A stretch of DNA of 64,000 bases from Elusimicrobiota bacterium (GTDB taxonomy: Bacteria; Elusimicrobiota; Elusimicrobia; UBA1565; UBA9628), in assembly GCA_016209035.1 (NCBI GenBank), contig JACQWX010000126.1:16288-80287 (forward strand), given 5' to 3'. This document shows positions 1 through 64,000 of the stretch, piece after piece. Under the pieces are notes generated by a model. It had not been told where the DNA came from, ran no database searches, and saw nothing but the letters and a program-made list of their open reading frames with translations. How positions within the stretch are numbered: the first letter of the stretch is position 1; each line of letters begins with the position of its first letter. Both the position numbers and the translations under genes were made by a program.

Positions 1-183
1 CCGGTAGACGATGCGGAATAACTCCACCACGGTCGAGCGGTATCCGGAAAAAGGCCCGGCCATGGGCGAGCCCATCTCAGGAAAATCGCGCAGGGACTCC
101 AGGCGGCGGATGATCCTGCGCAGGAGGGGATCGCGGACGCGATCCAAATCCTCTTGCGCCTGGGCAAGGAGGAGTATCTTCAA
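1..183 (-). CDS. RelE/ParE-family type II toxin, N-terminal ~61 codons only (gene runs off the window start); TTG start overlapping the antitoxin stop
   Basis: minus-strand translation from 183 downward reads LKILLLAQAQEDLDRVRDPLLRRIIRRLESLRDFPEMGSPMAGPFSGYRSTVVELFRIVYR; ParE/RelE-like pattern; sits directly downstream of and 4-nt overlapping a Phd/YefM antitoxin. Confidence 0.5.
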   Translation of the reverse strand, partial: MKILLLAQAQEDLDRVRDPLLRRIIRRLESLRDFPEMGSPMAGPFSGYRSTVVELFRIVYR

Positions 184-455
184 GCCCGGGGGCCCCTGCG
201 ACGCAGGTAGGACTCCAGCGGCATGCCCTTGCCTGCCGCGGATTCGCGGCGGGCGCGTCCCAGCCTTTTCGCCCAGTCCGTGAAGGACATCTCGTCGCGG
301 GTCGCCAGGAATCCCTCGTAAGCCTCGTAACTCACCAGGACGGCCGCTGCGCGGCCGCGCTGGGTGATGACGACCGGTTCCTCGGTGCGCCGCACCTGAT
401 CCACATACAGCCTGGCCTTCGACTGCAGGTCACTAATAGGTATAATCTTATCCAT
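180..455 (-). CDS. Phd/YefM-family antitoxin (91 aa)
   Basis: ORF MDKIIPISDLQSKARLYVDQVRRTEEPVVITQRGRAAAVLVSYEAYEGFLATRDEMSF... matches the Phd/YefM N-terminal signature (sxxRxxL..vl..v....pvvItrrGkpvAVLvs.eeYe.L.e); overlaps the downstream toxin ORF. Confidence 0.8.
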   Translation of the reverse strand: MDKIIPISDLQSKARLYVDQVRRTEEPVVITQRGRAAAVLVSYEAYEGFLATRDEMSFTDWAKRLGRARRESAAGKGMPLESYLRRRGPRA

Positions 456-575
456 ATATAATAGTATATAATCAATTATATATCATGTCAAGCGCTCGCA
501 GCCCAGGCCCGGGACCTCGGCATCGAGCGGTTCCGGTCGAAACAAAGACGAAATAAGATGATTTTATCCTAAATA
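456..575. promoter_or_regulatory. AT-rich divergent promoter/operator region between the TA operon (-) and the giant-protein gene (+)
   Basis: sharp local drop in G+C; TATAAT-like boxes (tatataat, tataat) and AT palindromes (atatataatagtatataat...attatatat) typical of an autoregulated TA operator. Confidence 0.4.
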
Positions 576-3500
576 GTGTGGACATCTGTTTCACCCGCGA
601 CCATGCTGACCGGCTTCTTGAAGTGGCCCCCTGCCGCCCACGTCTTTCCTGATGGCGCAGGGGACGCTCGGCCTCCGGCCTGGACCGCGCCCCTGCTCGC
701 CTGCCTACTGGCTGCCGCCATGCCCGCCTTCGCTGCCGGCCCCGGCATCTCCGAGCCGCAGGTCCAGCAGTGCAACGACACCTTCGTCTCCGGGTCGTCC
801 ACGCGCAAGGCCTCGCCCCAGATCAAGGTCCCCATCCAGGACCCCACGGGCTTGAGGGTCGGCATCACCAGCACCCCCTACCGGTCGGCCGCCGGCTTTG
901 GGATGTGGCGTTTCAACACATCCTATACCAAGGCCCTCGAGAACAATTGTCTCGAGCAGGGTAACAAGAGAATCCGTTCGTGGGTCTATCGCTACGACGA
1001 TCCCGAGACGGCGGAACCCGTGATCGTGGGCCGGTGCGCCTACAGCGCGAGCACCCCCACAGCCGGATGCGCAGCCGACCTCAACACCATGGTTCTCGAC
1101 GCGACCGTCACCCAGTTCCCAATCAGAACCCCCTATCCATGGGTTTCCTGTCCGAGCAGCACCCAGACCATCGCCAATCATCCCGCCACCTATTCCTTCA
1201 ACCCCACTACCAGGACCGTGGACTCGGGGTGCTTGCCCGAGGCGACTTGCGGCTCGGCCAAGAATTGCCGATACTGGACCTGGACCTACGAGGATGCTTT
1301 CTCGAACATCACGGCCGGCCGCTGCACCTACAGCGCCAGCTCTACGACTCCCGAATGCGGGGCAGGCATCGGCAGCATGAGCCTCAGCGCGACGCTGCCT
1401 TGGCCCATCATCCAGCCCGAGTTGTTCTCCATCGGAGCATGTCCGGCGAGCACGGCCACGCTGCCCAGCGGGAATCAGCCCACCACCATCCCCCTGGGCC
1501 GATTCGACACGGGCCTGTTCAGAGACAGCGTGCACGCCCCCGTCGTGGAGAGCACCCAGGCCCTCACGATCGGCATCTACTACACCATGAGCGCCTGGGT
1601 CAGGACCTCGGCCGGGGGCTTGCAGAGGATATTCTCCCACCAGGATGGCACCAAGTACTGGGGATTCGGCCTCAACGGCGGAGCCCTTCGGCGTTTCGAC
1701 TCGCGCGAGGACGCCGGGAACCAGGACAACTCGCTGGGCTCGGGCTTGAACGACAATCAGTGGCACCATGTGGCCGTCGTGCGCAGGGACGGGGTGGAAT
1801 GGGAATTCTACAAGGACGGGCAGTCTCTAGGCACAACACCGGCCAGGACCGCTGCCGCCTTCTCGACAGGCTTCTCCAACCCCGCCTACGTCGGGAGCTA
1901 CCTCGGCTCATCGGAGTTCTTCAACGGCATGATCGACGACGTGCGCCTCTGGAGATACTCCATGACCGACGATGAGATGGCTCTCGACTACAACGCGACC
2001 GTCCACCGCTTCTCGATCAACGGGGGGAGCTCCTTCTCCTACGTCTTCCGCGATCCGCCCTCCAACGCCTACAATCCCCCGGCTTCCAACGGCACCACGG
2101 TCACCGTCTACTACCAGCCCGCGGTCCAGTCCGACATCACGACCGACCACAAGTACGTCTTCATGGCCCAGGACCGAACAGGAGAGTACACCGTCCAGGC
2201 CCCGTACACCGTGTACGTGGACAAGACCCCTCCGTCGAAGCCCGTGCTCTCCGGCGCCCCGCAATCCACGAACGAGATTCTCTGGACCTGGCCGACCCCC
2301 GCTTCGTTCTGCGGCCCTCCGGAGTACGCGGCCTTCTACACCCTGATCAACCCCGGCAGCGGCGCCACCATCATGAGCGTCCTGGACCCGACCCTGCAAA
2401 TCCTTGAGAACTTCGGAGGCGAGCCCCCCAACCAGCTCCACGGCCGGGTCATCTCGGCCACGGACATCTACGGCACCAGTCCTCTCTCCGACTGCACGAC
2501 CGCCTACACCAAGGCCGCCCAGCCCACGGCCTTGGCCGCGACCTCCATCTCGACCGGGTCGTTCGTCCTGCAGTGGAACAACCAGAACAACCCGAACTAC
2601 ACCCGCTACGAGCTCCAGTACAGCACGGTGGACGGGTTCGCCAGCGGCGCCGTGACGCTGGCCGCCATCAGCGACGACTTCAACGGCAGCCAGAAGGGGG
2701 TCTCCGGACTCCAGAACGGCACGACTTATTACGCCCGCGTCCGAGCCAAGAACGGCAGGCAAACCGACTCCTACGGCACCGACCTGACCGCCTACGCCAC
2801 CGCCGATTTCACCACCCTGCCCGCGGCCCCGGTCCTGACCGGCGCCGCTCTGTCCACCGGGTCCGTCCGCTGGGATTGGACCTCCGTGACGGGCGCCTTC
2901 GGCTACAAGCTCTACAGCTCGACGAACGGCCTGATGGTCGACACGCCCGCGCTCTCCTACTCCTCTTCGACGCTCAGCACCAACACGGCCTACGGCGCCT
3001 CGGTGGAGGCCTACGACCGTTACGGCACGGCCGGGCCGCGCTCGCCCACAGTCTACATCTTCACCCTGGCCACCAGCCCGGTCAACGCCTCCATCACCGC
3101 GGTCAGCACCAACGAGATCACCGTGTCCTGGGACGCCAACGGAAACGGCCCGCAGACCTACTACGAGGTCGTCATCGCGACGAACTCCGCCTTCGCCGCC
3201 GCGCTGAGCACCCAAGGCGTCACTGGCACCAGCGCGACCATCAAGGACCTTTTCCCGAAGACGACCTACTACTTTCGGGTCAGGGCCGTCAGCGGGGGGG
3301 GGGTCGCGACCCCCTTCATCCCGGAGACGCCGCTCAAGGCCGTGACCTACCCGAACCCCTACGTGAGCGTCTCGGACCCCCTGACCTCGCCCTACGTGCT
3401 CAAGGACGGCCTGGTGGGGTTGTGGCACATGGACGAGAGCTCGAACACTTCGGCCGCGGATTCCTCGTACACGAACAACGTCGGGACGCTCACCTGCATG

Positions 3501-4829
3501 GGGCCCGGGTGCACCTCCACTCCTACCTTCACGACCGGGCCGCCGGGCCTTGGGCCGGCCTTCGCTTTCCCGGGGGTCTCCAGCTCCATGGTGATCATGG
3601 CGGACCGCGGCGAATATCACTTCAGCGGCGACCTCTCGGTCAGCGCCTGGGTGAAGCCCTCCAAGACATCGCAGGCCAACGGCACGGCCATCGCGGCCAA
3701 GGGCCTCTTCAACTCCGAGGACTTCTGCCTGGACCTCACGAGCGACACGTACCGCTTCATGTTCAAGGCTACCTGGACCGTGCTCTCGACCATGACGGCG
3801 AGGCTCGGGACCTGGGACCATGTCATGGGGGTCTACTCCGACATGGGCGGCACCCTCAAGATCTACGTGAACGGCATCCAGTCCGGCCCGGCGACGGCCG
3901 CGGCCGGCAGGGCTTGGAGCGCCGAGCCCTTGAGCGTCGGGAGCCGGAGGAACGCCTCGGGGATCTACGCCCTCTCGTTCTCGGGCGCGATCGACGAGGT
4001 GCGCGTCTTCGCCAGGGCGCTCGGGGACGCCGAGGTCCTCGCCGAGTACGAGGCGAGCAAGCCCTTCGTCTACTCCGGAGCCACGACCGCCGACCGGGTT
4101 TCCGTCGAGCTCCCGCCCAACGCATTCACCTCGGGGGCTGCCGTCCTCTTTATCTCCCCCGATCCGGTCAGCCAGCCGGTGCGGCCCGGGGTCAACTTCA
4201 TTTCGGCGGGTCTGACCGTGATGCCCACCGCGCAGCGCTTCATCGACGGCACCCTCGTCGAGATCGTCCCCGTCATCGACGGCACTCCTTTCTCCGGGAC
4301 CCTGGGATCCGCGGCCACCGTCTACATCTCCTACACGGACAAGGACAACGACGGCGTCCTTGACGGCAGCAACCCGCCGATCCACGCCTCGACCCTGAGG
4401 ACCTTCGTCTTCGAGCCCAGCGTCATGCGCTGGGACGAACTCCCCAGCTCCATCGACTACGCCAACCGGCGGGTGGCGGCCCTCACCCGCCACTTCTCGG
4501 TCTTCGCGCTCTTCGGCGCCCAGGTCTACGGCAACAGCCTGCGGGAGGTCCGGGTCTATCCGGTCCCCTGGCAGATCGGCTCCGGAGGCCGGTTCGACGC
4601 GGAGGTCCTGGTCTTCGACCGGCTGCCGACCGACGGCCTGATCCGCATCTACAACCTCGCGGCGGAGAAGATCGTGGAGTTGGGCTTCGGGCCGTCCGAC
4701 CAGGGCAGGGTCGTGTGGAACGGCAACAACTACGTCGGGCAGCCCGTCGCAAGCGGCGTCTATCTCGCGTACGTCAAGTCGTCGACGGACGGGGCGCAGC
4801 GCATCCTCAAGTTCGTGGTGGAACGGTGA
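576..4829 (+). CDS. giant secreted surface protein (1417 aa): N-terminal Cys-rich repeats, two LamG/ConA-like (Laminin_G_3) domains, at least four fibronectin type III domains, and a T9SS-type C-terminal sorting domain; alternative start at Met codon near 718
   Basis: signal-peptide-like APLLACLLAAAMPAFA-AGP; the conserved Trp/Tyr-spaced FN3 beta-sandwich pattern recurs through the central part of the protein (roughly 2200-3350); LamG motifs (NQWHHVAVVR...DDVRLWRYSMTDDEM; LSVSAWVKPS...IDEVRVFARAL); C-terminus VRVYPVPWQIG...IRIYNLAAEKIVELGF...VASGVYLAYVKSSTDGAQRILKFVV resembles the Por-secretion CTD / FlgD-Ig-like sorting domain. Confidence 0.85.
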   Translation: MWTSVSPATMLTGFLKWPPAAHVFPDGAGDARPPAWTAPLLACLLAAAMPAFAAGPGISEPQVQQCNDTFVSGSSTRKASPQIKVPIQDPTGLRVGITSTPYRSAAGFGMWRFNTSYTKALENNCLEQGNKRIRSWVYRYDDPETAEPVIVGRCAYSASTPTAGCAADLNTMVLDATVTQFPIRTPYPWVSCPSSTQTIANHPATYSFNPTTRTVDSGCLPEATCGSAKNCRYWTWTYEDAFSNITAGRCTYSASSTTPECGAGIGSMSLSATLPWPIIQPELFSIGACPASTATLPSGNQPTTIPLGRFDTGLFRDSVHAPVVESTQALTIGIYYTMSAWVRTSAGGLQRIFSHQDGTKYWGFGLNGGALRRFDSREDAGNQDNSLGSGLNDNQWHHVAVVRRDGVEWEFYKDGQSLGTTPARTAAAFSTGFSNPAYVGSYLGSSEFFNGMIDDVRLWRYSMTDDEMALDYNATVHRFSINGGSSFSYVFRDPPSNAYNPPASNGTTVTVYYQPAVQSDITTDHKYVFMAQDRTGEYTVQAPYTVYVDKTPPSKPVLSGAPQSTNEILWTWPTPASFCGPPEYAAFYTLINPGSGATIMSVLDPTLQILENFGGEPPNQLHGRVISATDIYGTSPLSDCTTAYTKAAQPTALAATSISTGSFVLQWNNQNNPNYTRYELQYSTVDGFASGAVTLAAISDDFNGSQKGVSGLQNGTTYYARVRAKNGRQTDSYGTDLTAYATADFTTLPAAPVLTGAALSTGSVRWDWTSVTGAFGYKLYSSTNGLMVDTPALSYSSSTLSTNTAYGASVEAYDRYGTAGPRSPTVYIFTLATSPVNASITAVSTNEITVSWDANGNGPQTYYEVVIATNSAFAAALSTQGVTGTSATIKDLFPKTTYYFRVRAVSGGGVATPFIPETPLKAVTYPNPYVSVSDPLTSPYVLKDGLVGLWHMDESSNTSAADSSYTNNVGTLTCMGPGCTSTPTFTTGPPGLGPAFAFPGVSSSMVIMADRGEYHFSGDLSVSAWVKPSKTSQANGTAIAAKGLFNSEDFCLDLTSDTYRFMFKATWTVLSTMTARLGTWDHVMGVYSDMGGTLKIYVNGIQSGPATAAAGRAWSAEPLSVGSRRNASGIYALSFSGAIDEVRVFARALGDAEVLAEYEASKPFVYSGATTADRVSVELPPNAFTSGAAVLFISPDPVSQPVRPGVNFISAGLTVMPTAQRFIDGTLVEIVPVIDGTPFSGTLGSAATVYISYTDKDNDGVLDGSNPPIHASTLRTFVFEPSVMRWDELPSSIDYANRRVAALTRHFSVFALFGAQVYGNSLREVRVYPVPWQIGSGGRFDAEVLVFDRLPTDGLIRIYNLAAEKIVELGFGPSDQGRVVWNGNNYVGQPVASGVYLAYVKSSTDGAQRILKFVVER
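631..682 (-). repeat. GC-rich palindromic element, family A copy 1 (inverted orientation), in-frame in the 5' end of the giant-protein gene (encodes ..HVFPDGAGDARPPAW..)
   Basis: cctgccgcccacgtctttcctgatggcgcaggggacgctcggcctccggcctg is about 90% identical to the reverse complement of 9362-9410 and is related to 16046-16095 and 16211-16266; stem CCTGC(C)GCC / GGCGCAGG. Confidence 0.7.
3294..3303 (+). repeat. G10 homopolymer tract inside the giant-protein CDS (codons for SGGGV)
   Basis: agcggggggggggtcgcg read directly from the sequence; mononucleotide runs of 9 or more are slippage-prone. Confidence 0.9.
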
Positions 4830-4832
4830 ACG

Positions 4833-4884
4833 GCAAGGAATCCATCGGTGGAAGGTCTCGCAGAGCGGCTAGGATTCCTTGCCG
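4833..4884 (+). promoter_or_regulatory. intergenic 12-bp perfect inverted repeat (GGCAAGGAATCC ..28 nt.. GGATTCCTTGCC) followed by a second short hairpin (GTCCCGCcttGCGGGAC); partial terminator or attenuator between the cargo and barrel genes
   Basis: seen directly 4 nt after the giant-protein stop codon; no U-tract. Confidence 0.4.
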
Positions 4885-4927
4885 GCGTCCCGCCTTGCGG
4901 GACTGTCCCTCCCTTGAATTGATTGGA

Positions 4928-5923
4928 ATGGGACGTGTCTGCGTTCCCGTTTTCTTAGGTCTCCTTCTTGCCGTTTCGCTGTGGGCTCCGCCCACAGCGA
5001 GGGCATCTTTCAAGCGCCGGGACACCGGCTCCAACGCCGCTCAGTTCCTCAAGCTCGGGGCGGACGCCCGCGCGGCTGGCATGGGCCAGGCCGTCCGGTC
5101 CCTGGCCGAGGACGCGACCTCCGTCTACTGGAACCCGGCGGGACTCTCGGGCTTGAGGCTGCGGCACGCGACCTTCTCCCACGGAGCCCTCTACCAGGGC
5201 ATCTTCTACGATTTCCTCGCCTATGCCCAGCCCATCGAGTCGATCCTCGGGCGCAAGGAGCCGCGGCAGATCCGCGAGAGCCAGCTCGGAAGCCTGGGCG
5301 TCGCCTTGTTCTACATGAACGCGGGCTCCCTGCAGGAGACCGACAACACCGGGACCGCGACCGGCGGCAGCTTCATGCCCCAGGAGTTCGCCGGCGCGGT
5401 GGCCTGGGGCGGACGGCTCTCCTCGAACCTGGACGCCGGCATCGGCGTCAAGTTCATCCACTCGAAGCTCTACGAAAGCGCCCAGACCGCGGCGGGCGAC
5501 GTCGGAGCCAGGCTGCGCTTGAGGATCGCGCGCATGCCTCTGACCCTGTCGGTCGGGGCACACAACTTCGGGGGCAGCCTGAGGTACGGGCGGCAAAGCC
5601 AGGACCTCCCCTTCTTCGTGAGCGCCGGGGCCGGCCTGCGCGTAACCAAGGGCCTCATCCTGACCGGCGACCTCGTCGCGCCGCGGGACAACCGGCTCTA
5701 CGCCGCGGCGGGACTCGAGTTCCGGCAGGCCCTCACCTCCAAGGCGGGCTTCTCCCTGCGGGCCGGCTACAACGGGATGAACTACGACAGCGACCTCATG
5801 GGCCTCTCCGCGCTGGGGCTGGGAGCCGGGGTGCGCTTCCATCGGGTGGACGTGGACTACGCCTGGACGCCGTTCGGCATACTCACCACCGGCCACCGTT
5901 TCTCCCTCGCCTACCGATTCTGA
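4928..5923 (+). CDS. PorV/PorQ-family (FadL-like) outer-membrane beta-barrel protein (331 aa)
   Basis: signal peptide MGRVCVPVFLGLLLAVSLWAPPTARA; N-terminal family motif NAAQFLKLGADARAAGMGQAVRSLAEDATSVYWNPAGLSG (G.ARa.gMGgA..a.adDasA.ywNPAGL shared by PorV/PorQ/UPF0164/FadL-like barrels); C-terminal aromatic residue (..SLAYRF); immediately downstream of a CTD-bearing cargo. Confidence 0.75.
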   Translation: MGRVCVPVFLGLLLAVSLWAPPTARASFKRRDTGSNAAQFLKLGADARAAGMGQAVRSLAEDATSVYWNPAGLSGLRLRHATFSHGALYQGIFYDFLAYAQPIESILGRKEPRQIRESQLGSLGVALFYMNAGSLQETDNTGTATGGSFMPQEFAGAVAWGGRLSSNLDAGIGVKFIHSKLYESAQTAAGDVGARLRLRIARMPLTLSVGAHNFGGSLRYGRQSQDLPFFVSAGAGLRVTKGLILTGDLVAPRDNRLYAAAGLEFRQALTSKAGFSLRAGYNGMNYDSDLMGLSALGLGAGVRFHRVDVDYAWTPFGILTTGHRFSLAYRF

Positions 5924-5950
5924 CGCCCGTGTTTTTCCTATAATAGGCCC

Positions 5951-6958
5951 ATGGCCAAGAAGGTCCTCGTCACCGGATGCTCCGGCTACCTGGGAGAGCT
6001 CCTGGTCAGGAACCTCCTCGCCCACCCCCTCGTCCAGAAGGTGGTGGCCGTGGACCTCAAGCCTCCCAAGGTCCCGGCGCGGCACAAGTTCAAGCATTGC
6101 GCCGCCGACATCCGCGACGAGTTCCTCCTGCGCAGCATCATCGAGGAGGAATCCGTCGACACCATCTTCCACCTCGCGTTCATGGAAGCCGACCCCAGCC
6201 GGGCCGTGCTGTCCCACGCGATGAACGTCGGCGGGACGCTGACCGTGTTCGACGCCGCCAACCGGAGCGCGGCGGTCAACAAGCTCGTGATCACGAGCTC
6301 GACCTGGGCCTATGGCGCCCGCCGCGGGAACCCCGTGCCCCTGCGGGAGAGCGACCGCTTGAGGGCCACGGACTGGCCTTACGGGCTGCACAAGAGGCTC
6401 GTGGAGGAGGAGCTCGCCAAATCCCTTGCCCATTGCCGCAAGGGACTCAACGTGGCGGTCCTGCGGCTGGCCACGGTCGTCGGCGGGTCGGAGAGGCCCA
6501 AGGGGCCCGTGCGGCTCTTCTGCGAGGCGCCGTTCGGCGTGTCCGTCATGCTGCGCGGCGGCGAGATGCAGTTCCTCAGCGAGGCGGACTTCTGTAGAAC
6601 GATGAACCGCGCGATGGAGGAGCCCTCCTTCAGCGGGACCTACAACGTCGCCCCCGACGGCTGGACGACGGTCGCCGCTTTGTGCAGGAGGCTGGGCAAG
6701 ACGCGCATCCCCCTGCCCTATTCGTTCCTTTGGCTCTACTTCTTCCTCTCCAACACCCCGCGCCGGAAGGACTCCGTTTCCGAGGAACTGGCGGACATCC
6801 TGGCGTTCCCCGTGGTGGTCTCCAACGAGAAGATCAAGAAAGCCTTGGGCCTCGTCTTCGAGAAGGACTCCGAGGCCGCGTTCCTGGAGTGCGCCGCCGC
6901 CTGCGGCTGGAAGCCCCCGGCCCCTGCGCCTCTGGCGCAGGGGCCGCATGGGAAGTGA
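5951..6958 (+). CDS. NAD-dependent epimerase/dehydratase (SDR family)
   Basis: N-terminal Rossmann motif VLVTGCSGYLGELLV; length 335 aa. Confidence 0.8.
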   Translation: MAKKVLVTGCSGYLGELLVRNLLAHPLVQKVVAVDLKPPKVPARHKFKHCAADIRDEFLLRSIIEEESVDTIFHLAFMEADPSRAVLSHAMNVGGTLTVFDAANRSAAVNKLVITSSTWAYGARRGNPVPLRESDRLRATDWPYGLHKRLVEEELAKSLAHCRKGLNVAVLRLATVVGGSERPKGPVRLFCEAPFGVSVMLRGGEMQFLSEADFCRTMNRAMEEPSFSGTYNVAPDGWTTVAALCRRLGKTRIPLPYSFLWLYFFLSNTPRRKDSVSEELADILAFPVVVSNEKIKKALGLVFEKDSEAAFLECAAACGWKPPAPAPLAQGPHGK

Positions 6959-7544
6959 CATGGCGATGAAGGCGAACGACCCTGCCGCCGGCCTCGACCG
7001 CGTCGCGGGGCACATCCGCGCCATCCTCAGAGAGATCGGGGAAGACCCCGGCCGCCCGGGCATCGAGAAGACTCCCCGTCGCTACGCCAAGGCCCTCAGG
7101 GAGCTCACCTGCGGCTACGCGACCGACCTGGATGTCCTCTTCAACGGGGCGATGTTCCCCGTCTCCTACCATGAGATGGTCCTGGTCAAGGACATCCCGT
7201 GGTACTCGCTGTGTATGCATCACCTCCTCCCCTTCTTCGGCAAGGCGCACGTCGCCTACGTCCCGGACGGCAGGATCGTGGGCCTCTCCAAGATCCCCAA
7301 GCTCGTCGAGACCTTCAGCCGCAGGCTGCAGGTGCAGGAGCGCATGACCTGCCAGATCGCGCAGGCCCTGGCCGAGCGGCTCTCCCCGCTCGGGGTCGGG
7401 GTCGTGCTGGAGGCCCGGCACATGTGCATGGAGATGCGCGGCGCCAGGTCCGTGATGACGCCGACCGTGACCAGCGCCATGCTCGGCTGCTTCAGGAAGG
7501 ACCCCCGCACCCGGGAGGAGTTCCTCAGCCTTGTCCGGGGATGA
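6948..7544 (+). CDS. folE: GTP cyclohydrolase I
   Basis: conserved FolE core ...LCMHHLLPFFGKAHVAYVPDGRIVGLSKIPKLVETFSRRLQVQERMTCQIAQAL...; overlaps the upstream gene by 11 nt. Confidence 0.85.
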   Translation: MGSDMAMKANDPAAGLDRVAGHIRAILREIGEDPGRPGIEKTPRRYAKALRELTCGYATDLDVLFNGAMFPVSYHEMVLVKDIPWYSLCMHHLLPFFGKAHVAYVPDGRIVGLSKIPKLVETFSRRLQVQERMTCQIAQALAERLSPLGVGVVLEARHMCMEMRGARSVMTPTVTSAMLGCFRKDPRTREEFLSLVRG

Positions 7545-7572
7545 GAGCCTGTGATACAATCTAGCGCGGCTT

Positions 7573-7646
7573 GCGGGCGTGGTTCAATGGTAGAACGGGA
7601 GCTTCCCAAGCTCTAGACGAGGGTTCGATTCCCTTCGCCCGCTCCA
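7573..7646 (+). tRNA. tRNA-Gly (anticodon CCC), CCA encoded
   Basis: manual cloverleaf: acceptor GCGGGCG/CGCCCGC, D-arm GTTC-AATGGTA-GAAC, anticodon arm GGAGC-TTCCCAA-GCTCT, T-arm GAGGG-TTCGATT-CCCTT, discriminator T, CCA. Confidence 0.9.
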
Positions 7647-7707
7647 GATTTCCTCTGACTGCGGGCTGTGCCGCGTCGAAGACGCGGCACGCCCGCTCCA
7701 GATTTCC
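7636..7707 (+). repeat. 18-bp direct repeat CGCCCGCTCCAGATTTCC present twice (7636-7653 = tRNA-Gly 3' end plus 7 nt; 7690-7707), att-site-like duplication of a tRNA 3' end
   Basis: exact copies read from the sequence; the second copy ends 1 nt before the ATG of the next gene. Confidence 0.85.
7668..7690 (+). terminator. perfect 10-bp GC stem hairpin (GTGCCGCGTC gaa GACGCGGCAC) between the two direct repeats; possible tRNA terminator (no U-tract)
   Basis: seen directly. Confidence 0.4.
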
Positions 7708-7708
7708 G

Positions 7709-10009
7709 ATGCTCAGGCCGCTCTCGCTCGCCGTCCTTGTCGGCTGGCTGGTCCATGCTGGGCCTGCGCCCAGGGCGCAGGCCCAGGGGCCTCAGACCCA
7801 GAGGACGCTCGCGGAGGCCTCGCAGGGCTCGCGGACCCGAGCAGGGAAGGAGAGCGCCCGCGCCCTGCTGAGGCAGGGACACCGGCTCTACTTCCGCGGA
7901 GACCATGAGAGGGCGCTCAAGAGCTACGAGGCGGCCGTCCGCCTCTCTCAGGACCCCATCGAGCCCCTGCTCAACGGCGCCGTCGTGCTCGCAGAGCTCG
8001 GACGGCCGCGCGAGGCGGTCCGGTGGCACCGCCGGGCCGCGGCCCTGCCACGCGCCGACGCCGACGCGCTCGACGCCCTGGCATGGGCGGAGTTCAACAT
8101 CGAAGACCTTGCCGATGCCCGCCGGCACTTCGAGGATGCTCTCGCCAGGTCGCCGGAGCATCCGCAGGCCCTCCTAGGCCTGGCCCGCGTGGAGCTCGAG
8201 GCCTCCAAACCCGTCGAGGCGCTCAAGCTCCTCGACCGGGCCGGCGCTTGCGCTCCCCTCGACACCCTCATCCCATTCTTCAAGGGCAAGGCCTACGCCC
8301 TCATGCGGGATCCGGCGCAGGAAGCGGCTGCCTGGCGTCAATGCGTCTCTGCCGACTCGTTCTTCATCGAGGCGCGCGAGGCCTTGGGGCTGGTCCACTC
8401 AAGGCTCCGGAACTTCGCGGAAGCCTGGAAGCAGTTCTCGAAGGCCGCGGATGCCGATCCCAAGAACAAGCGCTTCCAAACGCGCCTCGACGAGATGAGG
8501 TTCGCGGCGCCGGCCACTCCGAGCGCCCTCGGCGATGGCCGGATGCCCGTCCTGCGCGTGGGCATCGGCGCCAACATGGCGGGCAAGCCCGCTGCCTGCG
8601 CCCAGGGCGCAGGGGCCGCCGTCTCATGGTCGGTCAACCAGCCGTTCTGGGTCGTGGACGCCTCCACGCAGAAGAAGCTCGCCCGCGGGCAGCCGGGGCA
8701 GACCTGGCAGGCTCGCCGGGTCGCGCAGAAGAAGCGCTCGATCGTCGAACTGCGGGGCCCTGGCCGGGACCAGAGGCTCAAGGCCGCTCGCCCGGTCGTC
8801 ATCCGTCCCGACTCCGCCTCCGAAGGGCTCATCTCCGTCAACTTCGCGCCTTGCTCCGAGGGCTCCGGCGCCGAGGACCTGAGCGACGGCGTCCCGCGGT
8901 GCAGCCTCAGGGCCGACCGCCGCCTGCGCGGAGATCTCGAGATCGCATCCTACCCAGAGAAGCGCTCTCTCAAGCTCATCAACCGCATCAACCTGGAGGA
9001 CTACACCCACGGCGTGCTCTCCATGGAGATGCCCATCGGCTCGCCGCTGGAGGCGCTCAAAGCCCAAGCCGCCTTGGCCCGCGCCCACGCGCTCTACATC
9101 AAGACGGTGGCCAGACGCCACCGCCGCGAGGGCTACGACCTCTGCGACAGCCAGCACTGCCAGGTCTACGGTGGGTTCGGGGCGGAGACGGCGCGCTCCC
9201 GGGAGATCGTCAAGGCCACCCGGGGCATGGTCGTGACCTACCAGGGCAAGCCCGCGCACGTCATCTACTCTTCGAACTGCGGCGGGCACACCCAGAGCGG
9301 CTCGGACCTCACCGGCTGGGGGAGCCTCCCGTATTGGCTGGGCATCCTGGACGCGGTCCAGCCCGGAGGGCGAGCGTCCCCTGCGCCATCAGGAAAGGTG
9401 TGGGCGCAGGCGGACGCGGCAGGCGGCGGTCGAGGCGCCGCCGGGGAAGACGGCTCCGGTTTCCCGGACTCGCCGTGGAGCCTCCGGCTCTGGTTGAGGT
9501 CGGCCCCGCAGGCTTTCTGCAAGCCCTCGACCCATGTCGGCGCCTCGCATTCCCGCTGGGCCAGGGTCTTCTCTTACCGCGAGCTCGACGAGAAGGTCAA
9601 CCGGCGGCGCCGCATCGGCAGGCTCATGGCCCTGCGCCCGGGGCATCGGTCCCCCGGCGGGCATCTCAACTCGTTTCGGGTCGTGGGGACGCGCGGGAGC
9701 TTCACCATCACCGACGAGATGAGCATCCGCAGCCTCCTGGGGATCGGCTCCTTGCGCAGCACCCTCTTCGTCCTGGACACGCAGTACAAGGCGAAGCCCG
9801 CGGGTCTGCCCCCAGGACGCGGGGGCCGCAGGCCCAAGGGCCCGCCCGCCCTGGTGCCTGTCTCCGTAGTCCTGCATGGGGGGGGGTGGGGGCACGGGGT
9901 CGGCATGTGCCAATCCGGGGCCATGGGCCGGGCCGAGGCGGGCCAGACCTTCGACGAGATCATCAAGGCCTATTTCAAGGGCGTCGAGATCTCTCGACTG
10001 TCCTACTGA
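7709..10009 (+). CDS. TPR-repeat plus SpoIID/LytB-domain protein (about 766 aa), secreted
   Basis: signal peptide MLRPLSLAVLVGWLVHAGPAP; TPR-like helical repeats; SpoIID/LytB motifs CDSQHCQVYGG, VVTYQGKPAHVIYSSNCGGHTQSG, VVLHGGGWGHGVGMCQSGA. Confidence 0.8.
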   Translation: MLRPLSLAVLVGWLVHAGPAPRAQAQGPQTQRTLAEASQGSRTRAGKESARALLRQGHRLYFRGDHERALKSYEAAVRLSQDPIEPLLNGAVVLAELGRPREAVRWHRRAAALPRADADALDALAWAEFNIEDLADARRHFEDALARSPEHPQALLGLARVELEASKPVEALKLLDRAGACAPLDTLIPFFKGKAYALMRDPAQEAAAWRQCVSADSFFIEAREALGLVHSRLRNFAEAWKQFSKAADADPKNKRFQTRLDEMRFAAPATPSALGDGRMPVLRVGIGANMAGKPAACAQGAGAAVSWSVNQPFWVVDASTQKKLARGQPGQTWQARRVAQKKRSIVELRGPGRDQRLKAARPVVIRPDSASEGLISVNFAPCSEGSGAEDLSDGVPRCSLRADRRLRGDLEIASYPEKRSLKLINRINLEDYTHGVLSMEMPIGSPLEALKAQAALARAHALYIKTVARRHRREGYDLCDSQHCQVYGGFGAETARSREIVKATRGMVVTYQGKPAHVIYSSNCGGHTQSGSDLTGWGSLPYWLGILDAVQPGGRASPAPSGKVWAQADAAGGGRGAAGEDGSGFPDSPWSLRLWLRSAPQAFCKPSTHVGASHSRWARVFSYRELDEKVNRRRRIGRLMALRPGHRSPGGHLNSFRVVGTRGSFTITDEMSIRSLLGIGSLRSTLFVLDTQYKAKPAGLPPGRGGRRPKGPPALVPVSVVLHGGGWGHGVGMCQSGAMGRAEAGQTFDEIIKAYFKGVEISRLSY
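7760..7791 (+). repeat. short palindromic element family B copy 1 (core CCTGCGCCCAGGGCGCAGG) in-frame in the signal-peptide region
   Basis: gggcctgcgcccagggcgcaggcccaggggcc; the same 19-bp palindrome recurs at 8595-8613 and 10154-10172. Confidence 0.75.
8591..8620 (+). repeat. palindromic element family B copy 2, in-frame (encodes PAACAQGAGAAV)
   Basis: gctgcctgcgcccagggcgcaggggccgcc. Confidence 0.75.
9362..9410 (+). repeat. palindromic element family A copy 2, in-frame inside the SpoIID domain (encodes GGRASPAPSGKVWAQADAAGG)
   Basis: cccggagggcgagcgtcccctgcgccatcaggaaaggtgtgggcgcagg; reverse complement of the 631-682 copy; stem CCTGCGCC/GGCGCAGG. Confidence 0.75.
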
Positions 10010-10050
10010 CACCAATGCGTAACACGCGTCTGCTAGCATTGCAGGGCGAC

Positions 10051-11256
10051 ATGTCCGAATCCCGCCGTCGTTCTGCGGGCTTGGCCTACGGGTGGCCCTG
10101 GCTGCTGGCGGCGGCCCTCTGCTGCGAGGGCCTGCCGGCCGTCCCGCCCTCGGCCTGCGCCCTGGGCGCAGGGGCCGCGGGCTGGCCCGACGACAACACG
10201 GCCCGCTCCGACTACGAACGCCTGGGACGCCGCACGCGGCGGGGCGCCGGCGCGCCGGAGTTCGACACGATGCGGCTGTCGATCCGGCCCTGGCTGAGCA
10301 AGGGACACGGCCTTTTCCGGGCCGGCTATCCCTTCCCCTGGGTCATCTGCGACTTCTCCGGCAACCCCGAGAACTGCTCCCGACGGCTCAAATCCGAGGT
10401 GTCTCTCGGCTACACCCGGGACTTCAAGGAGGTCGAACACCCGGTCATGGTGTTCAACTACGAGTTGAGGGTCCACCGCCGCCTCTCCTTCGACGTGGAG
10501 GTCGCCGGCAGCGACTACGGCCGCGGACGCTACCATGCGCACGATTGGATCCAGGCGCCGAATCAAAAGCTCTGGTACGTTCCCACCGACACGTGGTACG
10601 ACCGTCCCAACTATCAGGATTGGGCCTTGGAAGAATCCAGGCTGAAGGGGGACACGCGGATGCTCTCCTCCAACGCCTATTTCCGGGTCTTCATCCACCC
10701 GTCCCGCAGGCCGAAGAACGAGGAGGTCATCCGCCAGGCGTTCGACGTCTTCGCGGGCTACACGCTCTACCAGGACACCTTCCGCCTCGCCGAACTGTCC
10801 CAAATCATGGCCAACCGGACCTGGACCGTGACCCCGCCCGAAGGCCCGGTCGGCGGCTTCGACTCGAAGCAACGGCTTCGCTGGGAGGGCTTCCGCCTGG
10901 GCATCCGCGAGGAGCTGGACCTCCCGCAGCGCTTCTCCCTCATGGGCCGCTTCGCCTACTCCCCGGACCTCGAGTTCCAGGGGGCCAGCTACCTGAACCT
11001 GCAGACCGACGAACGGCAGGGGGACCCCAGCCGGGTCCAGACCGCGCGGGGCCGTTCCTTCGACTGGGCCGTACTCGCCGGCTACAGCCCGTGGCGCTTC
11101 CTCTCGTTCGAGCTGGGCTACATGTGGATGTACTTCAAGGGCGGCAGAGGCTCGGAAAAGGTCTACTACACGGACGGCTCCATGGAAGAGATCGAGCTCG
11201 AGAAGGTCTGGAGCAGGCGCCATGGGGTCTTCACAGGCCTCACTTTCAAGTACTAG
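10051..11256 (+). CDS. putative outer-membrane beta-barrel protein (401 aa), function unknown
   Basis: in-frame Met inside the long GC-artefact ORF 8023-11256; signal-peptide-like N-terminus; C-terminus ...GLTFKY with terminal aromatic; alternating beta-strand-like sequence. Confidence 0.55.
   Translation: MSESRRRSAGLAYGWPWLLAAALCCEGLPAVPPSACALGAGAAGWPDDNTARSDYERLGRRTRRGAGAPEFDTMRLSIRPWLSKGHGLFRAGYPFPWVICDFSGNPENCSRRLKSEVSLGYTRDFKEVEHPVMVFNYELRVHRRLSFDVEVAGSDYGRGRYHAHDWIQAPNQKLWYVPTDTWYDRPNYQDWALEESRLKGDTRMLSSNAYFRVFIHPSRRPKNEEVIRQAFDVFAGYTLYQDTFRLAELSQIMANRTWTVTPPEGPVGGFDSKQRLRWEGFRLGIREELDLPQRFSLMGRFAYSPDLEFQGASYLNLQTDERQGDPSRVQTARGRSFDWAVLAGYSPWRFLSFELGYMWMYFKGGRGSEKVYYTDGSMEEIELEKVWSRRHGVFTGLTFKY
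10151..10180 (+). repeat. palindromic element family B copy 3 (CCTGCGCCCTGGGCGCAGG), in-frame in the N-terminal region of the OM protein
   Basis: cggcctgcgccctgggcgcaggggccgcgg. Confidence 0.7.
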
Positions 11257-11306
11257 GCGCCAGGCTCGAGCCTCGTAGAGACGATTGCGGTCCAAGCCTG
11301 GCACCT
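11257..11306 (+). repeat. conserved intergenic hairpin element family C copy 1 (AGGCGCCAGGCT ..loop.. AGCCTGGCACCT)
   Basis: aggcgccaggctcgagcctcgtagagacgattgcggtccaagcctggcacct; a second copy is at 32101-32152 with identical 12-nt arms and the same single mismatch. Confidence 0.7.
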
Positions 11307-11309
11307 GAT

Positions 11310-12011
11310 ATGATATCAGCGATGAATCGCGGCGCGGTCGAGGCCGGTGGCGCGAGAGGGACAGCCGTCGTCTTGCTGGCATGCGCCGCCGTAGCGGCGG
11401 GCGGCTGCCGGGGCTCGTCGCCCATCTTCGACGAGGGGCCTGAGAACCGGTTCGCCGCCGTGGTCATGGGCACGCGCATCATCCTGCCGACCGGCGAGAC
11501 CAACGCGGGCGGCATCGCCATCAACCTGGAGGGGGAAGGCGGCCGCCGAGCGAACCTCTACCGGCTCGAGGTGCCGGCCGGCCGGGCCTTGCTCTACCCG
11601 GTCGAGCCCGGGGTCTACCGCTTGACCCCGACGCGCTCGGTCTTCGGCTGGCACCAGGCGCAGATGCGCATCGTCGCCGACGACTTCGCCTACAAGGCGC
11701 CCTTCCCTTCCCAGATCATGCGCAAGGGAGCCATCGACCTGCGGCCCAAGAAGGTCGTCTCCTTGGGCATCATCGAGGCGCGCTTCGTCTCGGACCCGGT
11801 GAAGAAGGAGGCCAAGATCGTCGTGCGCATCGACGACAGCGTGGCCGCGCGCCGGGACGCGGTCCAGCAGATCGTCCGCGACATGGCCTCCGCCTCCACC
11901 CCGGCCGACGAAAGGGACCGCGACTTCGCCTGGTCCGGGTCCCTGGAGGACCACCTCGTGACCCTCCAGGCCGAGATCGAGCGCCGGCCTCTCTACAAGC
12001 CGTCCCCTTGA
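11310..12011 (+). CDS. lipoprotein, function unknown (233 aa)
   Basis: lipobox ...LLACAAVAAGGC; internal Met of the GC-artefact ORF 10092-12011. Confidence 0.55.
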   Translation: MISAMNRGAVEAGGARGTAVVLLACAAVAAGGCRGSSPIFDEGPENRFAAVVMGTRIILPTGETNAGGIAINLEGEGGRRANLYRLEVPAGRALLYPVEPGVYRLTPTRSVFGWHQAQMRIVADDFAYKAPFPSQIMRKGAIDLRPKKVVSLGIIEARFVSDPVKKEAKIVVRIDDSVAARRDAVQQIVRDMASASTPADERDRDFAWSGSLEDHLVTLQAEIERRPLYKPSP

Positions 12012-12096
12012 TGAACCCGGCCGCGCCGGGGGACCCCATACGTCCTTCGGACGCTACCCCCGGCAAGGCCGGAAGCGGAACATCACCGGCCGCGGC

Positions 12097-12927
12097 ATGA
12101 GGACCATCGGAGCGGACCTCGGCGGCACCTGGCTGCGCCTGTGCCTGGCGGACACGGACCAAGGGTCCTTCCTTCTGCACAGGGAGCCGGCCGTCCCTTT
12201 CGAAGGCATCGCCGCGGCCTTCAAGCGGCTCAATTCCCGACCCAGCCTTCGGCAAGGCGCCCGCGGCCCTCGGCCGGACCGCCTCGTCCTGGGCTCCACG
12301 GGCATCTGGTCCGCGGGCCGCAGGCGCGCGGCCACGGCCGCGCTGCAAGGCAAGGCTTGCCGCGTGCTGGTGCTCTCCGACATCGAGCTCGCCCGGGTCG
12401 CCGCCTTCGCCGGCGGCCCGGGGATACTGGTGGTCGGAGGCACGGGATCGGTCGCTTACGGCCGCGACGGCCAAGGCTCGGCCCGCCGGGCCGGTGGCCT
12501 GGGCTGCCTGCTGGGCGACGAGGGCTCGGGCTTCTGGATCGGCCGGGAGGCCCTGCGCGACCCGCGTCTGCGGCGCAGGCTCCCGGGTCCCGATCCCCTG
12601 GAGCTCGTGCACGCGCCCCGGCCGGCGCGAGCCATCGCGGCTCTGGCTCCCACGGTCTTGGGACTCGCGGGCCGGGACCCGGGCTTCGCGAGGATCCGGC
12701 GCGATGCCTGCCGCGCCCTCGCGGACCTGGCCCTGGAGGTCCGGCGGGAGCTCGCCTTCGACGGACCGGCGCCGGTCTCCTGGCACGGAGGGTTGTTCCG
12801 CGACCGGGGGTTCCTCGAAGCGTTCCTGCTGTCCCTCGAGAAGTCCGGGGGGTTCGATCCGCGGCCGGCGCTCTTGCGGGCCGAGGTGGCCGCGGCGGTC
12901 CTTCCTCTTCGGGTCCTGAAAGCGTAG
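12097..12927 (+). CDS. BadF/BadG/BcrA/BcrD-type ATPase (N-acetylglucosamine kinase-like sugar kinase)
   Basis: N-terminal MRTIGADLGGTWLRLCLAD (ASKHA phosphate-1 motif), LVVGGTGSVAYG, LGDEGSGFWIGREAL. Confidence 0.7.
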   Translation: MRTIGADLGGTWLRLCLADTDQGSFLLHREPAVPFEGIAAAFKRLNSRPSLRQGARGPRPDRLVLGSTGIWSAGRRRAATAALQGKACRVLVLSDIELARVAAFAGGPGILVVGGTGSVAYGRDGQGSARRAGGLGCLLGDEGSGFWIGREALRDPRLRRRLPGPDPLELVHAPRPARAIAALAPTVLGLAGRDPGFARIRRDACRALADLALEVRRELAFDGPAPVSWHGGLFRDRGFLEAFLLSLEKSGGFDPRPALLRAEVAAAVLPLRVLKA

Positions 12928-12936
12928 AATATCCGC

Positions 12937-13395
12937 ATGAAGATCGCTCTCGGCGCCGACCACGGCGGCTATGAACTCAAGAAGCGGCTCGAGGACTTCC
13001 TGCCCGGCCTCGGCCATGAGGTCGTCAACATGGGGGTCGACGGCCCGGCCCCCGCGGACTACCCGGACTACGCCAAGAAGGTGGCCCTCGCCGTCGCCAA
13101 AGGCAAGGCCTCCAGGGGCATCGTGGTCTGCGGCAGCGGAGTCGGCGCGAGCGTGGTCGCGAACAAGATCCCCGGCATCCGCGCGGGCTTATGCCACGAC
13201 ACCTACTCCGCCCGGCAATGCGTGGAGCACGACGACGTGAACGTCCTGTGCCTGGGAGGCCGCGTCGTGGGGCCGGATCTCGCCTTCGAGATCGTCAAGG
13301 CCTGGCTCGCAAGCACCTTCTCCAAGACGCAACGCCACCAACGCAGGCTCGACAAGATACTGGCCATCGAAAAGGAGTTCCTCTCAAGCCCATGA
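12937..13395 (+). CDS. rpiB: ribose-5-phosphate isomerase B (RpiB/LacA/LacB family)
   Basis: MKIALGADHGGYELK...GIVVCGSGVGASVVANKIPGIRAGLCHD...VLCLGGRVVG. Confidence 0.9.
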   Translation: MKIALGADHGGYELKKRLEDFLPGLGHEVVNMGVDGPAPADYPDYAKKVALAVAKGKASRGIVVCGSGVGASVVANKIPGIRAGLCHDTYSARQCVEHDDVNVLCLGGRVVGPDLAFEIVKAWLASTFSKTQRHQRRLDKILAIEKEFLSSP

Positions 13396-15092
13396 GCCCG
13401 ACCATGCAGACACGAAGAGACGCCCGCCATCCCATCCCTGACCCGGCCGCAGACCAGGGGCTTTCGGAGCTTGGAAGGGCCCGCTTCCAGGAACGCCTCT
13501 CCGCCAAGGACGCCTCGCTCTTCAAGAGCGACCCGGCCCACCGGAAGGTGATCCGCAACTCCCTCGGCTGGCTCTCCCTGCCCCGATCCATGGCCTTGGC
13601 GCTCGGCCCCATCCGCTCCTTCGCGGCCGAGGCGTCCCAGGAAGGCTTCAAGTCGGCGGTCGTGCTCGGGATGGGCGGCTCGAGCCTTTCCTGCGAGGTC
13701 TTCCGGCGCTGCTTCGCCTGCCCCCAGGGGGGGCTGGAACTCAAAGTCCTGGACTCCACCAACCCGGGGAGCGTCCGGAGTCTCGAGTCCTCCCTCGACC
13801 TCAAGCGCACCCTGTTCGTGGTATCGAGCAAGTCGGGCGCCACGGTGGAGCCGAACTCCATGATGGAGTACTTCCACGCAAGAGCCTCGAAAGCCTGCGG
13901 AGCGAAGGCGGGCCGGCATTTCGTGTCCATCACGGACCCCGGCACTTCGCTGGAGAAGCTCTCCCTGCGGTTGAGGTTCAGGAAGGTCTTCACGAACCCG
14001 CCGGACATCGGCGGGCGATACTCGGTCCTGTCGAATTTCGGCCTCGTGCCCGCCGCGCTCATGGGGGTCGACGTGGCCAAGCTCCTGGCGCGCGCGGCCG
14101 TCGAGGCCGATGACCCCGGGACGGGCCTGCGCCTGGGAGCGGCCCTGGGCGTCCTCGCAGGCCGAGGCCGCGACAAGATGACCCTGTCTTTGTCTCCGGG
14201 GATCGCGGCCCTAGGCCTCTGGATCGAGCAGCTGGTCGCGGAGTCCACGGGCAAGGAGGGCCGCGGGATCGTCCCGGTCCGCGAGCCTATCAGCGCCGAC
14301 GGCGGCGGCGACAGGGTCTATGTCAGGATCGCGCTGGCCGGGGAGGTCGACAAGGCCGCGGAGAAGGACCTCCAGCGCCTGGAGAAATCGCACCCCGTGA
14401 TCAGATTCACCCTCCCGGACGTCTATGGACTCGGGTCCCAGTTCTACCTTTGGGAGATCGCGACCGCGGCCGCTGGGTTCCTCCTGGGCGTCAATCCCTT
14501 CGACCAGCCGGACGTGGCCAGCGCCAAGGACCAGACCTTGGCTCTCCTGTCCGGCCTTGAGAAAGGGAAGCTCCCCAAGGAGACGGCCTCGTTTCGGGCA
14601 GGGGGGCTGGCGGCCCACGCGGACGACGGGCTCGTGTCCAGCCTGGGAGCGACCAAGGGCTCGTCTATGCCGCTGGCCCAGGTCCTTCGCAGCCACTGGG
14701 CCAGGATGCGGGCCGGCGACTACGGGGCCATCCTCGCCTTCATAGAGGAGACGCCGGAGAAGGTCCGGCTGCTCGAGAGCGTGGCGCGCAGATTGCGCTC
14801 GGGCGGCGCCCCGGTCATGCTGCAGTACGGCCCGCGCTACCTGCATTCGACCGGCCAGCTCTACAAAGGAGGGGCGCCTTCAGGGCTCTACATCCTCGTC
14901 ACGGAACCGGTTGCCCGCGACCTCCCGGTCCCCGGCGAGAAGTACAGCTTCGCCGTCCTGCACCGGGCCCAGGCGAGGGGAGACTTCGCGGCCATGAAGG
15001 CCGCGGGCCGCAGGGTGCTCAGGCTCGACCTCAACGCCCCGGCCGTCGAAGGGCTGCGGAGCCTGGCCAAAGCCGCGCCCGGGGTTGACTGA
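13392..15092 (+). CDS. pgi: glucose-6-phosphate isomerase (short bacterial/bifunctional-type PGI)
   Basis: VVLGMGGSSL, SKSGATVEPNS and FDQPDVASAK motifs; 4-nt overlap with rpiB. Confidence 0.8.
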   Translation: MSPTMQTRRDARHPIPDPAADQGLSELGRARFQERLSAKDASLFKSDPAHRKVIRNSLGWLSLPRSMALALGPIRSFAAEASQEGFKSAVVLGMGGSSLSCEVFRRCFACPQGGLELKVLDSTNPGSVRSLESSLDLKRTLFVVSSKSGATVEPNSMMEYFHARASKACGAKAGRHFVSITDPGTSLEKLSLRLRFRKVFTNPPDIGGRYSVLSNFGLVPAALMGVDVAKLLARAAVEADDPGTGLRLGAALGVLAGRGRDKMTLSLSPGIAALGLWIEQLVAESTGKEGRGIVPVREPISADGGGDRVYVRIALAGEVDKAAEKDLQRLEKSHPVIRFTLPDVYGLGSQFYLWEIATAAAGFLLGVNPFDQPDVASAKDQTLALLSGLEKGKLPKETASFRAGGLAAHADDGLVSSLGATKGSSMPLAQVLRSHWARMRAGDYGAILAFIEETPEKVRLLESVARRLRSGGAPVMLQYGPRYLHSTGQLYKGGAPSGLYILVTEPVARDLPVPGEKYSFAVLHRAQARGDFAAMKAAGRRVLRLDLNAPAVEGLRSLAKAAPGVD

Positions 15093-15642
15093 CATGGCGA
15101 GGCTCGCCGTCTCCCGGCTCAACCAGCGCGCCCGCAAGGTCCGCCTCATGCTGATGGATGTCGACGGCGTCCTCACCAGCGGCGTCCTGTGGCATTTCGT
15201 GGACACCGAAGGCTCGCTCGTGGAGCTCAAGGGCATCCATGCCCAGGACTCCATCGCCCTGACGTGGCTGGCGGACGCGGGAATCAAGACCGGCATCATC
15301 AGCGGCCGCGTCTCGAGCGGCGTGGCCCAGCGCGCCAAGGCCCTCAGGATGAGCTACGTCTACCAGCACCGGCTCGACAAGATGACCGTCTTCGCCGAGA
15401 TATGCCGGGACGCCGGGACCGCGCCGGAGGAAGCGCTCTACATGGGCGATGACATCCAGGACCTCCCGGTCATGCGCGCCGTGGGCCTGTCCGTGGCCCC
15501 GCCCAACGCCCGGCCCGAGGTCAGGGCCGCGGCCCATTGGGTCACCCGCGCAGCAGGAGGCGATGGCGCGGTCCGGGAGGCCGCCGAGCTGGTGCTCCGG
15601 GCCCAGGGGCGGTGGCAGGGCATCCTGAAGAAGTTCTCTTGA
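15085..15642 (+). CDS. KdsC-like HAD-superfamily phosphatase (3-deoxy-D-manno-octulosonate 8-phosphate phosphatase family)
   Basis: VRLMLMDVDGVLTSG...GIKTGIISGR...MGDDIQDLPVMRAVGLSVAPPNA. Confidence 0.75.
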   Translation: MTDMARLAVSRLNQRARKVRLMLMDVDGVLTSGVLWHFVDTEGSLVELKGIHAQDSIALTWLADAGIKTGIISGRVSSGVAQRAKALRMSYVYQHRLDKMTVFAEICRDAGTAPEEALYMGDDIQDLPVMRAVGLSVAPPNARPEVRAAAHWVTRAAGGDGAVREAAELVLRAQGRWQGILKKFS

Positions 15643-15643
15643 T

Positions 15644-15682
15644 GGCGTCAGGCATTGCGCAACTTGCGCAATGCCTGACGCC
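15644..15682 (+). terminator. 39-bp perfect palindrome (19-bp arms GGCGTCAGGCATTGCGCAA c TTGCGCAATGCCTGACGCC) immediately after the kdsC-like stop; terminator or protein-binding site
   Basis: seen directly; no U-tract. Confidence 0.5.
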
Positions 15683-15727
15683 ACGCTATTGCGGATTCCT
15701 TGCCATGTGTACTAGAATGCCCCTGCC

Positions 15728-16549
15728 ATGGGCGATCTCATCGGCCTGAAGAAGTACTCCAAGCCTTCGGCGGTCGAGCCGCAGGAACCCGGGCCGGTCT
15801 CGGCGACGGCGGCCTCGTCGTCGAAGCCTTTCGGATCGCAGACCCTCTGGATGAGCCTCCTGGTCGTGGACTCTCTGCTCATCGCGGTCTTCGGCAGCTA
15901 CCTCGGCGCGGTGGGAATGAAGACCTACCAGCAATGGCGCAAGCCCGCCGCCCCTGGGCCTTCGGCCCAGGCCCGCTCCAAATCCCCGGCCAAGGTCGAG
16001 CCTGTCAAGACTCAGCCTGCTCAACCGGCCCCCGGCGCGGCCGAGGCCGGAGCCCGAGCGTCGCCTGCGCCATCAGGAAAGGCGCTGGCGGCAGGCGGCG
16101 CGGCCGAGGCCAAGGAAGCCCCGGCCCCCAAGCCGGCCGCCTCCAAGCCCGCCCCCGGGGCTGCCGCCCCAGGCCCGGCGCCCTTGCGCCAGGAGCCCTC
16201 GTCCGCGGTCGAGGGCGGAGCCCGAGCGCCCCGGACGCCCTCTGGAAAGGCATTGGCGGACGTGGGCAAGGATGGGGCGGCGCCGGATTCAGGCGTCAAA
16301 GCCTTGCCGGTGGACTTCTCCTTCCACGCGCCGCACGCCAAGTCAGTCCGGCTGGCAGGCGCCTTCCTCGTGCGGGGGGGAGGGAGGAAGGACATGGTCC
16401 GGGGCTCGGGCGGCGACTGGACCCTCACCCTGTACCTCAAGCCCGGCGCCTACCGGTACTGGTTCCTGGAGGACGGCAAGCGGAAGATCGACCCCGCCAA
16501 CACCAAGGTCGAACGCGGGGCCTCGGTGCTGGTGGTCTACCCGAAATAG
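15728..16549 (+). CDS. membrane-anchored protein with Pro/Ala-rich linker and C-terminal CBM48/AMPK-beta glycogen-binding-like (E-set) domain
   Basis: one TM helix (LWMSLLVVDSLLIAVFGSYLGAV); C-terminal FSFHAPHAKSVRLAGAF...WTLTLYLKPGAYRYWFLEDGKRKIDPANTK typical of CBM48; the linker carries two family-A elements. Confidence 0.6.
   Translation: MGDLIGLKKYSKPSAVEPQEPGPVSATAASSSKPFGSQTLWMSLLVVDSLLIAVFGSYLGAVGMKTYQQWRKPAAPGPSAQARSKSPAKVEPVKTQPAQPAPGAAEAGARASPAPSGKALAAGGAAEAKEAPAPKPAASKPAPGAAAPGPAPLRQEPSSAVEGGARAPRTPSGKALADVGKDGAAPDSGVKALPVDFSFHAPHAKSVRLAGAFLVRGGGRKDMVRGSGGDWTLTLYLKPGAYRYWFLEDGKRKIDPANTKVERGASVLVVYPK
16046..16095 (+). repeat. palindromic element family A copy 3, in-frame (encodes AGARASPAPSGKALAAGG)
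   Basis: ccggagcccgagcgtcgcctgcgccatcaggaaaggcgctggcggcagg. Confidence 0.7.
16211..16266 (+). repeat. degenerate family A copy 4, in-frame (encodes GGARAPRTPSGKALADVG)
   Basis: gagggcggagcccgagcgccccggacgccctctggaaaggcattggcggacgtggg shares both arms with copy 3. Confidence 0.5.
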
Positions 16550-16626
16550 GGCGTTATTGATTTTGTAACATCCGCCTGATAACCTAGCCATAAGAGCCCG
16601 CCGGAGCGCAGTCCGACGGGCGTTCT

Positions 16627-19600
16627 ATGGCAGCCAGACTCCGGCCCCGCTCCCTCATCACGACCCTAGGATTGGCGGCCCCGCTTTTGGCCGCCTTCGC
16701 CCACCAAGCCTTCGCTCAGACATTATTCACCCCCCGGCGCTCCCACACCCAGACCCTCATGGCCGACGGCAACATCCTGGCCGTGGGCGGCATCAGCGAC
16801 GAGACCGCGCCCACCTACCTCGGTTCAGGCGGCACCGGGGTCCAGAGGCTCAACGAGGGCAGGGGCCTCATCGAGAACCTCACGGCCATGTCCATCAACC
16901 GGGCGTCCCACACCGCGACCCTGCTGCCGGACGGCAAGGTCCTGGTGGTGGGCGGCATCAACGCGGGCGGGACCATCGCCACTTTCAACGTCTTCAACCC
17001 CAGGACCAACACCTGGGACACCGCCAACGAGGACGACGGCTCCCACGACCTCCCCAGCGGCGGACGCTACAACCACACGGCCACGGTGCTCAAGGACGGC
17101 AGGGTGCTGGTCTGCGGAGGGCAAAACGGCGGCGCGGCGCTCGGCTCCTGCGACGTGTTCACGCCCGACTACGACGAATCCTCGGCCGACAACGAGTCGG
17201 ACTGGGCGGCGGGGCCGTCGCTGCTGAGCGGCCGCGCCAACCACACCGCGACCATGCTGTTCAACGGCGAGGTGTTCGTCACCGGCGGCTGGAACCCCGC
17301 CGTGACCCCGAACTACACTCCCCTCTCGGAGCGGTTCCGGCCGGACTGCAGCGCTCCGACCGGCTGCTGGACCCCGGCCCGTCCCTTGAACGAAGGACGG
17401 GCGTACCACTCCGCCACGGCTATGTCCGACGGGAAAGTGATCATCGCCGGAGGCAACAACGCCAAGAACTTCGAGGCCAACAGGGGCTTCCTCCAGACCG
17501 TCGAGGTCTACGACCCGGTGGCCGACGAGATGCTCATGGCGGCCAACATGCCGGCGAGGAAGACCGGCTTCGCCGCCATCCTCCATCCGAGGGGGTACCT
17601 CTTGATCCAAGGCGGCCTGGGGAACGTCACGACCACCTACGTGACCCCCACCCTGACGCTGATGCCGGGCAGCTTCATCACCGGCCCCGCGTGGAACGGG
17701 GTGGGCGGGGCCGGTTCCAACATGGACCTCGGGGTCACGTACTCCAGCTCGGCCATCTCCGGCGGCGCCCTCAGCGCCCCCTTCAGGATCAAGCTCGACG
17801 CCGAGGTCACCGGCGTCATCCGGCAAGGCGAGATCTATTTCTCCACGCCTTCCATCATGTTCAACGGAGGCTATGCGTACCTGAATGAAGGAATAGGGGA
17901 CGAGGGCCTGGGAACGGCTTCCGGCCTGAGGGCGAGCCTCAACGGCATGGAGGTCTACTGTGACCCGACCGAGGACACCTGCGGCTGGGTCTCGACCGAT
18001 CAGCTCTTCCTCGCGGGCATCGCCGGCAGGTACGGGTTCCTAAGGCTCTCCGCCCAGATCGGCGGCTCGGCGTCCGACCCCAACGCCTGCGTCGACTTCA
18101 GCGATACCGAGGACGACAACGACGGAAGGATCATCCTGGGCGACGTCTACCCGATCCGGTCCAACAGCGCCGAGAACCGCTGCACCGCCCCCGTCGTGGA
18201 CGAGAACAGCTGGCGGGGCAACATCATCGTCCAGGGCCTGCCCGGCAGCACCGTCGGCGGGTCGATATCCAGCGCCACCCTCATGGTCCTCGAGGCCCAG
18301 ATGACGGGCGAAGAGGCCGGCGCCGAACCGGCCATCACGTACACCATCAACATCTCCTCCATGTTCACCAACGTCCCGGCCGGAATACCCATCATCCAGG
18401 ACACGAGCAGCGATCTCCCGAGCGGCCAGTTCACGTTCGCCGCGAACTTCAGGAACATGGCGGGCACCGTAGAGACCTCGTCGGACCCCTACCCCAACCC
18501 CGGCATCCTCGGCCCCATCGATGTCCCGCTCACGCTCTCCATCTCCAGGAGCGTGCTCCGGTACATTGCGGACCGGGTGGACCTCAACGGGGATCTCCTC
18601 ACCGTGCAGCTTTCCACCGTCGTCATCCGCACCATGGTGTTCGGCGACGTGGAGATGTACTCCCCCAAGGACAACGAGTGGTCCAGGTGGCCCCTCGATA
18701 CGGGCCTGGCGGATTCGCGGTTCTTCCACAGCGCCTCCCTCACCCCGGGCGGAGCCGCCCGGTTCTGGGGCGGCGAGACCTGCGACTACGTGGGCTCCGC
18801 GACCTGCGCCTCCGACGAGGTCAACCCCCTCGGACGCTTGAGCCTCAACATCTACCAGGAGGATTGGACCGAGGGACCGGGGGCGATGACCCACGGCCGG
18901 GCCAACCACACCGCCACGCCTTTGCCCAACGGCAAGGTCCTCATCGCCGGCGGCACCAACGGACCAAGCGTGCTCAAATCCGCGGAGATCTACAACGTCC
19001 AGACCAGGTACTTCTCCCAGACCGGCGAGATGAACTACGCCCGCGACCTGCATTCGGCGTCGCTCCTGCCCAACGGCAAGGTCCTGGCGGCCGGAGGCTT
19101 CTCCACGGACTCCGTGTCCACGGGCGCCACCAACACCGCGGAGGTCTACTATCCCGACGAGGGGGTGTGGCGCGAGACCGGCTCCATGAACTGGCGCCGC
19201 GATTCCCACACGGCCGTGACCCTGCTGGACGGCAACATCCTCGTGTTCGGAGGCTACGACCGCGGCGCCTACCTCGACAGCGCGGAGATATACTATTCCA
19301 CGATCGGCGCCTGGCGCGCCATCCCGAGCCCGACCAATCAGGGCCTCGGGGCCTGCCCCGGCGGGGCTCATGCCAGGGCCAAGCATACCGCCACCCTGCT
19401 CAAGGACGGCCGCATCCTGTTCGCGGGCGGCATCAACGGCGCCAGCGGCGTCTTGAGCTCGGCGCTGCTGCTCAATCTCTTCAACCAGGACCTGGCCCTC
19501 GGCTGGAGCTGCGCCGCGCGAATTCAGAGCCTTCCCACCGATAACCCTCCCTCGGTGGTCTTCCCGGTCCACTCGCACTCGGCCATCCTCCTGCAGTCCG

Positions 19601-22600
19601 GCGAGGTCCTCCTGAGCTTCGGCAACGACGGCACGGGGCAGGCGGAGCTGCCGCCGCTCTCCTTGGTCTACGACCCCGCCGCGAACGCCTGGAGGTACGG
19701 CGTCGGCCTCCAGCAGAAGGGCGTCACCTTCAACCACACCGCGACCCTGCTGCCCAACGGGCGGGTCCTCATCGTCGGCGGCGCCCGCGGCTTCAATCAG
19801 ACGCAACGGAGCAACTTCCTTTATGACATGATCTCGGCCACCTACACGGCTACCGGGCGCCTGGTGAGGGCCAGGGCCTGGCACACAACCACGCTCACGG
19901 CCGGGCAGGAGATCGTGGCCGTCGGAGGCTTCAACCAGACCGACGGCTACCTCAAGTCCGCGGAGTACTATCCCATCGGCATCGCGGGGCCTTTCGACGA
20001 GGAAATGCCCGGCTACCCTCCCTCGATCCGCATCGCCACGATCACGGTCGTGAGCCCCTCGATCTCGCTGCCCGGGAACAACCTCATCGTGCGCGACAGG
20101 AACCTCACCCGCCTCACCGAGGCCTCCTCCGGCAAGACCGGCGGCTCCTCCCATTTCCACCCCAGGATGATCCTGCAGGCCGTGGACGCCAGCGGCGGGA
20201 CCGCGACCCAGGGCAACTCCGGCTTCCTCATCGACCTGACCACCAGGATATACCGCTCCATCGCGGGCTCCTGCCCGGCCTCGAACGACTACTGCAACCG
20301 CTGGAACAAGGGCGCGGGCGGCGACCCGAACATCTTCGGCTACTACGGCCAGGAGAAGGTGGACGCGAGCACCACCTCCCTCATCACCGCGCGCCTCCCG
20401 GAAGCCTCGACGGCCATCCCCAACGGCTGGTACCACCTGCGCGAGGCGGCCAACGCCGTCTACTCCGACAGCGTGCTGATCCGCATCGGCCCGCCGCTCC
20501 CGCCCGCCCCGACGCCCGCCACCGGCACGGTGATGGGCTCCACCTCCGTCTACTGGACCTGGCCGGACCTCGGGGGCTGGAACGTGGGCTACAACGTCTA
20601 CTACGCCACCTCCCTGGTCTTCATCACCACCCGAGCCGTGGCGCTCGCCGGCCAGAGCGCCTTCTTCATCCAGACGGGCTTGACGCCGAACGTCACCGCA
20701 GCCATCATGGTCCAGGGGTTCTCCCAGACGGGCGACAGCTCCGGGACCGTGTCGGCCAACGCCTACACCCTGGCCGTGCCTCCGGCCAACATCCGCTTCA
20801 CCACGATCCAGGCGAACTCCGTGAACATGGAGTGGCAGTCCAACGGGAACAGCGACGGGACGGTCTACGAGGCGTCCATCGCCTTGGACCCGGCCTTCAC
20901 GATCGGGCTTCGGATCCCGACGAACGATTACGCGCCCTTCACCAGCACCTACACCACGATCACCGGCCTGATCCCCCTGACCACCTACTACGTGCGCATG
21001 CGCGCGCAGAACAACGAGAAGCCGACCGGGATATGGACGGACTTCACCTACACCACCTTCACGACCAGGTGGAGCTGGATCCCCTTGTCGGGGCAGGAAT
21101 GTTCCGCGAACACCGGGGACGTCTGCATCACCTGGCAGTGGAGGTCGACCGCGACCGTCGTGAGCTACAACATCTACAACGCCACCGTCCCCTCCGCCTC
21201 CCCCGGCTACAAGATCAACCCCGCCCCCCTCACCGACGGCGACGGGGACGGGAACGTCACCTTCTCGGACACGCCGCTTGACCCCAACACCCCGCGGGTC
21301 GTCTTCGTGACGGGGATCAGGGCGTCCAGCGAGGAATGGCCGCTCACCCAGCCGACGACCGTCTACACATGGGCGGCCCAGCCCGGCCAGCAGTATGACC
21401 AAGGCTCCGGCCAGTACATGCCCTATCTGGTCATCAGGGACTCGCAATCTGTCAACGTCCAATACAACACCAACCGCAACCCCACGGGATCGCCTCCCCT
21501 GGCCACCTACTACAGGCTCTACTATGCCACGGGAGCCGTCGACGGCATCTGGTCCTGGCTGTCCACCGGCGACTACCAGACCTCCGGCCCCGACAGCTTC
21601 AAGGAGGAGCGGATCGAGGACCTGCTCCCGGGCGAGAACTATTTCGTCGAGATCGAGCCCGTCAACAATCAAGGGACCCCGAGCAGCAGGACCGCCCTGG
21701 GCAGCATCTACACCATGGCCAATCAGCCGACCTCATTGAGGCTGCTGTCCGTGACCCCGAACAGCATCACGATCGACTGGGATCCGAACGGAAACACCTC
21801 GTCGACCACCTACGAGGTGAGCTACACGACCGGCGAGCCGCCCGGGGTCGGGCTGACCGTCTACGTGTCCCGGAGCTTCGCGGAGTGGAACAGCTCGCTC
21901 TCCGCCACGGTCTCGGGCCTCGACACGGGCAGGTGGTACTATTTCCGGGTGCGATCCCAGAACTTCCAAGGATTGGTGAACACCGCCTACTCCACCGTAG
22001 TGAGCACCATCACGCCCACGGGCTCCGCAGGCGCCTCCTCGGGCCAACTCGGAGGGACGCTCCAGGCGGCGGTGGACTCGAGCTTCTCCGGGACGATCGG
22101 CAGCCCCGCCCAGCGCACCGTGAGCCTCTGGGCCCCGGCCGGGGCCTTCACCACGAACGTGGAGGTGGTCATCTCCACCCTCAACGTCTCGGGCGCGGGC
22201 TCCCTGTGCGGCAGCGGGCTCAACGTCGGCATCTCCATCGCCCCGGTCCCGTACGTCCAGCCCGCCAAGCCGCTGATGCTGACCTTCTCCTATTCCACGA
22301 GCCCCGTCAACGAGCTCGGCGCCGCCGACCCGGACAAGGTCGTGCTCATGCGCTACGACCCGGCGAAGAACAAATGCGTGCCCATGCCGACCGTCGTCGA
22401 CACCGTGAGCCTCAGGATCACGGCCCTGCTCAACCACTTCTCGTTCTTCCAGCTCGCGGTGGTCACGCCTCCCACGAACCCGCACGCGGCCAAGGCCTTC
22501 CCGAACCCGTTCTACAAGTCGCGGGACGGCTACGTGACCTTCAGCGAGATGCCGCCTTACTCGCGCATCCGGATCTACACGATGCAGGGAGACCTCATCC

Positions 22601-22743
22601 TCGACCGCCTCGCCACCGGGGCGGGGATACTCACCTGGGGCGGCCTCAACATGTGGGGCCGCATGGTCGCCAGCGGCATGTACCTCGCCGTCATCCAGCA
22701 CGGCGACGACAAGAAGATCATCAAGATGGTGGTCCTCAGATGA
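16627..22743 (+). CDS. giant secreted surface protein (2038 aa): two Kelch/galactose-oxidase-like beta-propellers, multiple fibronectin type III domains, Ig-like region, T9SS-type C-terminal sorting domain
   Basis: signal peptide ...LAAPLLAAFAHQAFAQ; Kelch blades HTATLLPDGKVLVVGG, HTATVLKDGRVLVCGG, HTATPLPNGKVLIAGG and HTATLLPNGRVLIVGG are a subset of roughly a dozen; FN3 pattern (Trp/Tyr-spaced beta-sandwich repeats across the C-terminal third); C-terminus FPNPFYKSRDGYVTFSEMPPYSRIRIYTMQGDLILDRL...GRMVASGMYLAVIQHGDDKKIIKMVVLR. Confidence 0.85.
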   Translation: MAARLRPRSLITTLGLAAPLLAAFAHQAFAQTLFTPRRSHTQTLMADGNILAVGGISDETAPTYLGSGGTGVQRLNEGRGLIENLTAMSINRASHTATLLPDGKVLVVGGINAGGTIATFNVFNPRTNTWDTANEDDGSHDLPSGGRYNHTATVLKDGRVLVCGGQNGGAALGSCDVFTPDYDESSADNESDWAAGPSLLSGRANHTATMLFNGEVFVTGGWNPAVTPNYTPLSERFRPDCSAPTGCWTPARPLNEGRAYHSATAMSDGKVIIAGGNNAKNFEANRGFLQTVEVYDPVADEMLMAANMPARKTGFAAILHPRGYLLIQGGLGNVTTTYVTPTLTLMPGSFITGPAWNGVGGAGSNMDLGVTYSSSAISGGALSAPFRIKLDAEVTGVIRQGEIYFSTPSIMFNGGYAYLNEGIGDEGLGTASGLRASLNGMEVYCDPTEDTCGWVSTDQLFLAGIAGRYGFLRLSAQIGGSASDPNACVDFSDTEDDNDGRIILGDVYPIRSNSAENRCTAPVVDENSWRGNIIVQGLPGSTVGGSISSATLMVLEAQMTGEEAGAEPAITYTINISSMFTNVPAGIPIIQDTSSDLPSGQFTFAANFRNMAGTVETSSDPYPNPGILGPIDVPLTLSISRSVLRYIADRVDLNGDLLTVQLSTVVIRTMVFGDVEMYSPKDNEWSRWPLDTGLADSRFFHSASLTPGGAARFWGGETCDYVGSATCASDEVNPLGRLSLNIYQEDWTEGPGAMTHGRANHTATPLPNGKVLIAGGTNGPSVLKSAEIYNVQTRYFSQTGEMNYARDLHSASLLPNGKVLAAGGFSTDSVSTGATNTAEVYYPDEGVWRETGSMNWRRDSHTAVTLLDGNILVFGGYDRGAYLDSAEIYYSTIGAWRAIPSPTNQGLGACPGGAHARAKHTATLLKDGRILFAGGINGASGVLSSALLLNLFNQDLALGWSCAARIQSLPTDNPPSVVFPVHSHSAILLQSGEVLLSFGNDGTGQAELPPLSLVYDPAANAWRYGVGLQQKGVTFNHTATLLPNGRVLIVGGARGFNQTQRSNFLYDMISATYTATGRLVRARAWHTTTLTAGQEIVAVGGFNQTDGYLKSAEYYPIGIAGPFDEEMPGYPPSIRIATITVVSPSISLPGNNLIVRDRNLTRLTEASSGKTGGSSHFHPRMILQAVDASGGTATQGNSGFLIDLTTRIYRSIAGSCPASNDYCNRWNKGAGGDPNIFGYYGQEKVDASTTSLITARLPEASTAIPNGWYHLREAANAVYSDSVLIRIGPPLPPAPTPATGTVMGSTSVYWTWPDLGGWNVGYNVYYATSLVFITTRAVALAGQSAFFIQTGLTPNVTAAIMVQGFSQTGDSSGTVSANAYTLAVPPANIRFTTIQANSVNMEWQSNGNSDGTVYEASIALDPAFTIGLRIPTNDYAPFTSTYTTITGLIPLTTYYVRMRAQNNEKPTGIWTDFTYTTFTTRWSWIPLSGQECSANTGDVCITWQWRSTATVVSYNIYNATVPSASPGYKINPAPLTDGDGDGNVTFSDTPLDPNTPRVVFVTGIRASSEEWPLTQPTTVYTWAAQPGQQYDQGSGQYMPYLVIRDSQSVNVQYNTNRNPTGSPPLATYYRLYYATGAVDGIWSWLSTGDYQTSGPDSFKEERIEDLLPGENYFVEIEPVNNQGTPSSRTALGSIYTMANQPTSLRLLSVTPNSITIDWDPNGNTSSTTYEVSYTTGEPPGVGLTVYVSRSFAEWNSSLSATVSGLDTGRWYYFRVRSQNFQGLVNTAYSTVVSTITPTGSAGASSGQLGGTLQAAVDSSFSGTIGSPAQRTVSLWAPAGAFTTNVEVVISTLNVSGAGSLCGSGLNVGISIAPVPYVQPAKPLMLTFSYSTSPVNELGAADPDKVVLMRYDPAKNKCVPMPTVVDTVSLRITALLNHFSFFQLAVVTPPTNPHAAKAFPNPFYKSRDGYVTFSEMPPYSRIRIYTMQGDLILDRLATGAGILTWGGLNMWGRMVASGMYLAVIQHGDDKKIIKMVVLR

Positions 22744-22853
22744 CCGAGCACCTCGGAGCCCCGCAGGGGCTCCTCGTCCCGCGCAACGGGTCTGCGAGGA
22801 AATGGCCTGCCCTTCCAATTATTGGAGGGGCAGGGCTCGGCAGAGCGGAGACC

Positions 22854-23840
22854 ATGAAGGCCGGGATTTTGCTCCTATGCGTCCTCCTGGCGCGTCTGCC
22901 CGCCGCCGCCGCGGACTTCTCGCGAGAGACCGTCGGCACCGGAGGCTCGGAGTTCCTGCTCTTCGACCTGGGCCCGCGGGCCATAGCCATGGGCGGGGCC
23001 TACAGCGGCTTGAGCGACGACGCCTATTCCCTCTACTGGAACCCCGCCGGCCTGGCCCGGATCCCGAGGCTATCCGCCTCGTACCAGAGCAGCCTGCACG
23101 TGGCCGACATGACCTACCACGCCGGGGTCTTCGGGTACCGCATGAAGGAATCCGTCGTCCTGGGCGCCGGCTGGCGCTATCTGAACATGGGGGAGATCGA
23201 GAACACCGACCTCGCGGGCGACACGGTCGGCAAGTTCACTCCGAGGCACTACGTGGTCGAGGCGGGCTGGGGCCAGTCCATCTACGACCTCTCGGACAAC
23301 GACATGGAGCTCAACGTGGGCGCCGTGGTGCGGTGGATCCACTCGGTCATGTTCGTCCAGGCGGACGGCTTCGGGGGGGACATCGGGATCCAGGCGCGCT
23401 TCTATGCCGGCCCGTTCCTCTACGATTTCGGCGGGTCCCTGCAGAACATCGGGGTCGGCCAGAGCTACGTGGACGTCAGGGACTCGCTCCCATTCCGCGC
23501 GCGCCTCGGGGGGACCATCTATCCCGCCCGGGGCCTCGCCCTGTGCCTCGAAGCCGTGACGCCCGTCAACAACTATCCTTTCGCGGCCCTCGGAGTCGAG
23601 TATGCCCGTCACTTCGACAAGAACCTCAGCGCCGCCGCGCGCGCCGGCTTCAACAGCCGCACGCTCGCCAGTCTCGGCCCCATGTCGGCCATGAACCTCG
23701 GGATGGGCGTCAAGTTCTCCGACATCTCCGTGGATTACTCCTTCAACTACATGGGCGTGCTGGGCTCGCAGGGCACGCACCGCCTGGCCTTCAGCTACAA
23801 CCTGCCCTCGAAATCCTCGAGGAGATACCGCGAACGATGA
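22854..23840 (+). CDS. PorV/PorQ-family (FadL-like) outer-membrane beta-barrel protein (328 aa), paralogue of 4928-5923
   Basis: signal peptide MKAGILLLCVLLARLPAAAA; motif GTGGSEFLLFDLGPRAIAMGGAYSGLSDDAYSLYWNPAGLAR; ends ...LAFSYNL; 110 nt downstream of a CTD-bearing giant protein. Confidence 0.75.
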   Translation: MKAGILLLCVLLARLPAAAADFSRETVGTGGSEFLLFDLGPRAIAMGGAYSGLSDDAYSLYWNPAGLARIPRLSASYQSSLHVADMTYHAGVFGYRMKESVVLGAGWRYLNMGEIENTDLAGDTVGKFTPRHYVVEAGWGQSIYDLSDNDMELNVGAVVRWIHSVMFVQADGFGGDIGIQARFYAGPFLYDFGGSLQNIGVGQSYVDVRDSLPFRARLGGTIYPARGLALCLEAVTPVNNYPFAALGVEYARHFDKNLSAAARAGFNSRTLASLGPMSAMNLGMGVKFSDISVDYSFNYMGVLGSQGTHRLAFSYNLPSKSSRRYRER

Positions 23841-25384
23841 GCCCCGACGACCCCTCCGCGCCCCCGCCGCCCCCTCCGGGGGCTCCCATCCCGCCGGCGC
23901 CGCCTGCGCCCGAGCTCGTCCGGCCCGCGCCCACCCCTGCGCAGCAGGTCCCGCGCACCCCGATGATGGATTTCATGGAGCGAAGGCTCGCCGCCCTCGA
24001 GGCCGATCTCGCCCGGGAACGCGAGCGCGCCTCCTCGGCGGAGAGCGTGCTCAAGGCCCAGGCCTCCATGCGCTCCGAGGTCGAGGCCCAGCTCAAAGCC
24101 CTGACGGACCAGCTCCGGCGGGAGAAGTCCGACCGGGACCATGAGGAGTCCTCCTCCCAGGCCAAGGGCCGGATCTCTGCGCTCGAGGAGCGGCTCGACT
24201 CGCTGCACCGCACCTGGGCCGACCTGCTCAAGGAGACGCTCCTGGGCAAGGAGGTCGTGGCCAAGGTTTGGCCGGCCGAGGTCGTGGGCGAGATGAAGGA
24301 GTGGCGCCAAGCCCTCTCAGCCCTCCCCAGGCTCGTCGACGCGGTCGCGGACCTCGAATCGCGCCAGCGGGGCCAGGACCTCCAGGTCAAGGATGAGCTG
24401 CGCGCCCTCGTCGGGGACCTTTCCGCCGCGTTGCGGGAACGCTTCGCCGACGCGGAACATAAGCGCGAGATCGACCTGGCCAAGGCTGACGACCGCCTCG
24501 GGGCCGTGGCCCGTGAACGGCTCGCCCTGCGGGAAGCCTTCGACGAGGCCGGCCACGCCCTGCGCTCCGACCTCCTCAAGGAGCGCCTCGCCCAGGAAGC
24601 GGCCTTCAACGAGGCCCTCTCCGGCATCGCGGCCCGCATCGACGACCTCGGCCGCCGCCACGCCCAATCCGACCGGGAGACCTCGGAGCTCAAGGAGGTC
24701 CTCGGCCAGGCCCTCTCCAGGGCCGAGCCCAAGGCCAAGGACGCGGTGATGGCGGAACTCGAGCACGAGAACGCCGACCTGCGCGGGATGCTCTCCGAGC
24801 GCATCGAGGCCTTGAGGCGCTACACCGAAGAGAGGAAGCGCATCGAGGCCAGCATGGGAGAGAGCCTCCTGGCCTTGAACCGCGAGCTCTCGCAAGAGAA
24901 GGCGAGAGGCCTCGAAGCCGGCCGGCGGATGATGGAGAAGGACCTGGAGATCACTTCGCTCAAGGACAGGCTCGACATGGCCTCCAAGACCGTCGAGGAG
25001 AGGGAGACGCGCTTCGCGTGTCTCGCGGTTGAGCGCGACGAGATCGCCCGCGCGATGGCGGCCGAGGCCGGGAGGCTCCGGGACGCCATTGAAGCCCGCA
25101 GGGTCTCCGACGAGACCTGGGCCAAGAAGGTCGCCGAGATGGAGAAGAAGCTCGACGAGGCCGCCGATATCTCCCAGCGGGAGGCGGCGTCGCGCCGGGA
25201 CCTTGCCAGCCAGGCGGCCGTCCTCTCCTCCCACGCCGCCAAAGCCCTCCAGGAGAGGGACGCCGCCGTCCAGGGCAGCGCCTCCTGGCAGGAAGAGCGC
25301 GCCCGGCTCCTGGAAGCCCTCAGGAAGAAGGACGACCTCATCTCCATGCTCTCCGCGTCGTTCCAGAACATCTTGAAGAAGTAG
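23837..25384 (+). CDS. proline-rich N-terminus plus long coiled-coil protein (515 aa), translationally coupled (ATGA overlap) to the PorV/PorQ-like gene
   Basis: MSPDDPSAPPPPPPGAPIPPAPPAPELV... then about 450 aa of heptad-like E/R/A/L-rich sequence; no TM; start overlaps the upstream stop. Confidence 0.6.
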   Translation: MSPDDPSAPPPPPPGAPIPPAPPAPELVRPAPTPAQQVPRTPMMDFMERRLAALEADLARERERASSAESVLKAQASMRSEVEAQLKALTDQLRREKSDRDHEESSSQAKGRISALEERLDSLHRTWADLLKETLLGKEVVAKVWPAEVVGEMKEWRQALSALPRLVDAVADLESRQRGQDLQVKDELRALVGDLSAALRERFADAEHKREIDLAKADDRLGAVARERLALREAFDEAGHALRSDLLKERLAQEAAFNEALSGIAARIDDLGRRHAQSDRETSELKEVLGQALSRAEPKAKDAVMAELEHENADLRGMLSERIEALRRYTEERKRIEASMGESLLALNRELSQEKARGLEAGRRMMEKDLEITSLKDRLDMASKTVEERETRFACLAVERDEIARAMAAEAGRLRDAIEARRVSDETWAKKVAEMEKKLDEAADISQREAASRRDLASQAAVLSSHAAKALQERDAAVQGSASWQEERARLLEALRKKDDLISMLSASFQNILKK

Positions 25385-25416
25385 CGGTCCGTCCTTCACG
25401 GCCTTCCGTCAAGGCC

Positions 25417-25503
25417 TTACAGCCCATAGCCGCATGGACCCGCCTCGTAGACCACGGCCAGCCGCGGATGCTCGGCCTTCAGCCGACGGAACAGCTTGTC
25501 CAC
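25417..25503 (-). pseudogene. remnant of an IS110-family-like transposase N-terminus (fragment only, preceded by an in-frame stop)
   Basis: minus-strand translation VDKLFRRLKAEHPRLAVVYEAGPCGYGL* fits the IS110-family N-terminal pattern (..hydrophobic-x-[MV]-EA-x-G-x-x-[YH]..L); lies at the left edge of the low-G+C island. Confidence 0.3.
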
Positions 25504-25718
25504 CGCATCACACCCCACGGTTCAAAGGTCGGCGAGCCAGAAAATCGCACTACGGTGGGTAGGTGCCTAACATTCATGCGTTGGGCTGACTGGATGCTCT
25601 CACCAGGGGAAGCGAATACGGCCCCCGGACGGACGACAGAAAAGATACAATGAACGTATCCCCAAGCGATTCCGCCAAACAAATCGGGCAGCCGCTATAG
25701 ACCATTAAGGATGAGAAG

Positions 25719-26458
25719 ATGATATCAGCCAAGACATTGGCGGCAATAAGTTCCAAAACGATCGCCTACTGGAAGGCCGAAGTAAAAAAGCCCGAGATAG
25801 TCGGAATCGCCAAGGGCAAAGAAATCGGCCACAAACTCGCAGCAAGGGCAAAGAAATCGGCCACAAACTCGCAGACCTCGTCGATGAGAAAACGACGGCA
25901 CTGCTCACGGTGGAATTCCTCACGAAACACCAACGGGACTCGCAGGGCCAAAAGCGGTCACGCAGCATGGGCGATTTGTGGTTGCAGGACAGTGGTATTT
26001 ATCATCCGGTCAACGTCAAGACGGGCATCGTTGGCGCAGAAGGCCAGCCAAATCTGGTCTCGTTGAAAAAGGTTTTCAGCGCCATTATGGCGAGGCAGAT
26101 TGACTCCTACTATCTCTTGATTGTCAAAATGGACATTAGCGCCAAAGGAATTGCGCCATCCGTGTGCCTCATTGACATGCTTGACTGGCTAGACTACGTC
26201 ACTTTTGATTCTGGCCCCGGCCAGATGATGCTGAGAGCTGTCAAGTTCTTCGCCGAATTCGATCCGACGAAAGTCAAGACCCTCGACATCAAGAGCAAAG
26301 CGCAGAGACTCATGGAGTTGTACGAGGATGGCGAACGGAGACTCAAGGAGAACCGCGAGAGAGACCTTCAGCACTACCGACATGAGTTTCGTGATTTCCT
26401 CGCGGGCAAGAATTTCCGCGTCACGCCCGAAACTCAAAGGAGCCTCATCCTGCAATGA
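25719..26458 (+). pseudogene. type II restriction endonuclease candidate inactivated by a frameshifting 32-bp tandem duplication (intact length would be 235 aa)
   Basis: the N-terminal reading frame (MISAKTLAAISSKTIAYWKAEVKKPEIVGIAKGKEIGHKLA) continues seamlessly into ORF 25910-26458 (..DLVDEKTTALLTVEFLTKHQRDSQ...) once one 32-bp copy is removed; stop overlaps the start of the adjacent DNA methyltransferase (ATGA); low-G+C island. Confidence 0.55.
25811..25874 (+). repeat. perfect 32-bp tandem duplication (caagggcaaagaaatcggccacaaactcgcag x2)
   Basis: read directly; unit length not divisible by 3, so it frameshifts the restriction endonuclease (REase) gene. Confidence 0.95.
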
Positions 26459-28164
26459 GTGTTGCGAGACTTTCACGAGATCGAAAACGCCAGCTTGGCC
26501 AGTTCCTGACCCCCGATTCCACTGCGGCGGCCATCGCTAGAGACTTGCGAATATTGCCAAGTCACCGGATATTGGAGCCATCATTCGGTGAGGGCTCTTT
26601 TATCTTTCAAGTGATCGATTCCCTCAAAGCCGACATCCCCCGCAATGACATCCATGCATGGTGCAACGCGCATCTTTTCGGCTGCGAAATCGATGCCGAC
26701 GCACATGGGACCTTCAAGGAAACCTGGCAGTCCAGGGGTTTAGGTGGGGTTCCCAACAACTTGGAACACTGCGACTTTTTTGAGTGGCTACCTCCCGGTT
26801 GTGACCGAACAGCCGCCACCAATCGCCAACGATACTTCGCATCTCCCCTGGAGTATTTCGATCTCGTGATAGGCAATCCGCCCTTTGGCGGAAGCATCAA
26901 CCCGGACATCCAAGATGAACTAGATAGCATCTTCGGCTTCCGTGACGGCCGGAAGATCAAGAAGGAAACCTATGCGTTCTTCATTGTTAAGTGCGTCGAC
27001 CTATTGAAGTCGGGCGGGAGACTTGTATTCATTTGCAGCGATACGATTCTTACTATTGCAACCATGACGGGGCTCCGCGCATGGCTTCAGAGCAACTGTA
27101 GCATTCAGATATCAGAGGTTCCGGGGTCCTTCTCAGACACCAATCAAGATATGCTGCTTGTTACGCTTACCAAGCACCCAATCGAACCTCGACAGATCAC
27201 AGTATTTGGAACATGCCTTCCCCTTTCTGAGATTGAAGCGACGCCAAACATGAGTTGGCGTGTCAGCGGCGATTTGGCCAAGTACTTCACCGGGGCAACG
27301 GTCGGGGAGAAGATGGTCGCGACATCCGGCATGACCATCGGCAACAACGAGCTCTTTCTTCGCCCGATCATACAAGGCGAGATTCATGAGCCCTATGCTT
27401 TCTCGTTCACCGCTCGCCCCATTACTGTCCAAAGAGAGATTACCCGCGCACGACTAGGCAAGGTGCCCCCGCGTCGCCTAATAGCTGTCCGAGAACAGGA
27501 GGCGCGTTGTGCCACCGAAAGGGTTGTCGTCTGGGACCGATTGAAAAACCCGCGCCCAGTGAAACTCCCACACGCTGACTACTGCTACTACAACAAGGCC
27601 ACCTCACGGATCATCTACTCAGAACCTGAATGGGTGATCTTCTGGCGCGGCGATGGGGAGTATGTCTACACCTTTAAGAAGACCGGCAATTGGTACCTCC
27701 ATGGCGTTGGTGGCATGAAGTACTTCGGGCGCGAGGGACTCTCATGGTCACTCATCGCGCCTAGGCTCTACGCACGATACCTGCCTCCCGGGTATATCCT
27801 AGACAGTGGAGCGCCATGCGCTTTCTTGCGACAAGGAGTCCCGCAGGATGAGTTATTTTTCATTCTTGGCTGGGCACTTACCGACTTGTGCAACCGCATC
27901 CTTAAAGAAGTGCTGAATCACACACGAAATATCCAGAGCAAGGACTTCGAACGCCTCCCGTATCCCGTCTGGGTTGATGCAGAATCTAAACAGCAAGCCG
28001 TTCTTGCGGTCAGAAGCCTGGTATCGAAAGCAAGGGCAGGACACTCGTTCTCGATGAAGAGCTCGGAGGTTCACGCCCTGAACCTGTTTTATGCATGGCG
28101 GGATTGTCGGGTGGCGGTTGTTGCCAAGAAGAAGAACGCCCCCATTCAAATTCCACTCTTCTGA
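26455..28164 (+). CDS. N6-adenine-specific DNA methyltransferase, gamma-class (motif order X, I, IV), 569 aa
   Basis: LGQFLTPDSTAAAIA (motif X), ILEPSFGEGSFIFQ (motif I, FxGxG), DLVIGNPPFGGSI (motif IV, NPPF); large C-terminal target-recognition region. Confidence 0.85.
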   Translation: MSVARLSRDRKRQLGQFLTPDSTAAAIARDLRILPSHRILEPSFGEGSFIFQVIDSLKADIPRNDIHAWCNAHLFGCEIDADAHGTFKETWQSRGLGGVPNNLEHCDFFEWLPPGCDRTAATNRQRYFASPLEYFDLVIGNPPFGGSINPDIQDELDSIFGFRDGRKIKKETYAFFIVKCVDLLKSGGRLVFICSDTILTIATMTGLRAWLQSNCSIQISEVPGSFSDTNQDMLLVTLTKHPIEPRQITVFGTCLPLSEIEATPNMSWRVSGDLAKYFTGATVGEKMVATSGMTIGNNELFLRPIIQGEIHEPYAFSFTARPITVQREITRARLGKVPPRRLIAVREQEARCATERVVVWDRLKNPRPVKLPHADYCYYNKATSRIIYSEPEWVIFWRGDGEYVYTFKKTGNWYLHGVGGMKYFGREGLSWSLIAPRLYARYLPPGYILDSGAPCAFLRQGVPQDELFFILGWALTDLCNRILKEVLNHTRNIQSKDFERLPYPVWVDAESKQQAVLAVRSLVSKARAGHSFSMKSSEVHALNLFYAWRDCRVAVVAKKKNAPIQIPLF

Positions 28165-28367
28165 TGCGCAGTAAAAGAGTTGAGGCACTTCTCGAAGCAG
28201 CGGCCAGGATCAGGGAATTCTGTAACGCGCGTGGCTACGATTTCCAGGGGCGTCTACTCGTAAGGCGACAGAATCGCAGTCTAAAAGTCATCGCGCCTGA
28301 ACTTATTGACCTTTGCATAACTAATGGAAGGATGGCTCATCGTTTCCATGGGAGATCGGAAGCATAG
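28164..28367 (+). CDS. small hypothetical protein (67 aa) translationally coupled to the MTase (TGATG overlap)
   Basis: MRSKRVEALLEAAARIREFCNARGYDFQGRLLVRRQNRSLKVIAPELIDLCITNGRMAHRFHGRSEA; no recognisable domain. Confidence 0.35.
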   Translation: MRSKRVEALLEAAARIREFCNARGYDFQGRLLVRRQNRSLKVIAPELIDLCITNGRMAHRFHGRSEA

Positions 28368-28580
28368 ATGCAGGACCATAGCAGCTTCTGGGATTGTCGG
28401 ATTCGCTGGAGCGGGCGATGAATGCGGCTCTTGAGGTCGCAGAGGTCCTTGGGCGAGCTGTTGGCCAGCGGCCCTTTGACCAGCTTCCAGACCCACTTTC
28501 AAAACGGCTTCCATAAATACTACATTAGCCCCCTCAATGCTCGCCTCCCCGCGGGGGAGGCTCGCGACAAGGCTTGCGAC

Positions 28581-29612
28581 ATGAAAGCCGCCATCATCAA
28601 GCGATTCGGAGGGCCGGAGAACATCGAGCTCGCCGACCTCCCAACGCCGACGCCTGGACCGGGAGAAGTCCTGGTGCGCGTGCGGGCAACCGCCTTGAAC
28701 CACCTGGACGTCTGGGTGCGCAACGGCATCCCAGCCTACAAGATCTCCCTTCCCCATGTCTTGGGCTCGGACGTGGCCGGCGAAGTCGAAGCCCTGGGAC
28801 CGCTCGTCAAGAGCGTGCGCGTCGGGTCCAGGGTGAGCGTGGCGCCCGGGCGTTCCTGCTGGGGCTGCGAGTACTGCCTCGGGGGCCGCGACAACTACTG
28901 CGCCGAGTACGGCATCATCGGCGCCCACGGAGGGCCCGGGGGCTACGCCGAGTACCTCTGCGTCCCGCAGATGTACCTCCTTCCGGCGCCGGACTCCATG
29001 AGCTTCGAGGAGGCCGCGGCCTATCCGCTCACCATGTTGAGCGCCTGGCACATGCTGGTGGAGCTCGGGCGGGTAGGCGCGGGGCAGGTCGTGGTCGTGA
29101 TGGGCGCAGGCGCCGGGATGGGCGCGGCCGCCATCCAGGTCGCCAAGTTCGCCGGCGCCCGCGTGATCGCGGTCTCCACTTCACCGGACAAGCTGGAGAA
29201 GGCGAAAGCCCTCGGCGCGGACGACGCCGTGGCCTGCCCTCCCGGCGACATAGTGCGGCAGGTGGCGGCGTTCACCGGCGGAGCCATGGCCGACATCGTG
29301 GTCGAGCATGTCGGCCCCGCGGTGTTCGAGAGCGCCCTCAGGGCCTTGAAGCGCGGGGGCAGGCTCGTGACCTGCGGGGCGACCACCGGTCCGACCGTCA
29401 GCCTCGACCTGCGCCTTGTCTTCAGCCGCCAGCTCCATATCCGGGGCTCCTACATGGGCTCTCTGCGGGCCATGCGGCTGGTTTCGCGCCTCGTGGGCGA
29501 GGGGAGACTCCGGCCCGTCATCGACAGGACCTTCCCGCTCTCGCAAGCCCGTGCCGCGCACGAATACCTGGAGTCCCGCAAGCAGTTCGGGAAGGTCGTC
29601 CTCAAGGTTTGA
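28581..29612 (+). CDS. zinc-type alcohol dehydrogenase / quinone oxidoreductase (MDR superfamily)
   Basis: MKAAIIKRFGGPENIELADLPTPTPGPGEVLVRVRATALNHLDVWVRNG; Rossmann motif VVVMGAGAGMGAAAIQVAKFAGARVIAV; the real start is the internal Met of ORF 28422-29612. Confidence 0.85.
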   Translation: MKAAIIKRFGGPENIELADLPTPTPGPGEVLVRVRATALNHLDVWVRNGIPAYKISLPHVLGSDVAGEVEALGPLVKSVRVGSRVSVAPGRSCWGCEYCLGGRDNYCAEYGIIGAHGGPGGYAEYLCVPQMYLLPAPDSMSFEEAAAYPLTMLSAWHMLVELGRVGAGQVVVVMGAGAGMGAAAIQVAKFAGARVIAVSTSPDKLEKAKALGADDAVACPPGDIVRQVAAFTGGAMADIVVEHVGPAVFESALRALKRGGRLVTCGATTGPTVSLDLRLVFSRQLHIRGSYMGSLRAMRLVSRLVGEGRLRPVIDRTFPLSQARAAHEYLESRKQFGKVVLKV

Positions 29613-31276
29613 CCAGAACGGTCGTCCTCGTCGCGGCGCTGGCCGCGCCCCTGTGCTTCCTCCCGCATCCGCTCTGGGAGGTCGACGACGCGCGCTACGC
29701 CGAGGTGCCCCGGGCCATGGCGGCCTCCGGCGACTGGGCCACCCCGCGCCTCAACGGGCTCGACTACGTGGAGAAGCCCCCCTTGGGGTACTGGCTGACG
29801 GCTCTCTCCTACGAGGCCTTCGGCGTGTCCGAGGCGAGCGCGAGGCTCCCCCTGGCGCTCCTCTCGCTCATGGCCGTCGCAGGGGTGTGGTGGCTGGGCT
29901 CGTGGCTCCTCCCCGGCCTCGGCCAGACGGCCGCCTTGATGTTCTCCACCTGCGCCGGCACGCTCGCGCTCTCCCACGCCGTCACGCCCGACGTCCCGCT
30001 GACGGCCTTCCTCGTCTGGTGCACGGCGCTCATCCTCAGGACGCTCGCTCATCCGGAGGACGGAAGGTGGGCCGGGCCGCTGGCCTGGGTCTTCGCCGCG
30101 CTGGCCTTCCTCAGCAAGGGGCTCGTCGCCCTCATGTTCCCGGCGCTCTGGTCCGCGGCCCTCCTGGCCCTGTTCCCGTCCCTGCGCAGGGGATGGCGCG
30201 GCCTGGCCTTCCCTGTCGGACCGCTCGGCTTCCTGCTCATCGCCGCGCCGTGGTTCCTGTGCATGGAGGACCGCCATCCCGGGTTCCTGCGCTTCTTCTT
30301 CATCGAGCAGCATCTCCAGCGCTTCCTCACCCCCAAGTACAATCGGCCCGGGCCGTGGTTCTTCTTCCTCCCGGTGGCCGCGGCCGGGCTCCTGCCGTGG
30401 ACCCACCTCGTCCTGGCTGGCTTGGGCCGCGCCTGGCGCGAGCGGCGCCGCGGCGAGGCCCAAGCCCCGGCCCTGGCCCTGTGGTCCCTGGGGGTCATCC
30501 TCTTCTTCTCGGTCTCCAGGTCGAAGCTCTCGACCTACATCCTGCCCGCCTTCCCGCATCTGTGCCTGCTGGGGGCGCTGGCCGCGGAGCGGCCGGCGCC
30601 CCGATGGGCCAGGTGGTTCGCGGGAGGATGCGCCGTCCTCCTGCTGACCTGCGCCGCCGCCGTCCTGACCCCGCCGGTCAGGGCGCTCGCGCCCCTCCCC
30701 GCGGCGGCCTGGACCGCGGCCGCGTTGTCCCTGGCGCTGTTGGGCCTAGGGCAACTCGCAGCCCTGCGTCCGCGATTGAGCCTGCTCGGTCCGGCGGCCG
30801 GCGCGTTGCTCGCGCTGGCCGCCGCGATGGGAGGGTTCCGCGCGGCCGAACCCTTCGTGAGCGCCCGCCCGGTCGGCCTCGCCCTGGCGGCCCGGGCCGC
30901 CCCGCAAGACCTAGTCTACTGCTACGGCACCTACCTCCACGGCCTGCCCTTCTACTCAGGCAGGCCCGTGGACCGCATGATCTACTGGGTGGGCGAGCTC
31001 CACTACGCCCAGCGCGACCCCGCCAACGCTGACCGGTTCGGGGACGACAACGCCATCCGGGCCCTGCCCCTGCGCGGGAGGGCCGTGTTCGTCGCCCTGC
31101 GCCGCTCGGAGGCGGAGTACTTCAGGACGCTGGTGAAGCCCGAGCACATCAGGAGCTTCGAGACCTACGGGAGGTGGGTCCTGGCGGAAGTAGGATACGC
31201 GCCGAGCGCGGGCTATGGGCCCTGGATCGTGACGCGGGTGCGCTTGCGGTCGAGCGCGGCGGCCGTGATCCGGTAG
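29609..31276 (+). CDS. GT39/GT83-family glycosyltransferase (ArnT / dolichyl-phosphate-mannose protein mannosyltransferase-like), TTG start overlapping the ADH stop (TTGA)
   Basis: N-terminal signature WEVDDARYAEVPRAMAASGDWATPRLNGLDYVEKPPLGYWL; about 12 predicted TM segments. Confidence 0.75.
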   Translation: MTRTVVLVAALAAPLCFLPHPLWEVDDARYAEVPRAMAASGDWATPRLNGLDYVEKPPLGYWLTALSYEAFGVSEASARLPLALLSLMAVAGVWWLGSWLLPGLGQTAALMFSTCAGTLALSHAVTPDVPLTAFLVWCTALILRTLAHPEDGRWAGPLAWVFAALAFLSKGLVALMFPALWSAALLALFPSLRRGWRGLAFPVGPLGFLLIAAPWFLCMEDRHPGFLRFFFIEQHLQRFLTPKYNRPGPWFFFLPVAAAGLLPWTHLVLAGLGRAWRERRRGEAQAPALALWSLGVILFFSVSRSKLSTYILPAFPHLCLLGALAAERPAPRWARWFAGGCAVLLLTCAAAVLTPPVRALAPLPAAAWTAAALSLALLGLGQLAALRPRLSLLGPAAGALLALAAAMGGFRAAEPFVSARPVGLALAARAAPQDLVYCYGTYLHGLPFYSGRPVDRMIYWVGELHYAQRDPANADRFGDDNAIRALPLRGRAVFVALRRSEAEYFRTLVKPEHIRSFETYGRWVLAEVGYAPSAGYGPWIVTRVRLRSSAAAVIR

Positions 31277-31341
31277 CCCCTGTTGCCGGCCCGTATCTGG
31301 AAGAGGTTGGGGTCGTAGAGCTCGAGCATCGCGCCCTTGAA

Positions 31342-32088
31342 CTACTCCACGTCGCCGCTCGTCTGGGCGATCTCGCTCAAGGACGCGGTGTAGGCGCCGT
31401 TCTCCGCCTTGAACTTCTCCTCGATCTGCGCGAAGATCCTCAGGCCTTCCCGCGCCTTGGCCACGGCCTTGAAGTCGTTCGGGGTGGGCTGGCTCAGGAC
31501 GAACGCCGTGGAGACCCCCAGCATCCCGAGGATGAGGCACACGGAGCCCAGGAACACGACCAAGGATTCGGCGGGGCTCCTGGCCCGACCTTCTTCCGTC
31601 ACCAGAGTCCCGGAGAGGAGGTCGTGGAAGGCCCGCGACTCCGGATGGAAGAGGGCGATGACGCACCCCAGGTTGCACAACGGCATGCTGAGGAACCAGG
31701 CGAAGGCTCGCAGGGCGCTCCGGCCGAGGCCCAGCCTGCGGCCCTCGCGGTCCACCACGGCTAGGCCCATGATCTTCTTGCCGACCGTCCCGCCCGCGAG
31801 GTTGCCCACGAGCTGGTAGGCCCAGCACAGGCCGATCCAGACTCCGCCGAGCAGGAGGGGGAAGGCCGGGTTGGACGCCAGGTCCTGGAAGCGCATGAAC
31901 AGCAGGACCATGCACACGTAGTAGCCTGCCGCGAACGGGAAGGAATCGATCACATAGGCGATGAACCGGTCGCTGAACTTCGCGGGCCGGATCTCGGCCC
32001 GGGCCATGCCCAAGGGGGGCTGACCCGAAGAAGCGGGGCCTGAAGTCGGCGGTCCTGCGAAATCAGACGGAAGGTTGAGTTCAGTCAT
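31342..32088 (-). CDS. RDD-family membrane protein with C-terminal soluble extension (248 aa)
   Basis: RDD core RPAKFSDRFIAYVIDSFPF...GGTVGKKIMGLAVVDREG; convergent with the GT39 gene. Confidence 0.7.
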   Translation of the reverse strand: MTELNLPSDFAGPPTSGPASSGQPPLGMARAEIRPAKFSDRFIAYVIDSFPFAAGYYVCMVLLFMRFQDLASNPAFPLLLGGVWIGLCWAYQLVGNLAGGTVGKKIMGLAVVDREGRRLGLGRSALRAFAWFLSMPLCNLGCVIALFHPESRAFHDLLSGTLVTEEGRARSPAESLVVFLGSVCLILGMLGVSTAFVLSQPTPNDFKAVAKAREGLRIFAQIEEKFKAENGAYTASLSEIAQTSGDVE

Positions 32089-32100
32089 CTCATCAGGTCC

Positions 32101-32152
32101 AGGCGCCAGGCTTCTAGCTCGACGACTTGCTTAGGCCAAGCCTGGCACCTAG
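32101..32152 (+). repeat. intergenic hairpin element family C copy 2, 13 nt upstream of the RDD gene start (on its 5' side)
   Basis: aggcgccaggcttctagctcgacgacttgcttaggccaagcctggcacct; the arms are identical to copy 1 (11257-11306). Confidence 0.7.
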
Positions 32153-32909
32153 TATAGAAGGTCGCGGACGGGGAATCAAGTCCGGCCCGGGCCTTGTCAA
32201 GGCCCGGGCCTCACCCACTTTTCCATGAAGACCGCCGGGCCAGCCTGTCTGCTCTAAATCTTGCGCAAGGATGCAGGCTGTCCCTTGAGTTATGCCCCGA
32301 AAGTGGGCGCCGTCTCGCCCGGGAAAGGGAAATGCCTGGTGTCCGACTTCGCAAGCTTTCCCGTTGCGCCGAGGAAAGACCTGCGGGGAGGACCAAGCAC
32401 GTTGCACGTGCCGCGTCGCCGGGATGGAGATCGCCCCCCTGGACGCGTCGAACTGCGGGCCGGAGAGCAGGGCAGGGTCCCATCCGTCCCTCGGGTCCTC
32501 GGTGCCAGCGGGTCATGCCCAGGCTGCAAGATCATTCGGAACTCCAGACAAATAAACCATTGCGATGATTGCGTTTTCTCATTTCTTATGATGGCGCCAT
32601 CATGAAAGATGAAGAACCGTCGGTGTCTCATGCAGAATTTGCGACGAAGGTCCGGATCGCGATAGCATGCACAGGCTCGCGTCTCAATCACCCTGCCGCG
32701 GCCGGGGACCTGTGGCCGCCTCGTCCGTGAAAGCAGGTCGCAATGCCAGATGGAGGCCCGCTGGCCCTGCCCCAAGCCACCCGGTCGAAAACTGGGTGAG
32801 GTCGAGCGGCCCGGGCCCAGCCCGCGATAGGCCACTTGACGCCGCCTCACTAGCCCATTGGGCCCACACGGCTCGATGGCGGCGTCCGATATAATAGGTA
32901 GCGCTAAGC

Positions 32910-35069
32910 ATGAAGACCATCTCCGTCTCCTTGTCCCTCGCCCTCGTCCTGATCAGCCCGGGCTGGCTGCCCTACCAGGCCTTCGGCCAAGTGGTCCAGA
33001 TCTCGGTTCAGATTCCGACCTCCAACCCCGGCATCGTGCCCGTGACCGGCCGCGGTCTCTCCCTGGCCGCGCCGTCCTCCTCCCTGCGCTCCGCAGACAT
33101 CAAGGCAGGCACGGTCCTTCCGGACTTGGGCTCGGCCCTCCCCGTGGTCAGCCAGGACCTGGAGGTCCCTGGAGGGCTCTCCGGCTCGGTCTTGGCCGCT
33201 CCCGACGCCTACGATGTCGCGGTCCCGTTGGCCGAAACGCCCCAGCAGGCCGTCGCCGTCGCGCCCGTCTCTTCGCCCCTCACCCAAGCGACCCCCACCG
33301 TCCTGTCCGAGGCTGGGCCGTCCGCGGTGCCGCAGGCCAAGACGGATGCCTTGGCCGAAGGCGTGCTGGCGGGTGCGCCCCAGGGCCAGATCGCCTCGGC
33401 CGCCAAGTCCAAGGGCTTGGCCAGGCACTTCAAGGCCCTTTGGAGCCTGTTCTCAGGACGCAAGGTCGAAGCGCTCCCGACGGACGGCTCCCAGGTCGAC
33501 GCCTCCAGGGGCGAAGCTTCCCCGGAGAGCGCGGCCTACCGCCTCGCCAGCCCGTCGCAGGCCCCTCCGGAAGAGGAGAAGGCATCCGCGCTGGAGACCC
33601 CGCTGGTGCCTGCCGTGCCCCTGCCCGGGAGCGCGGTCGAGGCTCCCAAGCAGGACGCTCCGAAGGCATCGAGCTGGCTGGGTCTGGGCAAGGTCGCGGT
33701 CTTCTTCATCCTGGCGCTCATCTTCGGGCAGATCGGCATCGAGGCCTTGGGAGCGGCGCTCCCGGCCTTGATCGAGAAGTCCTTCGGCGACGTCACCAAG
33801 ATGGCCGAGATCACCATCTTCGCCTCGGCCACCAACATCATCGGCCGCACCATCGGCACCATCGCGGTCCGGCGCTTCGGGCTCAAGAAGACGTACCTGG
33901 GCGCCACGGCCCTGCGGGTCCTCTCCGTCTCGGGCCTGGCCGCGCTCCTGGCCACGGGCACCATGACCTGGCCCCTCATGATCGCCTTCTACTCCCTCAA
34001 CGGGTTCCTGGGCGGCATCGCCATGACCGCCGAGTTCAGCATCCCGCCCGCCATCTACGGCTCGGACCAGGTCAAGCTCGAGAAGTTCTGGACCTGGCAG
34101 CAGACCCTGCTCGAGATCGTCGGCGTGACCGGCCCGATCGCCACGGGCGCGGTGGTGGCGAGCATGGGCTTCCTGCCCGCCCTCGTCGCCTTCCCGATCA
34201 GCTTCGTGGTCGCGCTGGCCATCATGTTCTTCACCCTGAAGATCCCCGCCAAGGTCGCGGCCATGAAGCTGGCCGACGCCCAGGCGAAGGCGTCGGGCAA
34301 TAAGGACGCTCCCCAAGGCGTCGGCGGCGCTTTCAAGGAGTTCTTCGGCAAGATGGCGCGCGGCGCCCGCGTCGTCTGGAACGACCCGCTCCTGCGGGCC
34401 GCCTTCCTCGCCTTCACCGCGTTCATGATCCTCAACCCCATGCTCTACACCATGATGGCGCCCGGCTTCGGGATGAGGCTGCTGGGACCGGCCAACGAGA
34501 ACCTCTACACCAGCGTCATCGGCATGCTGACCGGGCTCTACAGCCTGGGCGGGCTCCTGGGCGGCTTCATGATGATGGCCGAGCAGAAGAAGATCGGCCG
34601 TCTCCCCATCAGCGACGCAGACGAGCGCGAGCTCCTGAGGCGCTCCATGCTCCGGTGGATGAAGTGGGGGACCGTGGGCCTGGCGGCCATCGCGACCATG
34701 GCCTTCCCGGTCCCCATGCTGGGCGCGCTGGTGGCCCTGCCGTCGTGGCTGGCCTGGCTCGGAGCCCTGACCCTTCCGGCCGTGGCCCTCATCCCCTTCG
34801 GCATCGCGCAGGTGGTGAGCACCGTCAAGCTCAAGAGCTACTTCCAGTCCAAGACCCGGGCCGAGGACATGACCGACGCCATGGGCTTCTTCGGCTCGGC
34901 CTCGCTGGCCGTCTCGACCGCGGCCATCCTGGCGCTCAAGTTCCTCTTCAAGGGATTCGCGGGCTTCACCCCGTTCGTGGTCATCGCGGCCGCGATGATC
35001 CCGCTGGCGGTCTACTACCTCTACCTGACCCGCAGGCTCGACAAGCTCTCGGCGACGGACAAGAGGTAG
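32910..35069 (+). CDS. MFS transporter with signal peptide and a roughly 250-aa low-complexity (P/A/S-rich) N-terminal extracytoplasmic extension (719 aa)
   Basis: signal peptide MKTISVSLSLALVLISPGWLPYQAFG; 12-TM MFS-like core from about residue 255; putative -10 TATAAT at 32893-32898. Confidence 0.7.
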   Translation: MKTISVSLSLALVLISPGWLPYQAFGQVVQISVQIPTSNPGIVPVTGRGLSLAAPSSSLRSADIKAGTVLPDLGSALPVVSQDLEVPGGLSGSVLAAPDAYDVAVPLAETPQQAVAVAPVSSPLTQATPTVLSEAGPSAVPQAKTDALAEGVLAGAPQGQIASAAKSKGLARHFKALWSLFSGRKVEALPTDGSQVDASRGEASPESAAYRLASPSQAPPEEEKASALETPLVPAVPLPGSAVEAPKQDAPKASSWLGLGKVAVFFILALIFGQIGIEALGAALPALIEKSFGDVTKMAEITIFASATNIIGRTIGTIAVRRFGLKKTYLGATALRVLSVSGLAALLATGTMTWPLMIAFYSLNGFLGGIAMTAEFSIPPAIYGSDQVKLEKFWTWQQTLLEIVGVTGPIATGAVVASMGFLPALVAFPISFVVALAIMFFTLKIPAKVAAMKLADAQAKASGNKDAPQGVGGAFKEFFGKMARGARVVWNDPLLRAAFLAFTAFMILNPMLYTMMAPGFGMRLLGPANENLYTSVIGMLTGLYSLGGLLGGFMMMAEQKKIGRLPISDADERELLRRSMLRWMKWGTVGLAAIATMAFPVPMLGALVALPSWLAWLGALTLPAVALIPFGIAQVVSTVKLKSYFQSKTRAEDMTDAMGFFGSASLAVSTAAILALKFLFKGFAGFTPFVVIAAAMIPLAVYYLYLTRRLDKLSATDKR

Positions 35070-35071
35070 AG

Positions 35072-36148
35072 GTGAAGCGATCTCTCTGTCTCGCCGTGAT
35101 GGCGGCTTTCCTGGCCGCATGCGGCGGAAAAGAGCCGCCGCACCAGCCTGCCGCGAAATCGGAACAGATTCCCGGTGTGCCGACCCGGACGGCGCCTGTT
35201 GTATCGAGAAACGAGCAACCCAATTGGCTCAAGGAACTGAGCCCCGAGGCGCAGAAGGTTTGGCTTGAATCCAAGCACAAACCAGACCTGGGGCCGCAGC
35301 TTGCGGGGTGGCTCGGCACTCGCCCTGCAAAGACTCAGATAGCTTTCATTACGGCACAGGATGGGCAGCCTGACAACGACGCCTACAGGGCCCGTCGCGA
35401 GGCCGAGGACCGCGCCGAGTTCGTTCGCCCTGCGCCCAAGGGGTTTGGACCCGAAGGCCGCAGGAAGATCCGGCTCACGCTCATCCCCAAAAAGGCCATG
35501 ATGAAGACTGGCGAGACCTTCTGGTATCGGCTGGAGCTTCAGAACGTCGGCCGGGAGCCCATCCTGTTCGACGAAAGGTCGTCATTCTGGAAGGTCGGCA
35601 ACGGATTGGGGAAGTGCAGGTTTCGGATCACGCCACCGGGCGGCAAAGAACAACTCGGCCGTCTCTTGGAAGATCTGGACGAGCCCTTTAGGAAGACCAT
35701 CGTGCTGCCGGAACACTTGGCGACCGATGAGGAGAAGCAAAGGTACGCGAGGGACCTGGTGGAGCGGCAAGGATGGGAGAATTCCCGACGATACCATCTT
35801 TACGTCAACCTTCAGCCAGGAGAAACGCTGGTCACCCGGGCATGGCGCTTTGGGACGGAGGACGAACGCCTTGCTCGCATCATGGCCGGCGACGACCCCC
35901 ACCCGCCCATCAGCGGTGATTTCCGTGAATTACCGCTTGAGGAGATTACGTTCGACCAGCCTGGAACTTACAGGATCAAGGTCGTCTACAAGGACCCTCC
36001 CCCCAAGCCACCTACCGAGGCTGAGATTCAGCGCAAGATCAAGCTAGGGTTAGATCGGGAGTATCAAATGCGCTCCTACCAGGAATGGGCTTCTGAATTT
36101 CTGGGTATCGTGGAGTCCAATACGGTCCTTGTCGAGGTCTACAAATGA
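35072..36148 (+). CDS. lipoprotein, function unknown (358 aa), GTG start
   Basis: lipobox VMAAFLAACGG; RBS-like aggtagagg upstream. Confidence 0.55.
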   Translation: MKRSLCLAVMAAFLAACGGKEPPHQPAAKSEQIPGVPTRTAPVVSRNEQPNWLKELSPEAQKVWLESKHKPDLGPQLAGWLGTRPAKTQIAFITAQDGQPDNDAYRARREAEDRAEFVRPAPKGFGPEGRRKIRLTLIPKKAMMKTGETFWYRLELQNVGREPILFDERSSFWKVGNGLGKCRFRITPPGGKEQLGRLLEDLDEPFRKTIVLPEHLATDEEKQRYARDLVERQGWENSRRYHLYVNLQPGETLVTRAWRFGTEDERLARIMAGDDPHPPISGDFRELPLEEITFDQPGTYRIKVVYKDPPPKPPTEAEIQRKIKLGLDREYQMRSYQEWASEFLGIVESNTVLVEVYK

Positions 36149-36172
36149 TGCGGCTAGCTGAACGTAGCCTGG

Positions 36173-36328
36173 GTGAACTGGCGGGCGGAACAACTGGTTC
36201 GGCAGTATAATCCACCCGAGACGCCGCGCCAGCCCGCCGAGCAACAGGGGCCCGAGCCGGAGCAGCGGAACGACCGCATCGACCTGCCCACGCTCGACGA
36301 TATCCTGAGGCGCCTGAACAAGAAGTAG
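36173..36328 (+). CDS. possible small protein (51 aa, GTG start), followed by terminator-like hairpins
   Basis: MNWRAEQLVRQYNPPETPRQPAEQQGPEPEQRNDRIDLPTLDDILRRLNKK; hairpins cccgggaggaaaaacccccgg and atgggccaaagggcccat follow; could be a GC-rich artefact. Confidence 0.2.
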   Translation: MNWRAEQLVRQYNPPETPRQPAEQQGPEPEQRNDRIDLPTLDDILRRLNKK

Positions 36329-36384
36329 GCCCGGGAGGAAAAACCCCCGGATGGGCCAAAGGGCCCATGTGCTGATGGGCCTTC

Positions 36385-36417
36385 AGGCCCTCCACAGGGT
36401 AGGACTTGTGCTATAAT
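36385..36417 (+). promoter_or_regulatory. sigma-70-like promoter with extended -10 (TGcTATAAT at 36409-36417) upstream of the 36479 gene
   Basis: tgtgctataat read directly; the -35 is weak. Confidence 0.4.
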
Positions 36418-36478
36418 CTAACCAGGACGAAAGGACTACCCGGGTGACTCCATCCGCGATCCCGACGGAGGTGCGCCG

Positions 36479-37288
36479 ATGACGAAGTACCCCTCGCGCG
36501 TAGCAATGAGTGCCGTAGCCGCCGTGCTGTTGGCCCTTCCGGCCATGGCCCAGAGCGGCGATTCGCCCTTCACGCCGCTCATGATCAAGGCCGCCAAGCA
36601 AGACCCGAAGTACTTCACCATCGACGAAAAGTCGATCAAGGTGACGCCGATCGGCCCGGCGGCGTCCATCGAGCGCCGGGAAGAGCCGCCTCCCGTCGAG
36701 CCCCCGGTGGACGACTCGAAGGTGGACATCGACCAGATCATCAACATCGTGGAGAAGATCTGGGCCATCATCGAGAAGAACAAGCCGGTGGTCAACATCA
36801 CGACGCAATACGCCAACGCCGTCCCGAAAGGGATCGACCACTGGACCCAGCTCGAGAGCTGGAAGCCGCCGGTCGGGACCGTGTACAACATCGTGGCGAA
36901 GAACGCCTACGGGTCCACGACGGTCAACGTCAAGTTCCAGGTCCTGCGCACCTACGGGGGCAAGTACAAAGGCAAGGGGGCCTACCTCACGGGCGTGACC
37001 GTCGAGCCCCTCCTCGTCGAGGTCGCCTGGGGCTATTCGCTCGACCTCACCGCCGCGGTGCCGGACAGCTCGGTCATCAACGTGGGCACCTCGGAGGACC
37101 CCATCGCCGGGATGATGCCCACTCTGACGATGCGGGTGCGCACCGTGATCAAGGACTCCACGATCAAGATGCTCTATTACCTCCAGGGCGACGGCCTCTT
37201 CAAGGAGATCGGCGGGCCGTTCGACTTCGGGATGAAGGACAAGGTGACCAGGGCCATCGAGCGCGCCTCCGCCGCGCAGTTCGAGTGA
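36479..37288 (+). CDS. secreted hypothetical protein (269 aa)
   Basis: signal peptide MTKYPSRVAMSAVAAVLLALPAMAQ; no recognisable domain. Confidence 0.55.
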   Translation: MTKYPSRVAMSAVAAVLLALPAMAQSGDSPFTPLMIKAAKQDPKYFTIDEKSIKVTPIGPAASIERREEPPPVEPPVDDSKVDIDQIINIVEKIWAIIEKNKPVVNITTQYANAVPKGIDHWTQLESWKPPVGTVYNIVAKNAYGSTTVNVKFQVLRTYGGKYKGKGAYLTGVTVEPLLVEVAWGYSLDLTAAVPDSSVINVGTSEDPIAGMMPTLTMRVRTVIKDSTIKMLYYLQGDGLFKEIGGPFDFGMKDKVTRAIERASAAQFE

Positions 37289-37698
37289 AGGTCGAGGTCA
37301 TCAAGCAGTTCAGCGTCTTCCTGCCGAACCGGCCGGGGGCGTTGAGCCTATTGACCAAGATCTTCGCGGACGAGAAGATCAACATCGTCGGCATCGCCTC
37401 CGAGGTGCGGGACGACTCCGGCGTGGTGCGCGTCGCCGTGGGGGAGGACAAGGACATCTCCTCCATCCTGACGAAGAACGGCTTCTCCAGCGTCGAATCG
37501 AGGCTCCTCTCGATCGAGGCGCCGGACCGGCCCGGCGAGCTGTTCCAGATCGCCAAGTCCCTCGCGGACGCCCGCATCAACATCACCACCGTCTACGGGA
37601 CGGCGCAGGACGGCAGGGCATCGAGGCTCCTGTTCGCGGTGGAGAACACCGAGAAGGCGCGGGCGCTCATCGAGAAGATCGCACCTGGACCTCCTTGA
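37285..37698 (+). CDS. ACT-domain protein (two ACT-like repeats, 137 aa)
   Basis: FSVFLPNRPGALSLLTKIFADEKINIVGIAS... and SIEAPDRPGELFQIAKSLADARINITTV... Confidence 0.7.
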   Translation: MKVEVIKQFSVFLPNRPGALSLLTKIFADEKINIVGIASEVRDDSGVVRVAVGEDKDISSILTKNGFSSVESRLLSIEAPDRPGELFQIAKSLADARINITTVYGTAQDGRASRLLFAVENTEKARALIEKIAPGPP

Positions 37699-37848
37699 AT
37701 CCATTTCGTCTTCCTTAATATAATCCCCCACCGATGCTCCGACGCCGGGAACCTCTTGCCGTCATCCGGTGTCCAAGGCAACGGGACGGCTCTCGCGGCT
37801 TGGGACGATGCCGATCCCCGCGCGCGGCCCTAGGAGGATGCGCCCCCC

Positions 37849-38460
37849 GTGATTAAGATCGTCGTCATCGTCTTGGTGTTCGCCGTCTGCGGGTTCTTCG
37901 CCGCGCGTTCGTTCTTCAGGAAGCCTCCTCCGCCGCCGCCGGTGGTGGAACCGTCTCCTCCCCCGCCGCTCATCACGCCCGAGGAAGAGGCCAAGATCGT
38001 CAAGGCCTCCCGCGACATCGACGCCGACGTGCGCTGGGAGGCGGCGCAGCTCCTCACCAGCCTCAAGTCGCCGTCCGCCAACGCGGTCCTTTTCGAGAGG
38101 CTGCACAAGGACGAGAGCCTCGACGTCCGCCTCAAGATCACCGGCCTCATCAAGACCAAGACGGGGGCCGACGTCGCCGAGAACCTGGTCTTAGCCCTCA
38201 AGGAGCCGGCCAATCCGCCGGAACTGCGCATCGCCGTCCTCCAAGCCTTGGCCGCGGTCGGCGAGATGGGCGTCATCCCCCAGATCACGGATTGCCTCAA
38301 GGACGCCAACGAGCTGGTCCGCAAAGAGGCGCTCAGGACCATCAACAGCCTGAACATCCTGCGCGAGGCCGAGATCAAGAAGGCCGAGATGGAGCGCCTG
38401 CGCCTGGAGGCCGAGAAGGGGACGACGGAAGCGGAGAAGGAAGTCAGGAAGATGAGATAG
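37849..38460 (+). CDS. membrane-anchored HEAT-repeat (PBS-lyase-like) protein, GTG start
   Basis: N-terminal TM IVVIVLVFAVCGFFAA, poly-Pro linker, HEAT motifs DADVRWEAAQLL, DVRLKITGLI, ELRIAVLQALAAVGE, ELVRKEALRTI. Confidence 0.65.
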   Translation: MIKIVVIVLVFAVCGFFAARSFFRKPPPPPPVVEPSPPPPLITPEEEAKIVKASRDIDADVRWEAAQLLTSLKSPSANAVLFERLHKDESLDVRLKITGLIKTKTGADVAENLVLALKEPANPPELRIAVLQALAAVGEMGVIPQITDCLKDANELVRKEALRTINSLNILREAEIKKAEMERLRLEAEKGTTEAEKEVRKMR

Positions 38461-38474
38461 CGCGAGGTGCGCCC

Positions 38475-39464
38475 ATGGAGTTGGGAATCAAGGAGATCAA
38501 CAAGCGAGTCTCGGAGGAGAGCCAGTTCGTCACTGAGATCAAGCGCGAGATCGCCCGCGTCATCGTCGGCCAGGAGGAGATCGTCGACCGCGTCATCGTC
38601 GGTCTCCTGGCCAACGGGCACATCCTCATCGAGGGCGTCCCCGGCCTCGCCAAGACCCTCACGATCAAGACCCTGGCCCAGACGGTGGAGGCGGGCTTCT
38701 CAAGGATCCAGTTCACGCCGGACCTCCTGCCCGCGGACCTCACCGGCACGCTGATTTTCAACCCCAAGGAGTCCGAGTTCACCGTGCGCAAGGGTCCGGT
38801 CTTCTCGAACCTCATTCTCGCCGACGAGATCAACCGGGCGCCGGCCAAGGTCCAGAGCGCGCTCCTCGAGGCCATGCAGGAGCGCCACGTCACCATCGGG
38901 ACCACGACCTATCCCCTGCCCGAGCTCTTCCTCGTGCTCGCGACGCAGAACCCCATCGAGCAGGAGGGGACCTACCCGCTCCCCGAGGCCCAAGTGGACC
39001 GGTTCATGCTGAAGCTCAGGATCACCTACCCCTCCAAGGCCGAGGAGCGCGGCATCCTCGAGCGCATGACGGGCCATGCCGCCCCGTCCGCCCAGAAGGT
39101 CGTCGACCCCAAGGCTATCGTCCGGGCGAGGAAGACCGTCTCCGACATCTACCTCGACGAGAAGATCAAGACCTACATCCTCGACCTGGTCTTCGCCACC
39201 CGCGAGCCCGAGACGCACAAGCTCCCGCGCTTAAAGAAGCTCATCTCCTACGGGGCCAGCCCCCGGGCGACCATCTACCTGGCTCAGGCCGCCAAGGCCT
39301 ACGCCTTCCTGAGCGGCCGGGGCTACGTCACACCCGAGGACATCAAGTCCATAGGGGCCGACGTCCTGCGCCACCGCATCATCCTGAGCTACGAGGCCGA
39401 AGCCGAGAACGTTTCCTCCGAGAACGTCATCCAGAGCATCTTCGAGACGGTGGAGGTCCCGTGA
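38475..39464 (+). CDS. moxR: MoxR-family AAA+ ATPase
   Basis: Walker A GVPGLAKT, LADEINRAPAKVQSALLEAMQE, VLATQNPIEQEGTYPLPEAQVDRF. Confidence 0.9.
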   Translation: MELGIKEINKRVSEESQFVTEIKREIARVIVGQEEIVDRVIVGLLANGHILIEGVPGLAKTLTIKTLAQTVEAGFSRIQFTPDLLPADLTGTLIFNPKESEFTVRKGPVFSNLILADEINRAPAKVQSALLEAMQERHVTIGTTTYPLPELFLVLATQNPIEQEGTYPLPEAQVDRFMLKLRITYPSKAEERGILERMTGHAAPSAQKVVDPKAIVRARKTVSDIYLDEKIKTYILDLVFATREPETHKLPRLKKLISYGASPRATIYLAQAAKAYAFLSGRGYVTPEDIKSIGADVLRHRIILSYEAEAENVSSENVIQSIFETVEVP

Positions 39465-39515
39465 CTCGCTCCAGCGCTTAGCGCTGGAGCGAAAGAATCA
39501 AGGAATGCCACGAGC

Positions 39516-40469
39516 ATGACGCAACGCCCTCCTTCTGAGGACCCGGTCGGGGAAGGCGGCGCCTTCTCCAGCGGGCTCCTCGCCCAAGTCCGCCGCATCG
39601 AGATCATGACGGACCGGCTGGTCACCGAGACCTTCGCGGGGGAGTACCTGAGCGTCTTCAAGGGCCGGGGCATGGAGTTCACCGAGGTCCGCGAGTACTC
39701 GCCCGGCGACGACATCCGCACCATCGACTGGAACGTGACCGCCCGGATGGGCAAGCCCTTCGTCAAGCGGTACACCGAGGAGCGGGAGCTGACCGCGGTC
39801 ATCGCCTGCGACCTCTCGGGCTCCCAGTTCTTCGGCAGCCGCAGCGCCTTGAAGAAGGAAATAGCCGCCGAGATCGCGGCGGTCCTGGCCTTCTCGGCCC
39901 TGCAGAACAACGACAAGGCGGGCCTGTTCCTCTTCACCGACGGCATCGAGGAGTACGTGCCGCCCAAGAAGGGCCGCAAGCACGTGCTCCACATCATCCG
40001 CGACGTCCTGGCCTTCGAGCCGAAGCGCCGGGGGACGAGGATATCCGCCTGCCTCGAGACCATGGTCCGCGTGCTCAAGCGCAGCTCCATCCTCTTCTTG
40101 ATCTCGGATTTCAGGGAGGAGCCGGAGAGCGCGGCGCCGTCCGAGGGCCTCAAGCGGGCGCTCAGGCTCGCCTCCCTCAAGCACGACGTGGTGCCGGTGG
40201 TGATCACCGACCCCCGCGAGAGGGCCCTTCCGCGCTTCCGGGCGTACCTCGGGCTCGACGACCCCGAGAGCGGGGACCGCACCCTCTTCGACGCCTCCGA
40301 CGCCGGGAGCCTCGCCGCGCTCAAGCGCTCGGAGGAGGCGCGCCTCTCGGGGATGGAGAGGCTCTTCAGCGCATTAGGGATCGAGCACATCCGCATCGAC
40401 ACGGACAAGCCCTTCATCGACCCCATCGTGCGCTTCTTCCAGAAGCGGGCGAGGAAGCTGAGGCGTTGA
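39516..40469 (+). CDS. DUF58-domain (VWA-like) protein, partner of MoxR
   Basis: YSPGDDIRTIDWNVTARMGKPFVKRYTEERELT signature of DUF58. Confidence 0.85.
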   Translation: MTQRPPSEDPVGEGGAFSSGLLAQVRRIEIMTDRLVTETFAGEYLSVFKGRGMEFTEVREYSPGDDIRTIDWNVTARMGKPFVKRYTEERELTAVIACDLSGSQFFGSRSALKKEIAAEIAAVLAFSALQNNDKAGLFLFTDGIEEYVPPKKGRKHVLHIIRDVLAFEPKRRGTRISACLETMVRVLKRSSILFLISDFREEPESAAPSEGLKRALRLASLKHDVVPVVITDPRERALPRFRAYLGLDDPESGDRTLFDASDAGSLAALKRSEEARLSGMERLFSALGIEHIRIDTDKPFIDPIVRFFQKRARKLRR

Positions 40470-41419
40470 CGGCGATGAACGCCATCCTCCTCCTGCTCTC
40501 CCTCCCCGTTGCTTCGATGGGCCAGGCCCAGGAAATCTCCTTCGAATTCCACGCCGCCACGACCGCCCGGCTCGGCGTGCCCATGAAGGTGGAGGCGGTG
40601 GTGCGCTCCGCCCCGGGCCTCGAGCTGTTCTGCGACCTCGAGGCCTCCACCACCGACTCCTATTCCATCACGAAGGCCCGGATCACGCGCTCGGGCGCGG
40701 TCGAGCCCGGGGGCTCGGCCGGGCCCCTCGCCGAGCGCGCCTTCGATCTCGAGCTCCTCCCGCTGGATATCGGGGAAATCCCCGTCCGGGTCTTCTGGAC
40801 GGTCCAAGGCCGGGCCCCCTCCGGTTTGCGCCGGGTCGAAAGCCCCGCCTTCACGGTCGAGGTCCCCGAGCCCGACCTCGGGGAAAATCCCCAGCTCAAG
40901 GACATCAAGGAGGTCAGGTCCGCCCGGAGCGCCCTCTGGCCTTGGCTCCTGCTGGCGGCCCTGGCCGCCGCGGGGTACTGCCTCTGGAAGCGGCGCAAGA
41001 CCGCAGGCCCGGCCGCGGCCCCGGACGCGGCGCCCCCCGACACCCGGCCGGCCCATGTCATCGCCCAATCCGAGTTGGACTGGCTCGAGCGCTCGGGCCT
41101 GTGGGAGGAGGGGCGCTACAAGGAGTTCTACATCCGCCTGACCGACACGCTGAGGCAGTACCTCGAGAGGCGCTACGGCCTCCCGGCCATGCAGCTGACC
41201 ACCACCGAGCTCGTCAGCGGCATGCGCGCGATGGAGGTGGAGCGGCGGCTCGGCCAGGCGGTCAAGGACCTCCTCGACCGCGCCGACCTGGCCAAGTTCG
41301 CGCGGTGGAGGCCGGAAACCGGCCAAGGCGCCCAGGAGATCCACGCCGCCCGGGAGATCGTCCAAGCCTCGGCGCCCAAGGACCTGGCCCCCCAGCCGGC
41401 GCAGGCGGCCGCCCCATGA
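40466..41419 (+). CDS. Bat-operon membrane protein (signal peptide, beta-rich ectodomain, TM, DUF4381-like cytoplasmic tail)
   Basis: position between DUF58 and batA; TM LWPWLLLAALAAAGYCLW; tail ...YIRLTDTLRQYLERRYGLPAMQLTTTEL resembles DUF4381. Confidence 0.5.
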   Translation: MTAMNAILLLLSLPVASMGQAQEISFEFHAATTARLGVPMKVEAVVRSAPGLELFCDLEASTTDSYSITKARITRSGAVEPGGSAGPLAERAFDLELLPLDIGEIPVRVFWTVQGRAPSGLRRVESPAFTVEVPEPDLGENPQLKDIKEVRSARSALWPWLLLAALAAAGYCLWKRRKTAGPAAAPDAAPPDTRPAHVIAQSELDWLERSGLWEEGRYKEFYIRLTDTLRQYLERRYGLPAMQLTTTELVSGMRAMEVERRLGQAVKDLLDRADLAKFARWRPETGQGAQEIHAAREIVQASAPKDLAPQPAQAAAP

Positions 41420-42402
41420 CCCTGGCCCATCCCTACCTCCTCCTCCTGGCCGCGGCGGCCCTCGCCGCATGCTGGTGGTACGGCCGAAGCATCGAGCCCC
41501 GGCAGAGCGCCCTCACCTTCCCCCGGATCCGCGCGGAGAAGCCCTCCTGGCGGACGCAAGCCGCCCGGCACCTCTCGCCCGCGCTCAAGACCGCGGTCCT
41601 CGTGCTCATCGCCTTCGGGCTCGCCCGCCCCCAGAAGGTCTCGAGCAGCGCCCAGGGGATCGGGGAGGGCATCGACATCATCCTGCTCCTGGACACCTCG
41701 ACGAGCATGGCCGCCCTGGACTTCCAGCCCGAGAACCGTCTCTACGCGGCCAAGGACACCGCCACCCGGTTCGTCCGCGGGAGGGTCCAGGACCGCATCG
41801 GCCTCGTCATCTTCGGGGGCGCGGCCATGCTCTCCTGCCCGCTCACCCTGGACTACGAAGCCCTCGCCGGCCGAATCGCGGAGCTCGAGCCCGGCATGAC
41901 CCACGCGGACGGCACCGCGATCGGCGACGGCATCGTGACCGGGGTCAACCATATCAAGAACTCCGACGGCAAGAGCAAGGTGCTGATCCTGCTGACCGAC
42001 GGCCGCCACAACACCGGCGTCATCGACCCGCTCACCGCGGCCAAAGTGGCGCGCACCTTCGGGGTCAAGATCTACACCGTCGGCTGCGCCAAGAGGGGGG
42101 AAGCCCTCATGCCGGTCGACGACCCCAAGTTCGGGCGCGTCATGATGCGCATCAAGGACGATCTCGACGAGGACATCCTCACCGAGATCGCCCGCCTGAC
42201 CGATGGCCGGTATTGGCGGGCCACGAGCTTGAGCGAGCTGCGGGAGGTCTACTCCGACATCGACAGGCTCGAGAAGACCAAGGTGAAGCTGCCCGAGGTG
42301 GTGTCCCGGGCGGACCGCTACCACTTCCCCGCGGCCCTCGCGGCCATCCTCCTGATGGCCGAGCTGGCGCTGTGCAGCACCTTCTTCCTGAGGTGGCCAT
42401 GA
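41416..42402 (+). CDS. batA: VWA-domain aerotolerance protein BatA
   Basis: two N-terminal TM helices then the VWA domain with MIDAS-like motif DIILLLDTSTSM; ATGA overlap with the upstream gene. Confidence 0.8.
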   Translation: MTLAHPYLLLLAAAALAACWWYGRSIEPRQSALTFPRIRAEKPSWRTQAARHLSPALKTAVLVLIAFGLARPQKVSSSAQGIGEGIDIILLLDTSTSMAALDFQPENRLYAAKDTATRFVRGRVQDRIGLVIFGGAAMLSCPLTLDYEALAGRIAELEPGMTHADGTAIGDGIVTGVNHIKNSDGKSKVLILLTDGRHNTGVIDPLTAAKVARTFGVKIYTVGCAKRGEALMPVDDPKFGRVMMRIKDDLDEDILTEIARLTDGRYWRATSLSELREVYSDIDRLEKTKVKLPEVVSRADRYHFPAALAAILLMAELALCSTFFLRWP

Positions 42403-42415
42403 GGAGCTTCTCCTG

Positions 42416-43498
42416 ATGTTCCGGAACCCCGTCCATCTCCTCTGGCTCCTGCCCGCCCTGGGCTTGACGGCGGGCTTCTTCTGGCGGGCTGCCGGACGGC
42501 GGAGAGCCCTCACCGAGGCGATGGGGGACCCCGCCACCATCGCCCGCCTCGTCCCTCCGGAAGGCGCCGCCAGGAGGCTCTTGAAGGCCGCGCTCCAGGC
42601 GGCGGGGCTCGCGCTCATCATCGTGGCCCTGGCCGGTCCGCAGTGGGGGATCGAGCTCGTGGAGACCAAGGCTCCCATGCGGCACGTGGTCATCGCCCTG
42701 GACCTCTCCACCTCGATGCTGGCCGAGGACGTCAAGCCGAGCCGCCTGGAGAAGGCCAAGACCGAGCTCTCTCTCCTGCTGGAGGAGCTGCGCGGCAACC
42801 GCGTCGGCATCGTGGCGTTCGCGGGAGAGGCCGCGGTCTTGTGCCCAATCACCATGGACGTGGACGCCGCCAAGCAGGTCCTCGGGACGATGCGGGTGGA
42901 CGCACTCCCGAGGCCGGGCACGGCGGTCTCCAAGGCGATAGGCCTTGCGGCCTCGACTCTGGAGCGCTACCCGGGCGGCAAGGCGATCGTTCTCCTGACC
43001 GACGGGGAGGATACCGCCGGCGGGCCGGCCGCGGTGGAATACGCCGCCCGCCGCGCCGCGGCCGCGGGCATCCAGCTCTACCCCATCGGCATCGGCACGC
43101 CAGAGGGAGAGCCCATCCCGATCAAGGGCGAGGACGGATCGATGTCCGGCTACAAGAAGGACCTCAAGGGGAACACGGTCATCAGCCGCCTGGGCGAGGA
43201 CGCCCTGATGAAGGCCGCAACGGCTTCGGGCGGAGCCTACTACCGAGCCTCCTCGGGCGAGGTCGAGGTGTCCGAGATCGCCTCCAAGGTCGCGGCCCTG
43301 GAGAAGTCCGAGGCCATGCTGAGCCGCAGCCAGCACTACAAGAACAGGTTCATGTTCCCTCTGGCCCTGGCGTTCATCGTCCTGTTGATCGAGATGCTCA
43401 TTCCGGAAACGACCCGGCGCGCTGCGCCGGTCCGTGATGGAATCGTCTATAATAGGGACGGCAAGTCCGAACGTCAAGAAAGCCTCTCTGCATCATGA
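42416..43498 (+). CDS. batB: VWA-domain aerotolerance protein BatB
   Basis: TM helices plus VWA MIDAS motif VVIALDLSTSM, C-terminal TM. Confidence 0.8.
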   Translation: MFRNPVHLLWLLPALGLTAGFFWRAAGRRRALTEAMGDPATIARLVPPEGAARRLLKAALQAAGLALIIVALAGPQWGIELVETKAPMRHVVIALDLSTSMLAEDVKPSRLEKAKTELSLLLEELRGNRVGIVAFAGEAAVLCPITMDVDAAKQVLGTMRVDALPRPGTAVSKAIGLAASTLERYPGGKAIVLLTDGEDTAGGPAAVEYAARRAAAAGIQLYPIGIGTPEGEPIPIKGEDGSMSGYKKDLKGNTVISRLGEDALMKAATASGGAYYRASSGEVEVSEIASKVAALEKSEAMLSRSQHYKNRFMFPLALAFIVLLIEMLIPETTRRAAPVRDGIVYNRDGKSERQESLSAS

Positions 43499-44163
43499 AA
43501 CGAATCCTGCTCCCGGCTTTCTTGACGTTCGTTCTAATCTCCCCCGCCTTCGCCTCCGAGCGCCAGCTTCGCAAGGGCAACCGGCTCTACGGCAAGGAGG
43601 AGTACGTCGAGTCCCTGACCCAGTACTCCCTGGCCTCCAAGGACCAGCCGTCGGACCCGCGGCCCGTCTTCAACGGCGGCAACGCCCTCTACCGGCTCTC
43701 CGAGCTCGACCAGGCAGCCCAGTCCTTCGATTCCCTGACGCAGCCGGGACTCCCGGTGGAGCTTCGGTCCGGAGCCCACTACAACTCGGGCAACGCGAGG
43801 TACCAGCAGGACGACTACAAGGCGGCAGCGCGCGCCTACCGGTCCGCGCTCATCCTCAACCCGGCCGACGAGGACGCCCGTTACAACCTGGCCCTGGCCC
43901 TGCGCAGCCAGAAGAAGCCTCCCCAGCAGTGCCCCAATCCGAAGCAGGACAAGAAGGACCAGGGCGACAAGGACAAAGACAAGCCCCGGCCCGAGCAGGG
44001 GAAGACCCCTGACCCCGCGACCCGGCCCCAGGACCAGATGCCAGGTGAGGACGCCGAGCGCATCATGCGCGCCGCGGCCGAGAAGGAGAAGGCGGTCCGG
44101 TCTCAGATGATGCAGCGGTCTGCCGCCCAGAAGGAGCGGCCGCCGGTCCAGGAGGACTGGTGA
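43495..44163 (+). CDS. batC: TPR-repeat protein BatC
   Basis: signal peptide; TPR motifs (ALYRLSELDQAAQSF, ARYQQDDYKAAARAY); K/D/Q-rich tail. Confidence 0.7.
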   Translation: MKRILLPAFLTFVLISPAFASERQLRKGNRLYGKEEYVESLTQYSLASKDQPSDPRPVFNGGNALYRLSELDQAAQSFDSLTQPGLPVELRSGAHYNSGNARYQQDDYKAAARAYRSALILNPADEDARYNLALALRSQKKPPQQCPNPKQDKKDQGDKDKDKPRPEQGKTPDPATRPQDQMPGEDAERIMRAAAEKEKAVRSQMMQRSAAQKERPPVQEDW

Positions 44164-46019
44164 GGAACTCCCTCCTCCTGGCGAGCCTCCTGGCGGCTCC
44201 CTCGGGGGCCGTGGCCGCAGGCCCAGGAGCCGGCGAGGTGCTGATCCACGCCGGCGTGGACAAGACCGTGGTCGCCCTCGACGACCAGATCGTCCTCGAG
44301 GTCTCTGTCGCGGGTCCCCATACCTCGATGCCGGACCCCAAGCTCCCCGCCCTGCCGAACTTCAGCGTGTACAACTCCGGGAGCAGCCACAACATATCCT
44401 TCATCAACGGGAAGGTTTCCAGCTCCATCGCGCACACCTTCGTCCTGGTGCCCCGATTCGTGGGCAAGGCGACCATCGGCCCGGTCACGGTGGCGGTCGA
44501 GGGGAAGACGGTCAGGACGGACCCGATCGAGATCGAGGTCCGCCCGCCGTCGGGCGGGGCCGCGCCGGGCCAGGGCCCGGCGAGCCCGAAGCCCTCGGCC
44601 CGGCCCCTGGGGCGGCAGCCCCAGGCCCGGCCGACCCCGTCCGCGCCGGACATCTTCGTCATGGCCGACGTCGACAAGAAGAAGGCCTTCGTCAACGAGC
44701 AGGTCACGCTCACGGTCAAGTTCTTCACCGGCGTCTCGCTCCTCGGCAACCCGCAGTACGACGCTCCTAAAATCCCGGGCTTCCTCGCCGAGGACCTGCC
44801 GCCGGAACGGCACGGCAACATCGAGCACTATGGCCGGAACTACTACTACTCGGAGATCCGGACGGCGCTATTTGCCGCGAGCGCGGGCCGCCTCGTCATC
44901 GGGCGCGCCACGGTGAAGGCCCAGGTCCAGCGCGACGTCACCATCGACCCCTATGCCCCGGACTTCTTCCAGAGGTTCTTCTCGCAGGGTTTCGTCGGCG
45001 CCGAGGACCGGGTCCTCACCTCGGAGCCCATCGAGGTCACGGCCGAGCCCCTGCCGGCCGAGGGCAAGCCACCGGACTTCACCGGCGCGGTGGGACGCTT
45101 CAGCGTCACGGCCGCGGTCGACCGCTTCAACCCGAAGGCGGGCGAGGCCGTCAACCTCACCGTGACCGTCCAAGGCACCGGCAACGTCAAGGCCCTCGGC
45201 GACCTCAAGCTCCCGGACATGCCGTCGTTCCGGGTCTACGACACCGTCAGCTCCATGAGCCTCGACCGGACCAAGGACCTCGTGAGCGGCTCCAAGGTCT
45301 TCAAGACCGTGCTGGTCCCCAAGGTGTCGGGACCGCTGACCATCCCCTCGATCTCCTTCCCGTATTTCGATCCTGCGCGGCGCCAATACATGCAGGCCTT
45401 CACGCCGCCCATCCGCCTCAAGGTGGCGGAGGGGGACGCCGCGGCGTCCGCGCCGGCGGCGGCGTCCGCGCCCGCGGGCAGGCTCTCCGCCGTGTCCGAA
45501 GACATCCGGTATCTCAAGGCCTCCCCGGGAGGGTCGCCCCTGGGGAGGCTCCTGGAGGAGGTGGCCGCCGGGGGGAACGCCCATACGGTCCCGTTCCTGC
45601 TCTTCGCGGCCGCGCTCTCCCTGACCATGTACCAGGACCGGCAGGCCTCCGACCCCAAGGGAAGGCGCTTCCGCTCGGCGCTCAAGGCCGCCAGGAAGCG
45701 CATCCGGACCGCCGAGGCCTTAAGGTCCCAGGACCCTAAGGCGGCGGCGGCCCTCCTCTCCGAGGCCCTGCTCCACTACCTGGGGGACAAGCTCGACGTC
45801 GCGGCCTCGGGCCTGACCCTGCGCCGCGCGGCGGAACTCCTCCAGGCCAAGGCGCCGGGCCTGGGAAGCGGCGGGGTCGAGAGCCTCCGGGAGGTGTGGG
45901 AGGAACTCGATCTCCTGCGCTTCGCCCCCTCGGCGGCCTCGGATCACGGCAAGGGAGCCCACCCCGCCCAACGGCTCGAGTCCCTCCTCAAGGACCTGGA
46001 GAAGGATATCCGCCGATGA
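44160..46019 (+). CDS. batD: oxygen-tolerance protein BatD
   Basis: BatD-like N-terminus VLIHAGVDKTVVALDDQIVLEVSV...; 619 aa; C-terminal TM. Confidence 0.75.
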   Translation: MRNSLLLASLLAAPSGAVAAGPGAGEVLIHAGVDKTVVALDDQIVLEVSVAGPHTSMPDPKLPALPNFSVYNSGSSHNISFINGKVSSSIAHTFVLVPRFVGKATIGPVTVAVEGKTVRTDPIEIEVRPPSGGAAPGQGPASPKPSARPLGRQPQARPTPSAPDIFVMADVDKKKAFVNEQVTLTVKFFTGVSLLGNPQYDAPKIPGFLAEDLPPERHGNIEHYGRNYYYSEIRTALFAASAGRLVIGRATVKAQVQRDVTIDPYAPDFFQRFFSQGFVGAEDRVLTSEPIEVTAEPLPAEGKPPDFTGAVGRFSVTAAVDRFNPKAGEAVNLTVTVQGTGNVKALGDLKLPDMPSFRVYDTVSSMSLDRTKDLVSGSKVFKTVLVPKVSGPLTIPSISFPYFDPARRQYMQAFTPPIRLKVAEGDAAASAPAAASAPAGRLSAVSEDIRYLKASPGGSPLGRLLEEVAAGGNAHTVPFLLFAAALSLTMYQDRQASDPKGRRFRSALKAARKRIRTAEALRSQDPKAAAALLSEALLHYLGDKLDVAASGLTLRRAAELLQAKAPGLGSGGVESLREVWEELDLLRFAPSAASDHGKGAHPAQRLESLLKDLEKDIRR

Positions 46020-46759
46020 GGGCTCCGCTGCGGCTCGCCTCCCTCATCCTCCTGCTGGCCTCCGCGGGCCCGGCCGTCTGCGCGGAGTCGGACTTCAGCC
46101 AGGCGGCCCAGCGCTACGCCGCGGCGGACTTTCCGGGCGCGGCCGCGATCTACAGATCCATGCTGGAGTCCCAGCCGCGCAATGCCTCCCTGCGCTTCAA
46201 CCTGGGCAACGCGCTCTTCAAGGCGGGGCGGACGGGGCCGGCCATCGCCGAATACCAGCGCGCCTACGACATCCGCCCGCGGGACGCGGACATACGCTAC
46301 AACCTCGACTTCGCGCTCAAGCGCGCGGGCGAGGAGTTGGTCCCGGCGGGCGTCCCGCCCTTCCTCCACTACCTGTTCCATCTGCTCGGCACGCGCGAGC
46401 TCGCGGGGCTGCATTGGATCGCGTGCTGGGCCGCCCTGCTGCTGGCGAGCCTGGCCCTGCTGCGCCGGTCCGTGTCCGGGCCGCTCGGCTGGTGGGGCGC
46501 GGCCGCCGCGGCGGCATGGATATTCTTCGGCGGATGGTGGGGGACGCGCAAGGCCCTCGAGCCGACCGAGCGCGCCGTGGTGACGAAGCCCTTCGCCGAG
46601 ATCCGCAGCGGCCCGGGCGACAACTTCAGCGTGGCTTTCACCGCTCCCGAAGGCCGCAGGGTCGAGATCCTCTCCGAGAACGGCCGATGGCTGGAGATCG
46701 GCCTGGCCAAGGAAGGAGCGAAGGGCTGGATCCTCTCCGAATCCGTCGAGCGCCTCTGA
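46016..46759 (+). CDS. batE: TPR plus C-terminal SH3b-like protein BatE
   Basis: TPR (RFNLGNALFKAGRTGPAIAEYQRAYDIRP); TM; C-terminal AEIRSGPGDNFSVAFTAPEGRRVEIL...WLEI SH3b-like. Confidence 0.65.
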   Translation: MRAPLRLASLILLLASAGPAVCAESDFSQAAQRYAAADFPGAAAIYRSMLESQPRNASLRFNLGNALFKAGRTGPAIAEYQRAYDIRPRDADIRYNLDFALKRAGEELVPAGVPPFLHYLFHLLGTRELAGLHWIACWAALLLASLALLRRSVSGPLGWWGAAAAAAWIFFGGWWGTRKALEPTERAVVTKPFAEIRSGPGDNFSVAFTAPEGRRVEILSENGRWLEIGLAKEGAKGWILSESVERL

Positions 46760-46764
46760 CGTCT

Positions 46765-47439
46765 CTACGGCCGGGAGGGAGCGAACGGGGTCGAGGGCAG
46801 CGGCGAGCGCTCCGCCTTCGCGCCAGCGGCTTCAGGCGCCGCGGCAGGGGCGGCCCCCTTGGCCGTCGCCGCCTTGGCCCGCCCGGCGCGTCCCTTGCGC
46901 GTCCTGCCGGGCTTGGGCGCGGCAGAGACCTCAGCCGTCGCCGCCGTCTCCGGGGCGGACTCCTGCGGAGCCTCCGTCGTCTGCGGCTCCGCCGCGGCCG
47001 CAGCCTGCTTCGGCTTCGCCTTGCCTTTCCCTTTCTTGCGCGGCTGCCGCCGAGGCTTCGGAGGCTGCTCCGCCGGGACATCCGGCTGGACAGCGGAAGG
47101 CTCGCCCTCCGGGGCGGACTCGGCCTGAGGAGACTCCGAAGGAGCGGGGCCTCGCTCCGGCTGAGGTTCGAAATCGGAAGGACCTGAGTCCTGAGGCCGG
47201 TCCGCCATCCCGGTGTCCGAAGACCCCTGATCCGCTCCTCCGTCCTCCGCCGCCCCCGCTCCGGGCGCGCCTCCAGACGCGGACGCCGAGGCCTCGCCCC
47301 CTGCGGGCGGCTGGAGGTCCTCGCCCGCCGACGGGTTCTCCTCATGCTGGGCATGCTGTGCCGCCGACGGCATCCCCGCCAGGAAGACCGCCGCGGCCGC
47401 GGCGAAGAGGAAAGCCCTGCCGTCCACGGAGCGAATCAT
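46765..47439 (-). CDS. secreted low-complexity acidic/Pro-rich protein with a Lys-rich block (224 aa)
   Basis: signal peptide MIRSVDGRAFLFAAAAAVFLAGMPSAAQ; KPRRQPRKKGKGKAKPKQ segment; may be a GC-rich artefact. Confidence 0.4.
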   Translation of the reverse strand: MIRSVDGRAFLFAAAAAVFLAGMPSAAQHAQHEENPSAGEDLQPPAGGEASASASGGAPGAGAAEDGGADQGSSDTGMADRPQDSGPSDFEPQPERGPAPSESPQAESAPEGEPSAVQPDVPAEQPPKPRRQPRKKGKGKAKPKQAAAAAEPQTTEAPQESAPETAATAEVSAAPKPGRTRKGRAGRAKAATAKGAAPAAAPEAAGAKAERSPLPSTPFAPSRP

Positions 47440-47468
47440 ATCATTTGGCTCTCGCTACGTATAGTATA

Positions 47469-48767
47469 ATGGTAGGGATGGAGACCTGCGAATCGCAGGC
47501 CCGGCCGAGACTCTACACGCGCGCCTTCGGCTGCCAGATGTCCGCGGCCGACGTCGCGGAGATGTCCGGCGCGCTCGTGGAGCGAGGCTACACGCTCACT
47601 TCGGACCTCTCCGAGGCCGACGCCGTCCTGGTAGGGACCTGCACCGTGCGGGAGCACGCCGAGCACCGGGCGCTCTCCTACATCGGGAGGCTCCGGCGCT
47701 GGAAGCGCGAGCGCCCCTCCGGCGCCCTGATCGTGGCCGGCTGCGCGGCCGAACGCCTCGGCCCGGACATCAAGCGGCGGTTCCCCCATGTGGACCTCGT
47801 GACGGGCTCCAAGTCCGTGGGGGAGTTCCCTTCCTTGATCGACAAGGTCATGCCCGACCATCGCCTCCCCCGGGGGGGGCAGGTCCCCGAAGGACGGCGG
47901 AGTATCTGCGCGTCCGTGACCGTCATGCGGGGTTGCGACCGCTCGTGCAGCTACTGCATCGTCCCGTCCGTGCGCGGCCGGGAGGTCTACCGCCCGGCGG
48001 ACGAGATCCTCGCGGAGGTCAGGCGCAAGGCCGAAGCCGGGGCGAAGGAGGTGACCCTGCTGGGCCAGACCGTCAACAGCTACCGGTCTTCGGTTTCCTT
48101 CGCCGACCTTCTGGCGCTGGTCGACTCGGTGGCCGGCATCGAACGCATCCGCTTCATGAGCCCGCATCCCCTCCATCTCGACGGACCCATGGCACACGCC
48201 ATGGCGGAGTGCCGCAAGGTGGCGCCCGCGCTCCATCTGCCCGCGCAGTCCGGCTCGGACCGCATCCTCGGGCTCATGCGGCGCGGCTACGACCGGGCCG
48301 CCTTCCTCGAGAAGGTGTCCATGGTCCGGCGCGCGGTGCCGGGCCTCACGGTCACGACGGACTTTCTCGTCGGTTTCCCCTCGGAAACCGACGAAGATTT
48401 CCAATCCACTCTTTCACTCTTCGAAGATATGGGCGCCGTTTCAGCGTATTGTTTCAAGTACTCCCCCAGGGCCTCGACGCCGTCAGCCTTCCTGCCGGAC
48501 GACGTCCCTAGGCGAGTCAAGGAAGACCGGCTCGCCCGGCTCAACGCCTTCGTCGCAGGCAGGACGGCCGCCTATCTCGATTCCCTCGCGGGCCGCGAGG
48601 TCCAGGTGCTCACCGAGGAGCCCGGAGTCGGCCGGGCCGCGGACGGATTCAAGGTGAGGCTCGTCCCGCCGGTCCCGCCGGTCCCGCCGGGCCGGCTGGT
48701 CCAGGCTCAAGTCGTCGGCCGGACCCGCAACATGCTTTTTGGGAACCTTCTGCGGAGGAACGCATGA
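47469..48767 (+). CDS. miaB: MiaB-family radical-SAM methylthiotransferase (MTTase N-domain, radical SAM, TRAM); alternative start at 47478
   Basis: Cys triad of the MTTase domain (FGCQMSAAD); radical-SAM CxxxCxxC (RGCDRSCSYC); adjacent to miaA. Confidence 0.75.
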   Translation: MVGMETCESQARPRLYTRAFGCQMSAADVAEMSGALVERGYTLTSDLSEADAVLVGTCTVREHAEHRALSYIGRLRRWKRERPSGALIVAGCAAERLGPDIKRRFPHVDLVTGSKSVGEFPSLIDKVMPDHRLPRGGQVPEGRRSICASVTVMRGCDRSCSYCIVPSVRGREVYRPADEILAEVRRKAEAGAKEVTLLGQTVNSYRSSVSFADLLALVDSVAGIERIRFMSPHPLHLDGPMAHAMAECRKVAPALHLPAQSGSDRILGLMRRGYDRAAFLEKVSMVRRAVPGLTVTTDFLVGFPSETDEDFQSTLSLFEDMGAVSAYCFKYSPRASTPSAFLPDDVPRRVKEDRLARLNAFVAGRTAAYLDSLAGREVQVLTEEPGVGRAADGFKVRLVPPVPPVPPGRLVQAQVVGRTRNMLFGNLLRRNA

Positions 48768-49279
48768 CCAACAAGACCAGGAAACTGCCGGAACGACGCC
48801 GCCACCACCGCTTCTCCCTCGTCGAGGGGTTGATCGAGCCCGTCACCGTGAGGTTCGACGGTTCCTCCCGGGAAGGGTGCCGGTGCGAAGGGAGGGAGCG
48901 GCCGGTCCGCGGGGTGGAGCAGCCCGCCATCCTCACCAACCTCTCGGCCGGAGGCATGTCCATGGTCTGCTTCGCCGAGCCGCCCAGGGCGAGGAGGCTC
49001 GACATGGTCCTGACCCTGCCGGGCCTCAAGTCCGTGCCCATCGTCGGCAGGGTGGCGCGGATGCACCAGAAGGGTCAGACCTGGAACGTGGGCATCGCCT
49101 TCACATTGCTCAGCCCCAAACACCGGAACATGATCAACGGGATGGCCCAGGACAACCTGGACTGCGAGACCCGGATCTCCCTGAACCTCCCGGACTCCTG
49201 CGCCCCGAAGTGCGCCTTCCACCACCTCTGCGTGAAGCCCCAGAAGGTGTCGCAGTACTGGAAAGGCAAGACCCATTGA
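48764..49279 (+). CDS. PilZ-domain protein with C-terminal Cys-rich tail (171 aa)
   Basis: PilZ motifs RRRHHRF and NLSAGGMSM; C-terminal C..C....C cluster; overlaps both neighbours. Confidence 0.65.
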   Translation: MTNKTRKLPERRRHHRFSLVEGLIEPVTVRFDGSSREGCRCEGRERPVRGVEQPAILTNLSAGGMSMVCFAEPPRARRLDMVLTLPGLKSVPIVGRVARMHQKGQTWNVGIAFTLLSPKHRNMINGMAQDNLDCETRISLNLPDSCAPKCAFHHLCVKPQKVSQYWKGKTH

Positions 49280-50196
49280 CGCGGGTCGTCGCCGTCGTCG
49301 GGCCCACCGCCTCCGGCAAGACGGAGCTCGCCGTCGCGCTGGCCCGGTCTCTGGGCGGCGAGGTCGTCTCCGCCGACTCGCGCCAGCTCTACCGTGGCTT
49401 CGACGCGGGCACGGCCAAGCCCCGGCTGACCGCAGGGAGGGACGCCGACGGCATCCCTCACCACCTCATCGACGCGGCGGACCCGTCCGAGACCGTGAGC
49501 GCCGGGCGCTACGCGCGCATGGCCGGGCCCGTGCTGGAGGCCATCGTGGGCCGCGGCCGCGTCCCCATCGTGGCGGGAGGGACCGGGCTCTACATCCGGG
49601 CGCTGCTGGACGGGCTTTCGGACCTGCCCGAGGCCGACCAAGCGCTCCGGTCCAGGATCTCGGAGGAGGCCAGGACGCGCGGGTGGGAGGCCTTGCACCG
49701 GAGACTCGCCGAGTTCGATCCGGAGGCCGCGGCCCGCATCCCCAAGAACAACCGCTCCCGCCTGATGCGCGCCCTCGAGGTGCGTGAACTGACGGGGCGT
49801 CCCATCTCGAGCTTCTGGAAGAAGGGAGCGGAGCGCCGCTGGGAGACGGTCTACCTCTCCATCGTCTGGCCTCCCGACCGGCTACGCGCGCGCATCGTGG
49901 ACAGGGCCCAGGCCATGTGGCCCGGCATCCTCGACGAGACGCGCCGCCATCTCGAACGCTGGACCGGCCTTGAAGCCGCCTTCCAGAGCCTCGGCTATCG
50001 CGAGGCCCTTTCGTGCCTGGAAGGCCGGATCACGGCCGACGAAGGCCTGGCCCTCCTCATCCGCGCGACGACCGCCTACGCCAAGCGCCAGAGGACCTGG
50101 TTCAAGAATCAACTCCCCGCTGCGACGCGCGTCGAAGGGGGACCCACGCAGCGCATGCTCGACGCCGCCCTGCGGATGTTCGCCCATGGCGCGTGA
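49276..50196 (+). CDS. miaA: tRNA dimethylallyltransferase, TTG start overlapping the pilZ stop
   Basis: P-loop VVAVVGPTASGKTELAVALAR; DSRQLYRGFDAGTAKP; 306 aa. Confidence 0.85.
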   Translation: MTRVVAVVGPTASGKTELAVALARSLGGEVVSADSRQLYRGFDAGTAKPRLTAGRDADGIPHHLIDAADPSETVSAGRYARMAGPVLEAIVGRGRVPIVAGGTGLYIRALLDGLSDLPEADQALRSRISEEARTRGWEALHRRLAEFDPEAAARIPKNNRSRLMRALEVRELTGRPISSFWKKGAERRWETVYLSIVWPPDRLRARIVDRAQAMWPGILDETRRHLERWTGLEAAFQSLGYREALSCLEGRITADEGLALLIRATTAYAKRQRTWFKNQLPAATRVEGGPTQRMLDAALRMFAHGA

Positions 50197-51880
50197 AGGC
50201 TCCGTGAAGCGGCCTCCAGGCCCAGAGCCGTTCCCGGCCGCCCTGCGCCTCTATCTCCTCTCGGGCGTCTTCGTGACCGGGGCCGCGGTGCTCGCCCTCG
50301 AGCTGGTGGGGTCCCGCGTCATCAGCCCGTTCTACGGCTCGTCGTTGTACTGCTGGGCGGCCATCATCACGGTCACCATGGTCGCGCTCGCGGCGGGCTA
50401 CGGCCTCGGCGGCCGCGCCGCCGACCGCGACCCCACGCCGGACCTGTTCCCGAGACTGGTCGCGGCCGCGGCCGTGGCGGTCGCTCTCATCCCGCTCCTG
50501 AGGATCCCGGTCCTGCGGCACACCGCCTGGATGGGGGTGCGGCTGGGCGCGCTGGCGAGCTCGGCCGTCCTCTTGGGTCCCGCGCTCGCGTGCCTGGGGG
50601 CCGTGGTCCCCGTCGTAGTGCGGCTCCTGACCCGGGAGGTCTCTTCCGTGGGCAGCCGGGCCGGCGAGGTCATGGCCGTCTCCACTTTAGGAAGCGTCCT
50701 GGGCGCCGTGGCGTCCGGGTTCTTCCTCATCCCCAACCTCCCGGTCCCACGCATCCTCTTCGGGCTCGCCGCGCTCCTCTTCCTGCTCTGCGGCGTGGGG
50801 CTCATCATCGGCCGCCGGCGGTTCCCGGTGAAGACGGCGGTGGCCGCCGTCTCGGCCGCGGTCCTCGGCTGGTGGCCCGGGAGCCACGGGATGCTGTTCG
50901 CGAGGCAGTCGCTCTACGGCGAAGTCAAGGTCTTGGACTCGAACGGGCGGCTCTACCTCCTTGTCGACGGGGTGACGCAATCCGTCGCGCGCAGGCTTGG
51001 GGAGGGGTTTGAAGCCGACTCCCCGTACGTGCACACGCTCGAACTCGCGGCGCTCCTGCCCCATGGGGGGCAGGTCCCCGGAGGCGCAGGCAGTTCTCCG
51101 CTCGCCGGAGGGAGCCTGGCGCGGGGCAGGCCGCGTCCCAGGGCTCTGTTCATCGGCTCCGGGGCAGGGCAGCTCCCGGACTCCTTCGAGATCCGCTACG
51201 GCATCGACTCGGACGTCGTCGAGATCGACCCGGTCATGCTGGAGGCGGCGCGGCTCTTCGGCTTCCCGAGACGCCGTCAGGGCAGCCCGGACCCCGGCCG
51301 CGTCTTCGTGGAGGATGGCCGCACCTTCATGGAGAGAATCGGCAGGGACGCGAGGGACGCCATAGGGGAAGGCGGGCGCGTCCGGCGCTACGACATCATC
51401 GTGCTCGACGCCTTCGTCGGGGAAAACCCGCCCTACCATCTCTTCACCGCGGAATCCTTCCAGGCCGCCCGCCGCCTACTCGAGCCCGACGGCGTCCTGG
51501 CCGCCAACCTCGTGAGCCTCGTGGGCGCGGGCCAAGACGACGCCTGGGTCACCGCCTACAAGACCATGCGGTCGGTCTTCAAGGAGGTGCGCGTCCACCT
51601 CGCATCTCCGCCCCACGAAGGGCTGGCCAACGTCGTGTTCTTCTGCTCCGACGGACCTCTCGACGGGGCGCTGGCTCGGGCCCGGGCTCGGGCCCGGGCC
51701 GAGGTCCGGCGGGGCAGCGAGTACGCTCTCAGCCACGAGTTGACCCCTCCGCCCGAGGCGCTGCGGGCCGCGGTCGCGCTGAACGACGACTACGCCCCTG
51801 TCGAATCCCTGCTGGCCAAGACCGCGCTCGCATGGCGCAAGGTCGTGCAGGACACGGCCGGCGAGGCGGCCCTGCGCTAA
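50186..51880 (+). CDS. fused multi-TM / spermidine-synthase-family protein (polyamine aminopropyltransferase-like), 564 aa
   Basis: 7-8 N-terminal TM helices; C-terminal YDIIVLDAFVGENPPYHLFTAESFQAARRLLEPDGVLAANLVS spermidine-synthase core; ARARARARA run. Confidence 0.7.
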   Translation: MAREGSVKRPPGPEPFPAALRLYLLSGVFVTGAAVLALELVGSRVISPFYGSSLYCWAAIITVTMVALAAGYGLGGRAADRDPTPDLFPRLVAAAAVAVALIPLLRIPVLRHTAWMGVRLGALASSAVLLGPALACLGAVVPVVVRLLTREVSSVGSRAGEVMAVSTLGSVLGAVASGFFLIPNLPVPRILFGLAALLFLLCGVGLIIGRRRFPVKTAVAAVSAAVLGWWPGSHGMLFARQSLYGEVKVLDSNGRLYLLVDGVTQSVARRLGEGFEADSPYVHTLELAALLPHGGQVPGGAGSSPLAGGSLARGRPRPRALFIGSGAGQLPDSFEIRYGIDSDVVEIDPVMLEAARLFGFPRRRQGSPDPGRVFVEDGRTFMERIGRDARDAIGEGGRVRRYDIIVLDAFVGENPPYHLFTAESFQAARRLLEPDGVLAANLVSLVGAGQDDAWVTAYKTMRSVFKEVRVHLASPPHEGLANVVFFCSDGPLDGALARARARARAEVRRGSEYALSHELTPPPEALRAAVALNDDYAPVESLLAKTALAWRKVVQDTAGEAALR

Positions 51881-53262
51881 TGCTCACCAAGATCGCGGAG
51901 AGGGTCCTGCTCGTCGGCGTGGGACTCAAGCCCCCGGGCCTGCGGCCCAGGGGCCTGGGGCCCGACGGCCCCATGGGGCCGTCGGGCCGCACGGTCGAAG
52001 ACAGCCTCTCCGAGCTGCGCGGCTTGGTCGAGACCGCGGGCGCCGTGGTCGCGGGGACCGTGAGCCAGTCGGTGACGCGCTACCATCCCGGGACCCTCAT
52101 CGGCAGCGGCAAGGTGCTGGAGGTCGCTCAGATGGCCCGAGAAGTCTCGGCCCGCACCGTCATCCTCGACGCGGACCTGTCCCCCGCCCAGCAGAAGACG
52201 CTGGAGAAGGCGACCGACTCCAAGGTCATCGACCGCACCAGGCTCATCCTCGACATCTTCGCGAAGCGCGCCAAGACCTCCGAGGGCCGGCTCCAGGTGG
52301 AGCTCGCCCAGCTCTCCTACCTCCTGCCGCGCTTGACCGGGGCCTGGCGCTCCTTCTCCCAGCAGGTCGGCGGCATCGGCACCCGCGGCCCCGGAGAGCG
52401 CAAGCTGGAATACGAACGGCGCCACATCCAGTCGCGCATCACGCGCTTGAAGAGCGAGATCGAGAAGGTCAAGGCGCGGCGTCAGGTGCAGCGCTCGAGG
52501 CGGCTCTCCATCCCCGTGCCCCTCGTCGCGATCATCGGCTACACCAACGTCGGGAAATCCACCCTGCTCAACGCCCTGCTGTCGCAAGCCTCCCGTGTCG
52601 CGAGCCCCCCCCGCGGGGGGGCGAGCATCGGGGGGGCAGATGAGGGGGCAAGAAGCCGTTTCGTCTACGCCGACGACAAGCTCTTCGCGACCCTCGACCC
52701 GACCACGCGGCGCGTGCGCCTGCCGGACGGGACCCATGTGGTGGCCACGGACACGGTTGGCTTCATCCGGCGCCTGCCTACGGCGCTGGTGGCGGCGTTC
52801 CGCTCCACGCTGGAGGAGGCGGGCCTCGCCGACTGCCTGCTCGTCGTGACGGACGCCACCGCCCCTGACTTTTCGGCGCAGGACAGCGCCGTCGACGCCG
52901 TCCTCGACGAGCTCGGCGCAGGCGCGGTGCCCAGGGTCGAGGTCTTCAACAAGACGGACCTCGTCAGCCCCGAGCGAAGACGGGAGCTCGCGCTCTCCCA
53001 TCCGGGCCGGACGCTCATCTCGGCCGTGACCGGGGAAGGCATCTCGGCCGCGCTCGACCGGGTCCAGGAGATACTCTCGCGCAGGTGGCTCCTGAGGGAG
53101 CTCGACCTCCCGCACGGCGCGGGTCGGTTCGCCTCCGTCATCTACGCCAGCAGCCAGGTCATCAAAGAGACGCATGACGGGACCATGGTCCGCTACCGGA
53201 TGAGGGTCACGGCCGAGAACTGGGAGCGACTGCGGGCATTGACGCGGCAGTATTTTTGCTAG
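51880..53262 (+). CDS. hflX: GTPase HflX (with two atypical in-frame GC-rich insertions)
   Basis: HflX N-domain ERVLLVGV...LVETAGAVV; G1 GYTNVGKSTLLNAL; G2 LFATLDPT; G3 DTVGFI; G4 NKTD. Confidence 0.85.
   Translation: MLTKIAERVLLVGVGLKPPGLRPRGLGPDGPMGPSGRTVEDSLSELRGLVETAGAVVAGTVSQSVTRYHPGTLIGSGKVLEVAQMAREVSARTVILDADLSPAQQKTLEKATDSKVIDRTRLILDIFAKRAKTSEGRLQVELAQLSYLLPRLTGAWRSFSQQVGGIGTRGPGERKLEYERRHIQSRITRLKSEIEKVKARRQVQRSRRLSIPVPLVAIIGYTNVGKSTLLNALLSQASRVASPPRGGASIGGADEGARSRFVYADDKLFATLDPTTRRVRLPDGTHVVATDTVGFIRRLPTALVAAFRSTLEEAGLADCLLVVTDATAPDFSAQDSAVDAVLDELGAGAVPRVEVFNKTDLVSPERRRELALSHPGRTLISAVTGEGISAALDRVQEILSRRWLLRELDLPHGAGRFASVIYASSQVIKETHDGTMVRYRMRVTAENWERLRALTRQYFC
51931..51990 (+). repeat. 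60-bp GC-rich palindromic in-frame insertion in hflX (encodes PPGLRPRGLGPDGPMGPSGR), related to family B
   Basis: cccccgggcctgcggcccaggggcctggggcccgacggccccatggggccgtcgggccgc; contains a perfect 13-bp stem GCCCGACGGCCCC atg GGGGCCGTCGGGC. Confidence 0.65.
52594..52656 (+). repeat. homopolymer-rich palindromic in-frame insertion in the hflX G-domain (C8-GC-G7, G7, G5)
   Basis: cgagccccccccgcgggggggcgagcatcgggggggcagatgagggggc encodes RVASPPRGGASIGGADEGARSR between the P-loop and switch I. Confidence 0.6.
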
Positions 53263-53277
53263 ACTTGTCCATCACTT

Positions 53278-53901
53278 TTGGGGATGCCTTCACTCACTGA
53301 AGTCGCGAGGGTCGCCGGGCTCGTCGTCTTGAGCTACCTGCTCGGGGGGATACCGACCGGCTATCTCGCGGTGCGCTGGCTTCGAGGCATCGACATCCGG
53401 GAGCACGGCTCCGGCAACCCAGGGACGGCCAATGTCTACCGCATCGCGGGTGTCGTGCCCGGGGTCATCACCCTCGTAGTGGACGGCCTCAAAGGCTTCG
53501 TGCCCGTCATGCTGGCCCAGCGCTTCTTCCCTCACCAAGCAGTCGTCATGATGCTGTGCGGGGCGGCCGCCATCATCGGGCACGACTGGACCGTCTTCCT
53601 CGGCTTCAAGGGCGGCAAGGGCGTGGCCACCTCCGCCGGCGTGTTCGCGGCCATGATGCCCAAGCCCCTGGCAGCCGCCGTGGCGGCATTCATCGTCGGA
53701 TACGCCGCCTCCGGCCACATCTCGGTCGGCTCCATAGCCGCGGCTGCCGCCCTGCCGGTCTTCAACCTCGTCTTCCAGACTCCGCTCCCTTTCACGGCCA
53801 TGGCCGCGGCCGCGGCCGCGCTGATCCTCTTCAAGCACCTGCCCAACATCAAAAGGCTCCTTGCGGGAAAAGAGCTTTTTCTCCATGAAAAAAAGTATTA
53901 A
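53278..53901 (+). CDS. plsY: glycerol-3-phosphate acyltransferase PlsY
   Basis: LLGGIPTGYLAVRWLRGIDIREHGSGNPGTANVYRIAG...GHDWTVFLGFKGGKGVATSAG. Confidence 0.9.
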   Translation: MGMPSLTEVARVAGLVVLSYLLGGIPTGYLAVRWLRGIDIREHGSGNPGTANVYRIAGVVPGVITLVVDGLKGFVPVMLAQRFFPHQAVVMMLCGAAAIIGHDWTVFLGFKGGKGVATSAGVFAAMMPKPLAAAVAAFIVGYAASGHISVGSIAAAAALPVFNLVFQTPLPFTAMAAAAAALILFKHLPNIKRLLAGKELFLHEKKY

Positions 53902-54892
53902 AATCACGGTGTTAGGCGGAGGTGTCTGGGGCACGGTCTTGGCCCAGCATCTCGCGAAGAACCGCAGGGTCTGGCTTTGGGAGATACTGAAGGACGTCGA
54001 GCAATCCCTTCGCAAACGCAGGCGCCATCCGCACATCCCGGGACTGCGCCTGAGCGAATCCGTCAAGGTCGTCTCGCATCTTCCGGAAGCGGTGAAGGAC
54101 GCGAGCGTCTTGGTCTTCGTCCTGCCCTCGGCCCACGTCCGGCACACGGCCCGGGAAGCGCGCCGCGACTTGGGGCACGCCTTGCCCCTGATCGTGAGCG
54201 CCTCCAAGGGGATCGAGCCCAGGACGCTCCTGACCGTCGGAGAGATGATCGCCGAGGAGATCCCGGAGTGCGGCCGCGGGATATACACCCTCTCAGGCCC
54301 GAGCTTCGCCAAGGAAGTGGCCATGGGAGCGCCGACCAAGCTCGTGCTCGCCGGGCCCGCCGGGCCGCGCGCGCGGTTCCTGCGCTCCCTCTTCAACCAC
54401 CGGCCCATCGTGGTGGAGCAGAGCCGCGACCGCAAGGGCGTGGAGCTCGGCGGCTCGCTCAAGAACGTGCTGGCCATCGGGTGCGGCATCCTCGACGGCC
54501 TGGCCAAGAAGCCCGGCAATCCCTGCGGCATCAACACCAAGGCGGCCCTGTTCCTCGAGGGCATCAAGGAGATGGGGCGCCTCATCTCGCGCATGGGCGG
54601 CCGGCGTCAGACCGCCTTCTGGCTGGCCGGCATCGGGGACCTCATCGCCACCGGGACCTCGCCGCAGTCGCGCAACCGGGCGCTGGGGGAGAAGCTCGGG
54701 GAGGGCAAGCCTCTGGGCGAGGCCCAGGACGAGATCGACGAGGTGGTCGAGGGGATCGACACCTCCTTGAGCGCCCACGACCTGGCCGCCAAGGCGGGCG
54801 GGGAGTACCCGCTCTTCCACTCCATCTACAGGATCCTCCACCTTGGGGCCCCTCCCCAGAGCGTGCTCGAGGCCTTCGGATTTAGATCATGA
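53885..54892 (+). CDS. gpsA: NAD(P)H-dependent glycerol-3-phosphate dehydrogenase
   Basis: ITVLGGGVWGTVLA; LSGPSFAKEVA; GGSLKNVLAIGCGILDGL; overlaps plsY. Confidence 0.9.
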   Translation: MKKSIKITVLGGGVWGTVLAQHLAKNRRVWLWEILKDVEQSLRKRRRHPHIPGLRLSESVKVVSHLPEAVKDASVLVFVLPSAHVRHTAREARRDLGHALPLIVSASKGIEPRTLLTVGEMIAEEIPECGRGIYTLSGPSFAKEVAMGAPTKLVLAGPAGPRARFLRSLFNHRPIVVEQSRDRKGVELGGSLKNVLAIGCGILDGLAKKPGNPCGINTKAALFLEGIKEMGRLISRMGGRRQTAFWLAGIGDLIATGTSPQSRNRALGEKLGEGKPLGEAQDEIDEVVEGIDTSLSAHDLAAKAGGEYPLFHSIYRILHLGAPPQSVLEAFGFRS

Positions 54893-55497
54893 GCAAGGAC
54901 AAGAACCCCCCGGACAAGAACCCTCCGGACAAGACTCCGCCGGAAGAGGGCACCCCCGAGAAGGAGGTGCGGATCTATTCCTTGGCCACCACGGCCAACG
55001 AGTGCATCATCTTCCTTGAGGAGCTCGGCGGCAACCGCCTCCTGCCGATCTGGATCGGCATCGCAGAGGGACAGGCCATCGCCATCCGGTTCTCGGGCAT
55101 CGTCCTGCCCAGGCCGCTCACGCACGACCTTCTGCTGGCCACCGTCACCGCCGTGGGCTTCACGGTGCATAAAGTGGTGGTCCACGACATCCGGGAGAAC
55201 ACCTTCTACGCGAGGGTGCTCATCAAGAAGGGCGCCCAGTCGCTGGCCGTCGATTCCCGCCCGTCCGACGCCATCGCGGTGGCCGTGCGCGCCGGCTGTC
55301 CGATTTTCGTCGAGGAGAAGGTCTTCGACCGCTGCCAGACGCTCACCAAGCCGATCACCGAGGACGAGGTCAAGAGATTCAAGTCGGAACTGAAGACCTT
55401 GAAGCCCGAGGACATCTTCGGGGACCTCAAGAAGAAGAAAGAGGAAGGGCCCGAGAGCCGCAAAGAAGACGAGAAAGACGAGGAGGCCGACAGCTAG
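54889..55497 (+). CDS. bifunctional nuclease family protein (BFN/DUF151) with acidic/lysine-rich tails
   Basis: core ...IRFSGIVLPRPLTHDLL...LAVDSRPSDAIAVAVRAGCPIFVEEKVF. Confidence 0.65.
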   Translation: MSKDKNPPDKNPPDKTPPEEGTPEKEVRIYSLATTANECIIFLEELGGNRLLPIWIGIAEGQAIAIRFSGIVLPRPLTHDLLLATVTAVGFTVHKVVVHDIRENTFYARVLIKKGAQSLAVDSRPSDAIAVAVRAGCPIFVEEKVFDRCQTLTKPITEDEVKRFKSELKTLKPEDIFGDLKKKKEEGPESRKEDEKDEEADS

Positions 55498-55511
55498 TCG
55501 GGAACGATCCC

Positions 55512-55775
55512 ATGAACAGACTCGACATCATCAAAGCCGTGGCGAAAGTCCTTTCGACCAAAGGGGAGGCGGCGAAGGCCGTCGAGACGACCTTCGAGAC
55601 GATCCGCGAAGCCCTCAACCGCGACGAGAAGGTGGTGGTCTCGAATTTCGGGACCTTCCGCGTCAGGCGGCGGGCCCAGCGCACCGGCCGCAACCCGAAG
55701 ACCGGCCAGCAGGTCGCGGTCCCTCCGCGCAAGGGCGTGCGGTTCAAGGCGTCCAAGAACCTGCTCAACCCTTAA
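55512..55775 (+). CDS. HU-family DNA-binding protein
   Basis: MNRLDIIKAVAKVLS...FGTFRVRRRAQRTGRNPKTGQQVAVPPRKGVRFKASKNL. Confidence 0.9.
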   Translation: MNRLDIIKAVAKVLSTKGEAAKAVETTFETIREALNRDEKVVVSNFGTFRVRRRAQRTGRNPKTGQQVAVPPRKGVRFKASKNLLNP

Positions 55776-55798
55776 GGCCCGCCGCGACGGGGACGCTC

Positions 55799-56161
55799 GT
55801 GCTGTCTACCCTGCCGGACAAGGATTTCTTCTCCATGGGGGAGGCCTCGCGCTTCGCCCAGGTGTCCGCCCACACCCTCAGGTACTGGGAATCGCGAGTG
55901 ACTGCGCTGCGGCCCAGCCGCCTGCCCAGCGGCCACCGCCGCTACACGCGCTCCGACATCGAGACCATCCTGTCGATCAAGGACCTCCTAGAGCGCCGTG
56001 GGCTCACCCTCGACGGCGCCCGGCGCGCGCTGAGACGGGGGAGGCGTTTCTCCGCCCTCGCTCGCGAGGGCGGAAGTCCTGAGTTGTCGGGCAAGGCCAT
56101 GAATACCCTATCCGAGGTGAAGAGGGATCTGCGCAGCCTCATGGAGGAATTGTCCAGATGA
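55799..56161 (+). CDS. MerR-family transcriptional regulator (start possibly Met at 55835)
   Basis: HTH FSMGEASRFAQVSAHTLRYWESR...RLPSGHRRYTRSDIE. Confidence 0.7.
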   Translation: MLSTLPDKDFFSMGEASRFAQVSAHTLRYWESRVTALRPSRLPSGHRRYTRSDIETILSIKDLLERRGLTLDGARRALRRGRRFSALAREGGSPELSGKAMNTLSEVKRDLRSLMEELSR

Positions 56162-56210
56162 ACTATTTTCATCTGGAACAACATCAAGAGAATTTCGTTT
56201 AATCAGACGA

Positions 56211-56282
56211 CGGGGACTGGCTCAATGGTAGAGCGCTCCTTTGGGGTGGGAGAGACTCCGGGTTCGATTCCCGGGTCCCCGA
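56211..56282 (+). tRNA. tRNA-Pro (anticodon GGG), no encoded CCA
   Basis: manual cloverleaf: acceptor CGGGGAC/GTCCCCG, anticodon arm CTCCT-TTGGGGT-GGGAG, T-arm CCGGG-TTCGATT-CCCGG. Confidence 0.8.
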
Positions 56283-56346
56283 CGGATTTCGAGGGGAACG
56301 GCAACGGCCTAAGCCCCCTCGGCTACTCGCCTCCCCGTGGGGGAGG

Positions 56347-56419
56347 CGAGTGACACGGGGTATAGCTCAATTGGCAGAGCGCTTGGTTCGGGACCAAGAG
56401 GTTCTCAGTTCGACCCTGA
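56347..56419 (+). tRNA. tRNA-Pro (anticodon CGG), no encoded CCA
   Basis: acceptor CGGGGTA/TACCCCG, anticodon arm CTTGG-TTCGGGA-CCAAG, T-arm CTCAG-TTCGACC-CTGAG. Confidence 0.8.
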
Positions 56420-56430
56420 GTACCCCGAAG

Positions 56431-56730
56431 CTTTCGAGCATGGCCGAAGAAGTCAAGGTCGAACGCGTCAGGACCGTCGTGTACGGCCGGGTCCAGGGGA
56501 TCGGCTTCCGGTGGTTCGTGCGCGACAGCGCTTCGGACCTGCGGTTGTCGGGCTGGGTGCGCAACAGACCGGACGGCTCCGTGGAGTTCGAGGCCGAAGG
56601 CGCGGCCGACTCCCTGGAGCGCCTGCACGCGGCCGTGCGCTCCGGCCATCCGTACGCGCGGGTGGACCGCGTGGAGTCGTCCCGGATCGCGTCCCGGGGA
56701 AAGAAGGGGACTTTCGACATCGTCACTTGA
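56431..56730 (+). CDS. acyP: acylphosphatase
   Basis: VYGRVQGIGFRWFVRDSASDLRLSGWVRNRPDGSVEFEAEG; ORF 56350-56730 is an artefactual 5' extension running into the tRNA. Confidence 0.85.
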   Translation, partial: LSSMAEEVKVERVRTVVYGRVQGIGFRWFVRDSASDLRLSGWVRNRPDGSVEFEAEGAADSLERLHAAVRSGHPYARVDRVESSRIASRGKKGTFDIVT

Positions 56731-56751
56731 CTGCTAAGGAACCACTTCGAC

Positions 56752-57801
56752 ATGGTTGAGCCCACTACGGACACGATCAGCCAGTACTTCAAGAGCATCC
56801 AGAAGCTGCCCCCGGCGAGCCGCGAGGAGATCCACGACCTGTGGAAGAAGGCCAAGAAGGGCGACCGCGCCGCCAAGACCCGCATCATGGAGATCAACCT
56901 GCGGCTCGTGGTGCCCATCGCCAAGAAGTACCACCGCCAGGGCATCGACTTCCTCGACTTGATCGAGGAGGGGAACCTCGGCCTCATGCACTCCATCGAC
57001 AAGTTCGAGCCCAAGAAGGGCTACCGCTTCTCCACCTACGCTTCCTACTGGATCGAGCAGTCCATCCGCCGGGCCGTGGAAGAGCAGTCCAAGACCATCC
57101 GCATCCCTCCGCACGCGTGGGAGGCCCTGCGCAAGTGGCTCAAGCAGTGGGAGAAGATGCACGCCATGCTCGGGCGCGACCCGACCTTGGCCGAGATGGC
57201 GCGCAAGATGCACTGGACCGCCCGGCAGGTCCGGGGGGTGCTCGACGCCGCCGAGGCCGCCCGCGGCATCGGCTCGCTCGAGACCCCGGTGGAGAGCGAG
57301 GACGAGAACATCACGGTCGAGGACATGATCTCCGAGTCCGACCAGAAGTCGCCGGAGAACCTCATCTCGGTCCTCAAGCTCCACGACGAGCTCAACCAGG
57401 CCTTGAAGGAAATAGGCGAGCGCGAGCGCATGATCCTCGAGTTCCGCCACGGCCTCACCGGCCAGACGCCCATGACGCTCGAGGAGGTAGGCCGCCGCCT
57501 GCGGCTCTCCCGCGAGCGCATCCGCCAGATCGAGGAGCGGGCGCTCCTGCGCCTCCGGCGCGTGGCCAACCGCATGGGCTTGATCGAGGTGAGCGAAGGC
57601 CGGCCGCTGGGCACCCCCAACCTCCAGCCGGGCTGGGACACGCCCAAGCTCAAGACCGACATCCTCGGCCAGACCATCCCGGCGGGCCGGCGCACCGCGC
57701 CCCGCTCGGAGTCCGGACCCCAGTTCATCCGCAGGAAGCCCCGCCAGCTCTTCTTCACCCAGCCCCAAGCCAAAGGTGGACGCAAGAAAAAACGACCATG
57801 A
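56752..57801 (+). CDS. RNA polymerase sigma-70-family factor (RpoD/RpoS-like) with a basic C-terminal tail of about 65 aa
   Basis: region 2 DLIEEGNLGLMHSIDKFEPKKGYRFSTYASYWIEQSIRRAV; region 4 TLEEVGRRLRLSRERIRQIEERALLRLRR; tail ...RRKPRQLFFTQPQAKGGRKKKRP. Confidence 0.85.
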   Translation: MVEPTTDTISQYFKSIQKLPPASREEIHDLWKKAKKGDRAAKTRIMEINLRLVVPIAKKYHRQGIDFLDLIEEGNLGLMHSIDKFEPKKGYRFSTYASYWIEQSIRRAVEEQSKTIRIPPHAWEALRKWLKQWEKMHAMLGRDPTLAEMARKMHWTARQVRGVLDAAEAARGIGSLETPVESEDENITVEDMISESDQKSPENLISVLKLHDELNQALKEIGERERMILEFRHGLTGQTPMTLEEVGRRLRLSRERIRQIEERALLRLRRVANRMGLIEVSEGRPLGTPNLQPGWDTPKLKTDILGQTIPAGRRTAPRSESGPQFIRRKPRQLFFTQPQAKGGRKKKRP

Positions 57802-58328
57802 CCAAGACCTCCGCGATGGACCTCAAGTCCTTCATCGAAGACGTCCCGGACTTCCCGCAGAAGGGCGTCATCTTCAAGGACATCACGCCTCTTTTGGCCG
57901 ACGCCAAGGCCTTCGACGAGACCGTGCGGCGCATGGCCGAGCCGTGGGAAGGCTCGGGCATCCTCGCGGTCGCCGGCATCGAGTCCCGCGGGTTTTTGCT
58001 GGCGGCGGGCGTCGCCTTGAAGCTCGGCGCGGGCGTGGTGCCGGTGCGCAAGAGAGGCAAGCTCCCGCGCGCGGTCTACGCCGAGAGCTACTCCCTGGAG
58101 TACGGGACCGCGACCTTAGAGGCGCACCAGGACGCATGCCCCAATGGAGCGAAGGTCCTGCTCGTCGACGACGTCCTGGCCACCGGCGGCACGGCCCAGG
58201 CCGCGCTGGGCATCCTCGAGCGCATCGGCGGCCGGGTCGTGGGGGTGTCCTTCCTCATCGAGCTGGGCTTCCTCAAGGGCCGGGACCGCATCAAGGGCTA
58301 CGACGCCCGCGCCCTCATCGCGTACTGA
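57798..58328 (+). CDS. apt: adenine phosphoribosyltransferase
   Basis: PRTase motif VLLVDDVLATGGTAQAA; ATGA overlap with the sigma-factor stop. Confidence 0.9.
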   Translation: MTKTSAMDLKSFIEDVPDFPQKGVIFKDITPLLADAKAFDETVRRMAEPWEGSGILAVAGIESRGFLLAAGVALKLGAGVVPVRKRGKLPRAVYAESYSLEYGTATLEAHQDACPNGAKVLLVDDVLATGGTAQAALGILERIGGRVVGVSFLIELGFLKGRDRIKGYDARALIAY

Positions 58329-58500
58329 GGCCCAGGGCGCGGACAGGATCGCCAAAAGCGCCTCCCTGCGGAACATCCTGGTCCACGACTACAACGACGT
58401 GGACCGGAGAATTCTGCATTCCTCCATCAAGTCCTGCATCCGCGACTACAGGAGGTACTGCGAGTACCTCCTGGCCTTCCTAAGGTCACGCAATACGTAG
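58329..58500 (+). pseudogene. C-terminal fragment (about 56 aa) of a HepT/DUF86-family HEPN RNase toxin; N-terminal half missing
   Basis: ...DRIAKSASLRNILVHDYNDVDRRILHSSIKSCIRDYRRYCEYLLAFLR carries the R-x4-6-H HEPN motif (RNILVHDY); the upstream part of this frame only overlaps apt. Confidence 0.45.
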
Positions 58501-58526
58501 ACCAATTTGGTATCATCACCGTCCCA

Positions 58527-58598
58527 GCCCCGATAGCTCAATGGATAGAGCTACTCCGTCCTAAGGAGAAGATGGAGGTTCGATTCCTTCTCGGGGCA
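58527..58598 (+). tRNA. tRNA-Arg (anticodon CCT), no encoded CCA
   Basis: acceptor GCCCCGA/TCGGGGC, D-arm GCTC-AATGGATA-GAGC, anticodon loop GTCCTAA (one A.A mismatch at the stem base), T-arm GGAGG-TTCGATT-CCTTC. Confidence 0.75.
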
Positions 58599-58606
58599 CG
58601 CTTCCC

Positions 58607-59155
58607 ATGGATTTCGACCTGGTCTTGAAGAACCTGCTGGAAGGCTTCGACCGCCTGAAGATCAGGTACGCGTGCGCCGGGGGCTTCGCCCTGGGCGCGC
58701 TCGGGGCGGCCAGGCTGACCAAGGACCTGGATTTCCTGGTCCACAAGGACGACCTCCTCAGCCTCGACCTGCTGATGACGAGCCTGCGATACCGGAGAAT
58801 CTTCCAGAGCGAGAACATCGCCCAATACGCGGGAGAGACCGTACCGTGGGGCTACGTGGACTTCATCCACGCCTTCCGGCCCCTGGCCCTTCAGATGCTC
58901 TCCGAGGCCCTGGTCAAGTCGATCTGGGACGGGACGGTCCGCATCCGGGTGCTCAGGCCCGAGGACGTCATCGGCCTCAAGGTCCAGGCCCTGGCCAACG
59001 AACCCGAGAAGAGGGGTCAGGACGCGGTGGACATCGAGAGCCTTGCCCTGGCGAACCGCGAGACCCTGGATTGGGAACGAGTGGCGAAATATTATAGACT
59101 GTTCCACTTGGATGCCAAGTTCGAGGAGATGAAAAAGCGTGTCCGAGCCTATTAG
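58607..59155 (+). CDS. nucleotidyltransferase-fold protein (AbiEii / uncharacterised NTase toxin-like), TA-associated
   Basis: YACAGGFALGALGAARLTKDLDFLVHKDD matches the minimal NTase GG.A..hG..R.T.DlD motif. Confidence 0.45.
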   Translation: MDFDLVLKNLLEGFDRLKIRYACAGGFALGALGAARLTKDLDFLVHKDDLLSLDLLMTSLRYRRIFQSENIAQYAGETVPWGYVDFIHAFRPLALQMLSEALVKSIWDGTVRIRVLRPEDVIGLKVQALANEPEKRGQDAVDIESLALANRETLDWERVAKYYRLFHLDAKFEEMKKRVRAY

Positions 59156-59363
59156 CGAAGAGGAGCAGCGCCAATGGCGCGAGGCCGCGGCCTCGGAATC
59201 CATCCGGCGCGATTTCGAGACCGTGCGGGAGAATGTCCGCAGGTCCACCAAGGCGATGACGCTCGATGAAGTCATCGAATTCCTCACCAGCGCCAGCGCC
59301 GCCTTCGACCACCCCAGGCCCCAGCGCAAGCGATTCGATCCCTCCACCCGGTTCCTGATATAG
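59139..59363 (+). CDS. small hypothetical protein (74 aa) overlapping the NTase gene end
   Basis: ORF only; acidic/Arg-rich; no domain recognised. Confidence 0.3.
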   Translation: MSEPISEEEQRQWREAAASESIRRDFETVRENVRRSTKAMTLDEVIEFLTSASAAFDHPRPQRKRFDPSTRFLI

Positions 59364-59365
59364 GC

Positions 59366-60019
59366 ATGGGCAAGCAATGGGCGAAGCAGCAGATCAAGAG
59401 GAACGAGCTCCAGGAGTTCGTAGAGACCGCCATCGACTGGGTCGCGGCGCATCGGGACAAGGTCCTCTTCGGGGTCGTCGCCTTCGTGCTGGCCGTGAGC
59501 CTGGCGGGGTTCGCGTACTTCCGCAGGGAGAAGTCCAAGTTCGAGGCCTGGGACCGCCTCTCCATCGCCCAGGCCTACGCCTTCACCGGCCGAGTCGACG
59601 ACTCCTTGAAGCAGCTCGCCGAGATCGAGAAGGACTATTCCTCATCGGACGCCTCGGGCTTCGCCGCCGTGTTCGAGGGGGACGTCCTCTACCGGAAGGG
59701 CTCTTATAAGGAAGCGGCCGCAAGCTACGCCAAGGCTCTCGCCCAGGGGGACCGCAGGCTCGAGCCCCTGGCTTTGGCCGACATCGGCATGGCCCAGGAG
59801 GCCGCCGGCCTCTACGCCGAGGCCAAGGAGACCTCCCGCCGGTTCCTGGACTCCTTCCCGGACCACTTCATGGCGCCCCAAGTCCACGCCTGCCTGGCCC
59901 GGTCCCTGGGCTACCTCAAGCTGACCGACGAGGCCCGCGCAGCCTATCAGAAGATGACGCTCCAGTACCCGGACACCTTCTGGGCGACCTGGGCCCAAGC
60001 CCGGCTCCAGGGCAAGTGA
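59366..60019 (+). CDS. membrane-anchored TPR-like protein (YfgM/YbgF-like architecture)
   Basis: N-terminal TM VLFGVVAFVLAVSLAGFAYF followed by helical-repeat/TPR-like sequence. Confidence 0.55.
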   Translation: MGKQWAKQQIKRNELQEFVETAIDWVAAHRDKVLFGVVAFVLAVSLAGFAYFRREKSKFEAWDRLSIAQAYAFTGRVDDSLKQLAEIEKDYSSSDASGFAAVFEGDVLYRKGSYKEAAASYAKALAQGDRRLEPLALADIGMAQEAAGLYAEAKETSRRFLDSFPDHFMAPQVHACLARSLGYLKLTDEARAAYQKMTLQYPDTFWATWAQARLQGK

Positions 60020-60088
60020 TTTCACCCCTGGGCAAGAATCCCCCCTACTTTATTTGCCTGTAGGCAAAATTAGTAGTACAATCCCATC

Positions 60089-60974
60089 GTGATAGATCGC
60101 TATCTTCAGCCGCAGGTCCTTCAGGATCTGCAGCGCAAGATGGTTTTCGTCGGCGGGCCGAGACAAGTCGGCAAGACTACGCTCGCCAAGTCCCTGTTGG
60201 GTCCTGACCAATAGGTTCGGGGGGGACTCCCTCCAAGGAAGATACCACTATCTGAGGCTGCATCCCTTTTCCGTCGCGGAGCTCAAGCTCCGCGGCGGAA
60301 ACGACTTGGAGCAGCTGTTCACCTTCGGGGGATTCCCGGAGCCATTCCTGGGCGGCTCAGAGGTCCAAGCCAAGCGCTGGTCCAGGGAATACCGCTCCAG
60401 GCTCATCCGCGACGACCTCTCCAACCTGGAGAGGGTCAACGACCTCGGCAAGATGGAACTTCTCATGCTGAGGCTCCCGGAGCTCGTGGGCTCTCCCTTG
60501 TCGGTCAACGGCCTGGCCGAGGACCTCCGGGCCAGCCACAAAGCGGTCAGCCATTGGCTCGACATCCTGGAGCGCCTCTACGCCGTGGCGCGGCTCTCAC
60601 CCTTCGGCCCGGCCAAGATCCGCGCCGTGAAGAAGGAGCGCAAGCACTACCATTACGACTGGTCGCTCATCAAGGACCCAGGCCCCCGTTTCGAGAACAT
60701 AACCGCCATGCACTTGCTCAAGTGGGCGCACTTCCAGCAGGACAGCCTCGGCCTCGACGTCGAGGTCCGCTATTTCCGCGACGTGGAGGGCCGGGAGGTG
60801 GATTTCGTCGTCCTGGAGGAAGGCAAGCCTTCTCTCCTTAATAAAGTGCAAGACCGGCGACGCGCCGCCCTCCCCGAGCCTGCGCTACCTGAAAGCCCGC
60901 CTGAGCCCCTGCCCTGCGCCTGCTGGAGACCCTGGCATGACCCCACCGGGGGATACTGTGGACAGAGTGGATAA
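60089..60974 (+). pseudogene. AAA-family ATPase with DUF4143 domain, disrupted (stop after the P-loop fragment, internal deletion plus frameshift, divergent C-terminus)
   Basis: N-fragment MIDRYLQPQVLQDLQRKMVFVGGPRQVGKTTLAKSLLGPDQ* (60089-60214); downstream in another frame ..RYHYLRLHPFSVAELKLRGG...FGGFPEPFL...VDFVVLEEG (DUF4143-like); the middle Walker-B part is absent. Confidence 0.6.
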
Positions 60975-61180
60975 CAGGACCCCCTTGACAGAAACGGGCC
61001 GACCTGCTATATATCTGGGCCTTCGGCCCATGGGGGACCCAGGGGCCGGGATAATCGAAAATAAGTGTTGACAAGGAAAACAAGGATTTGCAAGAATTTG
61101 CCCCTCGCTGGAGGAAAGGCCGACTGCCCCACCCAAGACGCCGGGGCGACGGGCCGGACTCCGGAGAGGCAAGTCGTGAG

Positions 61181-61235
61181 CCCCGCCGGTTGCGGGGTTG
61201 CGAATGAGACCCCCGCCACGGGCGGGGCTTGCGAA
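61181..61235 (+). promoter_or_regulatory. two tandem GC hairpins each followed by TTGCGAA in the 5' UTR of the porin-like gene
   Basis: ccccgc-cggtt-gcgggg TTGCGAA ... ccccgcc-acg-ggcgggg cTTGCGAA; an RBS (aaggagg) follows at about 61250; candidate -35 TTGACA at about 61067. Confidence 0.45.
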
Positions 61236-61268
61236 AACAAGCTAAAGATGCAAGGAGGTAGCAAAACG

Positions 61269-63308
61269 ATGAAGAAGCTCCTGGGATCGGTGCTCGCCAT
61301 CGCCATGCTCGTACAGCCTGGCTTTGCTAGCGCAGAGCTCCTTAAGAACTTCAAGCTGAGCGGTCAGGTGGACCTTCAGTCGCAGGCCAGCCGGAACGTC
61401 TATGACTTCGTCACTCGGCAGGACGAGTTGAGCAACATCATCAACCCGAACACTGGAGCGGCGCAGTCTGGCCAAGACATCACCCGCAACGCGACCGAGC
61501 GGCCGACGTTCAACGACCGCACGAACAACGCCCAATTCAGGGTCATCGTGAACCTGGACTGGGACTTGCTGGACGATGTCCACACCAAGGTCACCCTGCG
61601 CAAGAACGACAGGGCATGGGGCACGGCCGGCGGTATGGCTGAGGACAACGCGCCTTATCCTGCCAACGCTCGCCAGTATGTCGGGGGTGCTGGCGCTGGC
61701 TCGGACGCTGCCGGCCAAAACCTGCTCGGCGAGTTGGCGATCGACCAGGCCTACGTGAAGGTCGACAAGGTCTTCGGCCATATCGACTTCACTGCCGGCC
61801 GCCAGTTCTACGGCGAGCCGGGCGACCTGGTCATCTATTACGGGCCGCAGGACAACCTGTACGGTCTGCCGACCAACGGCCTCGACGCGCTGCGCATCGA
61901 CGTCGGGGGCCTGCCGTACGTCAACATCACGGGCCTCGCGGGCAAGGCCGTGGGCTCCGGCATATATACCACCAACGTCCCAGCCTGGGCCTTCACAGGG
62001 GCGGACACCGACGTGCGCGGCCTGGTCTTCAGCCTCAAGGAGGTCGAGAACATCAACCTCGACGCCTTCGCCTACAACCGGGTCCAGCACTTCACCGGCG
62101 CTCTCGGCAACGCCGGCGGCAACGCCTGCGTTGACAACGACGCCGACGGAGTCGCCGGCAACGACCCGGGTGAGTGCACCTGGGCCAACAACTGGGGCAA
62201 GAACGACACCCTGTATGTCTACGGGTTGAAGGGCAAGGTCAACTTCGGCGGGTTCACCGGCAAGATGCTGTTCGCCAAGAACGCCGGCAAGAACCGCTAC
62301 AATGCTCCCCTCAACTGGGACGTTCAGCAGGACGGTGTTCTTGCAGCAGGAAATGACTTCAGCTACAACATCCCGGGCGGGTCGTATTCCGGCTGGGCTT
62401 GGACCGTGGACGGGGAGTTCAAGGCCGACATCGAGGACATCGCGTCCTTCACGCCTTGGATCCACTTCGGCATCGGCACCGGCCGCAACAGCATGCAGGA
62501 CGCGCAGAACGAGGGCTTCCAGAGCGTCAACTCAGACTACCGGCCAGGCACCATCTACGGCCGGTTCGGCTCGCAGTTGGGCTCCATGATCCCCTGCGTG
62601 CTCGGGGCCGTGGGCTGCACCGTGGCTGACATTGACGGCGACGGCAACGACCCCCTCGCAGGGGCAGGCAGCGGCGAAGGCCTCGGCGTGCGCACGGCTG
62701 GAACCCACATGGGCGCTTCCAACATCGGCGGCGTGGGCCTCAACAACCGCGTCATCTGGGGCGCGGGTCTTAAAGTCACGCCCGCGTTCGCCAACAAGCT
62801 GACCGTCGGGATCACTGTCTGGGACTTCCGGTTCCAGAAGATCACGGACGACAAGGTCATCTGGGTGGAGCCCGACTTCTGGGCAGCCAATTACGGCAAT
62901 AAGTTCCCGACAGGCGCAGGCGTAGGGGCAAACCTCGGCAGCTTCACCTACTGCAACGCGACGAGCTGCTACTCGAGACTGCCGAACGTCGGCACCATTG
63001 GTGCTGGCGGGACTGGAGACTACTGGGACGGCTCGAACGGCGCCCAGGGCTTCAGCAACGGCCGCACGCAGAAGCACATCGGCAACGAGCTCGACGTCGA
63101 CCTGACCTGGAAGCACTCGGACAACGTGAGCTTCCAGGCCGGCATCGCGTCCTTCAGGCCTGGGAAGTACATTCAGGAACTCATCCGCGACAACTACAAT
63201 GCCGGCGGCATAGCGGCTGGCGGCAGCCCCGGCATGCATGGCGCGGGCATGCGGGTCTCAAACAACCCGGTCGTGCTCGCCTACGGCGACATGCACATAA
63301 AGTTCTAA
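61269..63308 (+). CDS. large outer-membrane beta-barrel (porin-like) protein, 679 aa
   Basis: signal peptide MKKLLGSVLAIAMLVQPGFASA; alternating beta-strand pattern; C-terminal ...YGDMHIKF with terminal Phe; strong RBS; own terminator. Confidence 0.7.
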   Translation: MKKLLGSVLAIAMLVQPGFASAELLKNFKLSGQVDLQSQASRNVYDFVTRQDELSNIINPNTGAAQSGQDITRNATERPTFNDRTNNAQFRVIVNLDWDLLDDVHTKVTLRKNDRAWGTAGGMAEDNAPYPANARQYVGGAGAGSDAAGQNLLGELAIDQAYVKVDKVFGHIDFTAGRQFYGEPGDLVIYYGPQDNLYGLPTNGLDALRIDVGGLPYVNITGLAGKAVGSGIYTTNVPAWAFTGADTDVRGLVFSLKEVENINLDAFAYNRVQHFTGALGNAGGNACVDNDADGVAGNDPGECTWANNWGKNDTLYVYGLKGKVNFGGFTGKMLFAKNAGKNRYNAPLNWDVQQDGVLAAGNDFSYNIPGGSYSGWAWTVDGEFKADIEDIASFTPWIHFGIGTGRNSMQDAQNEGFQSVNSDYRPGTIYGRFGSQLGSMIPCVLGAVGCTVADIDGDGNDPLAGAGSGEGLGVRTAGTHMGASNIGGVGLNNRVIWGAGLKVTPAFANKLTVGITVWDFRFQKITDDKVIWVEPDFWAANYGNKFPTGAGVGANLGSFTYCNATSCYSRLPNVGTIGAGGTGDYWDGSNGAQGFSNGRTQKHIGNELDVDLTWKHSDNVSFQAGIASFRPGKYIQELIRDNYNAGGIAAGGSPGMHGAGMRVSNNPVVLAYGDMHIKF

Positions 63309-63340
63309 TATAGCTACAAGCTAGACTTAGAACGAAAGGA

Positions 63341-63373
63341 CCCCCCGGCGAAAGCCGGGGGGTTTCTTTTTCC
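63341..63373 (+). terminator. rho-independent terminator (CCCCCCGGC gaaa GCCGGGGGG plus TTTCTTTTT)
   Basis: seen directly, 33 nt after the porin stop. Confidence 0.9.
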
Positions 63374-63619
63374 GGCAGGCCCCAATAAGGGATATCTCTC
63401 AAAACGCGCCCTGGGGCTGGTCGACGAGTGGCGCAAGCTGCACGCAGGGGATCTCCTGCAGGACTGGGAGCTCGCACGACAGAGAAAGCCCCTCCGGCAC
63501 ATCGCGCCCCTGGAGTGACCTCATGATTACGAGATAGACCTCTTCGTGATGATGGACCGCCCCCGGAGCCGGACCCGGAGATATGACCTGGTCGACGAGG
63601 CGGGGCGAGCAGATTCCTC

Positions 63620-63660
63620 TTGACAATCAGTCATTTTTGGATTATCCTATTCAGAAATGA
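63620..63660 (+). promoter_or_regulatory. sigma-70-like promoter (TTGACA-17-TATCCT) and a palindromic operator ATTCAGAAATGAAT overlapping the XRE start codon
   Basis: ttgacaatcagtcatttttggattatcctattcagaaATGaat read directly. Confidence 0.5.
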
Positions 63661-64000
63661 ATAGAGGCATTGACCGGGCGTTCGGCCTCGTCGTCCGCCG
63701 CGAAAGGCAGCGCCTGCGCATGTCCCAGGCCGCGCTGGCCCGGGAAGCCGGCTGCCCCCAGCCGACGGTCTCCCGGCTCGAGAGGGGGACCCGCAGCGCC
63801 ACCTTGGCCGAAGTGGCCGCTCTGGCCGGAGCGCTGGGCGCTTCCGTGGGCGGCTTGTTGTCCGAGACGGAATCGGCTCTCGGCGGAGGGCACCGCGGCA
63901 TGGAATGCCGGCCCGCAGCCCCGCGCCCCGCGTTCTCCCCGGTCTTCCACGCCGCGCTGGCGGACCAAGAGACCGCCCTAAGCCAGTTGGCGGCTCACGG
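63657..64000 (+). CDS. XRE-family (Cro/C1-type HTH) transcriptional regulator, 3' end beyond the window
   Basis: MNRGIDRAFGLVVRRERQRLRMSQAALAREAGCPQPTVSRLERGTRSATLAEVAALAGALGASVGGLL is a classic HTH_XRE; absent from the ORF track because there is no stop in the window. Confidence 0.7.
   Translation, partial: MNRGIDRAFGLVVRRERQRLRMSQAALAREAGCPQPTVSRLERGTRSATLAEVAALAGALGASVGGLLSETESALGGGHRGMECRPAAPRPAFSPVFHAALADQETALSQLAAH

Follow-up and report, generated by a model that had tools for sequence, protein, structure and literature searches.

A candidate surface-display operon of Elusimicrobiota that pairs a Kelch/FN3 protein bearing a PorZ-like C-terminal domain with a PorV/PorQ-family barrel

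The window analyzed here is a 64-kb stretch of DNA, and its source contig belongs to a groundwater Elusimicrobia MAG. It holds two cassettes, in each of which a gene for a large cargo protein with a C-terminal domain (CTD) is followed by a gene for an outer membrane-type barrel; in cassette 2, a coiled-coil gene comes after the barrel gene and a gene for a membrane protein lies upstream of the cargo (Table 1). The cargo, barrel and coiled-coil genes of cassette 2 are all genuine. The gene calls in the public assembly of the same sequence are identical (2038, 328 and 515 aa), and GC3 across the three called frames is 0.91-0.93. What the original prediction had stated about the sequence, that is, the gene calls, motifs, ATGA overlap and neighbours, was borne out in full.

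Table 1. Features of the two cassettes in the window, with the evidence for each
Feature	Position	Strand	Evidence
Cargo 1, 1417 aa, cassette 1	576..4829	+	Laminin_G_3 and fn3 (Pfam), PorZ-like CTD
Barrel 1, 331 aa, cassette 1	4928..5923	+	BLASTP vs barrel 2, PorV_fam 140.2 bits
CBM48-type single-pass membrane protein, 273 aa	15728..16549	+	Pfam, orthologue profile vs PDB 6RZN
Cargo 2, predicted surface protein, 2038 aa	16627..22743	+	GC3 0.93, Pfam Kelch and fn3
First Kelch beta-propeller region, about aa 70-340 (limits approximate)	16834..17646	+	Pfam
Second Kelch beta-propeller region, about aa 740-1110 (limits approximate)	18844..19956	+	Pfam, NCBIfam
FN3-type repeat region, about aa 1290-1800 (limits approximate)	20494..22026	+	Pfam, alignment with cargo 1
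T9SS type A CTD, nearest to PorZ CTD, last 110 aa and stop	22411..22743	+	TIGR04183, PorZ C-terminus profile, PDB 5M11
Spacer with strong hairpins, 110 nt, cargo to barrel	22744..22853	+	RNAfold -63.3 kcal/mol
Barrel 2, PorV/PorQ family, FadL-fold, 328 aa	22854..23840	+	NCBIfam PorV/PorQ family profile; GC3 0.91
Coiled-coil protein, 515 aa	23837..25384	+	GC3 0.92, 69 homologues, AlphaFold model

Cargo 2 begins with MAARLRPRSLITTLGLAAPLLAAFAHQAFA, a Sec-type signal peptide of about residues 1-31 as judged from sequence alone. It had been described as a 2038-aa protein with two Kelch propellers and FN3 domains, and Pfam agreed, with Kelch matches in two separate regions and an fn3 match further on. 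The first Kelch region was recognized by Beta-prop_ATRN-LZTR1 (aa 90-330), Kelch_KLHDC2 (94-300) and Kelch_2 (94-134), and the second by Kelch_4 (757-802), Kelch_6 (761-806) and Kelch_1 (861-902), along with a partial GlxA match (740-824). More Kelch-like repeats could be discerned by reading the translation of the second region. Within the FN3 region, fn3 matched aa 1700-1782 and Pur_ac_phosph_N aa 1389-1472, and this region aligned repeatedly to the FN3 region of cargo 1. Orthologues of cargo 2 measure 1707-2011 aa, and their architecture is unchanged.

The end of cargo 2 contains the strings that had been quoted for its CTD (FPNPF...IRIYTMQGDLI...VASGMYLAVI...KMVVLR). When the CTD alone was compared with TIGR04183, it scored 26.6 bits, above the cut-off of 23, while the full-length protein gave 21.5 bits, just below it; against the PorZ C-terminus, the CTD alone reached E=1.4e-12. 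Among the 26 orthologous CTDs, the PorZ C-terminus was matched by all and TIGR04183 by 25, and Pfam PF18962 matched 19 at E<=0.01, the window copy not among these. The profile built from the CTDs matched residues 656-758 of PDB 5M11 (E=2e-10), up to the final residue, and the CTD in 8GLK_D (E=0.008). As expected for a CTD, the match takes up the very end of a protein that starts with what reads as a Sec signal peptide. These comparisons indicate that the cargo 2 CTD is homologous to the solved T9SS CTD beta-sandwich. A type B CTD (PF13585/TIGR04131) was considered and rejected, since CHU_C matched only 14 of the 26, each weakly, and the window copy is not one of these.

Between the cargo and barrel genes lies a spacer that is lineage-specific, as the two genes abut or overlap in most relatives; an Rfam scan of the spacer returned no family. 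Barrel 2 contains the motif that had been reported for it (GTGGSEFLLFDLGPRAIAMGGA...LYWNPAGLA) and has a FadL-fold barrel preceded by a signal peptide and a plug region at the N-terminus, a layout in keeping with its assignment to the FadL-type barrels. Both barrels passed the PorV/PorQ family model NF033709 (cut-off 90), with 122.7 bits for barrel 2 and 140.2 bits for barrel 1. Neither can be called PorV or PorQ proper, because their scores are far under the equivalog cut-offs of NF033710 and NF033711: on the PorQ model (cut-off 220), barrel 2 scored 68.1 and barrel 1 82.2, and on the PorV model (cut-off 250), 62.6 and 61.7, respectively. The PorP/SprF family was not among the matches of either barrel in the family scans. 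The dN/dS of barrel 2 is 0.03-0.23. At its C-terminus, barrel 2 carries a conserved extra tail, NLPSKSSRRYRER, whose codons double as the ribosome-binding site of the coiled-coil gene, and such a tail is found only in barrels coupled to the coiled-coil gene.

The two barrels aligned end to end with 30% identity (BLASTP, E=5e-38), and each matched solved PorV at only about E=6e-6. Each barrel is thus nearer to the other one than to PorV or FadL, and barrel 1 is an old paralogue of barrel 2. The CTDs of cargo 1 and cargo 2 are likewise alignable (30% identity over 140 aa, E=5e-12), and cargo 1 matched the PorZ C-terminus at E=6e-5. Barrel 1 has the canonical end ...AYRF, with an aromatic final residue in 65 of its 66 orthologues, and the next gene is an NAD-dependent epimerase (5951-6958), so cassette 1 has no coiled-coil gene, as the original prediction had it. 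The cassette 1 pair, with its different cargo and no coiled coil, is conserved in other genomes, where cargo 1 orthologues of 1279-1641 aa stand directly 5' of barrel-1 orthologues. Further cargos precede such barrels elsewhere, namely a PQQ-propeller cargo with Por_Secre_tail in Elusimicrobiales, and a Big_5/FlgD_ig/Por_Secre_tail cargo followed by a TPR-PorV barrel on a Margulisiibacteriota contig. The proposal of a reusable barrel and CTD module with exchangeable cargo therefore gained support: both barrels pass the family cut-off, both CTDs are PorZ-like type A, the pairs are conserved as pairs, and other cargos occupy the same place in the two groups just named. The barrels could instead be FadL-type uptake channels for hydrophobic compounds, unrelated to the protein encoded upstream. 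We find this extremely improbable, given that PorV is the best match both by structure and by sequence, that the PorV/PorQ family model is passed, and that in each of the four independent cassette types examined, a barrel of this kind comes directly after a protein bearing a CTD.

The ATG of the coiled-coil gene sits in an ATGA overlap with the TGA of barrel 2, and the high-GC3 frame switches at this point (23840). In the list of open reading frames, the coiled-coil frame is open from 22802 (860 aa), and GC3 marks only 23837-25384 as coding. The AlphaFold model of the product (pLDDT 78.5) has a Pro-rich head and then helices only: the head, aa 1-41, is disordered and carries the conserved motifs PPAPPxPEL and TPMMDF, and three long helices follow (42-140, 153-293 and 302-514). 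The protein has neither a signal peptide nor a membrane helix. The possibility of a low-complexity GC artefact can be set aside, as the open reading frame is conserved and its dN/dS of about 0.07-0.18 indicates purifying selection. There are 69 homologues, and all those bearing a source name are from Elusimicrobia; an alignment of homologues has 27 invariant columns, and the length of the protein varies from 309 to 577 aa with the N-terminal module conserved. The family is tiny, with 158 matches at E<=0.001 in 1.84 billion representative proteins, and it was found only in records that are labelled Elusimicrobiota or unlabelled. No SMC or ATPase family was matched in Pfam or NCBIfam, so an SMC identity was rejected, and source labels such as 'chromosome segregation ATPase' on the homologues are coiled-coil artefacts. 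Collectively, the gene is real, co-translated and lineage-specific.

The 273-aa protein encoded upstream of cargo 2 has a single membrane helix (LWMSLLVVDSLLIAVFGSYLGAV) after a short N-terminal tail; a linker rich in Pro and Ala then leads to a domain of the CBM48/AMPK-beta type at the C-terminus. Its single sequence gave 23.1 bits with AMPK1_CBM and 21.8 bits with CBM_48, both under the cut-off. The orthologues matched AMPK1_CBM in 21 of 21 cases and CBM_48 in 20 of 21, and their profile matched the CBM48 domain of PDB 6RZN (E=3e-7), which bears out the suggestion of a CBM48-like membrane protein directly upstream. A TonB/TolA-type periplasm-spanning identity was rejected, since a protein of that kind would end in a TonB_C/TolA domain and this one, although it has the membrane helix and the Pro/Ala-rich spacer, ends in CBM48. 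The TonB match (E=0.24) fell within the Pro-rich part, and that to GltG, 16 bits against a cut-off of 650, in the linker (residues 63-171). Wherever a related locus extends far enough, this gene immediately precedes that of the cargo, and we regard its product as a conserved neighbour and only a putative member of the system.

The cassette 2 neighbourhood is conserved across Elusimicrobiota. In 58 of 61 related loci, the genes run from HAD hydrolase through CBM48 membrane protein, cargo and barrel to coiled coil. The CTD-bearing frame, the barrel gene and the coiled-coil gene were consecutive in 42/44 species loci and 16/17 core metagenome loci, mostly overlapping or separated by a few nucleotides. 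The PGI, HAD hydrolase and ADH genes, which are unrelated housekeeping neighbours, are equally syntenic with cassette 2. Since the entire neighbourhood, these genes included, is collinear across genomes, synteny overstates functional linkage and by itself is no proof of a functional tie. In three separate lineages, the cargo and barrel genes are absent at this locus, and the coiled-coil gene still lies beside the CBM48 gene.

These data bear on what the coiled-coil protein does. It had been proposed as a 1:1 third component, perhaps at the periplasmic face of the barrel, and the coupling on which this was founded is real: barrel and coiled-coil genes are adjacent in 58 of the 61 loci, the distance from barrel stop to coiled-coil start is -4 to +8 nt in most of them, and the extra tail occurs only on barrels coupled in this way, so that a stoichiometric subunit might dock at the conserved RRYRER tail. 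However, none of 25 aligned homologues has a signal peptide, a lipobox or a membrane helix, and the protein is hence predicted to be cytoplasmic; the gene persists without cargo and barrel in the three lineages mentioned above; two distant relatives of its N-terminal module are encoded downstream of fliG-motA-motB; and the tail codons also serve the next gene as ribosome-binding site. The 4-nt overlap indicates co-expression and says nothing of stoichiometry. The proposal was thus an over-reading, and we give a third subunit on barrel 2 only a slim chance.

A different view is that the gene is functionally untied to the cargo and barrel, encoding a cytoplasmic scaffold or filament-type protein that shares a transcript in a collinear region. 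The missing export signal, its persistence without the pair, the equal synteny of the housekeeping genes, and a variable length around a conserved N-terminal module all agree with this. Even so, the start/stop overlap is retained across lineages in which the coiled-coil proteins are only 27-64% identical to that of the window, and unrelated genes usually lose such tight coupling, which makes this view possible but rather doubtful. Most probably the gene encodes a rod that stays in the cytoplasm and has a conserved module for interactions at its N-terminus, and this rod may work together with the CBM48 membrane protein instead of the barrel.

For the cassette as a whole, we see a slightly better than even chance that it is a vertically inherited Elusimicrobiota operon building a cell-surface display unit. 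The cargo would be exported by Sec, keep its CTD, and be anchored at the surface through binding of this domain at the extracellular face of its own barrel. A CTD-holding function of the barrel is suggested because PorQ holds PorZ, PorV holds PorU, and PorP/SprF hold type B CTD proteins. Cognate CTD-barrel pairs have precedent: PorQ holds PorZ, whose CTD is retained (PMC10202324). Weighing against the reading are the sub-threshold TIGR04183 score of the full-length cargo, the low equivalog scores of the barrels, the collinearity of the entire region and the three lineages in which the locus has neither cargo nor barrel. Alternatively, the cargos could be ordinary T9SS substrates, with a full T9SS encoded elsewhere in the genome and the barrels as extra PorV/PorQ paralogues shuttling or anchoring them after export by SprA. 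The CTD and barrel families are both T9SS families and the portion of the genome examined was 64 kb, yet several lines of evidence make this unlikely: T9SS genes are reported absent outside the FCB group and CTD proteins restricted to Bacteroidota (PMC11285876, PMC10202324), no T9SS family was found among about 45 proteins scanned within the window, no T9SS component turned up in the genes flanking those related loci for which gene tables were read, and both barrels are far under the PorV and PorQ equivalog cut-offs.

Pairs of a PorZ-type CTD protein and a PorV/PorQ-family barrel, their genes mostly abutting or overlapping, are conserved across Elusimicrobiota, with at least one similar pair in Margulisiibacteriota, whereas T9SS reviews confine the system and its CTD cargo to Bacteroidota and FCB relatives. 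If these genomes truly are without SprA and PorKLMN, proteins of 1400-2000 aa must cross the outer membrane folded and without T9SS, and the holding of a CTD by a barrel would be a free-standing surface-display module that T9SS may have recruited. For the structural biology of T9SS, the pair is also a simpler system of two genes in which to study how a CTD is recognized. The family of the coiled-coil protein, in turn, is lineage-specific and has no known relatives; the genes around it hint at motor-linked machinery. In another lineage, the N-terminal module of the rod adjoins FliG-MotA-MotB motor genes. A bolder idea, to which we assign little probability, is that the products of the four co-directional genes, the CBM48 protein, Kelch/FN3 cargo, PorQ-like barrel and coiled coil, form one envelope-spanning, T9SS-independent apparatus, in which the single-pass membrane protein would connect a surface adhesin, held by the barrel, to a coiled-coil rod in the cytoplasm. 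Were this true, it would be a new kind of adhesion or surface-motility machine, and the CTD-barrel anchoring module would predate the T9SS translocon or be independent of it.

Among known systems, the T9SS attachment complex of Porphyromonas gingivalis, with its PorZ-PorQ and PorU-PorV pairs, is comparable in that the cargo 2 CTD is most like that of PorZ and both barrels fall in the PorV/PorQ family, where the PorQ model gives them slightly higher scores than the PorV model. PorZ consists of beta-propellers and then a CTD (5M11 structure), as cargo 2 has propellers and a CTD. The differences are that the cargo gene here lies next to the barrel gene and in most cases overlaps it, that cargo 2, a Kelch/FN3 protein of 2038 aa, resembles PorZ in the CTD and nowhere else, that the present barrels score far too low for the PorQ and PorV equivalogs, that the phylum is reported to be without T9SS, and that one of the barrels has a coiled-coil gene coupled to it. 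SprB-SprF of Flavobacterium johnsoniae and PG1035-PorP share the arrangement of a huge surface-protein gene followed by its own FadL-like barrel gene, and an SprF/PorP-type barrel has been proposed to anchor an uncleaved type B CTD at the surface (PMC10202324). However, the CTD here is type A-like (TIGR04183 in 25/26, CHU_C weaker and in 14/26) and the barrels match PorV/PorQ, so that only the gene arrangement is common to both. BamG-BamH of the Bacteroidota BAM complex differs in that BamH, a lipoprotein, is held at the N-terminus and is not a CTD protein, sequence identity is 17%, and no BAM genes lie near cassette 2. Coiled-coil scaffolds of the crescentin/FilP type, and AglZ of the Myxococcus gliding machinery, have a disordered head and a long helical rod with short linkers. 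Although it has no detectable sequence or fold relation to them, the coiled-coil protein of cassette 2 resembles these scaffolds in its disordered head, its helical rod broken by linkers and the absence of an enzymatic domain.

Since long open reading frames arise by chance in DNA this GC-rich (the window has ~67% G+C), the frames in cassette 2, which consists of cargo 2, barrel 2 and a coiled-coil gene, were chosen by the GC content at third codon positions (GC3). The values of the three genes are listed in the table below, and GC3 was just 0.48-0.52 in the upstream extensions of the barrel 2 and coiled-coil frames. The high-GC3 frame switched at ~23840, and the ATG of the coiled-coil gene was found within an ATGA shared with the barrel 2 stop, confirming the proposed start of this gene inside the barrel stop. 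The identical three genes are called in a public assembly of the same sequence, and at 100% identity the coiled-coil protein matched one annotated as hypothetical in an Elusimicrobia MAG (locus tags HY748_). The original observation on cassette 2 was confirmed.

Positions of the features discussed, in the window
Feature	Position	Value or remark
Cargo 1	576-4829	cassette 1
Cassette 1 spacer	4830-4927	hairpin -42.6 kcal/mol
Barrel 1	4928-5923	cassette 1
Epimerase	5951-6958	after barrel 1
tRNA-Gly (CCC)	7573-7646	Rfam
CBM48 protein	15728-16549	directly upstream of cargo 2
Cargo 2	16627-22743	GC3 0.93
Cassette 2 spacer	22744-22853	hairpin -63.3 kcal/mol
Barrel 2	22854-23840	GC3 0.91
Barrel 2 C-terminal tail	23802-23840	PxKxS-RRYRER
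Coiled-coil gene	23837-25384	GC3 0.92
Low-GC insertion	25385-28421	between coiled-coil gene and ADH
Tandem duplication, ~30 nt	near 25850	in low-GC insertion
182-aa ORF	25910-26458	in low-GC insertion; no family match
Eco57I/PglX-like N6-adenine DNA methyltransferase	26455-28164	in low-GC insertion
BatA-D/MoxR-type operon	37849-46019	downstream of cassette 2
tRNA	56211-56283	Rfam
tRNA	56356-56428	Rfam
tRNA	58527-58599	Rfam

In Pfam, cargo 2 matched Kelch families in two regions (~aa 70-340 and ~aa 740-1110) as well as fn3. When its last 110 aa were scanned alone, the C-terminal domain (CTD) scored 26.6 bits on TIGR04183, the model for type A CTDs of type IX secretion (T9SS), whose cut-off is 23, and it aligned with the C-terminal end of PorZ as modelled in NCBIfam (E=1.4e-12). 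Within a set of orthologous and paralogous CTDs, the PorZ C-terminus was matched by 26/26 and TIGR04183 by 25/26. The single cargo 2 CTD sequence gave no match in the PDB, and matches were obtained only with a profile of this CTD set: to residues 656-758 of the PorZ structure 5M11 (E=2e-10), reaching the final arginine, and to 8GLK_D, a CTD in complex with SprA and PorV (E=0.008).

Barrel 2 scored 122.7 bits on the NCBIfam PorV/PorQ family model (cut-off 90) and fell far under the NCBIfam equivalog cut-offs for PorQ (68.1/220) and PorV (62.6/250); Flavobacterium PorV was its sole sequence match in the PDB. Alignment bore out the expected likeness between the two cassettes. Barrels 1 and 2 aligned end to end with 30% identity (E=5e-38), far more strongly than either barrel matched PorV, and the CTDs of cargos 1 and 2 shared 30% identity across 140 aa. 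Each barrel was ~50% identical to its own orthologues in other species, and the lower identity between the paralogues indicates that the barrel duplication predates the spread of these lineages. For close pairs in which dS was not saturated, the barrel dN/dS was 0.03-0.23.

An extra C-terminal tail, NLP[AS]KxS[RK]RYRER, was found in 96/120 barrel 2 orthologues and in 0/66 barrel 1 orthologues, which end in the canonical ...YRF. This tail is basic, is placed after the usual last strand and would face the periplasm. The coiled-coil gene takes its ribosome-binding site from the last codons of the tail; however, a pure ribosome-binding-site effect was rejected as the cause of its conservation, because the amino acids stay constant despite synonymous codon changes.

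Relatives share a conserved gene order: TAL/PGI, HAD hydrolase, CBM48 protein, Kelch/FN3 cargo, barrel, coiled coil and ADH. It was present in 6/6 related loci retrieved by exact protein sequence, in 42/44 species loci of a genome collection and in 16/17 core metagenome loci, where the counts refer to a barrel directly before a coiled-coil gene, and loci clipped by contig ends stop short of the outer genes. The synteny of barrel and coiled-coil genes extends to these relatives, with a distance from barrel stop to coiled-coil start of -4 to +8 nt in most loci. In the one complete genome (CP096137.1, loci L001/L024, 5400-10000), frameshifts, from assembly errors or pseudogenes, break both the cargo and the barrel into several ORFs, and the coiled-coil gene is intact.

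The possibility that the coiled-coil ORF is a GC-rich or low-complexity artefact was refuted by GC3, by conserved motifs and by a dN/dS of 0.07-0.18 (close pairs, unsaturated dS). We found 69 homologues with 34-64% identity, nearly all at 92-100% length coverage, and all those with a named source were from Elusimicrobia. When 1.84 billion representative proteins were searched exhaustively with the profile, just 158 matched at E<=0.001, of which 56 reached E<=1e-30; judged by these searches, the family is small and lineage-specific. The protein had no family match in Pfam or NCBIfam, its profile gave chance coiled-coil matches only against the PDB, and its model found no fold match there with Foldseek. 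This model comprises a disordered Pro-rich head (aa 1-41) and helices at 42-140, 153-293 and 302-514. In one genome, a 309-aa version (56% identity) keeps only the head and the first helix, marking the N-terminal 26-139 module as the conserved core. This module, with its motif RGR[IV]EALExRLDxM, is common to more distant proteins, and two distant relatives of the module are encoded directly after fliG (M and C domains)-motA-motB (L060, 37-4220, and L073, 35-2602), the start of the L060 relative overlapping the motB stop. As coiled-coil similarity is error-prone, this motor-gene neighbourhood may be taken as a lead, not as proof.

The gene had been proposed to encode a third component acting with the barrel. 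Both the conserved coupling of barrel stop and coiled-coil start and the tail present on barrel 2 orthologues, without a counterpart on those of barrel 1, speak for such a partner. However, a signal peptide or membrane helix was absent in all 25 aligned coiled-coil homologues, and in three lineages the coiled-coil gene adjoins the CBM48 gene, directly after it, with cargo and barrel missing (L019, 9027-11506; L034, 7809-11398; L074, 6361-9455). When the coiled-coil proteins were placed in a neighbour-joining tree, these three did not group together, suggesting that the cargo-barrel pair was lost or relocated independently. The tight coupling stood; a role as periplasmic partner or subunit of the barrel appears unlikely. 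The coiled-coil gene is genuine, conserved and co-translated, and its product is most likely cytoplasmic.

The CBM48 assignment of the upstream single-pass membrane protein held at profile level. In this protein the N-terminal motif is conserved, a single membrane helix is present and the Pro/Ala-rich linker varies; its charge bias under the positive-inside rule gave no decision on orientation. The domain could lie on the periplasmic side, reaching to the wall or the barrel, or on the cytoplasmic side, where it might bind glycogen, in keeping with the neighbouring genes of sugar metabolism. A relationship to the gliding-motility protein GltG was rejected, as the match was of 16 bits, against a cut-off of 650, and lay in the Pro/Ala-rich linker. 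Directly before the CBM48 gene we observed TTGCGG-18-TAGAAT, at which a transcript could start. TAnAAT-like boxes were also seen 7-12 nt before the starts at 5951, 7571, 12937, 15728 and 32910, with no clear ribosome-binding site, which suggests leaderless or very short-leader mRNAs. In a promoter and terminator scan, counts were within ~1 standard deviation of the shuffled-sequence expectation.

Some features were particular to the window. In most loci the cargo ORF abuts or overlaps the barrel ORF; here, both cassettes carry spacers of ~100-110 nt with very stable hairpins between the two, unusual compared with relatives, with a common AT-rich end (CCTTGAATTGATTGGA and CCTTCCAATTATTGGA). Rfam detected no family in these spacers, and its only matches were four tRNAs. 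Because the mechanical ORF 7571-10009 begins within reach of the tRNA-Gly and overlaps it, the true start of the SpoIID/TPR protein must be farther downstream. The coiled-coil gene and ADH, adjacent in most relatives, are separated here by a low-GC stretch (53% G+C in the 26-28 kb bin, compared with ~67% elsewhere) that resembles an insertion carrying part of a restriction-modification or defence system. Farther downstream, the BatA-D/MoxR-type operon encodes a HEAT-repeat protein, DUF58, VWA proteins, a TPR protein and BatD; the close relative L002 has a similar set at the corresponding place (HEAT, MoxR-type AAA, DUF58, VWA), and the gene tables of three further relatives list HEAT or MoxR-type genes.

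Cassette 1, with its Laminin_G_3/fn3 cargo and barrel, is kept as a pair within its own syntenic setting. Barrel 1 is followed by an epimerase, and the coiled-coil gene was, as predicted, missing from cassette 1, both in the window and in two orthologous loci. Other pairs were found on an Elusimicrobiales contig, where a 499-aa barrel homologue comes after a PQQ-propeller protein that matches Por_Secre_tail weakly, and on a Margulisiibacteriota contig, where a PorV-family barrel fused to TPR comes after a 1693-aa protein with Big_5, FlgD_ig and Por_Secre_tail domains. Together with cassette 1, these pairs bore out the idea of a barrel-CTD module, which on present evidence is reusable. The Margulisiibacteriota set (L055, 2574-15230) also includes a small FlgD_ig protein, and immediately downstream lie genes for an AAA ATPase and a response regulator, followed in the list by PilM/PilN-like genes and a secretin; this neighbourhood may offer a clue to the way such cargos get across the outer membrane.

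According to two reports (PMC10202324, PMC11285876), only Bacteroidota or FCB phyla have CTD proteins and T9SS genes, and we found no relevant paper on T9SS/PorV or such cargo-barrel pairs in Elusimicrobia. Because of these reports, and since SprA, PorKLMN and PorU were all absent from the genes of the 64-kb window, we regard the pairs as putatively T9SS-independent. The profile matches and gene order support reading the cargo-barrel sets as putative PorZ/PorQ-like cognate anchoring pairs, conserved in a phylum outside the known T9SS range. Such pairs bear on how the T9SS sorting signal originated and would point to an undescribed route across the outer membrane. The closest arrangements on record are the holding of PorZ by PorQ and of PorU by PorV, together with type B CTD proteins that have adjacent PorP/SprF genes (PMC10202324).

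Follow-up and report, generated by a model that had tools for sequence, protein, structure and literature searches.

Restriction enzymes of the EcoRV/HincII/SwaI fold class are homodimers that cut DNA to blunt ends, and one of the nearest known counterparts of the locus reported here is the HincII/HindII type of system, in which R.HincII (PDB entries 3ebc and 1kc6) is associated with the gamma-class N6-adenine methyltransferase M.HincII. Phase-variable restriction-modification (R-M) systems carry simple-sequence repeats in Type III mod/res or Type I hsdS genes, and perfect tandem repeats in general are readily lost by repeat-mediated deletion. Finally, orphan methyltransferases arise from decay of the restriction (R) gene in many bacterial genomes, for example those of Helicobacter and Mycoplasma; a literature search also returned PMC9465063. 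Our analysis of a 64-kb stretch of DNA (hereafter 'the window') from a high-G+C Elusimicrobia genome suggests that it harbors a two-gene Type II R-M cassette in which the endonuclease gene was, as we consider likely, broken by a young and real duplication, with an intact allele coexisting. As for orphan methyltransferases, a frameshifted R gene lies beside an intact methylase gene, which is also observed for the family members L008, L066, L068 and L069. The lesion is, however, a perfect 32-bp tandem duplication and not a homopolymer slip or a deletion and, since an unbroken allele with 100% identity can still be found, decay would have advanced no further than its first step, and the locus would not be a settled orphan.

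The cassette resides in an island of ∼3.1 kb, with a coiled-coil gene of the host on one side and a zinc-type dehydrogenase gene on the other. A G+C scan revealed a decrease from 0.67–0.73 to 0.51–0.56 between about 25400 and 28500, and the R-M genes have a G+C content of 0.53 when compared with 0.67 for the rest of the window, so that the sharp drop claimed in an earlier, sequence-only reading of this DNA is evident. Among relatives, the G+C content of the cassette is likewise below that of its own flanks in 45 of 48 cases, and DNA homology between our cassette and theirs ends at the coding ends. The low G+C content, the confinement of homology to the coding region and the adjoining IS110 debris argue for a foreign origin, and they support our view of the region ∼25420–28500 as a horizontally acquired R-M island.

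The first gene of the cassette (25719–26458, plus strand) is frameshifted in the assembly of the window and encodes, with one copy of the repeat removed, a protein of 235 residues. Its 490 homologues (the family comprises about 500 members), dozens of which are 235 residues long and align at 100% coverage, form a sequence cluster of their own, are annotated as 'hypothetical protein' in every source, and occur in 59 GTDB-species genomes from more than ten phyla, including Planctomycetota, Chloroflexota, Elusimicrobiota, Acidobacteriota and CPR. Searches of Pfam and NCBIfam (E up to 1) and PADLOC (E up to 0.1) with the repaired protein yielded zero matches, so that it falls outside the named restriction endonuclease families (the RE_ and Endonuc- families of Pfam, NCBIfam, and REase_II of PADLOC), and a PDB sequence/profile search returned no nuclease match. 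Likewise, sequence similarity to HincII is not detectable, and the identities obtained in structural alignments are just 11–14% for HincII and 7–11% for R.SwaI (5tgq/5tgx), R.EcoRV (1eo3) and R.NlaIV (6qm2). As candidate catalytic residues we tentatively assign the invariant D75 and K90, which exhibit an EcoRV-like spacing. The residue two positions before the lysine is an invariant asparagine (N88), so that the proposed block D75...N88-V-K90 would have Asn where EcoRV has Asp90, which we take to be the counterpart of N88. This Asn at the expected second acidic position makes the assignment of the catalytic site a tentative one; judging from the alignment, D45 (at least 90% conserved) may supply an extra acidic group together with the neighboring E46.

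The missing sequence-level match to any named restriction endonuclease family, along with a canonical second acidic residue that is not evident, would also be compatible with the 235-residue protein being some other PD-(D/E)XK nuclease, or a DNA-binding protein that partners the methylase, such as a specificity or regulatory subunit. We consider this to be extremely improbable: (i) the top four structural matches, covering 167–191 residues, are all Type IIP restriction enzymes, (ii) size and architecture match those of SwaI, HincII and EcoRV, with N-terminal helices and the mixed β-sheet nuclease core seen in these enzymes, and (iii) across phyla, its gene occurs strictly in a pair with a stand-alone methylase gene downstream of it, the arrangement known from classical Type II systems. 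Fold and conserved pairing hence support the identity that had been claimed for the repaired reading frame, and we classify its product as a predicted PD-(D/E)XK endonuclease of the EcoRV/HincII/SwaI fold class, which would be expected to be active and to generate blunt ends.

The second gene (26455–28164, plus strand) encodes a gamma-class N6-adenine DNA methyltransferase of 569 residues which, based on Pfam matches, motifs and alignment, is apparently intact. It contains motifs X (LGQFLTP), I (EPSFGEG, residues 41–47) and IV (NPPF, residues 141–144), the latter two being invariant in the methylase alignment, and matches the Pfam families Eco57I (PF07669; E = 2.8e-13; 50.8 bits at a cut-off of 25.3) and N6_Mtase (PF02384; E = 9.7e-9; 35.4 bits at a cut-off of 20.4). 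Scores above the gathering threshold, the order of motif I before motif IV, and a C-terminal target-recognition domain place the protein in the gamma class. Consistently, NCBIfam and PADLOC yielded MTase_II, MAD2 and PglX-type matches, sequence matches in the PDB include M.TaqI, BseCI and the BREX methyltransferase BrxX, and in its C-terminal domain the protein is similar to BREX PglX and Type IIG enzymes. Aligned with three homologues (65–72% identity), it shows no gaps except for three residues near the C-terminus of L005, and the full-length, intact enzyme with its NPPF motif is thus as had been proposed.

The stop codon (TGA) of the R gene overlaps the start codon of the methylase (ATG, 26455) by 4 bp as ATGA. 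A methylase homologue is located directly downstream of the R homologue in 56 of the 59 GTDB-species loci from more than ten phyla, and L001, L003, L005 and L006 exhibit the same gene pair with the 4-bp overlap and a methylase of 569 residues in unrelated genomic contexts. Endonuclease and methyltransferase genes are therefore adjacent, co-oriented and co-inherited, as is characteristic of Type II systems. We propose that the cassette, which is flanked by insertion-sequence debris, was acquired horizontally; its upstream gene would provide the 235-residue endonuclease and its downstream gene, presumably coupled translationally, a methylase that protects this same site in the host's own DNA. 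The methylase may then have been left behind as an orphan and may still be active. In the haplotype of the window, insertion-sequence debris has taken the place of the original sequence beyond position −17 relative to the R gene, which makes the expression of the methylase uncertain.

The lesion itself is located at positions 25811–25874, where TRF identified a period of 32 with 2.0 copies and 100% matches; it is the only exact tandem duplication of at least 15 bp in the window. Copy 1 of the unit CAAGGGCAAAGAAATCGGCCACAAACTCGCAG (25811–25842, plus strand) encodes part of the invariant block AKGKEIGHKLA, while copy 2 (25843–25874, plus strand) is the extra one, missing from the two assemblies described below. 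The unit is flanked by GGAATCGC on the left and ACCTCGTC on the right, and the copies meet at the junction CTCGCAG/CAAGGGC, which falls within the most conserved block of the family, IAKGKEIGHKLADLVDEKT, a segment free of gaps in the alignment. The duplication introduces a +2 frameshift after codon 41, so that the gene as written encodes 115 residues, i.e. 41 native and 74 out-of-frame residues terminated by a stop codon at 26064–26066, and downstream of the lesion the R frame can be read only from a start at GTG 25910 or Met73. Joining 25719–25842 with 25875–26458 (708 nt) restores the continuous reading frame for 235 residues up to the overlapping TGA. What the sequence-only reading had claimed, namely a perfect 32-bp tandem duplication which breaks the R gene and can be undone by removal of one unit, is thus fully corroborated. 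As to the consequences, translation restarting at either of these codons would yield a product devoid of the conserved D42/D45 block and of the three N-terminal helices, and restriction would thereby be abolished, while the methylase reading frame would remain untouched. The bases beside the duplication (C before, A after) provide no microhomology, which is unusual for replication slippage.

It is then of importance for dating the event that two independent assemblies, L009 (the Logan assembly of SRR12113406) and L010 (GCA_964590065.1), contain one copy of the unit and otherwise match the window with 0 mismatches over 2,824 aligned bases (blastn and direct comparison) and 2,708 aligned bases, respectively. 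Since both are identical to the window over this length apart from the copy number, an intact allele exists. Absence of substitutions over 2.8 kb also supports the proposal that the event was very recent, and the duplication most likely represents a very recent polymorphism, or else an assembly or scaffolding artefact. Considering that both assemblies carry one copy and no substitution, we envisage a very young loss-of-function allele that would coexist with the intact one. Both of these direct comparisons, the only ones made, lack the duplication, so that the duplicated allele could be confined to a minority or to a particular sample, or could have arisen as an artefact in the window's assembly. 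Exact-protein look-ups of the 115-residue frameshift product, the annotated 163-residue fragment and the neighboring dehydrogenase gave no match, so that neither the duplicated allele nor the host flank was seen a second time; JGI metagenome contigs, scanned for the exact pattern of the allele, did not contain it either.

If the duplication had been generated during assembly or scaffolding, the population would carry only the intact single-copy gene and, with it, a functional R-M system. We regard this as rather unlikely, although several observations would fit: apart from the two single-copy assemblies, the Logan contig (k = 31) passes straight through the site, where a dominant duplicated allele would be expected to form a loop at this k, and an exact duplication ending without microhomology looks like an unmerged overlap. 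Moreover, the MAG comprising the window presumably originates from a groundwater study in Northern California. In that study (PMC7906910), contigs were scaffolded with IDBA-UD after assembly with MEGAHIT. Provided that the MAG is indeed from there, the scaffolding step could have created local errors. As regards L009, a literature search for its run SRR12113406 yielded no match, and the run number is not in the supplementary text of PMC7906910. On the other hand, contigs from a de Bruijn graph cannot hold a junction missing from the reads, that is, the assembler should write the junction only if the junction k-mers are present, which argues for a real duplication. In addition, assuming MEGAHIT's default k-mer list, 32 bp is not the k−1 overlap of its final k, no other such duplication is found across 64 kb, and the two single-copy assemblies may stem from other samples and also represent a different haplotype, as they deviate from the contig upstream of 25702.

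Located 17 nt before the R start codon, this position is the left breakpoint of the DNA shared with the single-copy assemblies as defined by blastn and direct comparison: L010 begins exactly there, and in L009 it is preceded by 28 unrelated bases, a 28-mer not found in the window. That the alleles differ in their left flank indicates separate haplotypes rather than one flickering locus, which bears on whether the 32-bp unit might act as a reversible ON/OFF switch, with restriction being phase-variable and methylation constant. One-copy and two-copy alleles do occur on an otherwise identical 2.8-kb background, and deletion of a perfect repeat, which should occur readily, would repair the gene in cells whose DNA already carries the methylation. 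As in phase-variable systems, a change of copy number shifts the frame in which an R-M gene is read, and both states of copy number occur in nature. In contrast to such systems, a unique 32-bp segment was duplicated once here and there is no hypermutable tract of 1–8-bp units, the feature is not conserved among relatives, which have unique sequence there, and it affects the R gene of a Type II system. Furthermore, neither repeat tract nor microhomology nor duplication is present at the site in 37 aligned homologues, R and M genes of ∼65 related loci are devoid of tandem duplications of at least 10 bp, and other broken R genes of the family (L008, L066, L068, L069 and L026) have lesions elsewhere or of other kinds. 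A duplication formed without microhomology should also be rare, so that switching would be strongly one-directional. The switch by slippage that the sequence-only reading had offered thus lacks positive evidence, and we consider it very improbable.

We hence favor a recent knock-out allele which, as a perfect tandem repeat prone to deletion, would be revertible in principle. That a groundwater population maintains interconverting ON (one-copy) and OFF (two-copy) R alleles, with the methylase always on, appears quite improbable to us. Were it true, cells could drop and later regain restriction without a lethal re-establishment of methylation, and the locus would exemplify a duplication-based, reversible Type II off-switch from an uncultivated phylum in a previously unnamed family with EcoRV fold. 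As a young knock-out, the locus provides a clean and datable example of the first step in which a restriction gene is lost and its methylase persists, with broken and intact alleles differing over 2.8 kb solely by the duplication. Events of this kind are ordinary, although the present one is well documented, and the current understanding of R-M biology is unchanged. Beyond that, a widespread 'hypothetical' family can be assigned the predicted function of EcoRV-fold restriction enzymes paired with a gamma-class N6-adenine methylase of 569 residues, which is useful for the annotation of defence systems and possibly provides a source of new specificity. A recurrent lesion hot spot was considered as well and rejected: L008, the R gene of which has one additional T within the same conserved block, stands alone and carries a lesion of another type, and the other inactivated R genes are broken elsewhere. 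The public annotation of the MAG is misleading at this locus, showing a hypothetical protein of 163 residues and a truncated methylase of 517 residues.

To the left of the cassette, six-frame translation and tblastn identified a degenerate N-terminal remnant of an IS110-family transposase (25420–25690, minus strand, with the upper limit of ∼25690 being an estimate), which includes the stretch ...CDAVDKLFRRLKAEHPRLAVVYEAGPCGYGL followed by a stop codon, is frameshifted at least once, and is missing the C-terminal ∼250–300 residues; VVYEAGPCGYGL is located at about 25425–25460 on the minus strand. The IS110-like remnant noted earlier is real: tblastn against plasmids matched 541–617 records, with the annotation 'IS110 family transposase' at the top of the ranking (70% identity over 30 residues, E = 1e-4; with the frameshift bridged, 61% over 41 residues, E = 1e-5), and revealed similarity to the DEDD N-terminal domain with the conserved E-A-G/T-G block. 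The fragments of 34–85 residues match no Pfam family, including PF01548, because they are too short or degenerate. An Rfam scan of 25200–28800 detected no RNA family and hence nothing resembling an IS110 bridge RNA. A promoter scan, with one site versus 1.5 expected, was uninformative.

To the right, an open reading frame of 67 codons (28164–28367, plus strand) overlaps the methylase stop codon as TGATG, and had been thought to complete the set. It matches nothing in Pfam, NCBIfam or PADLOC, has no homologue among 5.8 billion proteins, is found by tblastn only in L009 and L010 (the same DNA) and is missing downstream of all ∼65 related cassettes; the gene caller left it uncalled in L009. Having neither a helix-turn-helix domain nor a homologue nor a conserved co-occurrence with the R-M pair, it was rejected as a controller (C) protein or third subunit, and it is probably not a gene and stands outside the R-M system. 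The adjacent segment (28340–28498, minus strand; KWVWKLVKGPLANSSPKDLCDLKSRIHRPLQRIRQSQKLL...) matches nothing in Pfam and may tentatively be viewed as a C-terminal remnant of an IS630-type transposase, its best tblastn match being an annotated IS630 family transposase (51% identity over 46 residues, E only 0.2). An intergenic palindromic repeat of host type with the core GCCTCCCCGCGGGGGAGGC follows at 28504–28580, directly upstream of the dehydrogenase start at 28581, and delimits the island on its right side near position 28500; related copies of this repeat are located at 52581–52637 (minus strand, 86% over 57 nt) and 56312–56358.

The feature is real, had been read correctly and is of a familiar kind: in this assembly, the putative endonuclease gene R (25719-26458) is knocked out by a fresh 32-bp tandem duplication, and the methylase gene M (26455-28164) is intact. 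The duplication on which the sequence-only reading had based the inactivation was recovered by Tandem Repeats Finder at 25811-25874 (period 32, 2.0 copies, 100% matches), and direct comparison confirmed that the two copies of the 32-mer CAAGGGCAAAGAAATCGGCCACAAACTCGCAG are identical to each other. It is the only exact tandem duplication of at least 15 bp in the 64-kb window, and its ends show no microhomology, the flanking bases being C before and A after. Unrepaired, the upstream ORF (25719-26066) encodes 41 native followed by 74 out-of-frame residues, and the frame downstream of the duplication is open only from a GTG at 25910. Removal of one copy, that is joining 25719-25842 to 25875-26458, restores the anticipated continuous ORF of 235 aa, the TGA stop codon of which overlaps the ATG of the 569-aa M ORF as ATGA. 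In the public annotation, the R remnant appears as the 163-aa hypothetical protein HY748_17705 (MBI4679414.1; 25935-26458), which the homologue search with the repaired protein returned as a 100% identical match (P0052).

Exact-sequence look-up of the 569-aa methylase yielded two further contigs, one from the Logan assembly of run SRR12113406 (L009; 2,852 bp) and one from GCA_964590065.1 (L010; 2,708 bp). With 0 mismatches and 0 gaps, these are 100% identical to window positions 25702-28557 and 25702-28441, respectively, save that each carries one 32-bp copy and hence an intact 235-aa gene. The existence of this unbroken allele on an otherwise identical background, which adds to the sequence-only reading, implies that the duplication, if it is real at all, must be extremely recent. 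We consider it rather probable that it is a real, sample- or lineage-specific allele: de Bruijn graph assemblers are unable to write junctions that are missing from the reads, which would favour a real duplication, and the absence of any similar duplication in 64 kb was likewise counted in its favour. An assembly artefact, in our judgement unlikely, would be consistent with the absence of the duplication from both independent assemblies and with its exact ends devoid of microhomology. Scaffolding by IDBA-UD would also speak for an artefact if the MAG, as we presume, stems from the Northern California groundwater study. In that study, MEGAHIT contigs were scaffolded with IDBA-UD (PMC7906910). 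Had the two-copy allele been dominant, the Logan contig, assembled at k=31, should have been interrupted by the repeat, so that the one-copy allele appears to dominate at least SRR12113406.

A programmed slippage switch, which had been offered as an alternative to a very recent event, received no positive support, since relatives carry unique sequence without any repeat at the duplication site and other broken R genes differ in their lesions; moreover, no tandem duplication of at least 10 bp was found in the R or M genes of ~65 related loci. The other R lesions comprise a +1 T in the KGKEIGH block that the duplication also hits (L008, ~330-350), a +2 G after MGDIW (L068 from Uhrbacteria, NC groundwater, ~1075-1082), frameshifts elsewhere in the gene (L066, ~4342-4348; L069, ~4224) and a deletion that links residue 127 of R with residue 396 of M (L026, 4381-5290). 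Broken R genes in other family members adjoin full-length methylase matches, and some of them may represent sequencing errors. M genes of the family are interrupted about as often, by frameshifts in long-read contigs (L004, ~9100; L011, ~5265), by an apparent ~1.8-kb insertion (L015, 5242-7103) or by truncation of the match (L022, L060), and some of these interruptions are probably long-read errors. Since M genes are also interrupted, there is no clear bias towards R-only loss in this small sample. A perfect tandem repeat can delete, so that the knock-out of R is potentially reversible, yet this does not make it a switch.

The search with the repaired R protein returned 490 proteins, dozens of which are exactly 235 aa long with 100% query coverage, at identities of up to 80%, and 197 clusters matched when 1.8 billion cluster representatives were searched exhaustively. 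In a 37-sequence alignment the repair junction is gap-free and lies where the family is most conserved, in the block IAKGKEIGHKLADLVDEKT; on this sequence comparison, the repaired frame is the ancestral frame of R. Searches of Pfam, NCBIfam and PADLOC and sequence and profile searches of PDB returned nothing for the repaired protein; the 235-aa protein is a predicted restriction endonuclease by fold and context, without a named sequence family. D75 and K90, tentative catalytic residues, are invariant in the alignment, with EcoRV-like spacing. In EcoRV-type enzymes the second catalytic acid sits two residues before the Lys; this position is Asn in 37 of 37 members (N88-V-K90; R residues 75-90, window 25973-26020), and the composition of the active site may be unusual in this family. 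Beyond the first reading, what had been a ‘hypothetical’ family now emerges as one of predicted restriction enzymes of the EcoRV fold that are strictly partnered by a methylase in many phyla.

The closest relatives of R are likewise followed, across a 4-bp overlap, by a 569-aa Eco57I-type methylase, and their neighbourhoods are unrelated. When each GTDB species was represented by a single genome, the scan yielded 59 loci, spread over Planctomycetota, Chloroflexota, Elusimicrobiota, Acidobacteriota, CPR, Gemmatimonadota, Actinomycetota and further phyla, and the proposed partnership was upheld by an M homologue directly 3' of R in 56 of them (tblastn), contig ends accounting for two of the three exceptions. 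DNA similarity between window and relatives is limited to the two coding regions (25753-28083). The low-G+C island is likewise evident, G+C falling from 0.67-0.73 to 0.51-0.56 between ~25400 and ~28500 (R-M genes, 0.53; rest of the window, 0.67), and in 45 of 48 loci the cassette lies more than 3 points below its flanks (means 0.52 versus 0.62). The R-M pair is a conserved, horizontally acquired mobile Type II cassette. In L019 (Anaerolineales), two family methylases (1335-2954 and 4705-6408; 50% and 47% identical to M) lie ~1.7 kb apart, and an endonuclease precedes only one. The contigs with the closest relative, L001 and L002, carry a BrnT toxin gene immediately 5' of the cassette and a second R-M pair (SacI-type endonuclease and D12-class methylase; L001 1-1563, L002 2184-4333) ~6.4 kb and 3.7 kb 5' of it, respectively, an arrangement resembling a small cluster for defence or addiction.

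M, related to M.TaqI, BseCI and BREX PglX-type enzymes, looks intact, as had been claimed: its scores for the Pfam families Eco57I (PF07669) and N6_Mtase exceed the cut-offs, and it aligns with three homologues (65-72% identity) without gaps except for 3 residues near the C-terminus in L005, and retains motifs I (EPSFGEG) and IV (NPPF), invariant in that alignment. It is annotated as 517 aa from Val53 (MBI4679415.1) and thus without motif I, despite an open frame over the full 569 aa. Residues ~373-536 (27570-28060) match the equivalent part of BREX-1 PglX (NCBIfam NF033452; E 1.9e-23, well short of the family cut-off) and of Type IIG enzymes, which points to a target-recognition or helical module common to these proteins. 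Translational coupling to full-length R is lost in this haplotype, and AAGGAG sits 12 nt 5' of the M ATG; restarting translation at GTG 25910 or at Met73 would re-establish the coupling, and M may still be expressed. The 67-aa ORF (28164-28367), taken earlier for a member of the set, does not belong to it: it has no domain in Pfam, NCBIfam or PADLOC, no homologue among 5.8 billion proteins and no counterpart 3' of any related cassette (tblastn), and it was not among the genes predicted on L009.

The one-copy and two-copy haplotypes also differ on the left, beyond position 25702, which is 17 nt 5' of the R start codon. The L010 contig starts precisely there, and L009 carries 28 unrelated bases (TTGACCGGAAATTAACTTAGCGGCGATG) before position -17 that do not occur within the window. 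The IS110-like remnant was identified as a degenerate, frameshifted N-terminal transposase fragment on the minus strand, from ~25690 down to 25420. The simplest reading of this flank would be that an IS110-type element inserted just 5' of R and subsequently suffered truncation, so that in the window haplotype it took the place of the native upstream sequence and, possibly, of the operon promoter. Directly after the stop codon of the coiled-coil gene, where the island begins on its left side, 25392-25418 holds 2.1 copies (85% matches) of the 13-bp unit TCCGTCAAGGCCT. The right-hand flank begins with a C-terminal fragment weakly resembling IS630 (28340-28498; E 0.2), which is followed by a host-type, REP-like palindromic intergenic repeat with the core GCCTCCCCGCGGGGGAGGC (28504-28580); this repeat places the right edge of the island near 28500. 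It has at least three copies in the window, one directly 5' of the dehydrogenase start and others at 52581-52637 (minus strand) and 56312-56358, and L009 ends inside it.

Follow-up and report, generated by a model that had tools for sequence, protein, structure and literature searches.

REP elements lie within ORFs of Opitutus terrae and Rickettsia conorii, where they encode 20-30 aa, and Elusimicrobiota are not among the phyla listed for GTAG or CGTC REPs (Di Nocera et al. 2013, PMC3733652). Rickettsia palindromic elements (RPEs; summarized in PMC10969869) are palindromic repeats that sit in frame in unrelated housekeeping genes, the added peptide being tolerated. Additions to HflX itself are known from mycobacteria, in which the protein carries an N-terminal extension and a 9-aa insertion in the helical-domain (HD) loop, both lineage-specific and functional; the HD loop reaches the peptidyl transferase centre, and the segments are clade-conserved and matter for rRNA disordering (PMC12493154).

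We analyzed the hflX gene of an Elusimicrobiota bacterium within a 64-kb stretch of DNA, referred to here as the window. A first-pass annotation had described two in-frame palindromic GC-rich inserts in this gene, absent from canonical HflX, and alignments confirmed both. We consider it probable that the two differ in origin, insert 2 being a copy of a dispersed REP-like repeat and insert 1 a local orphan palindrome, and that both are passengers. The inserts fit a known phenomenon, that of intragenic REP/RPE-like repeats, and would add an uncultured, GC-rich phylum to those whose housekeeping genes are known to be colonized in frame by REP/RPE-like repeats; to our knowledge, this has not been described there before. 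Striking inserts in a universally conserved GTPase would then be by-products of genome-level repeat dynamics, not an adaptation specific to HflX.

HflX and the positions of its two inserts

The gene and its inserts are located as follows.

51880-53262, + strand: hflX CDS, 460 aa (ORF list, Pfam, best PDB match 5ADY)
51931-51978, + strand: insert 1, 48 nt, 16 aa (PPGLRPRGLGPDGPMG), in frame (protein and DNA alignment)
52581-52662, + strand: insert 2, in-frame copy of a dispersed C8-GC-G7 hairpin repeat (covariance-model match 52589-52664)

The start of hflX overlaps the stop codon of the SpeE-like gene upstream (TAATG). Pfam places GTP-bdg_N (PF13167, E 8e-30) and GTP-bdg_M (PF16360, E 3e-31) at the N-terminus, followed by a P-loop GTPase domain (MMR_HSR1, PF01926, E 9e-16); the match to HflX_C was weak, at 22.7 bits against a cut-off of 26.4 bits. 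The best PDB match was E. coli HflX (5ADY, E 2.6e-79), and the protein is 100% identical to the NCBI entry 'GTPase HflX [Elusimicrobiota bacterium]'. The nearest other HflX is 74% identical, the databases holding one genome only of the host species. The G1 (GxxxxGKS), G2 Thr, G3 (DTVGF), and G4 (NKxD) motifs are all intact, with invariant columns in an 86-sequence alignment at G225-K226-S227 (G1), T275, D291-G294 (DTVG), and N357/K358/D360 (NKxD).

Insert 1 lies in the β1-α1 loop of the N-subdomain ND1. Insert 2, which adds about 22 aa, is located within the G domain, between helix α1 (the P-loop helix) and switch I, where it is read as ...SQASRVASPPRGGASIGGADEGARSRF and maps between E. coli HflX residues 217 and 221. 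An AlphaFold model of the protein has a mean pLDDT of 87.9, and values of 50-62 are confined to the inserts (54-62 over insert 1, 50-60 over insert 2); the HflX fold is thus modeled with confidence, and both inserts as loops of low confidence. They seem to be translated as flexible Gly/Pro/Ser/Ala-rich surface loops that leave the GTPase motifs and the fold intact and do not seem to serve as switches, and for the protein they are most likely near-neutral passengers. In the hflX mRNA each insert adds a very stable hairpin, with a predicted folding energy of about -57 kcal/mol.

As in mycobacterial HflX, extra clade-specific segments are tolerated, and such segments can be exploited (PMC12493154). 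The present inserts differ from the mycobacterial ones in that they occupy the ND1 β1-α1 loop and the G-domain α1/switch I linker, two HflX positions that accept 16-27 extra residues, show no sequence conservation between relatives, and originate from repeat or palindrome DNA.

The C8-GC-G7 repeat family and its copy in the G domain

The linker from GKSTLLN to YADDKLF measures 31 aa in this protein, versus 8-9 aa in 89 of 116 homologs. Another seven of the 116 carry unrelated inserts of at least 25 aa between the P-loop and switch I; the linker is a permissive site, so that the tolerance of insert 2, which had been called striking, is less so. The C8-GC-G7 tract and two more G runs are present as originally described, at 52605-52612 (C8), 52615-52621 (G7), 52630-52636 (G7), and 52644-52648 (G5). 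The first two form the core hairpin, and the second G7 pairs with an upstream CCUCCC in the predicted RNA fold (-56.8 kcal/mol, z = -4.2). Window-wide, G/C runs of at least 7 number 10, against about 11 expected from a second-order Markov model, and a general homopolymer excess was rejected on this count; what is unusual about insert 2 is that three such runs cluster within 32 nt. A canonical G-quadruplex was dropped as an idea because G7-N8-G7 spaces its runs more widely than the 7-nt loop rule allows; no motif in the window has two G-runs of at least 6, and none is listed near the three copies of the element.

By blastn-short, insert 2 was 90% identical over 42 nt to window positions 28528-28569 and 89-92% identical to three sites in L004 (L numbers denote loci from relatives); these matches are significant and fall in loci not homologous to hflX. 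We found and aligned 14 copies in all, the window accounting for 3 and a 21-kb stretch of L028 for 8. The suggestion that the inserts are mobile elements holds for insert 2, a hairpin repeat dispersed in 13 further copies, and is unsupported for insert 1, of which the sequence searched contains no other copy. The core hairpin and the remaining window copies, scored with the covariance model R1, are listed below.

52604-52622, no strand: core hairpin of insert 2, G-C8 / G7-C with a 3-nt loop
28501-28576, - strand: second window copy, R1 73.6 bits, just upstream of a zinc-ADH-like gene starting at 28581 (ADH_N and ADH_zinc_N domains)
56286-56362, - strand: third window copy, R1 60 bits, filling the 72-nt spacer between tRNA-Pro(GGG) and tRNA-Pro(CGG)

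The family consensus is TCACTCG-C7/8-RC-G7-CGAGTAGC-G7-...CCGTTTC, a unit of ~76-82 nt with a 12-bp hairpin of C7-8/G7. Insert 2 scores 74.7 bits against R1, a model in whose building this copy was itself used; R1 also finds five L028 copies outside its training set, at E values of about 1e-10 to 2e-19. Pairing across the 12-bp stem reaches 96.4%, with 10 compensatory cells in three pairs; none of 500 shuffles attained the observed value, and slid controls gave 52-61%. On the 3' side the stem is adjoined by GAGTAG in 11 of the 14 copies and by GAGCAT in the hflX, 28.5-kb, and L025 copies.

Copies are mostly intergenic or at gene ends (intergenic in 5 of 8 cases in L028 and 2 of 3 in the window) and often form tandem pairs. 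Four genes contain an in-frame copy: hflX, the SpeE-like gene, miaA (at its 3' end), and, within the Fe-S domain, a DHO_dh-family ORF that is dihydroorotate-dehydrogenase-like and has a 4Fe-4S domain. Conserved genes are colonized in two reading frames, one giving SPPRGGAS/TRPPHGGAS (hflX and the DHO_dh-family ORF) and the other LAPPAGG (the SpeE-like gene and miaA); a TAG or TGA stop interrupts the third forward frame. The repeat resembles REPs in being abundant in some genomes of the clade and in falling now and then inside genes, where one of the two open forward frames is read through.

The tRNA-Pro spacer offers filled and empty versions of one site. It is 72 nt long with the element here and in L028, whose orthologous copy lies at 14371-14446, and 10 nt and 9 nt long in L001 and L002, respectively; comparison of filled and empty sites gave no target duplication beyond a possible GGGG. 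Hairpin 1 of the two orthologous copies is 100% identical, the remainder of the element has diverged, and the host proteins are 66% identical, a divergence of a third. A scan with R1 at E <=0.01 returned no matches in 74 kb from L001-L003, L029, and L030, and about 31 kb sampled from L001-L003 held no intact family copy. Rfam at gathering thresholds reported four tRNAs only, and at E <=10 gave noise over insert 2 and the L004 copies; a known RNA family was rejected for want of a match to the repeat. The repeat core had no match in viral contigs, and a phage origin was likewise rejected. No RAYT (IS200/IS605-like Y1 transposase) or other transposase gene was identified, Y1_Tnp being absent from the precomputed Pfam annotations of the relatives' loci examined, and it is from the distribution of copies that we infer the family to be mobile.

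Several features of the family recall REP elements: a short stem-loop repeat that is numerous in some genomes (as in L028), a mainly intergenic or gene-end location, frequent pairing, a patchy distribution across related genomes, a possible counterpart of the REP GTAG beside the stem in most copies, and, as in the intragenic REPs, some copies inside ORFs that encode 20-30 aa. The 12-bp stem, largely of C7-8/G7 homopolymers, differs from the 6-9 bp of most REP stems; at ~76 nt the unit is also longer, and it includes a second G-run and a CCGTTTC tail. GTAG also lies 3' of hairpin 1 on the GTAG-reading strand, with GCAT in its place in the hflX copy; in E. coli REPs GTAG precedes the hairpin, and the side may therefore differ. 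With RPEs the family shares in-frame insertion into unrelated housekeeping genes with a tolerated peptide. The RPEs of Ogata et al. 2000 are said to be ~100-150 bp long and AT-rich, each family giving one conserved peptide in one frame, whereas the present repeat is shorter, very GC-rich, read in two frames, and mostly intergenic. It is also unlike a MITE, because its inverted repeat is internal (the hairpin lies near the 5' end) and not terminal, and because of the lack of a clear target-site duplication at the tRNA-Pro spacer.

Insert 2 appears to be the result of an old insertion and not of a recent hop. Close relatives do not all share the inserts in conserved form. Insert 1 is missing from them. 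At the site of insert 2, L001 has a diverged insert of the same length, whose likeness to the window insert is weakly above chance (z = 2.2, 7 of 500 shuffles); the L003 linker retains a hairpin remnant, identical at 23 of 28 positions to the 28.5-kb copy of the window (z = 5.3); and in L002 the insert is gone. The truncated remnant at the same site in L003 is what argues for age. Pairwise identities put L004 outside the group formed by the window and L001-L003. An ancestor shared by this lineage and its closest relatives probably acquired the repeat in the P-loop/switch I linker, and the hflX copy has since diverged, shrunk, or been lost in the sister clade (L001-L003). The hflX copy in this genome is still close to the family consensus, which, given its apparent age, calls for gene conversion, for selection that preserves the hairpin, or for a second, independent insertion at the same hot spot. 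Intact copies in two genomes and decayed ones in a sister clade form a natural comparison that could help to show how such repeats are maintained.

Two smaller observations concern linker inserts elsewhere. For homologs P0013 and P0072, 21 kb of the contig that carries each insert contained no second copy, and neither insert matched R1; the idea that every long α1/switch I insert is a repeat is unsupported. The L001 hflX insert gave no significant BLAST match to a second, distinct repeat of the SpeE-like gene (see below); the two have an 11-nt exact core in common, with flanks that look similar by eye.

The palindrome in the N-domain

Insert 1 was delimited by protein alignment and by DNA alignment with the four nearest relatives, whose hflX DNA lacks it. 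The alignments give 48 nt and 16 aa, not the 60 bp and 20 aa first proposed, and the placement may slide to 51941-51988 because of a direct repeat that flanks it. The inverted repeat is perfect, as had been claimed, and is longer than the 13 bp then assigned to it.

51959-51988, no strand: perfect 30-nt palindrome, GGCCCGACGGCCCCA followed directly by TGGGGCCGTCGGGCC, 15+15 nt without a spacer
51935-51940 (+, left) and 51983-51988 (right): CGGGCC direct repeat bracketing insert 1, exactly 48 nt apart (from the sequence)

An extra, degenerate copy of the left arm lies at 51941-51955, and the RNA fold of 51925-52000 has a predicted energy of -57.6 kcal/mol (z = -4.0). None of 102 other Elusimicrobiota HflX proteins with an intact N-terminus has the insert; the β1-α1 loop measures 8-9 aa in 102 of the 103 homologs and 24 aa in this HflX alone.

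On the DNA searched, we rejected insert 1 as a dispersed element. A 28-mer of the palindrome had no matches in shuffles of the window and is unique within the window itself at <=3 mismatches, and the 13-nt arm is about as frequent as chance predicts (16 observed, 15.7 expected). A second copy was found neither in the window nor in ~200 kb of relatives' loci (~95 kb distinct, from six related genomes), and a search of 185,579 genomes with the 20-nt core returned 10 single matches in unrelated taxa, none of them Elusimicrobiota. Insert 1 is most likely an orphan unique to this genome, made locally by hairpin-templated duplication. Its arms are inverted copies of the neighboring GGGCCGCA/CCGTCGGGCC segment, and it probably arose through hairpin (snap-back) or template-switch synthesis together with slippage, without transposition. 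Quasipalindrome, or template-switch, mutagenesis has reportedly been studied by Ripley and by Lovett and co-workers. Insert 1 resembles its products in having inverted copies of adjacent sequence, a perfect palindrome, and a short direct repeat around it. In the classical events an imperfect palindrome is corrected across only a few bases; the gain of 48 nt seen here, which includes two left-arm copies in tandem, would need more than one step.

Membership of another dispersed palindromic family, with its other copies outside the DNA searched, is a less likely origin for insert 1, though one to be taken seriously. Small hairpin repeats that insert in frame into ORFs are clearly present in this genome. 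The SpeE-like gene, moreover, contains a second repeat, which sits at one position in the window and at another in L001 (91% identity over 44 nt). Insert 1 also matches the hflX C8-GC-G7 copy in architecture (partial left arm, left arm, right arm), and its 6-nt direct repeat could be a target duplication. Against this stand the searches described above and the complementarity of both left-arm copies to adjacent sequence, whose GGGCCGC core is common to relatives; a local origin explains this directly.

Regulation, slippage, and artefact as alternatives

The repeat may instead be a functional cis-element, such as a hairpin for RNA processing, stability, or translation pausing, that regulates hflX expression and is not selfish DNA. 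We regard this as unlikely. REPs are believed to function as RNA elements (PMC3733652), compensatory changes preserve the stem, copies lie at gene ends and between tRNA genes, and the spacer hairpin has stayed identical while the rest of the element diverged. Yet the repeat occurs in both orientations relative to transcription, has no Rfam family match, and has been lost from the tRNA spacer of L001 and L002 with nothing in its place; the palindrome could equally be conserved because a cognate transposase recognizes it or because the hairpin drives gene conversion. Quite improbable, in our judgment, is a combined reading in which the repeat is an undescribed family, specific to certain Elusimicrobiota lineages and maintained by a trans-acting factor, and the hairpin and tracts in hflX are a regulatory or slippage-prone switch; the identical spacer hairpins, the two reading frames, and the sister-clade decay, which looks as if a maintaining factor had been lost there, can be cited towards it. 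If it were true, the switch would act on a stress-response ribosome-splitting factor.

That the C8/G7/G7 tracts alone make hflX a phase-variable contingency gene, with one-base slippage putting the GTPase domain out of frame, is very unlikely. As at homopolymer contingency loci, G/C runs of 7-8 nt lie in a coding region, and the three clustered runs are of lengths that can slip; but C8-GC-G7...G7 is the consensus of a multi-copy repeat whose tract lengths recur elsewhere, across loci and across independent assemblies, including intergenic sites without a frame, and the window-wide count of long runs is as expected. No tract length variants were seen among the available sequences, which comprise one genome of the species and a nearest HflX 74% identical, and hflX encodes a conserved ribosome-associated GTPase, unlike the surface and restriction-modification genes typical of such loci. 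Dispersed repeat and local palindrome also remain our preferred account over an assembly or sequencing artefact in one or both inserts, which we consider hardly credible. The source is a MAG, and palindromes and homopolymers are error-prone; the first-pass annotation had itself raised sequencing error for the tract lengths. The C8/G7 tracts belong to the repeat consensus, however, and are therefore not sequencing errors. Homologous inserts occupy the site of insert 2 in two independent assemblies, and its sequence recurs in further ones. Both inserts are exact multiples of three, the 460-aa ORF stays open, and insert 1 sits cleanly between conserved codons.

The hflX gene and its two insertions

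The hflX product carries the Pfam domains GTP-bdg_N, GTP-bdg_M, and MMR_HSR1 and matches, at 100% identity, the NCBI record "GTPase HflX [Elusimicrobiota bacterium]", which comes from a contig of 83.7 kb. All G-motif residues lie in invariant alignment columns, and the closest solved structure is E. coli HflX (5ADY; E = 2.6e-79). Relatives share the gene order miaB-like, PilZ, miaA, SpeE-like, hflX, plsY, gpsA, BFN, HU, MerR, two tRNA-Pro genes, AcyP, and sigma-70. The first-pass annotation described two in-frame palindromic insertions in hflX, and both were confirmed by alignment with HflX homologs. Insert 1 was delimited against first 18 and later 119 homologs, together with the aligned DNA of its four closest relatives (L001 to L004).

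51880-53262, + strand: hflX, ORF of 460 aa
51931-51978: insert 1, 48 nt/16 aa (PPGLRPRGLGPDGPMG), in the N-subdomain, after strand β1 and before helix α1
51959-51988: perfect 30-nt palindrome of insert 1
51941-51955: degenerate extra copy of the left arm of insert 1

Of 103 homologs whose N terminus is intact, 102 have a β1-α1 loop of 8 to 9 residues; the window HflX alone has 24. The linker between GKSTLLN and YADDKLF, which holds insert 2, is 31 aa long in the window protein; among 116 homologs it measures 8 to 9 aa in 89, 11 to 16 aa in 21, and at least 25 aa in seven, the window's included, whose sequences are mutually unrelated. This site is permissive. Insert 2 falls between residues 217 and 221 of E. 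coli HflX. With 86 sequences as input, AlphaFold gave a model (mean pLDDT, 87.9; pTM, 0.84) whose pLDDT drops to 54 to 62 at residues 21 to 40 (insert 1) and to 50 to 60 at residues 241 to 270 (insert 2). Clade-specific segments, some of them functional, are known in HflX, and its ND1 contacts H69 (PMC12493154).

A dispersed hairpin repeat

Short-word BLAST with insert 2 DNA gave significant matches to nonhomologous sequence, once in the window (28528-28569, minus strand; 90% identity across 42 nt) and at three sites in L004 (89 to 92%), and a right-arm pattern scan of metagenomes found copies in four more contigs. Insert 2 is a copy of a dispersed repeat; on inspection the copies share one unit, with the consensus (A/G)TCACTCG - C7/8 - RC - G7 - CGAGTAGC - G7 - CCGATG..CCGTTTC. 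A covariance model (R1), trained on nine copies and run over the window and the fetched loci, placed three copies in the window.

52589-52664, + strand: repeat copy in hflX
28501-28576, - strand: repeat copy upstream of a zinc-ADH-like gene
56286-56362, - strand: repeat copy in the tRNA-Pro spacer

The same model found eight copies in 21 kb of L028, the genome of L004, five of them outside the training set (E of about 1e-10 to 2e-19), and none at E ≤ 0.01 in 74 kb from L001, L002, L003, and two other fetched loci (L029 and L030). Across 14 copies, 96.4% of the cells of the 12-bp stem are paired, and both sides have changed in ten cells of three pairs (A-U to G-C; C-G to G-C or U-A; C-G to U-A). 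Such pairing and covariation arose in 0 of 500 shuffles, and slid partner columns gave 52 to 61% pairing. The predicted RNA fold of the hflX copy has an energy of -56.8 kcal/mol (z = -4.2).

The majority of copies, tandem pairs among them, are intergenic or at gene ends; that at 28501-28576 lies directly 5' of the zinc-ADH-like gene. The spacer between tRNA-Pro(GGG) and tRNA-Pro(CGG) offers a clean presence/absence contrast: it is filled by a copy in the window (72 nt) and by the orthologous copy in L028, and measures 10 nt in L001 and 9 nt in L002. The repeat is read through in frame in hflX and in the SpeE-like gene of L004; two tandem copies form, in frame, the C-terminal tail of L004 MiaA, and in L017 an in-frame copy interrupts a DHO_dh-family (dihydroorotate-dehydrogenase-like) ORF, where it separates one cluster motif of the 4Fe-4S dicluster domain from the other. 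Translation runs through the repeat in two of the forward frames (SPPRGGAS... and LAPPAGG...) and the third is closed by TAG or TGA; the conserved entity is therefore the DNA, not a peptide.

In its behavior the family resembles REP elements, of which intragenic examples encoding 20 to 30 aa are reported in several species (PMC3733652). It also resembles the in-frame Rickettsia palindromic elements (PMC10969869), but its size, composition, and use of two frames set it outside that group. Nor could it be assigned to the GTAG-REPs: GTAG is not universal, being absent from the hflX copy, and may stand on the opposite side of the stem. The repeat matched no viral sequence and no Rfam family, and a literature search on such repeats in Elusimicrobia returned CRISPR-related and unrelated papers only.

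Origin and age of the insertions

The suggestion that the inserts are mobile elements holds for insert 2, though the REP-like repeat copy there is an old one, and is unsupported for insert 1, of which no second copy was found in the window at ≤3 mismatches or in the fetched loci. In a collection of one genome per species, which does not hold the source genome, its 20-nt core gave ten single matches in unrelated bacteria. CGGGCC at 51935-51940 recurs exactly 48 nt on, at 51983-51988. The right arm of insert 1 overlaps a stretch with a GGGCCGC core common to relatives (CCG TCG GGC CGC in the window versus TCC GAG GGC CGC), so insert 1 looks like neighboring sequence copied twice, inverted and in tandem. 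Its predicted RNA fold has an energy of -57.6 kcal/mol (z = -4.0).

The inserts had been suggested to modulate or phase-vary the GTPase, an idea that sequencing errors in the tract lengths would refute. C8-GC-G7...G7 is the family consensus, and independent assemblies show it at the same tract lengths; it is hence neither a random sequencing error nor a device specific to hflX, and phase variation is unsupported. The count of long G/C runs over the whole window agrees with expectation. An artifact is an unlikely source of the inserts, because both are multiples of three that leave the hflX ORF open and insert 2 has same-site counterparts in other assemblies.

Pairwise identities over three genes place the window as sister to L001 to L003, with L004 outside that group. 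L001 hflX has a same-site insert of identical length, with weak similarity to the window's (z = 2.2). In L003, hflX encodes five additional residues; their DNA (CGCAATCCTCCCCCGCGGGAAGGAGGGC) matches the hairpin of the 28.5-kb window copy at 23 of 28 positions (z = 5.3; 0 of 500 shuffles); L002 and L004 lack insert 2. From these comparisons, the simplest reading is that the insertion happened once, long ago, and afterwards decayed in the L001-L003 clade. No intact repeat member was seen in that clade; the window hflX copy is still near consensus, and the hairpin of the tRNA-spacer copy in the window is 100% identical to that of its L028 ortholog. Such persistence requires hairpin selection, gene conversion among copies, or reinsertion.

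Other repeats and features

A second short repeat occurs in the window SpeE-like gene as an in-frame insert of 22 aa, just 5' of the ALFIGSGAG motif (51074-51139). In L001 the orthologous gene also carries 22 extra residues, placed about 67 codons downstream (L001 5363-5440), and the two inserts are 91% identical over 44 nt; the flanks are a 15-nt direct repeat, CCGCCAGGGCGGCAG, in L001 and GGGGCAGG in the window. The sequence CCCCCGGGGGGGGCAGGTCCCCGAAGG at 47867-47889, in a linker of the miaB-like gene that is constant in length and unrelated in sequence among the window, L001, and L002, matches the SpeE insert exactly over 16 nt, at that insert's 5' end. The SpeE-like gene also has a 13-aa insertion absent from L001 to L004 (51335-51373, RIGRDARDAIGEG) and, near its C terminus, about 2.5 copies of a 12-nt tandem repeat encoding ARARARARA (51674-51703, GCTCGGGCCCGG). 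The BFN-domain protein has tandem DKNPP DKNPP DKTPP at its N terminus (54898-54942), one unit of which L001 and L002 lack.

An Eco57I-like N6 DNA methylase ORF (PF07669, PF02384) and then a conspicuously AT-rich stretch occupy 26455-28500, in a window of 67% GC overall; this region may be an acquired island, bounded on one side by the repeat copy at 28501-28576. Among homopolymers, G10 (3294-3303) and G9 (9878-9886) are the longest of the window, and its longest palindrome is a perfect one of 41 nt with 20-nt arms and a 1-nt center (15643-15683, TGGCGTCAGGCATTGCGCAA c TTGCGCAATGCCTGACGCCA). Among other fetched loci, MAGs of different phyla share a 20-nt palindrome, GACGGCCCCATGGGGCCGTC (L006 2362, L011 6746, L012 3812), in the context ...RATGMTBCTBWVCAAGCCGGTSATYGS..., which would encode DGPMGPSRM(I/L)L(N/S)KPVI(A/G)A; L007, L009, and L014 have apparently the same context on the opposite strand. 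Perfect GC-rich hairpins with arms of 10 to 13 nt, loops of 2 to 4 nt, and sequences unrelated to the repeat family lie at or just past ORF ends (6918-6946, 56051-56074, 58449-58473, and 63340-63363) and may be terminator-like structures.
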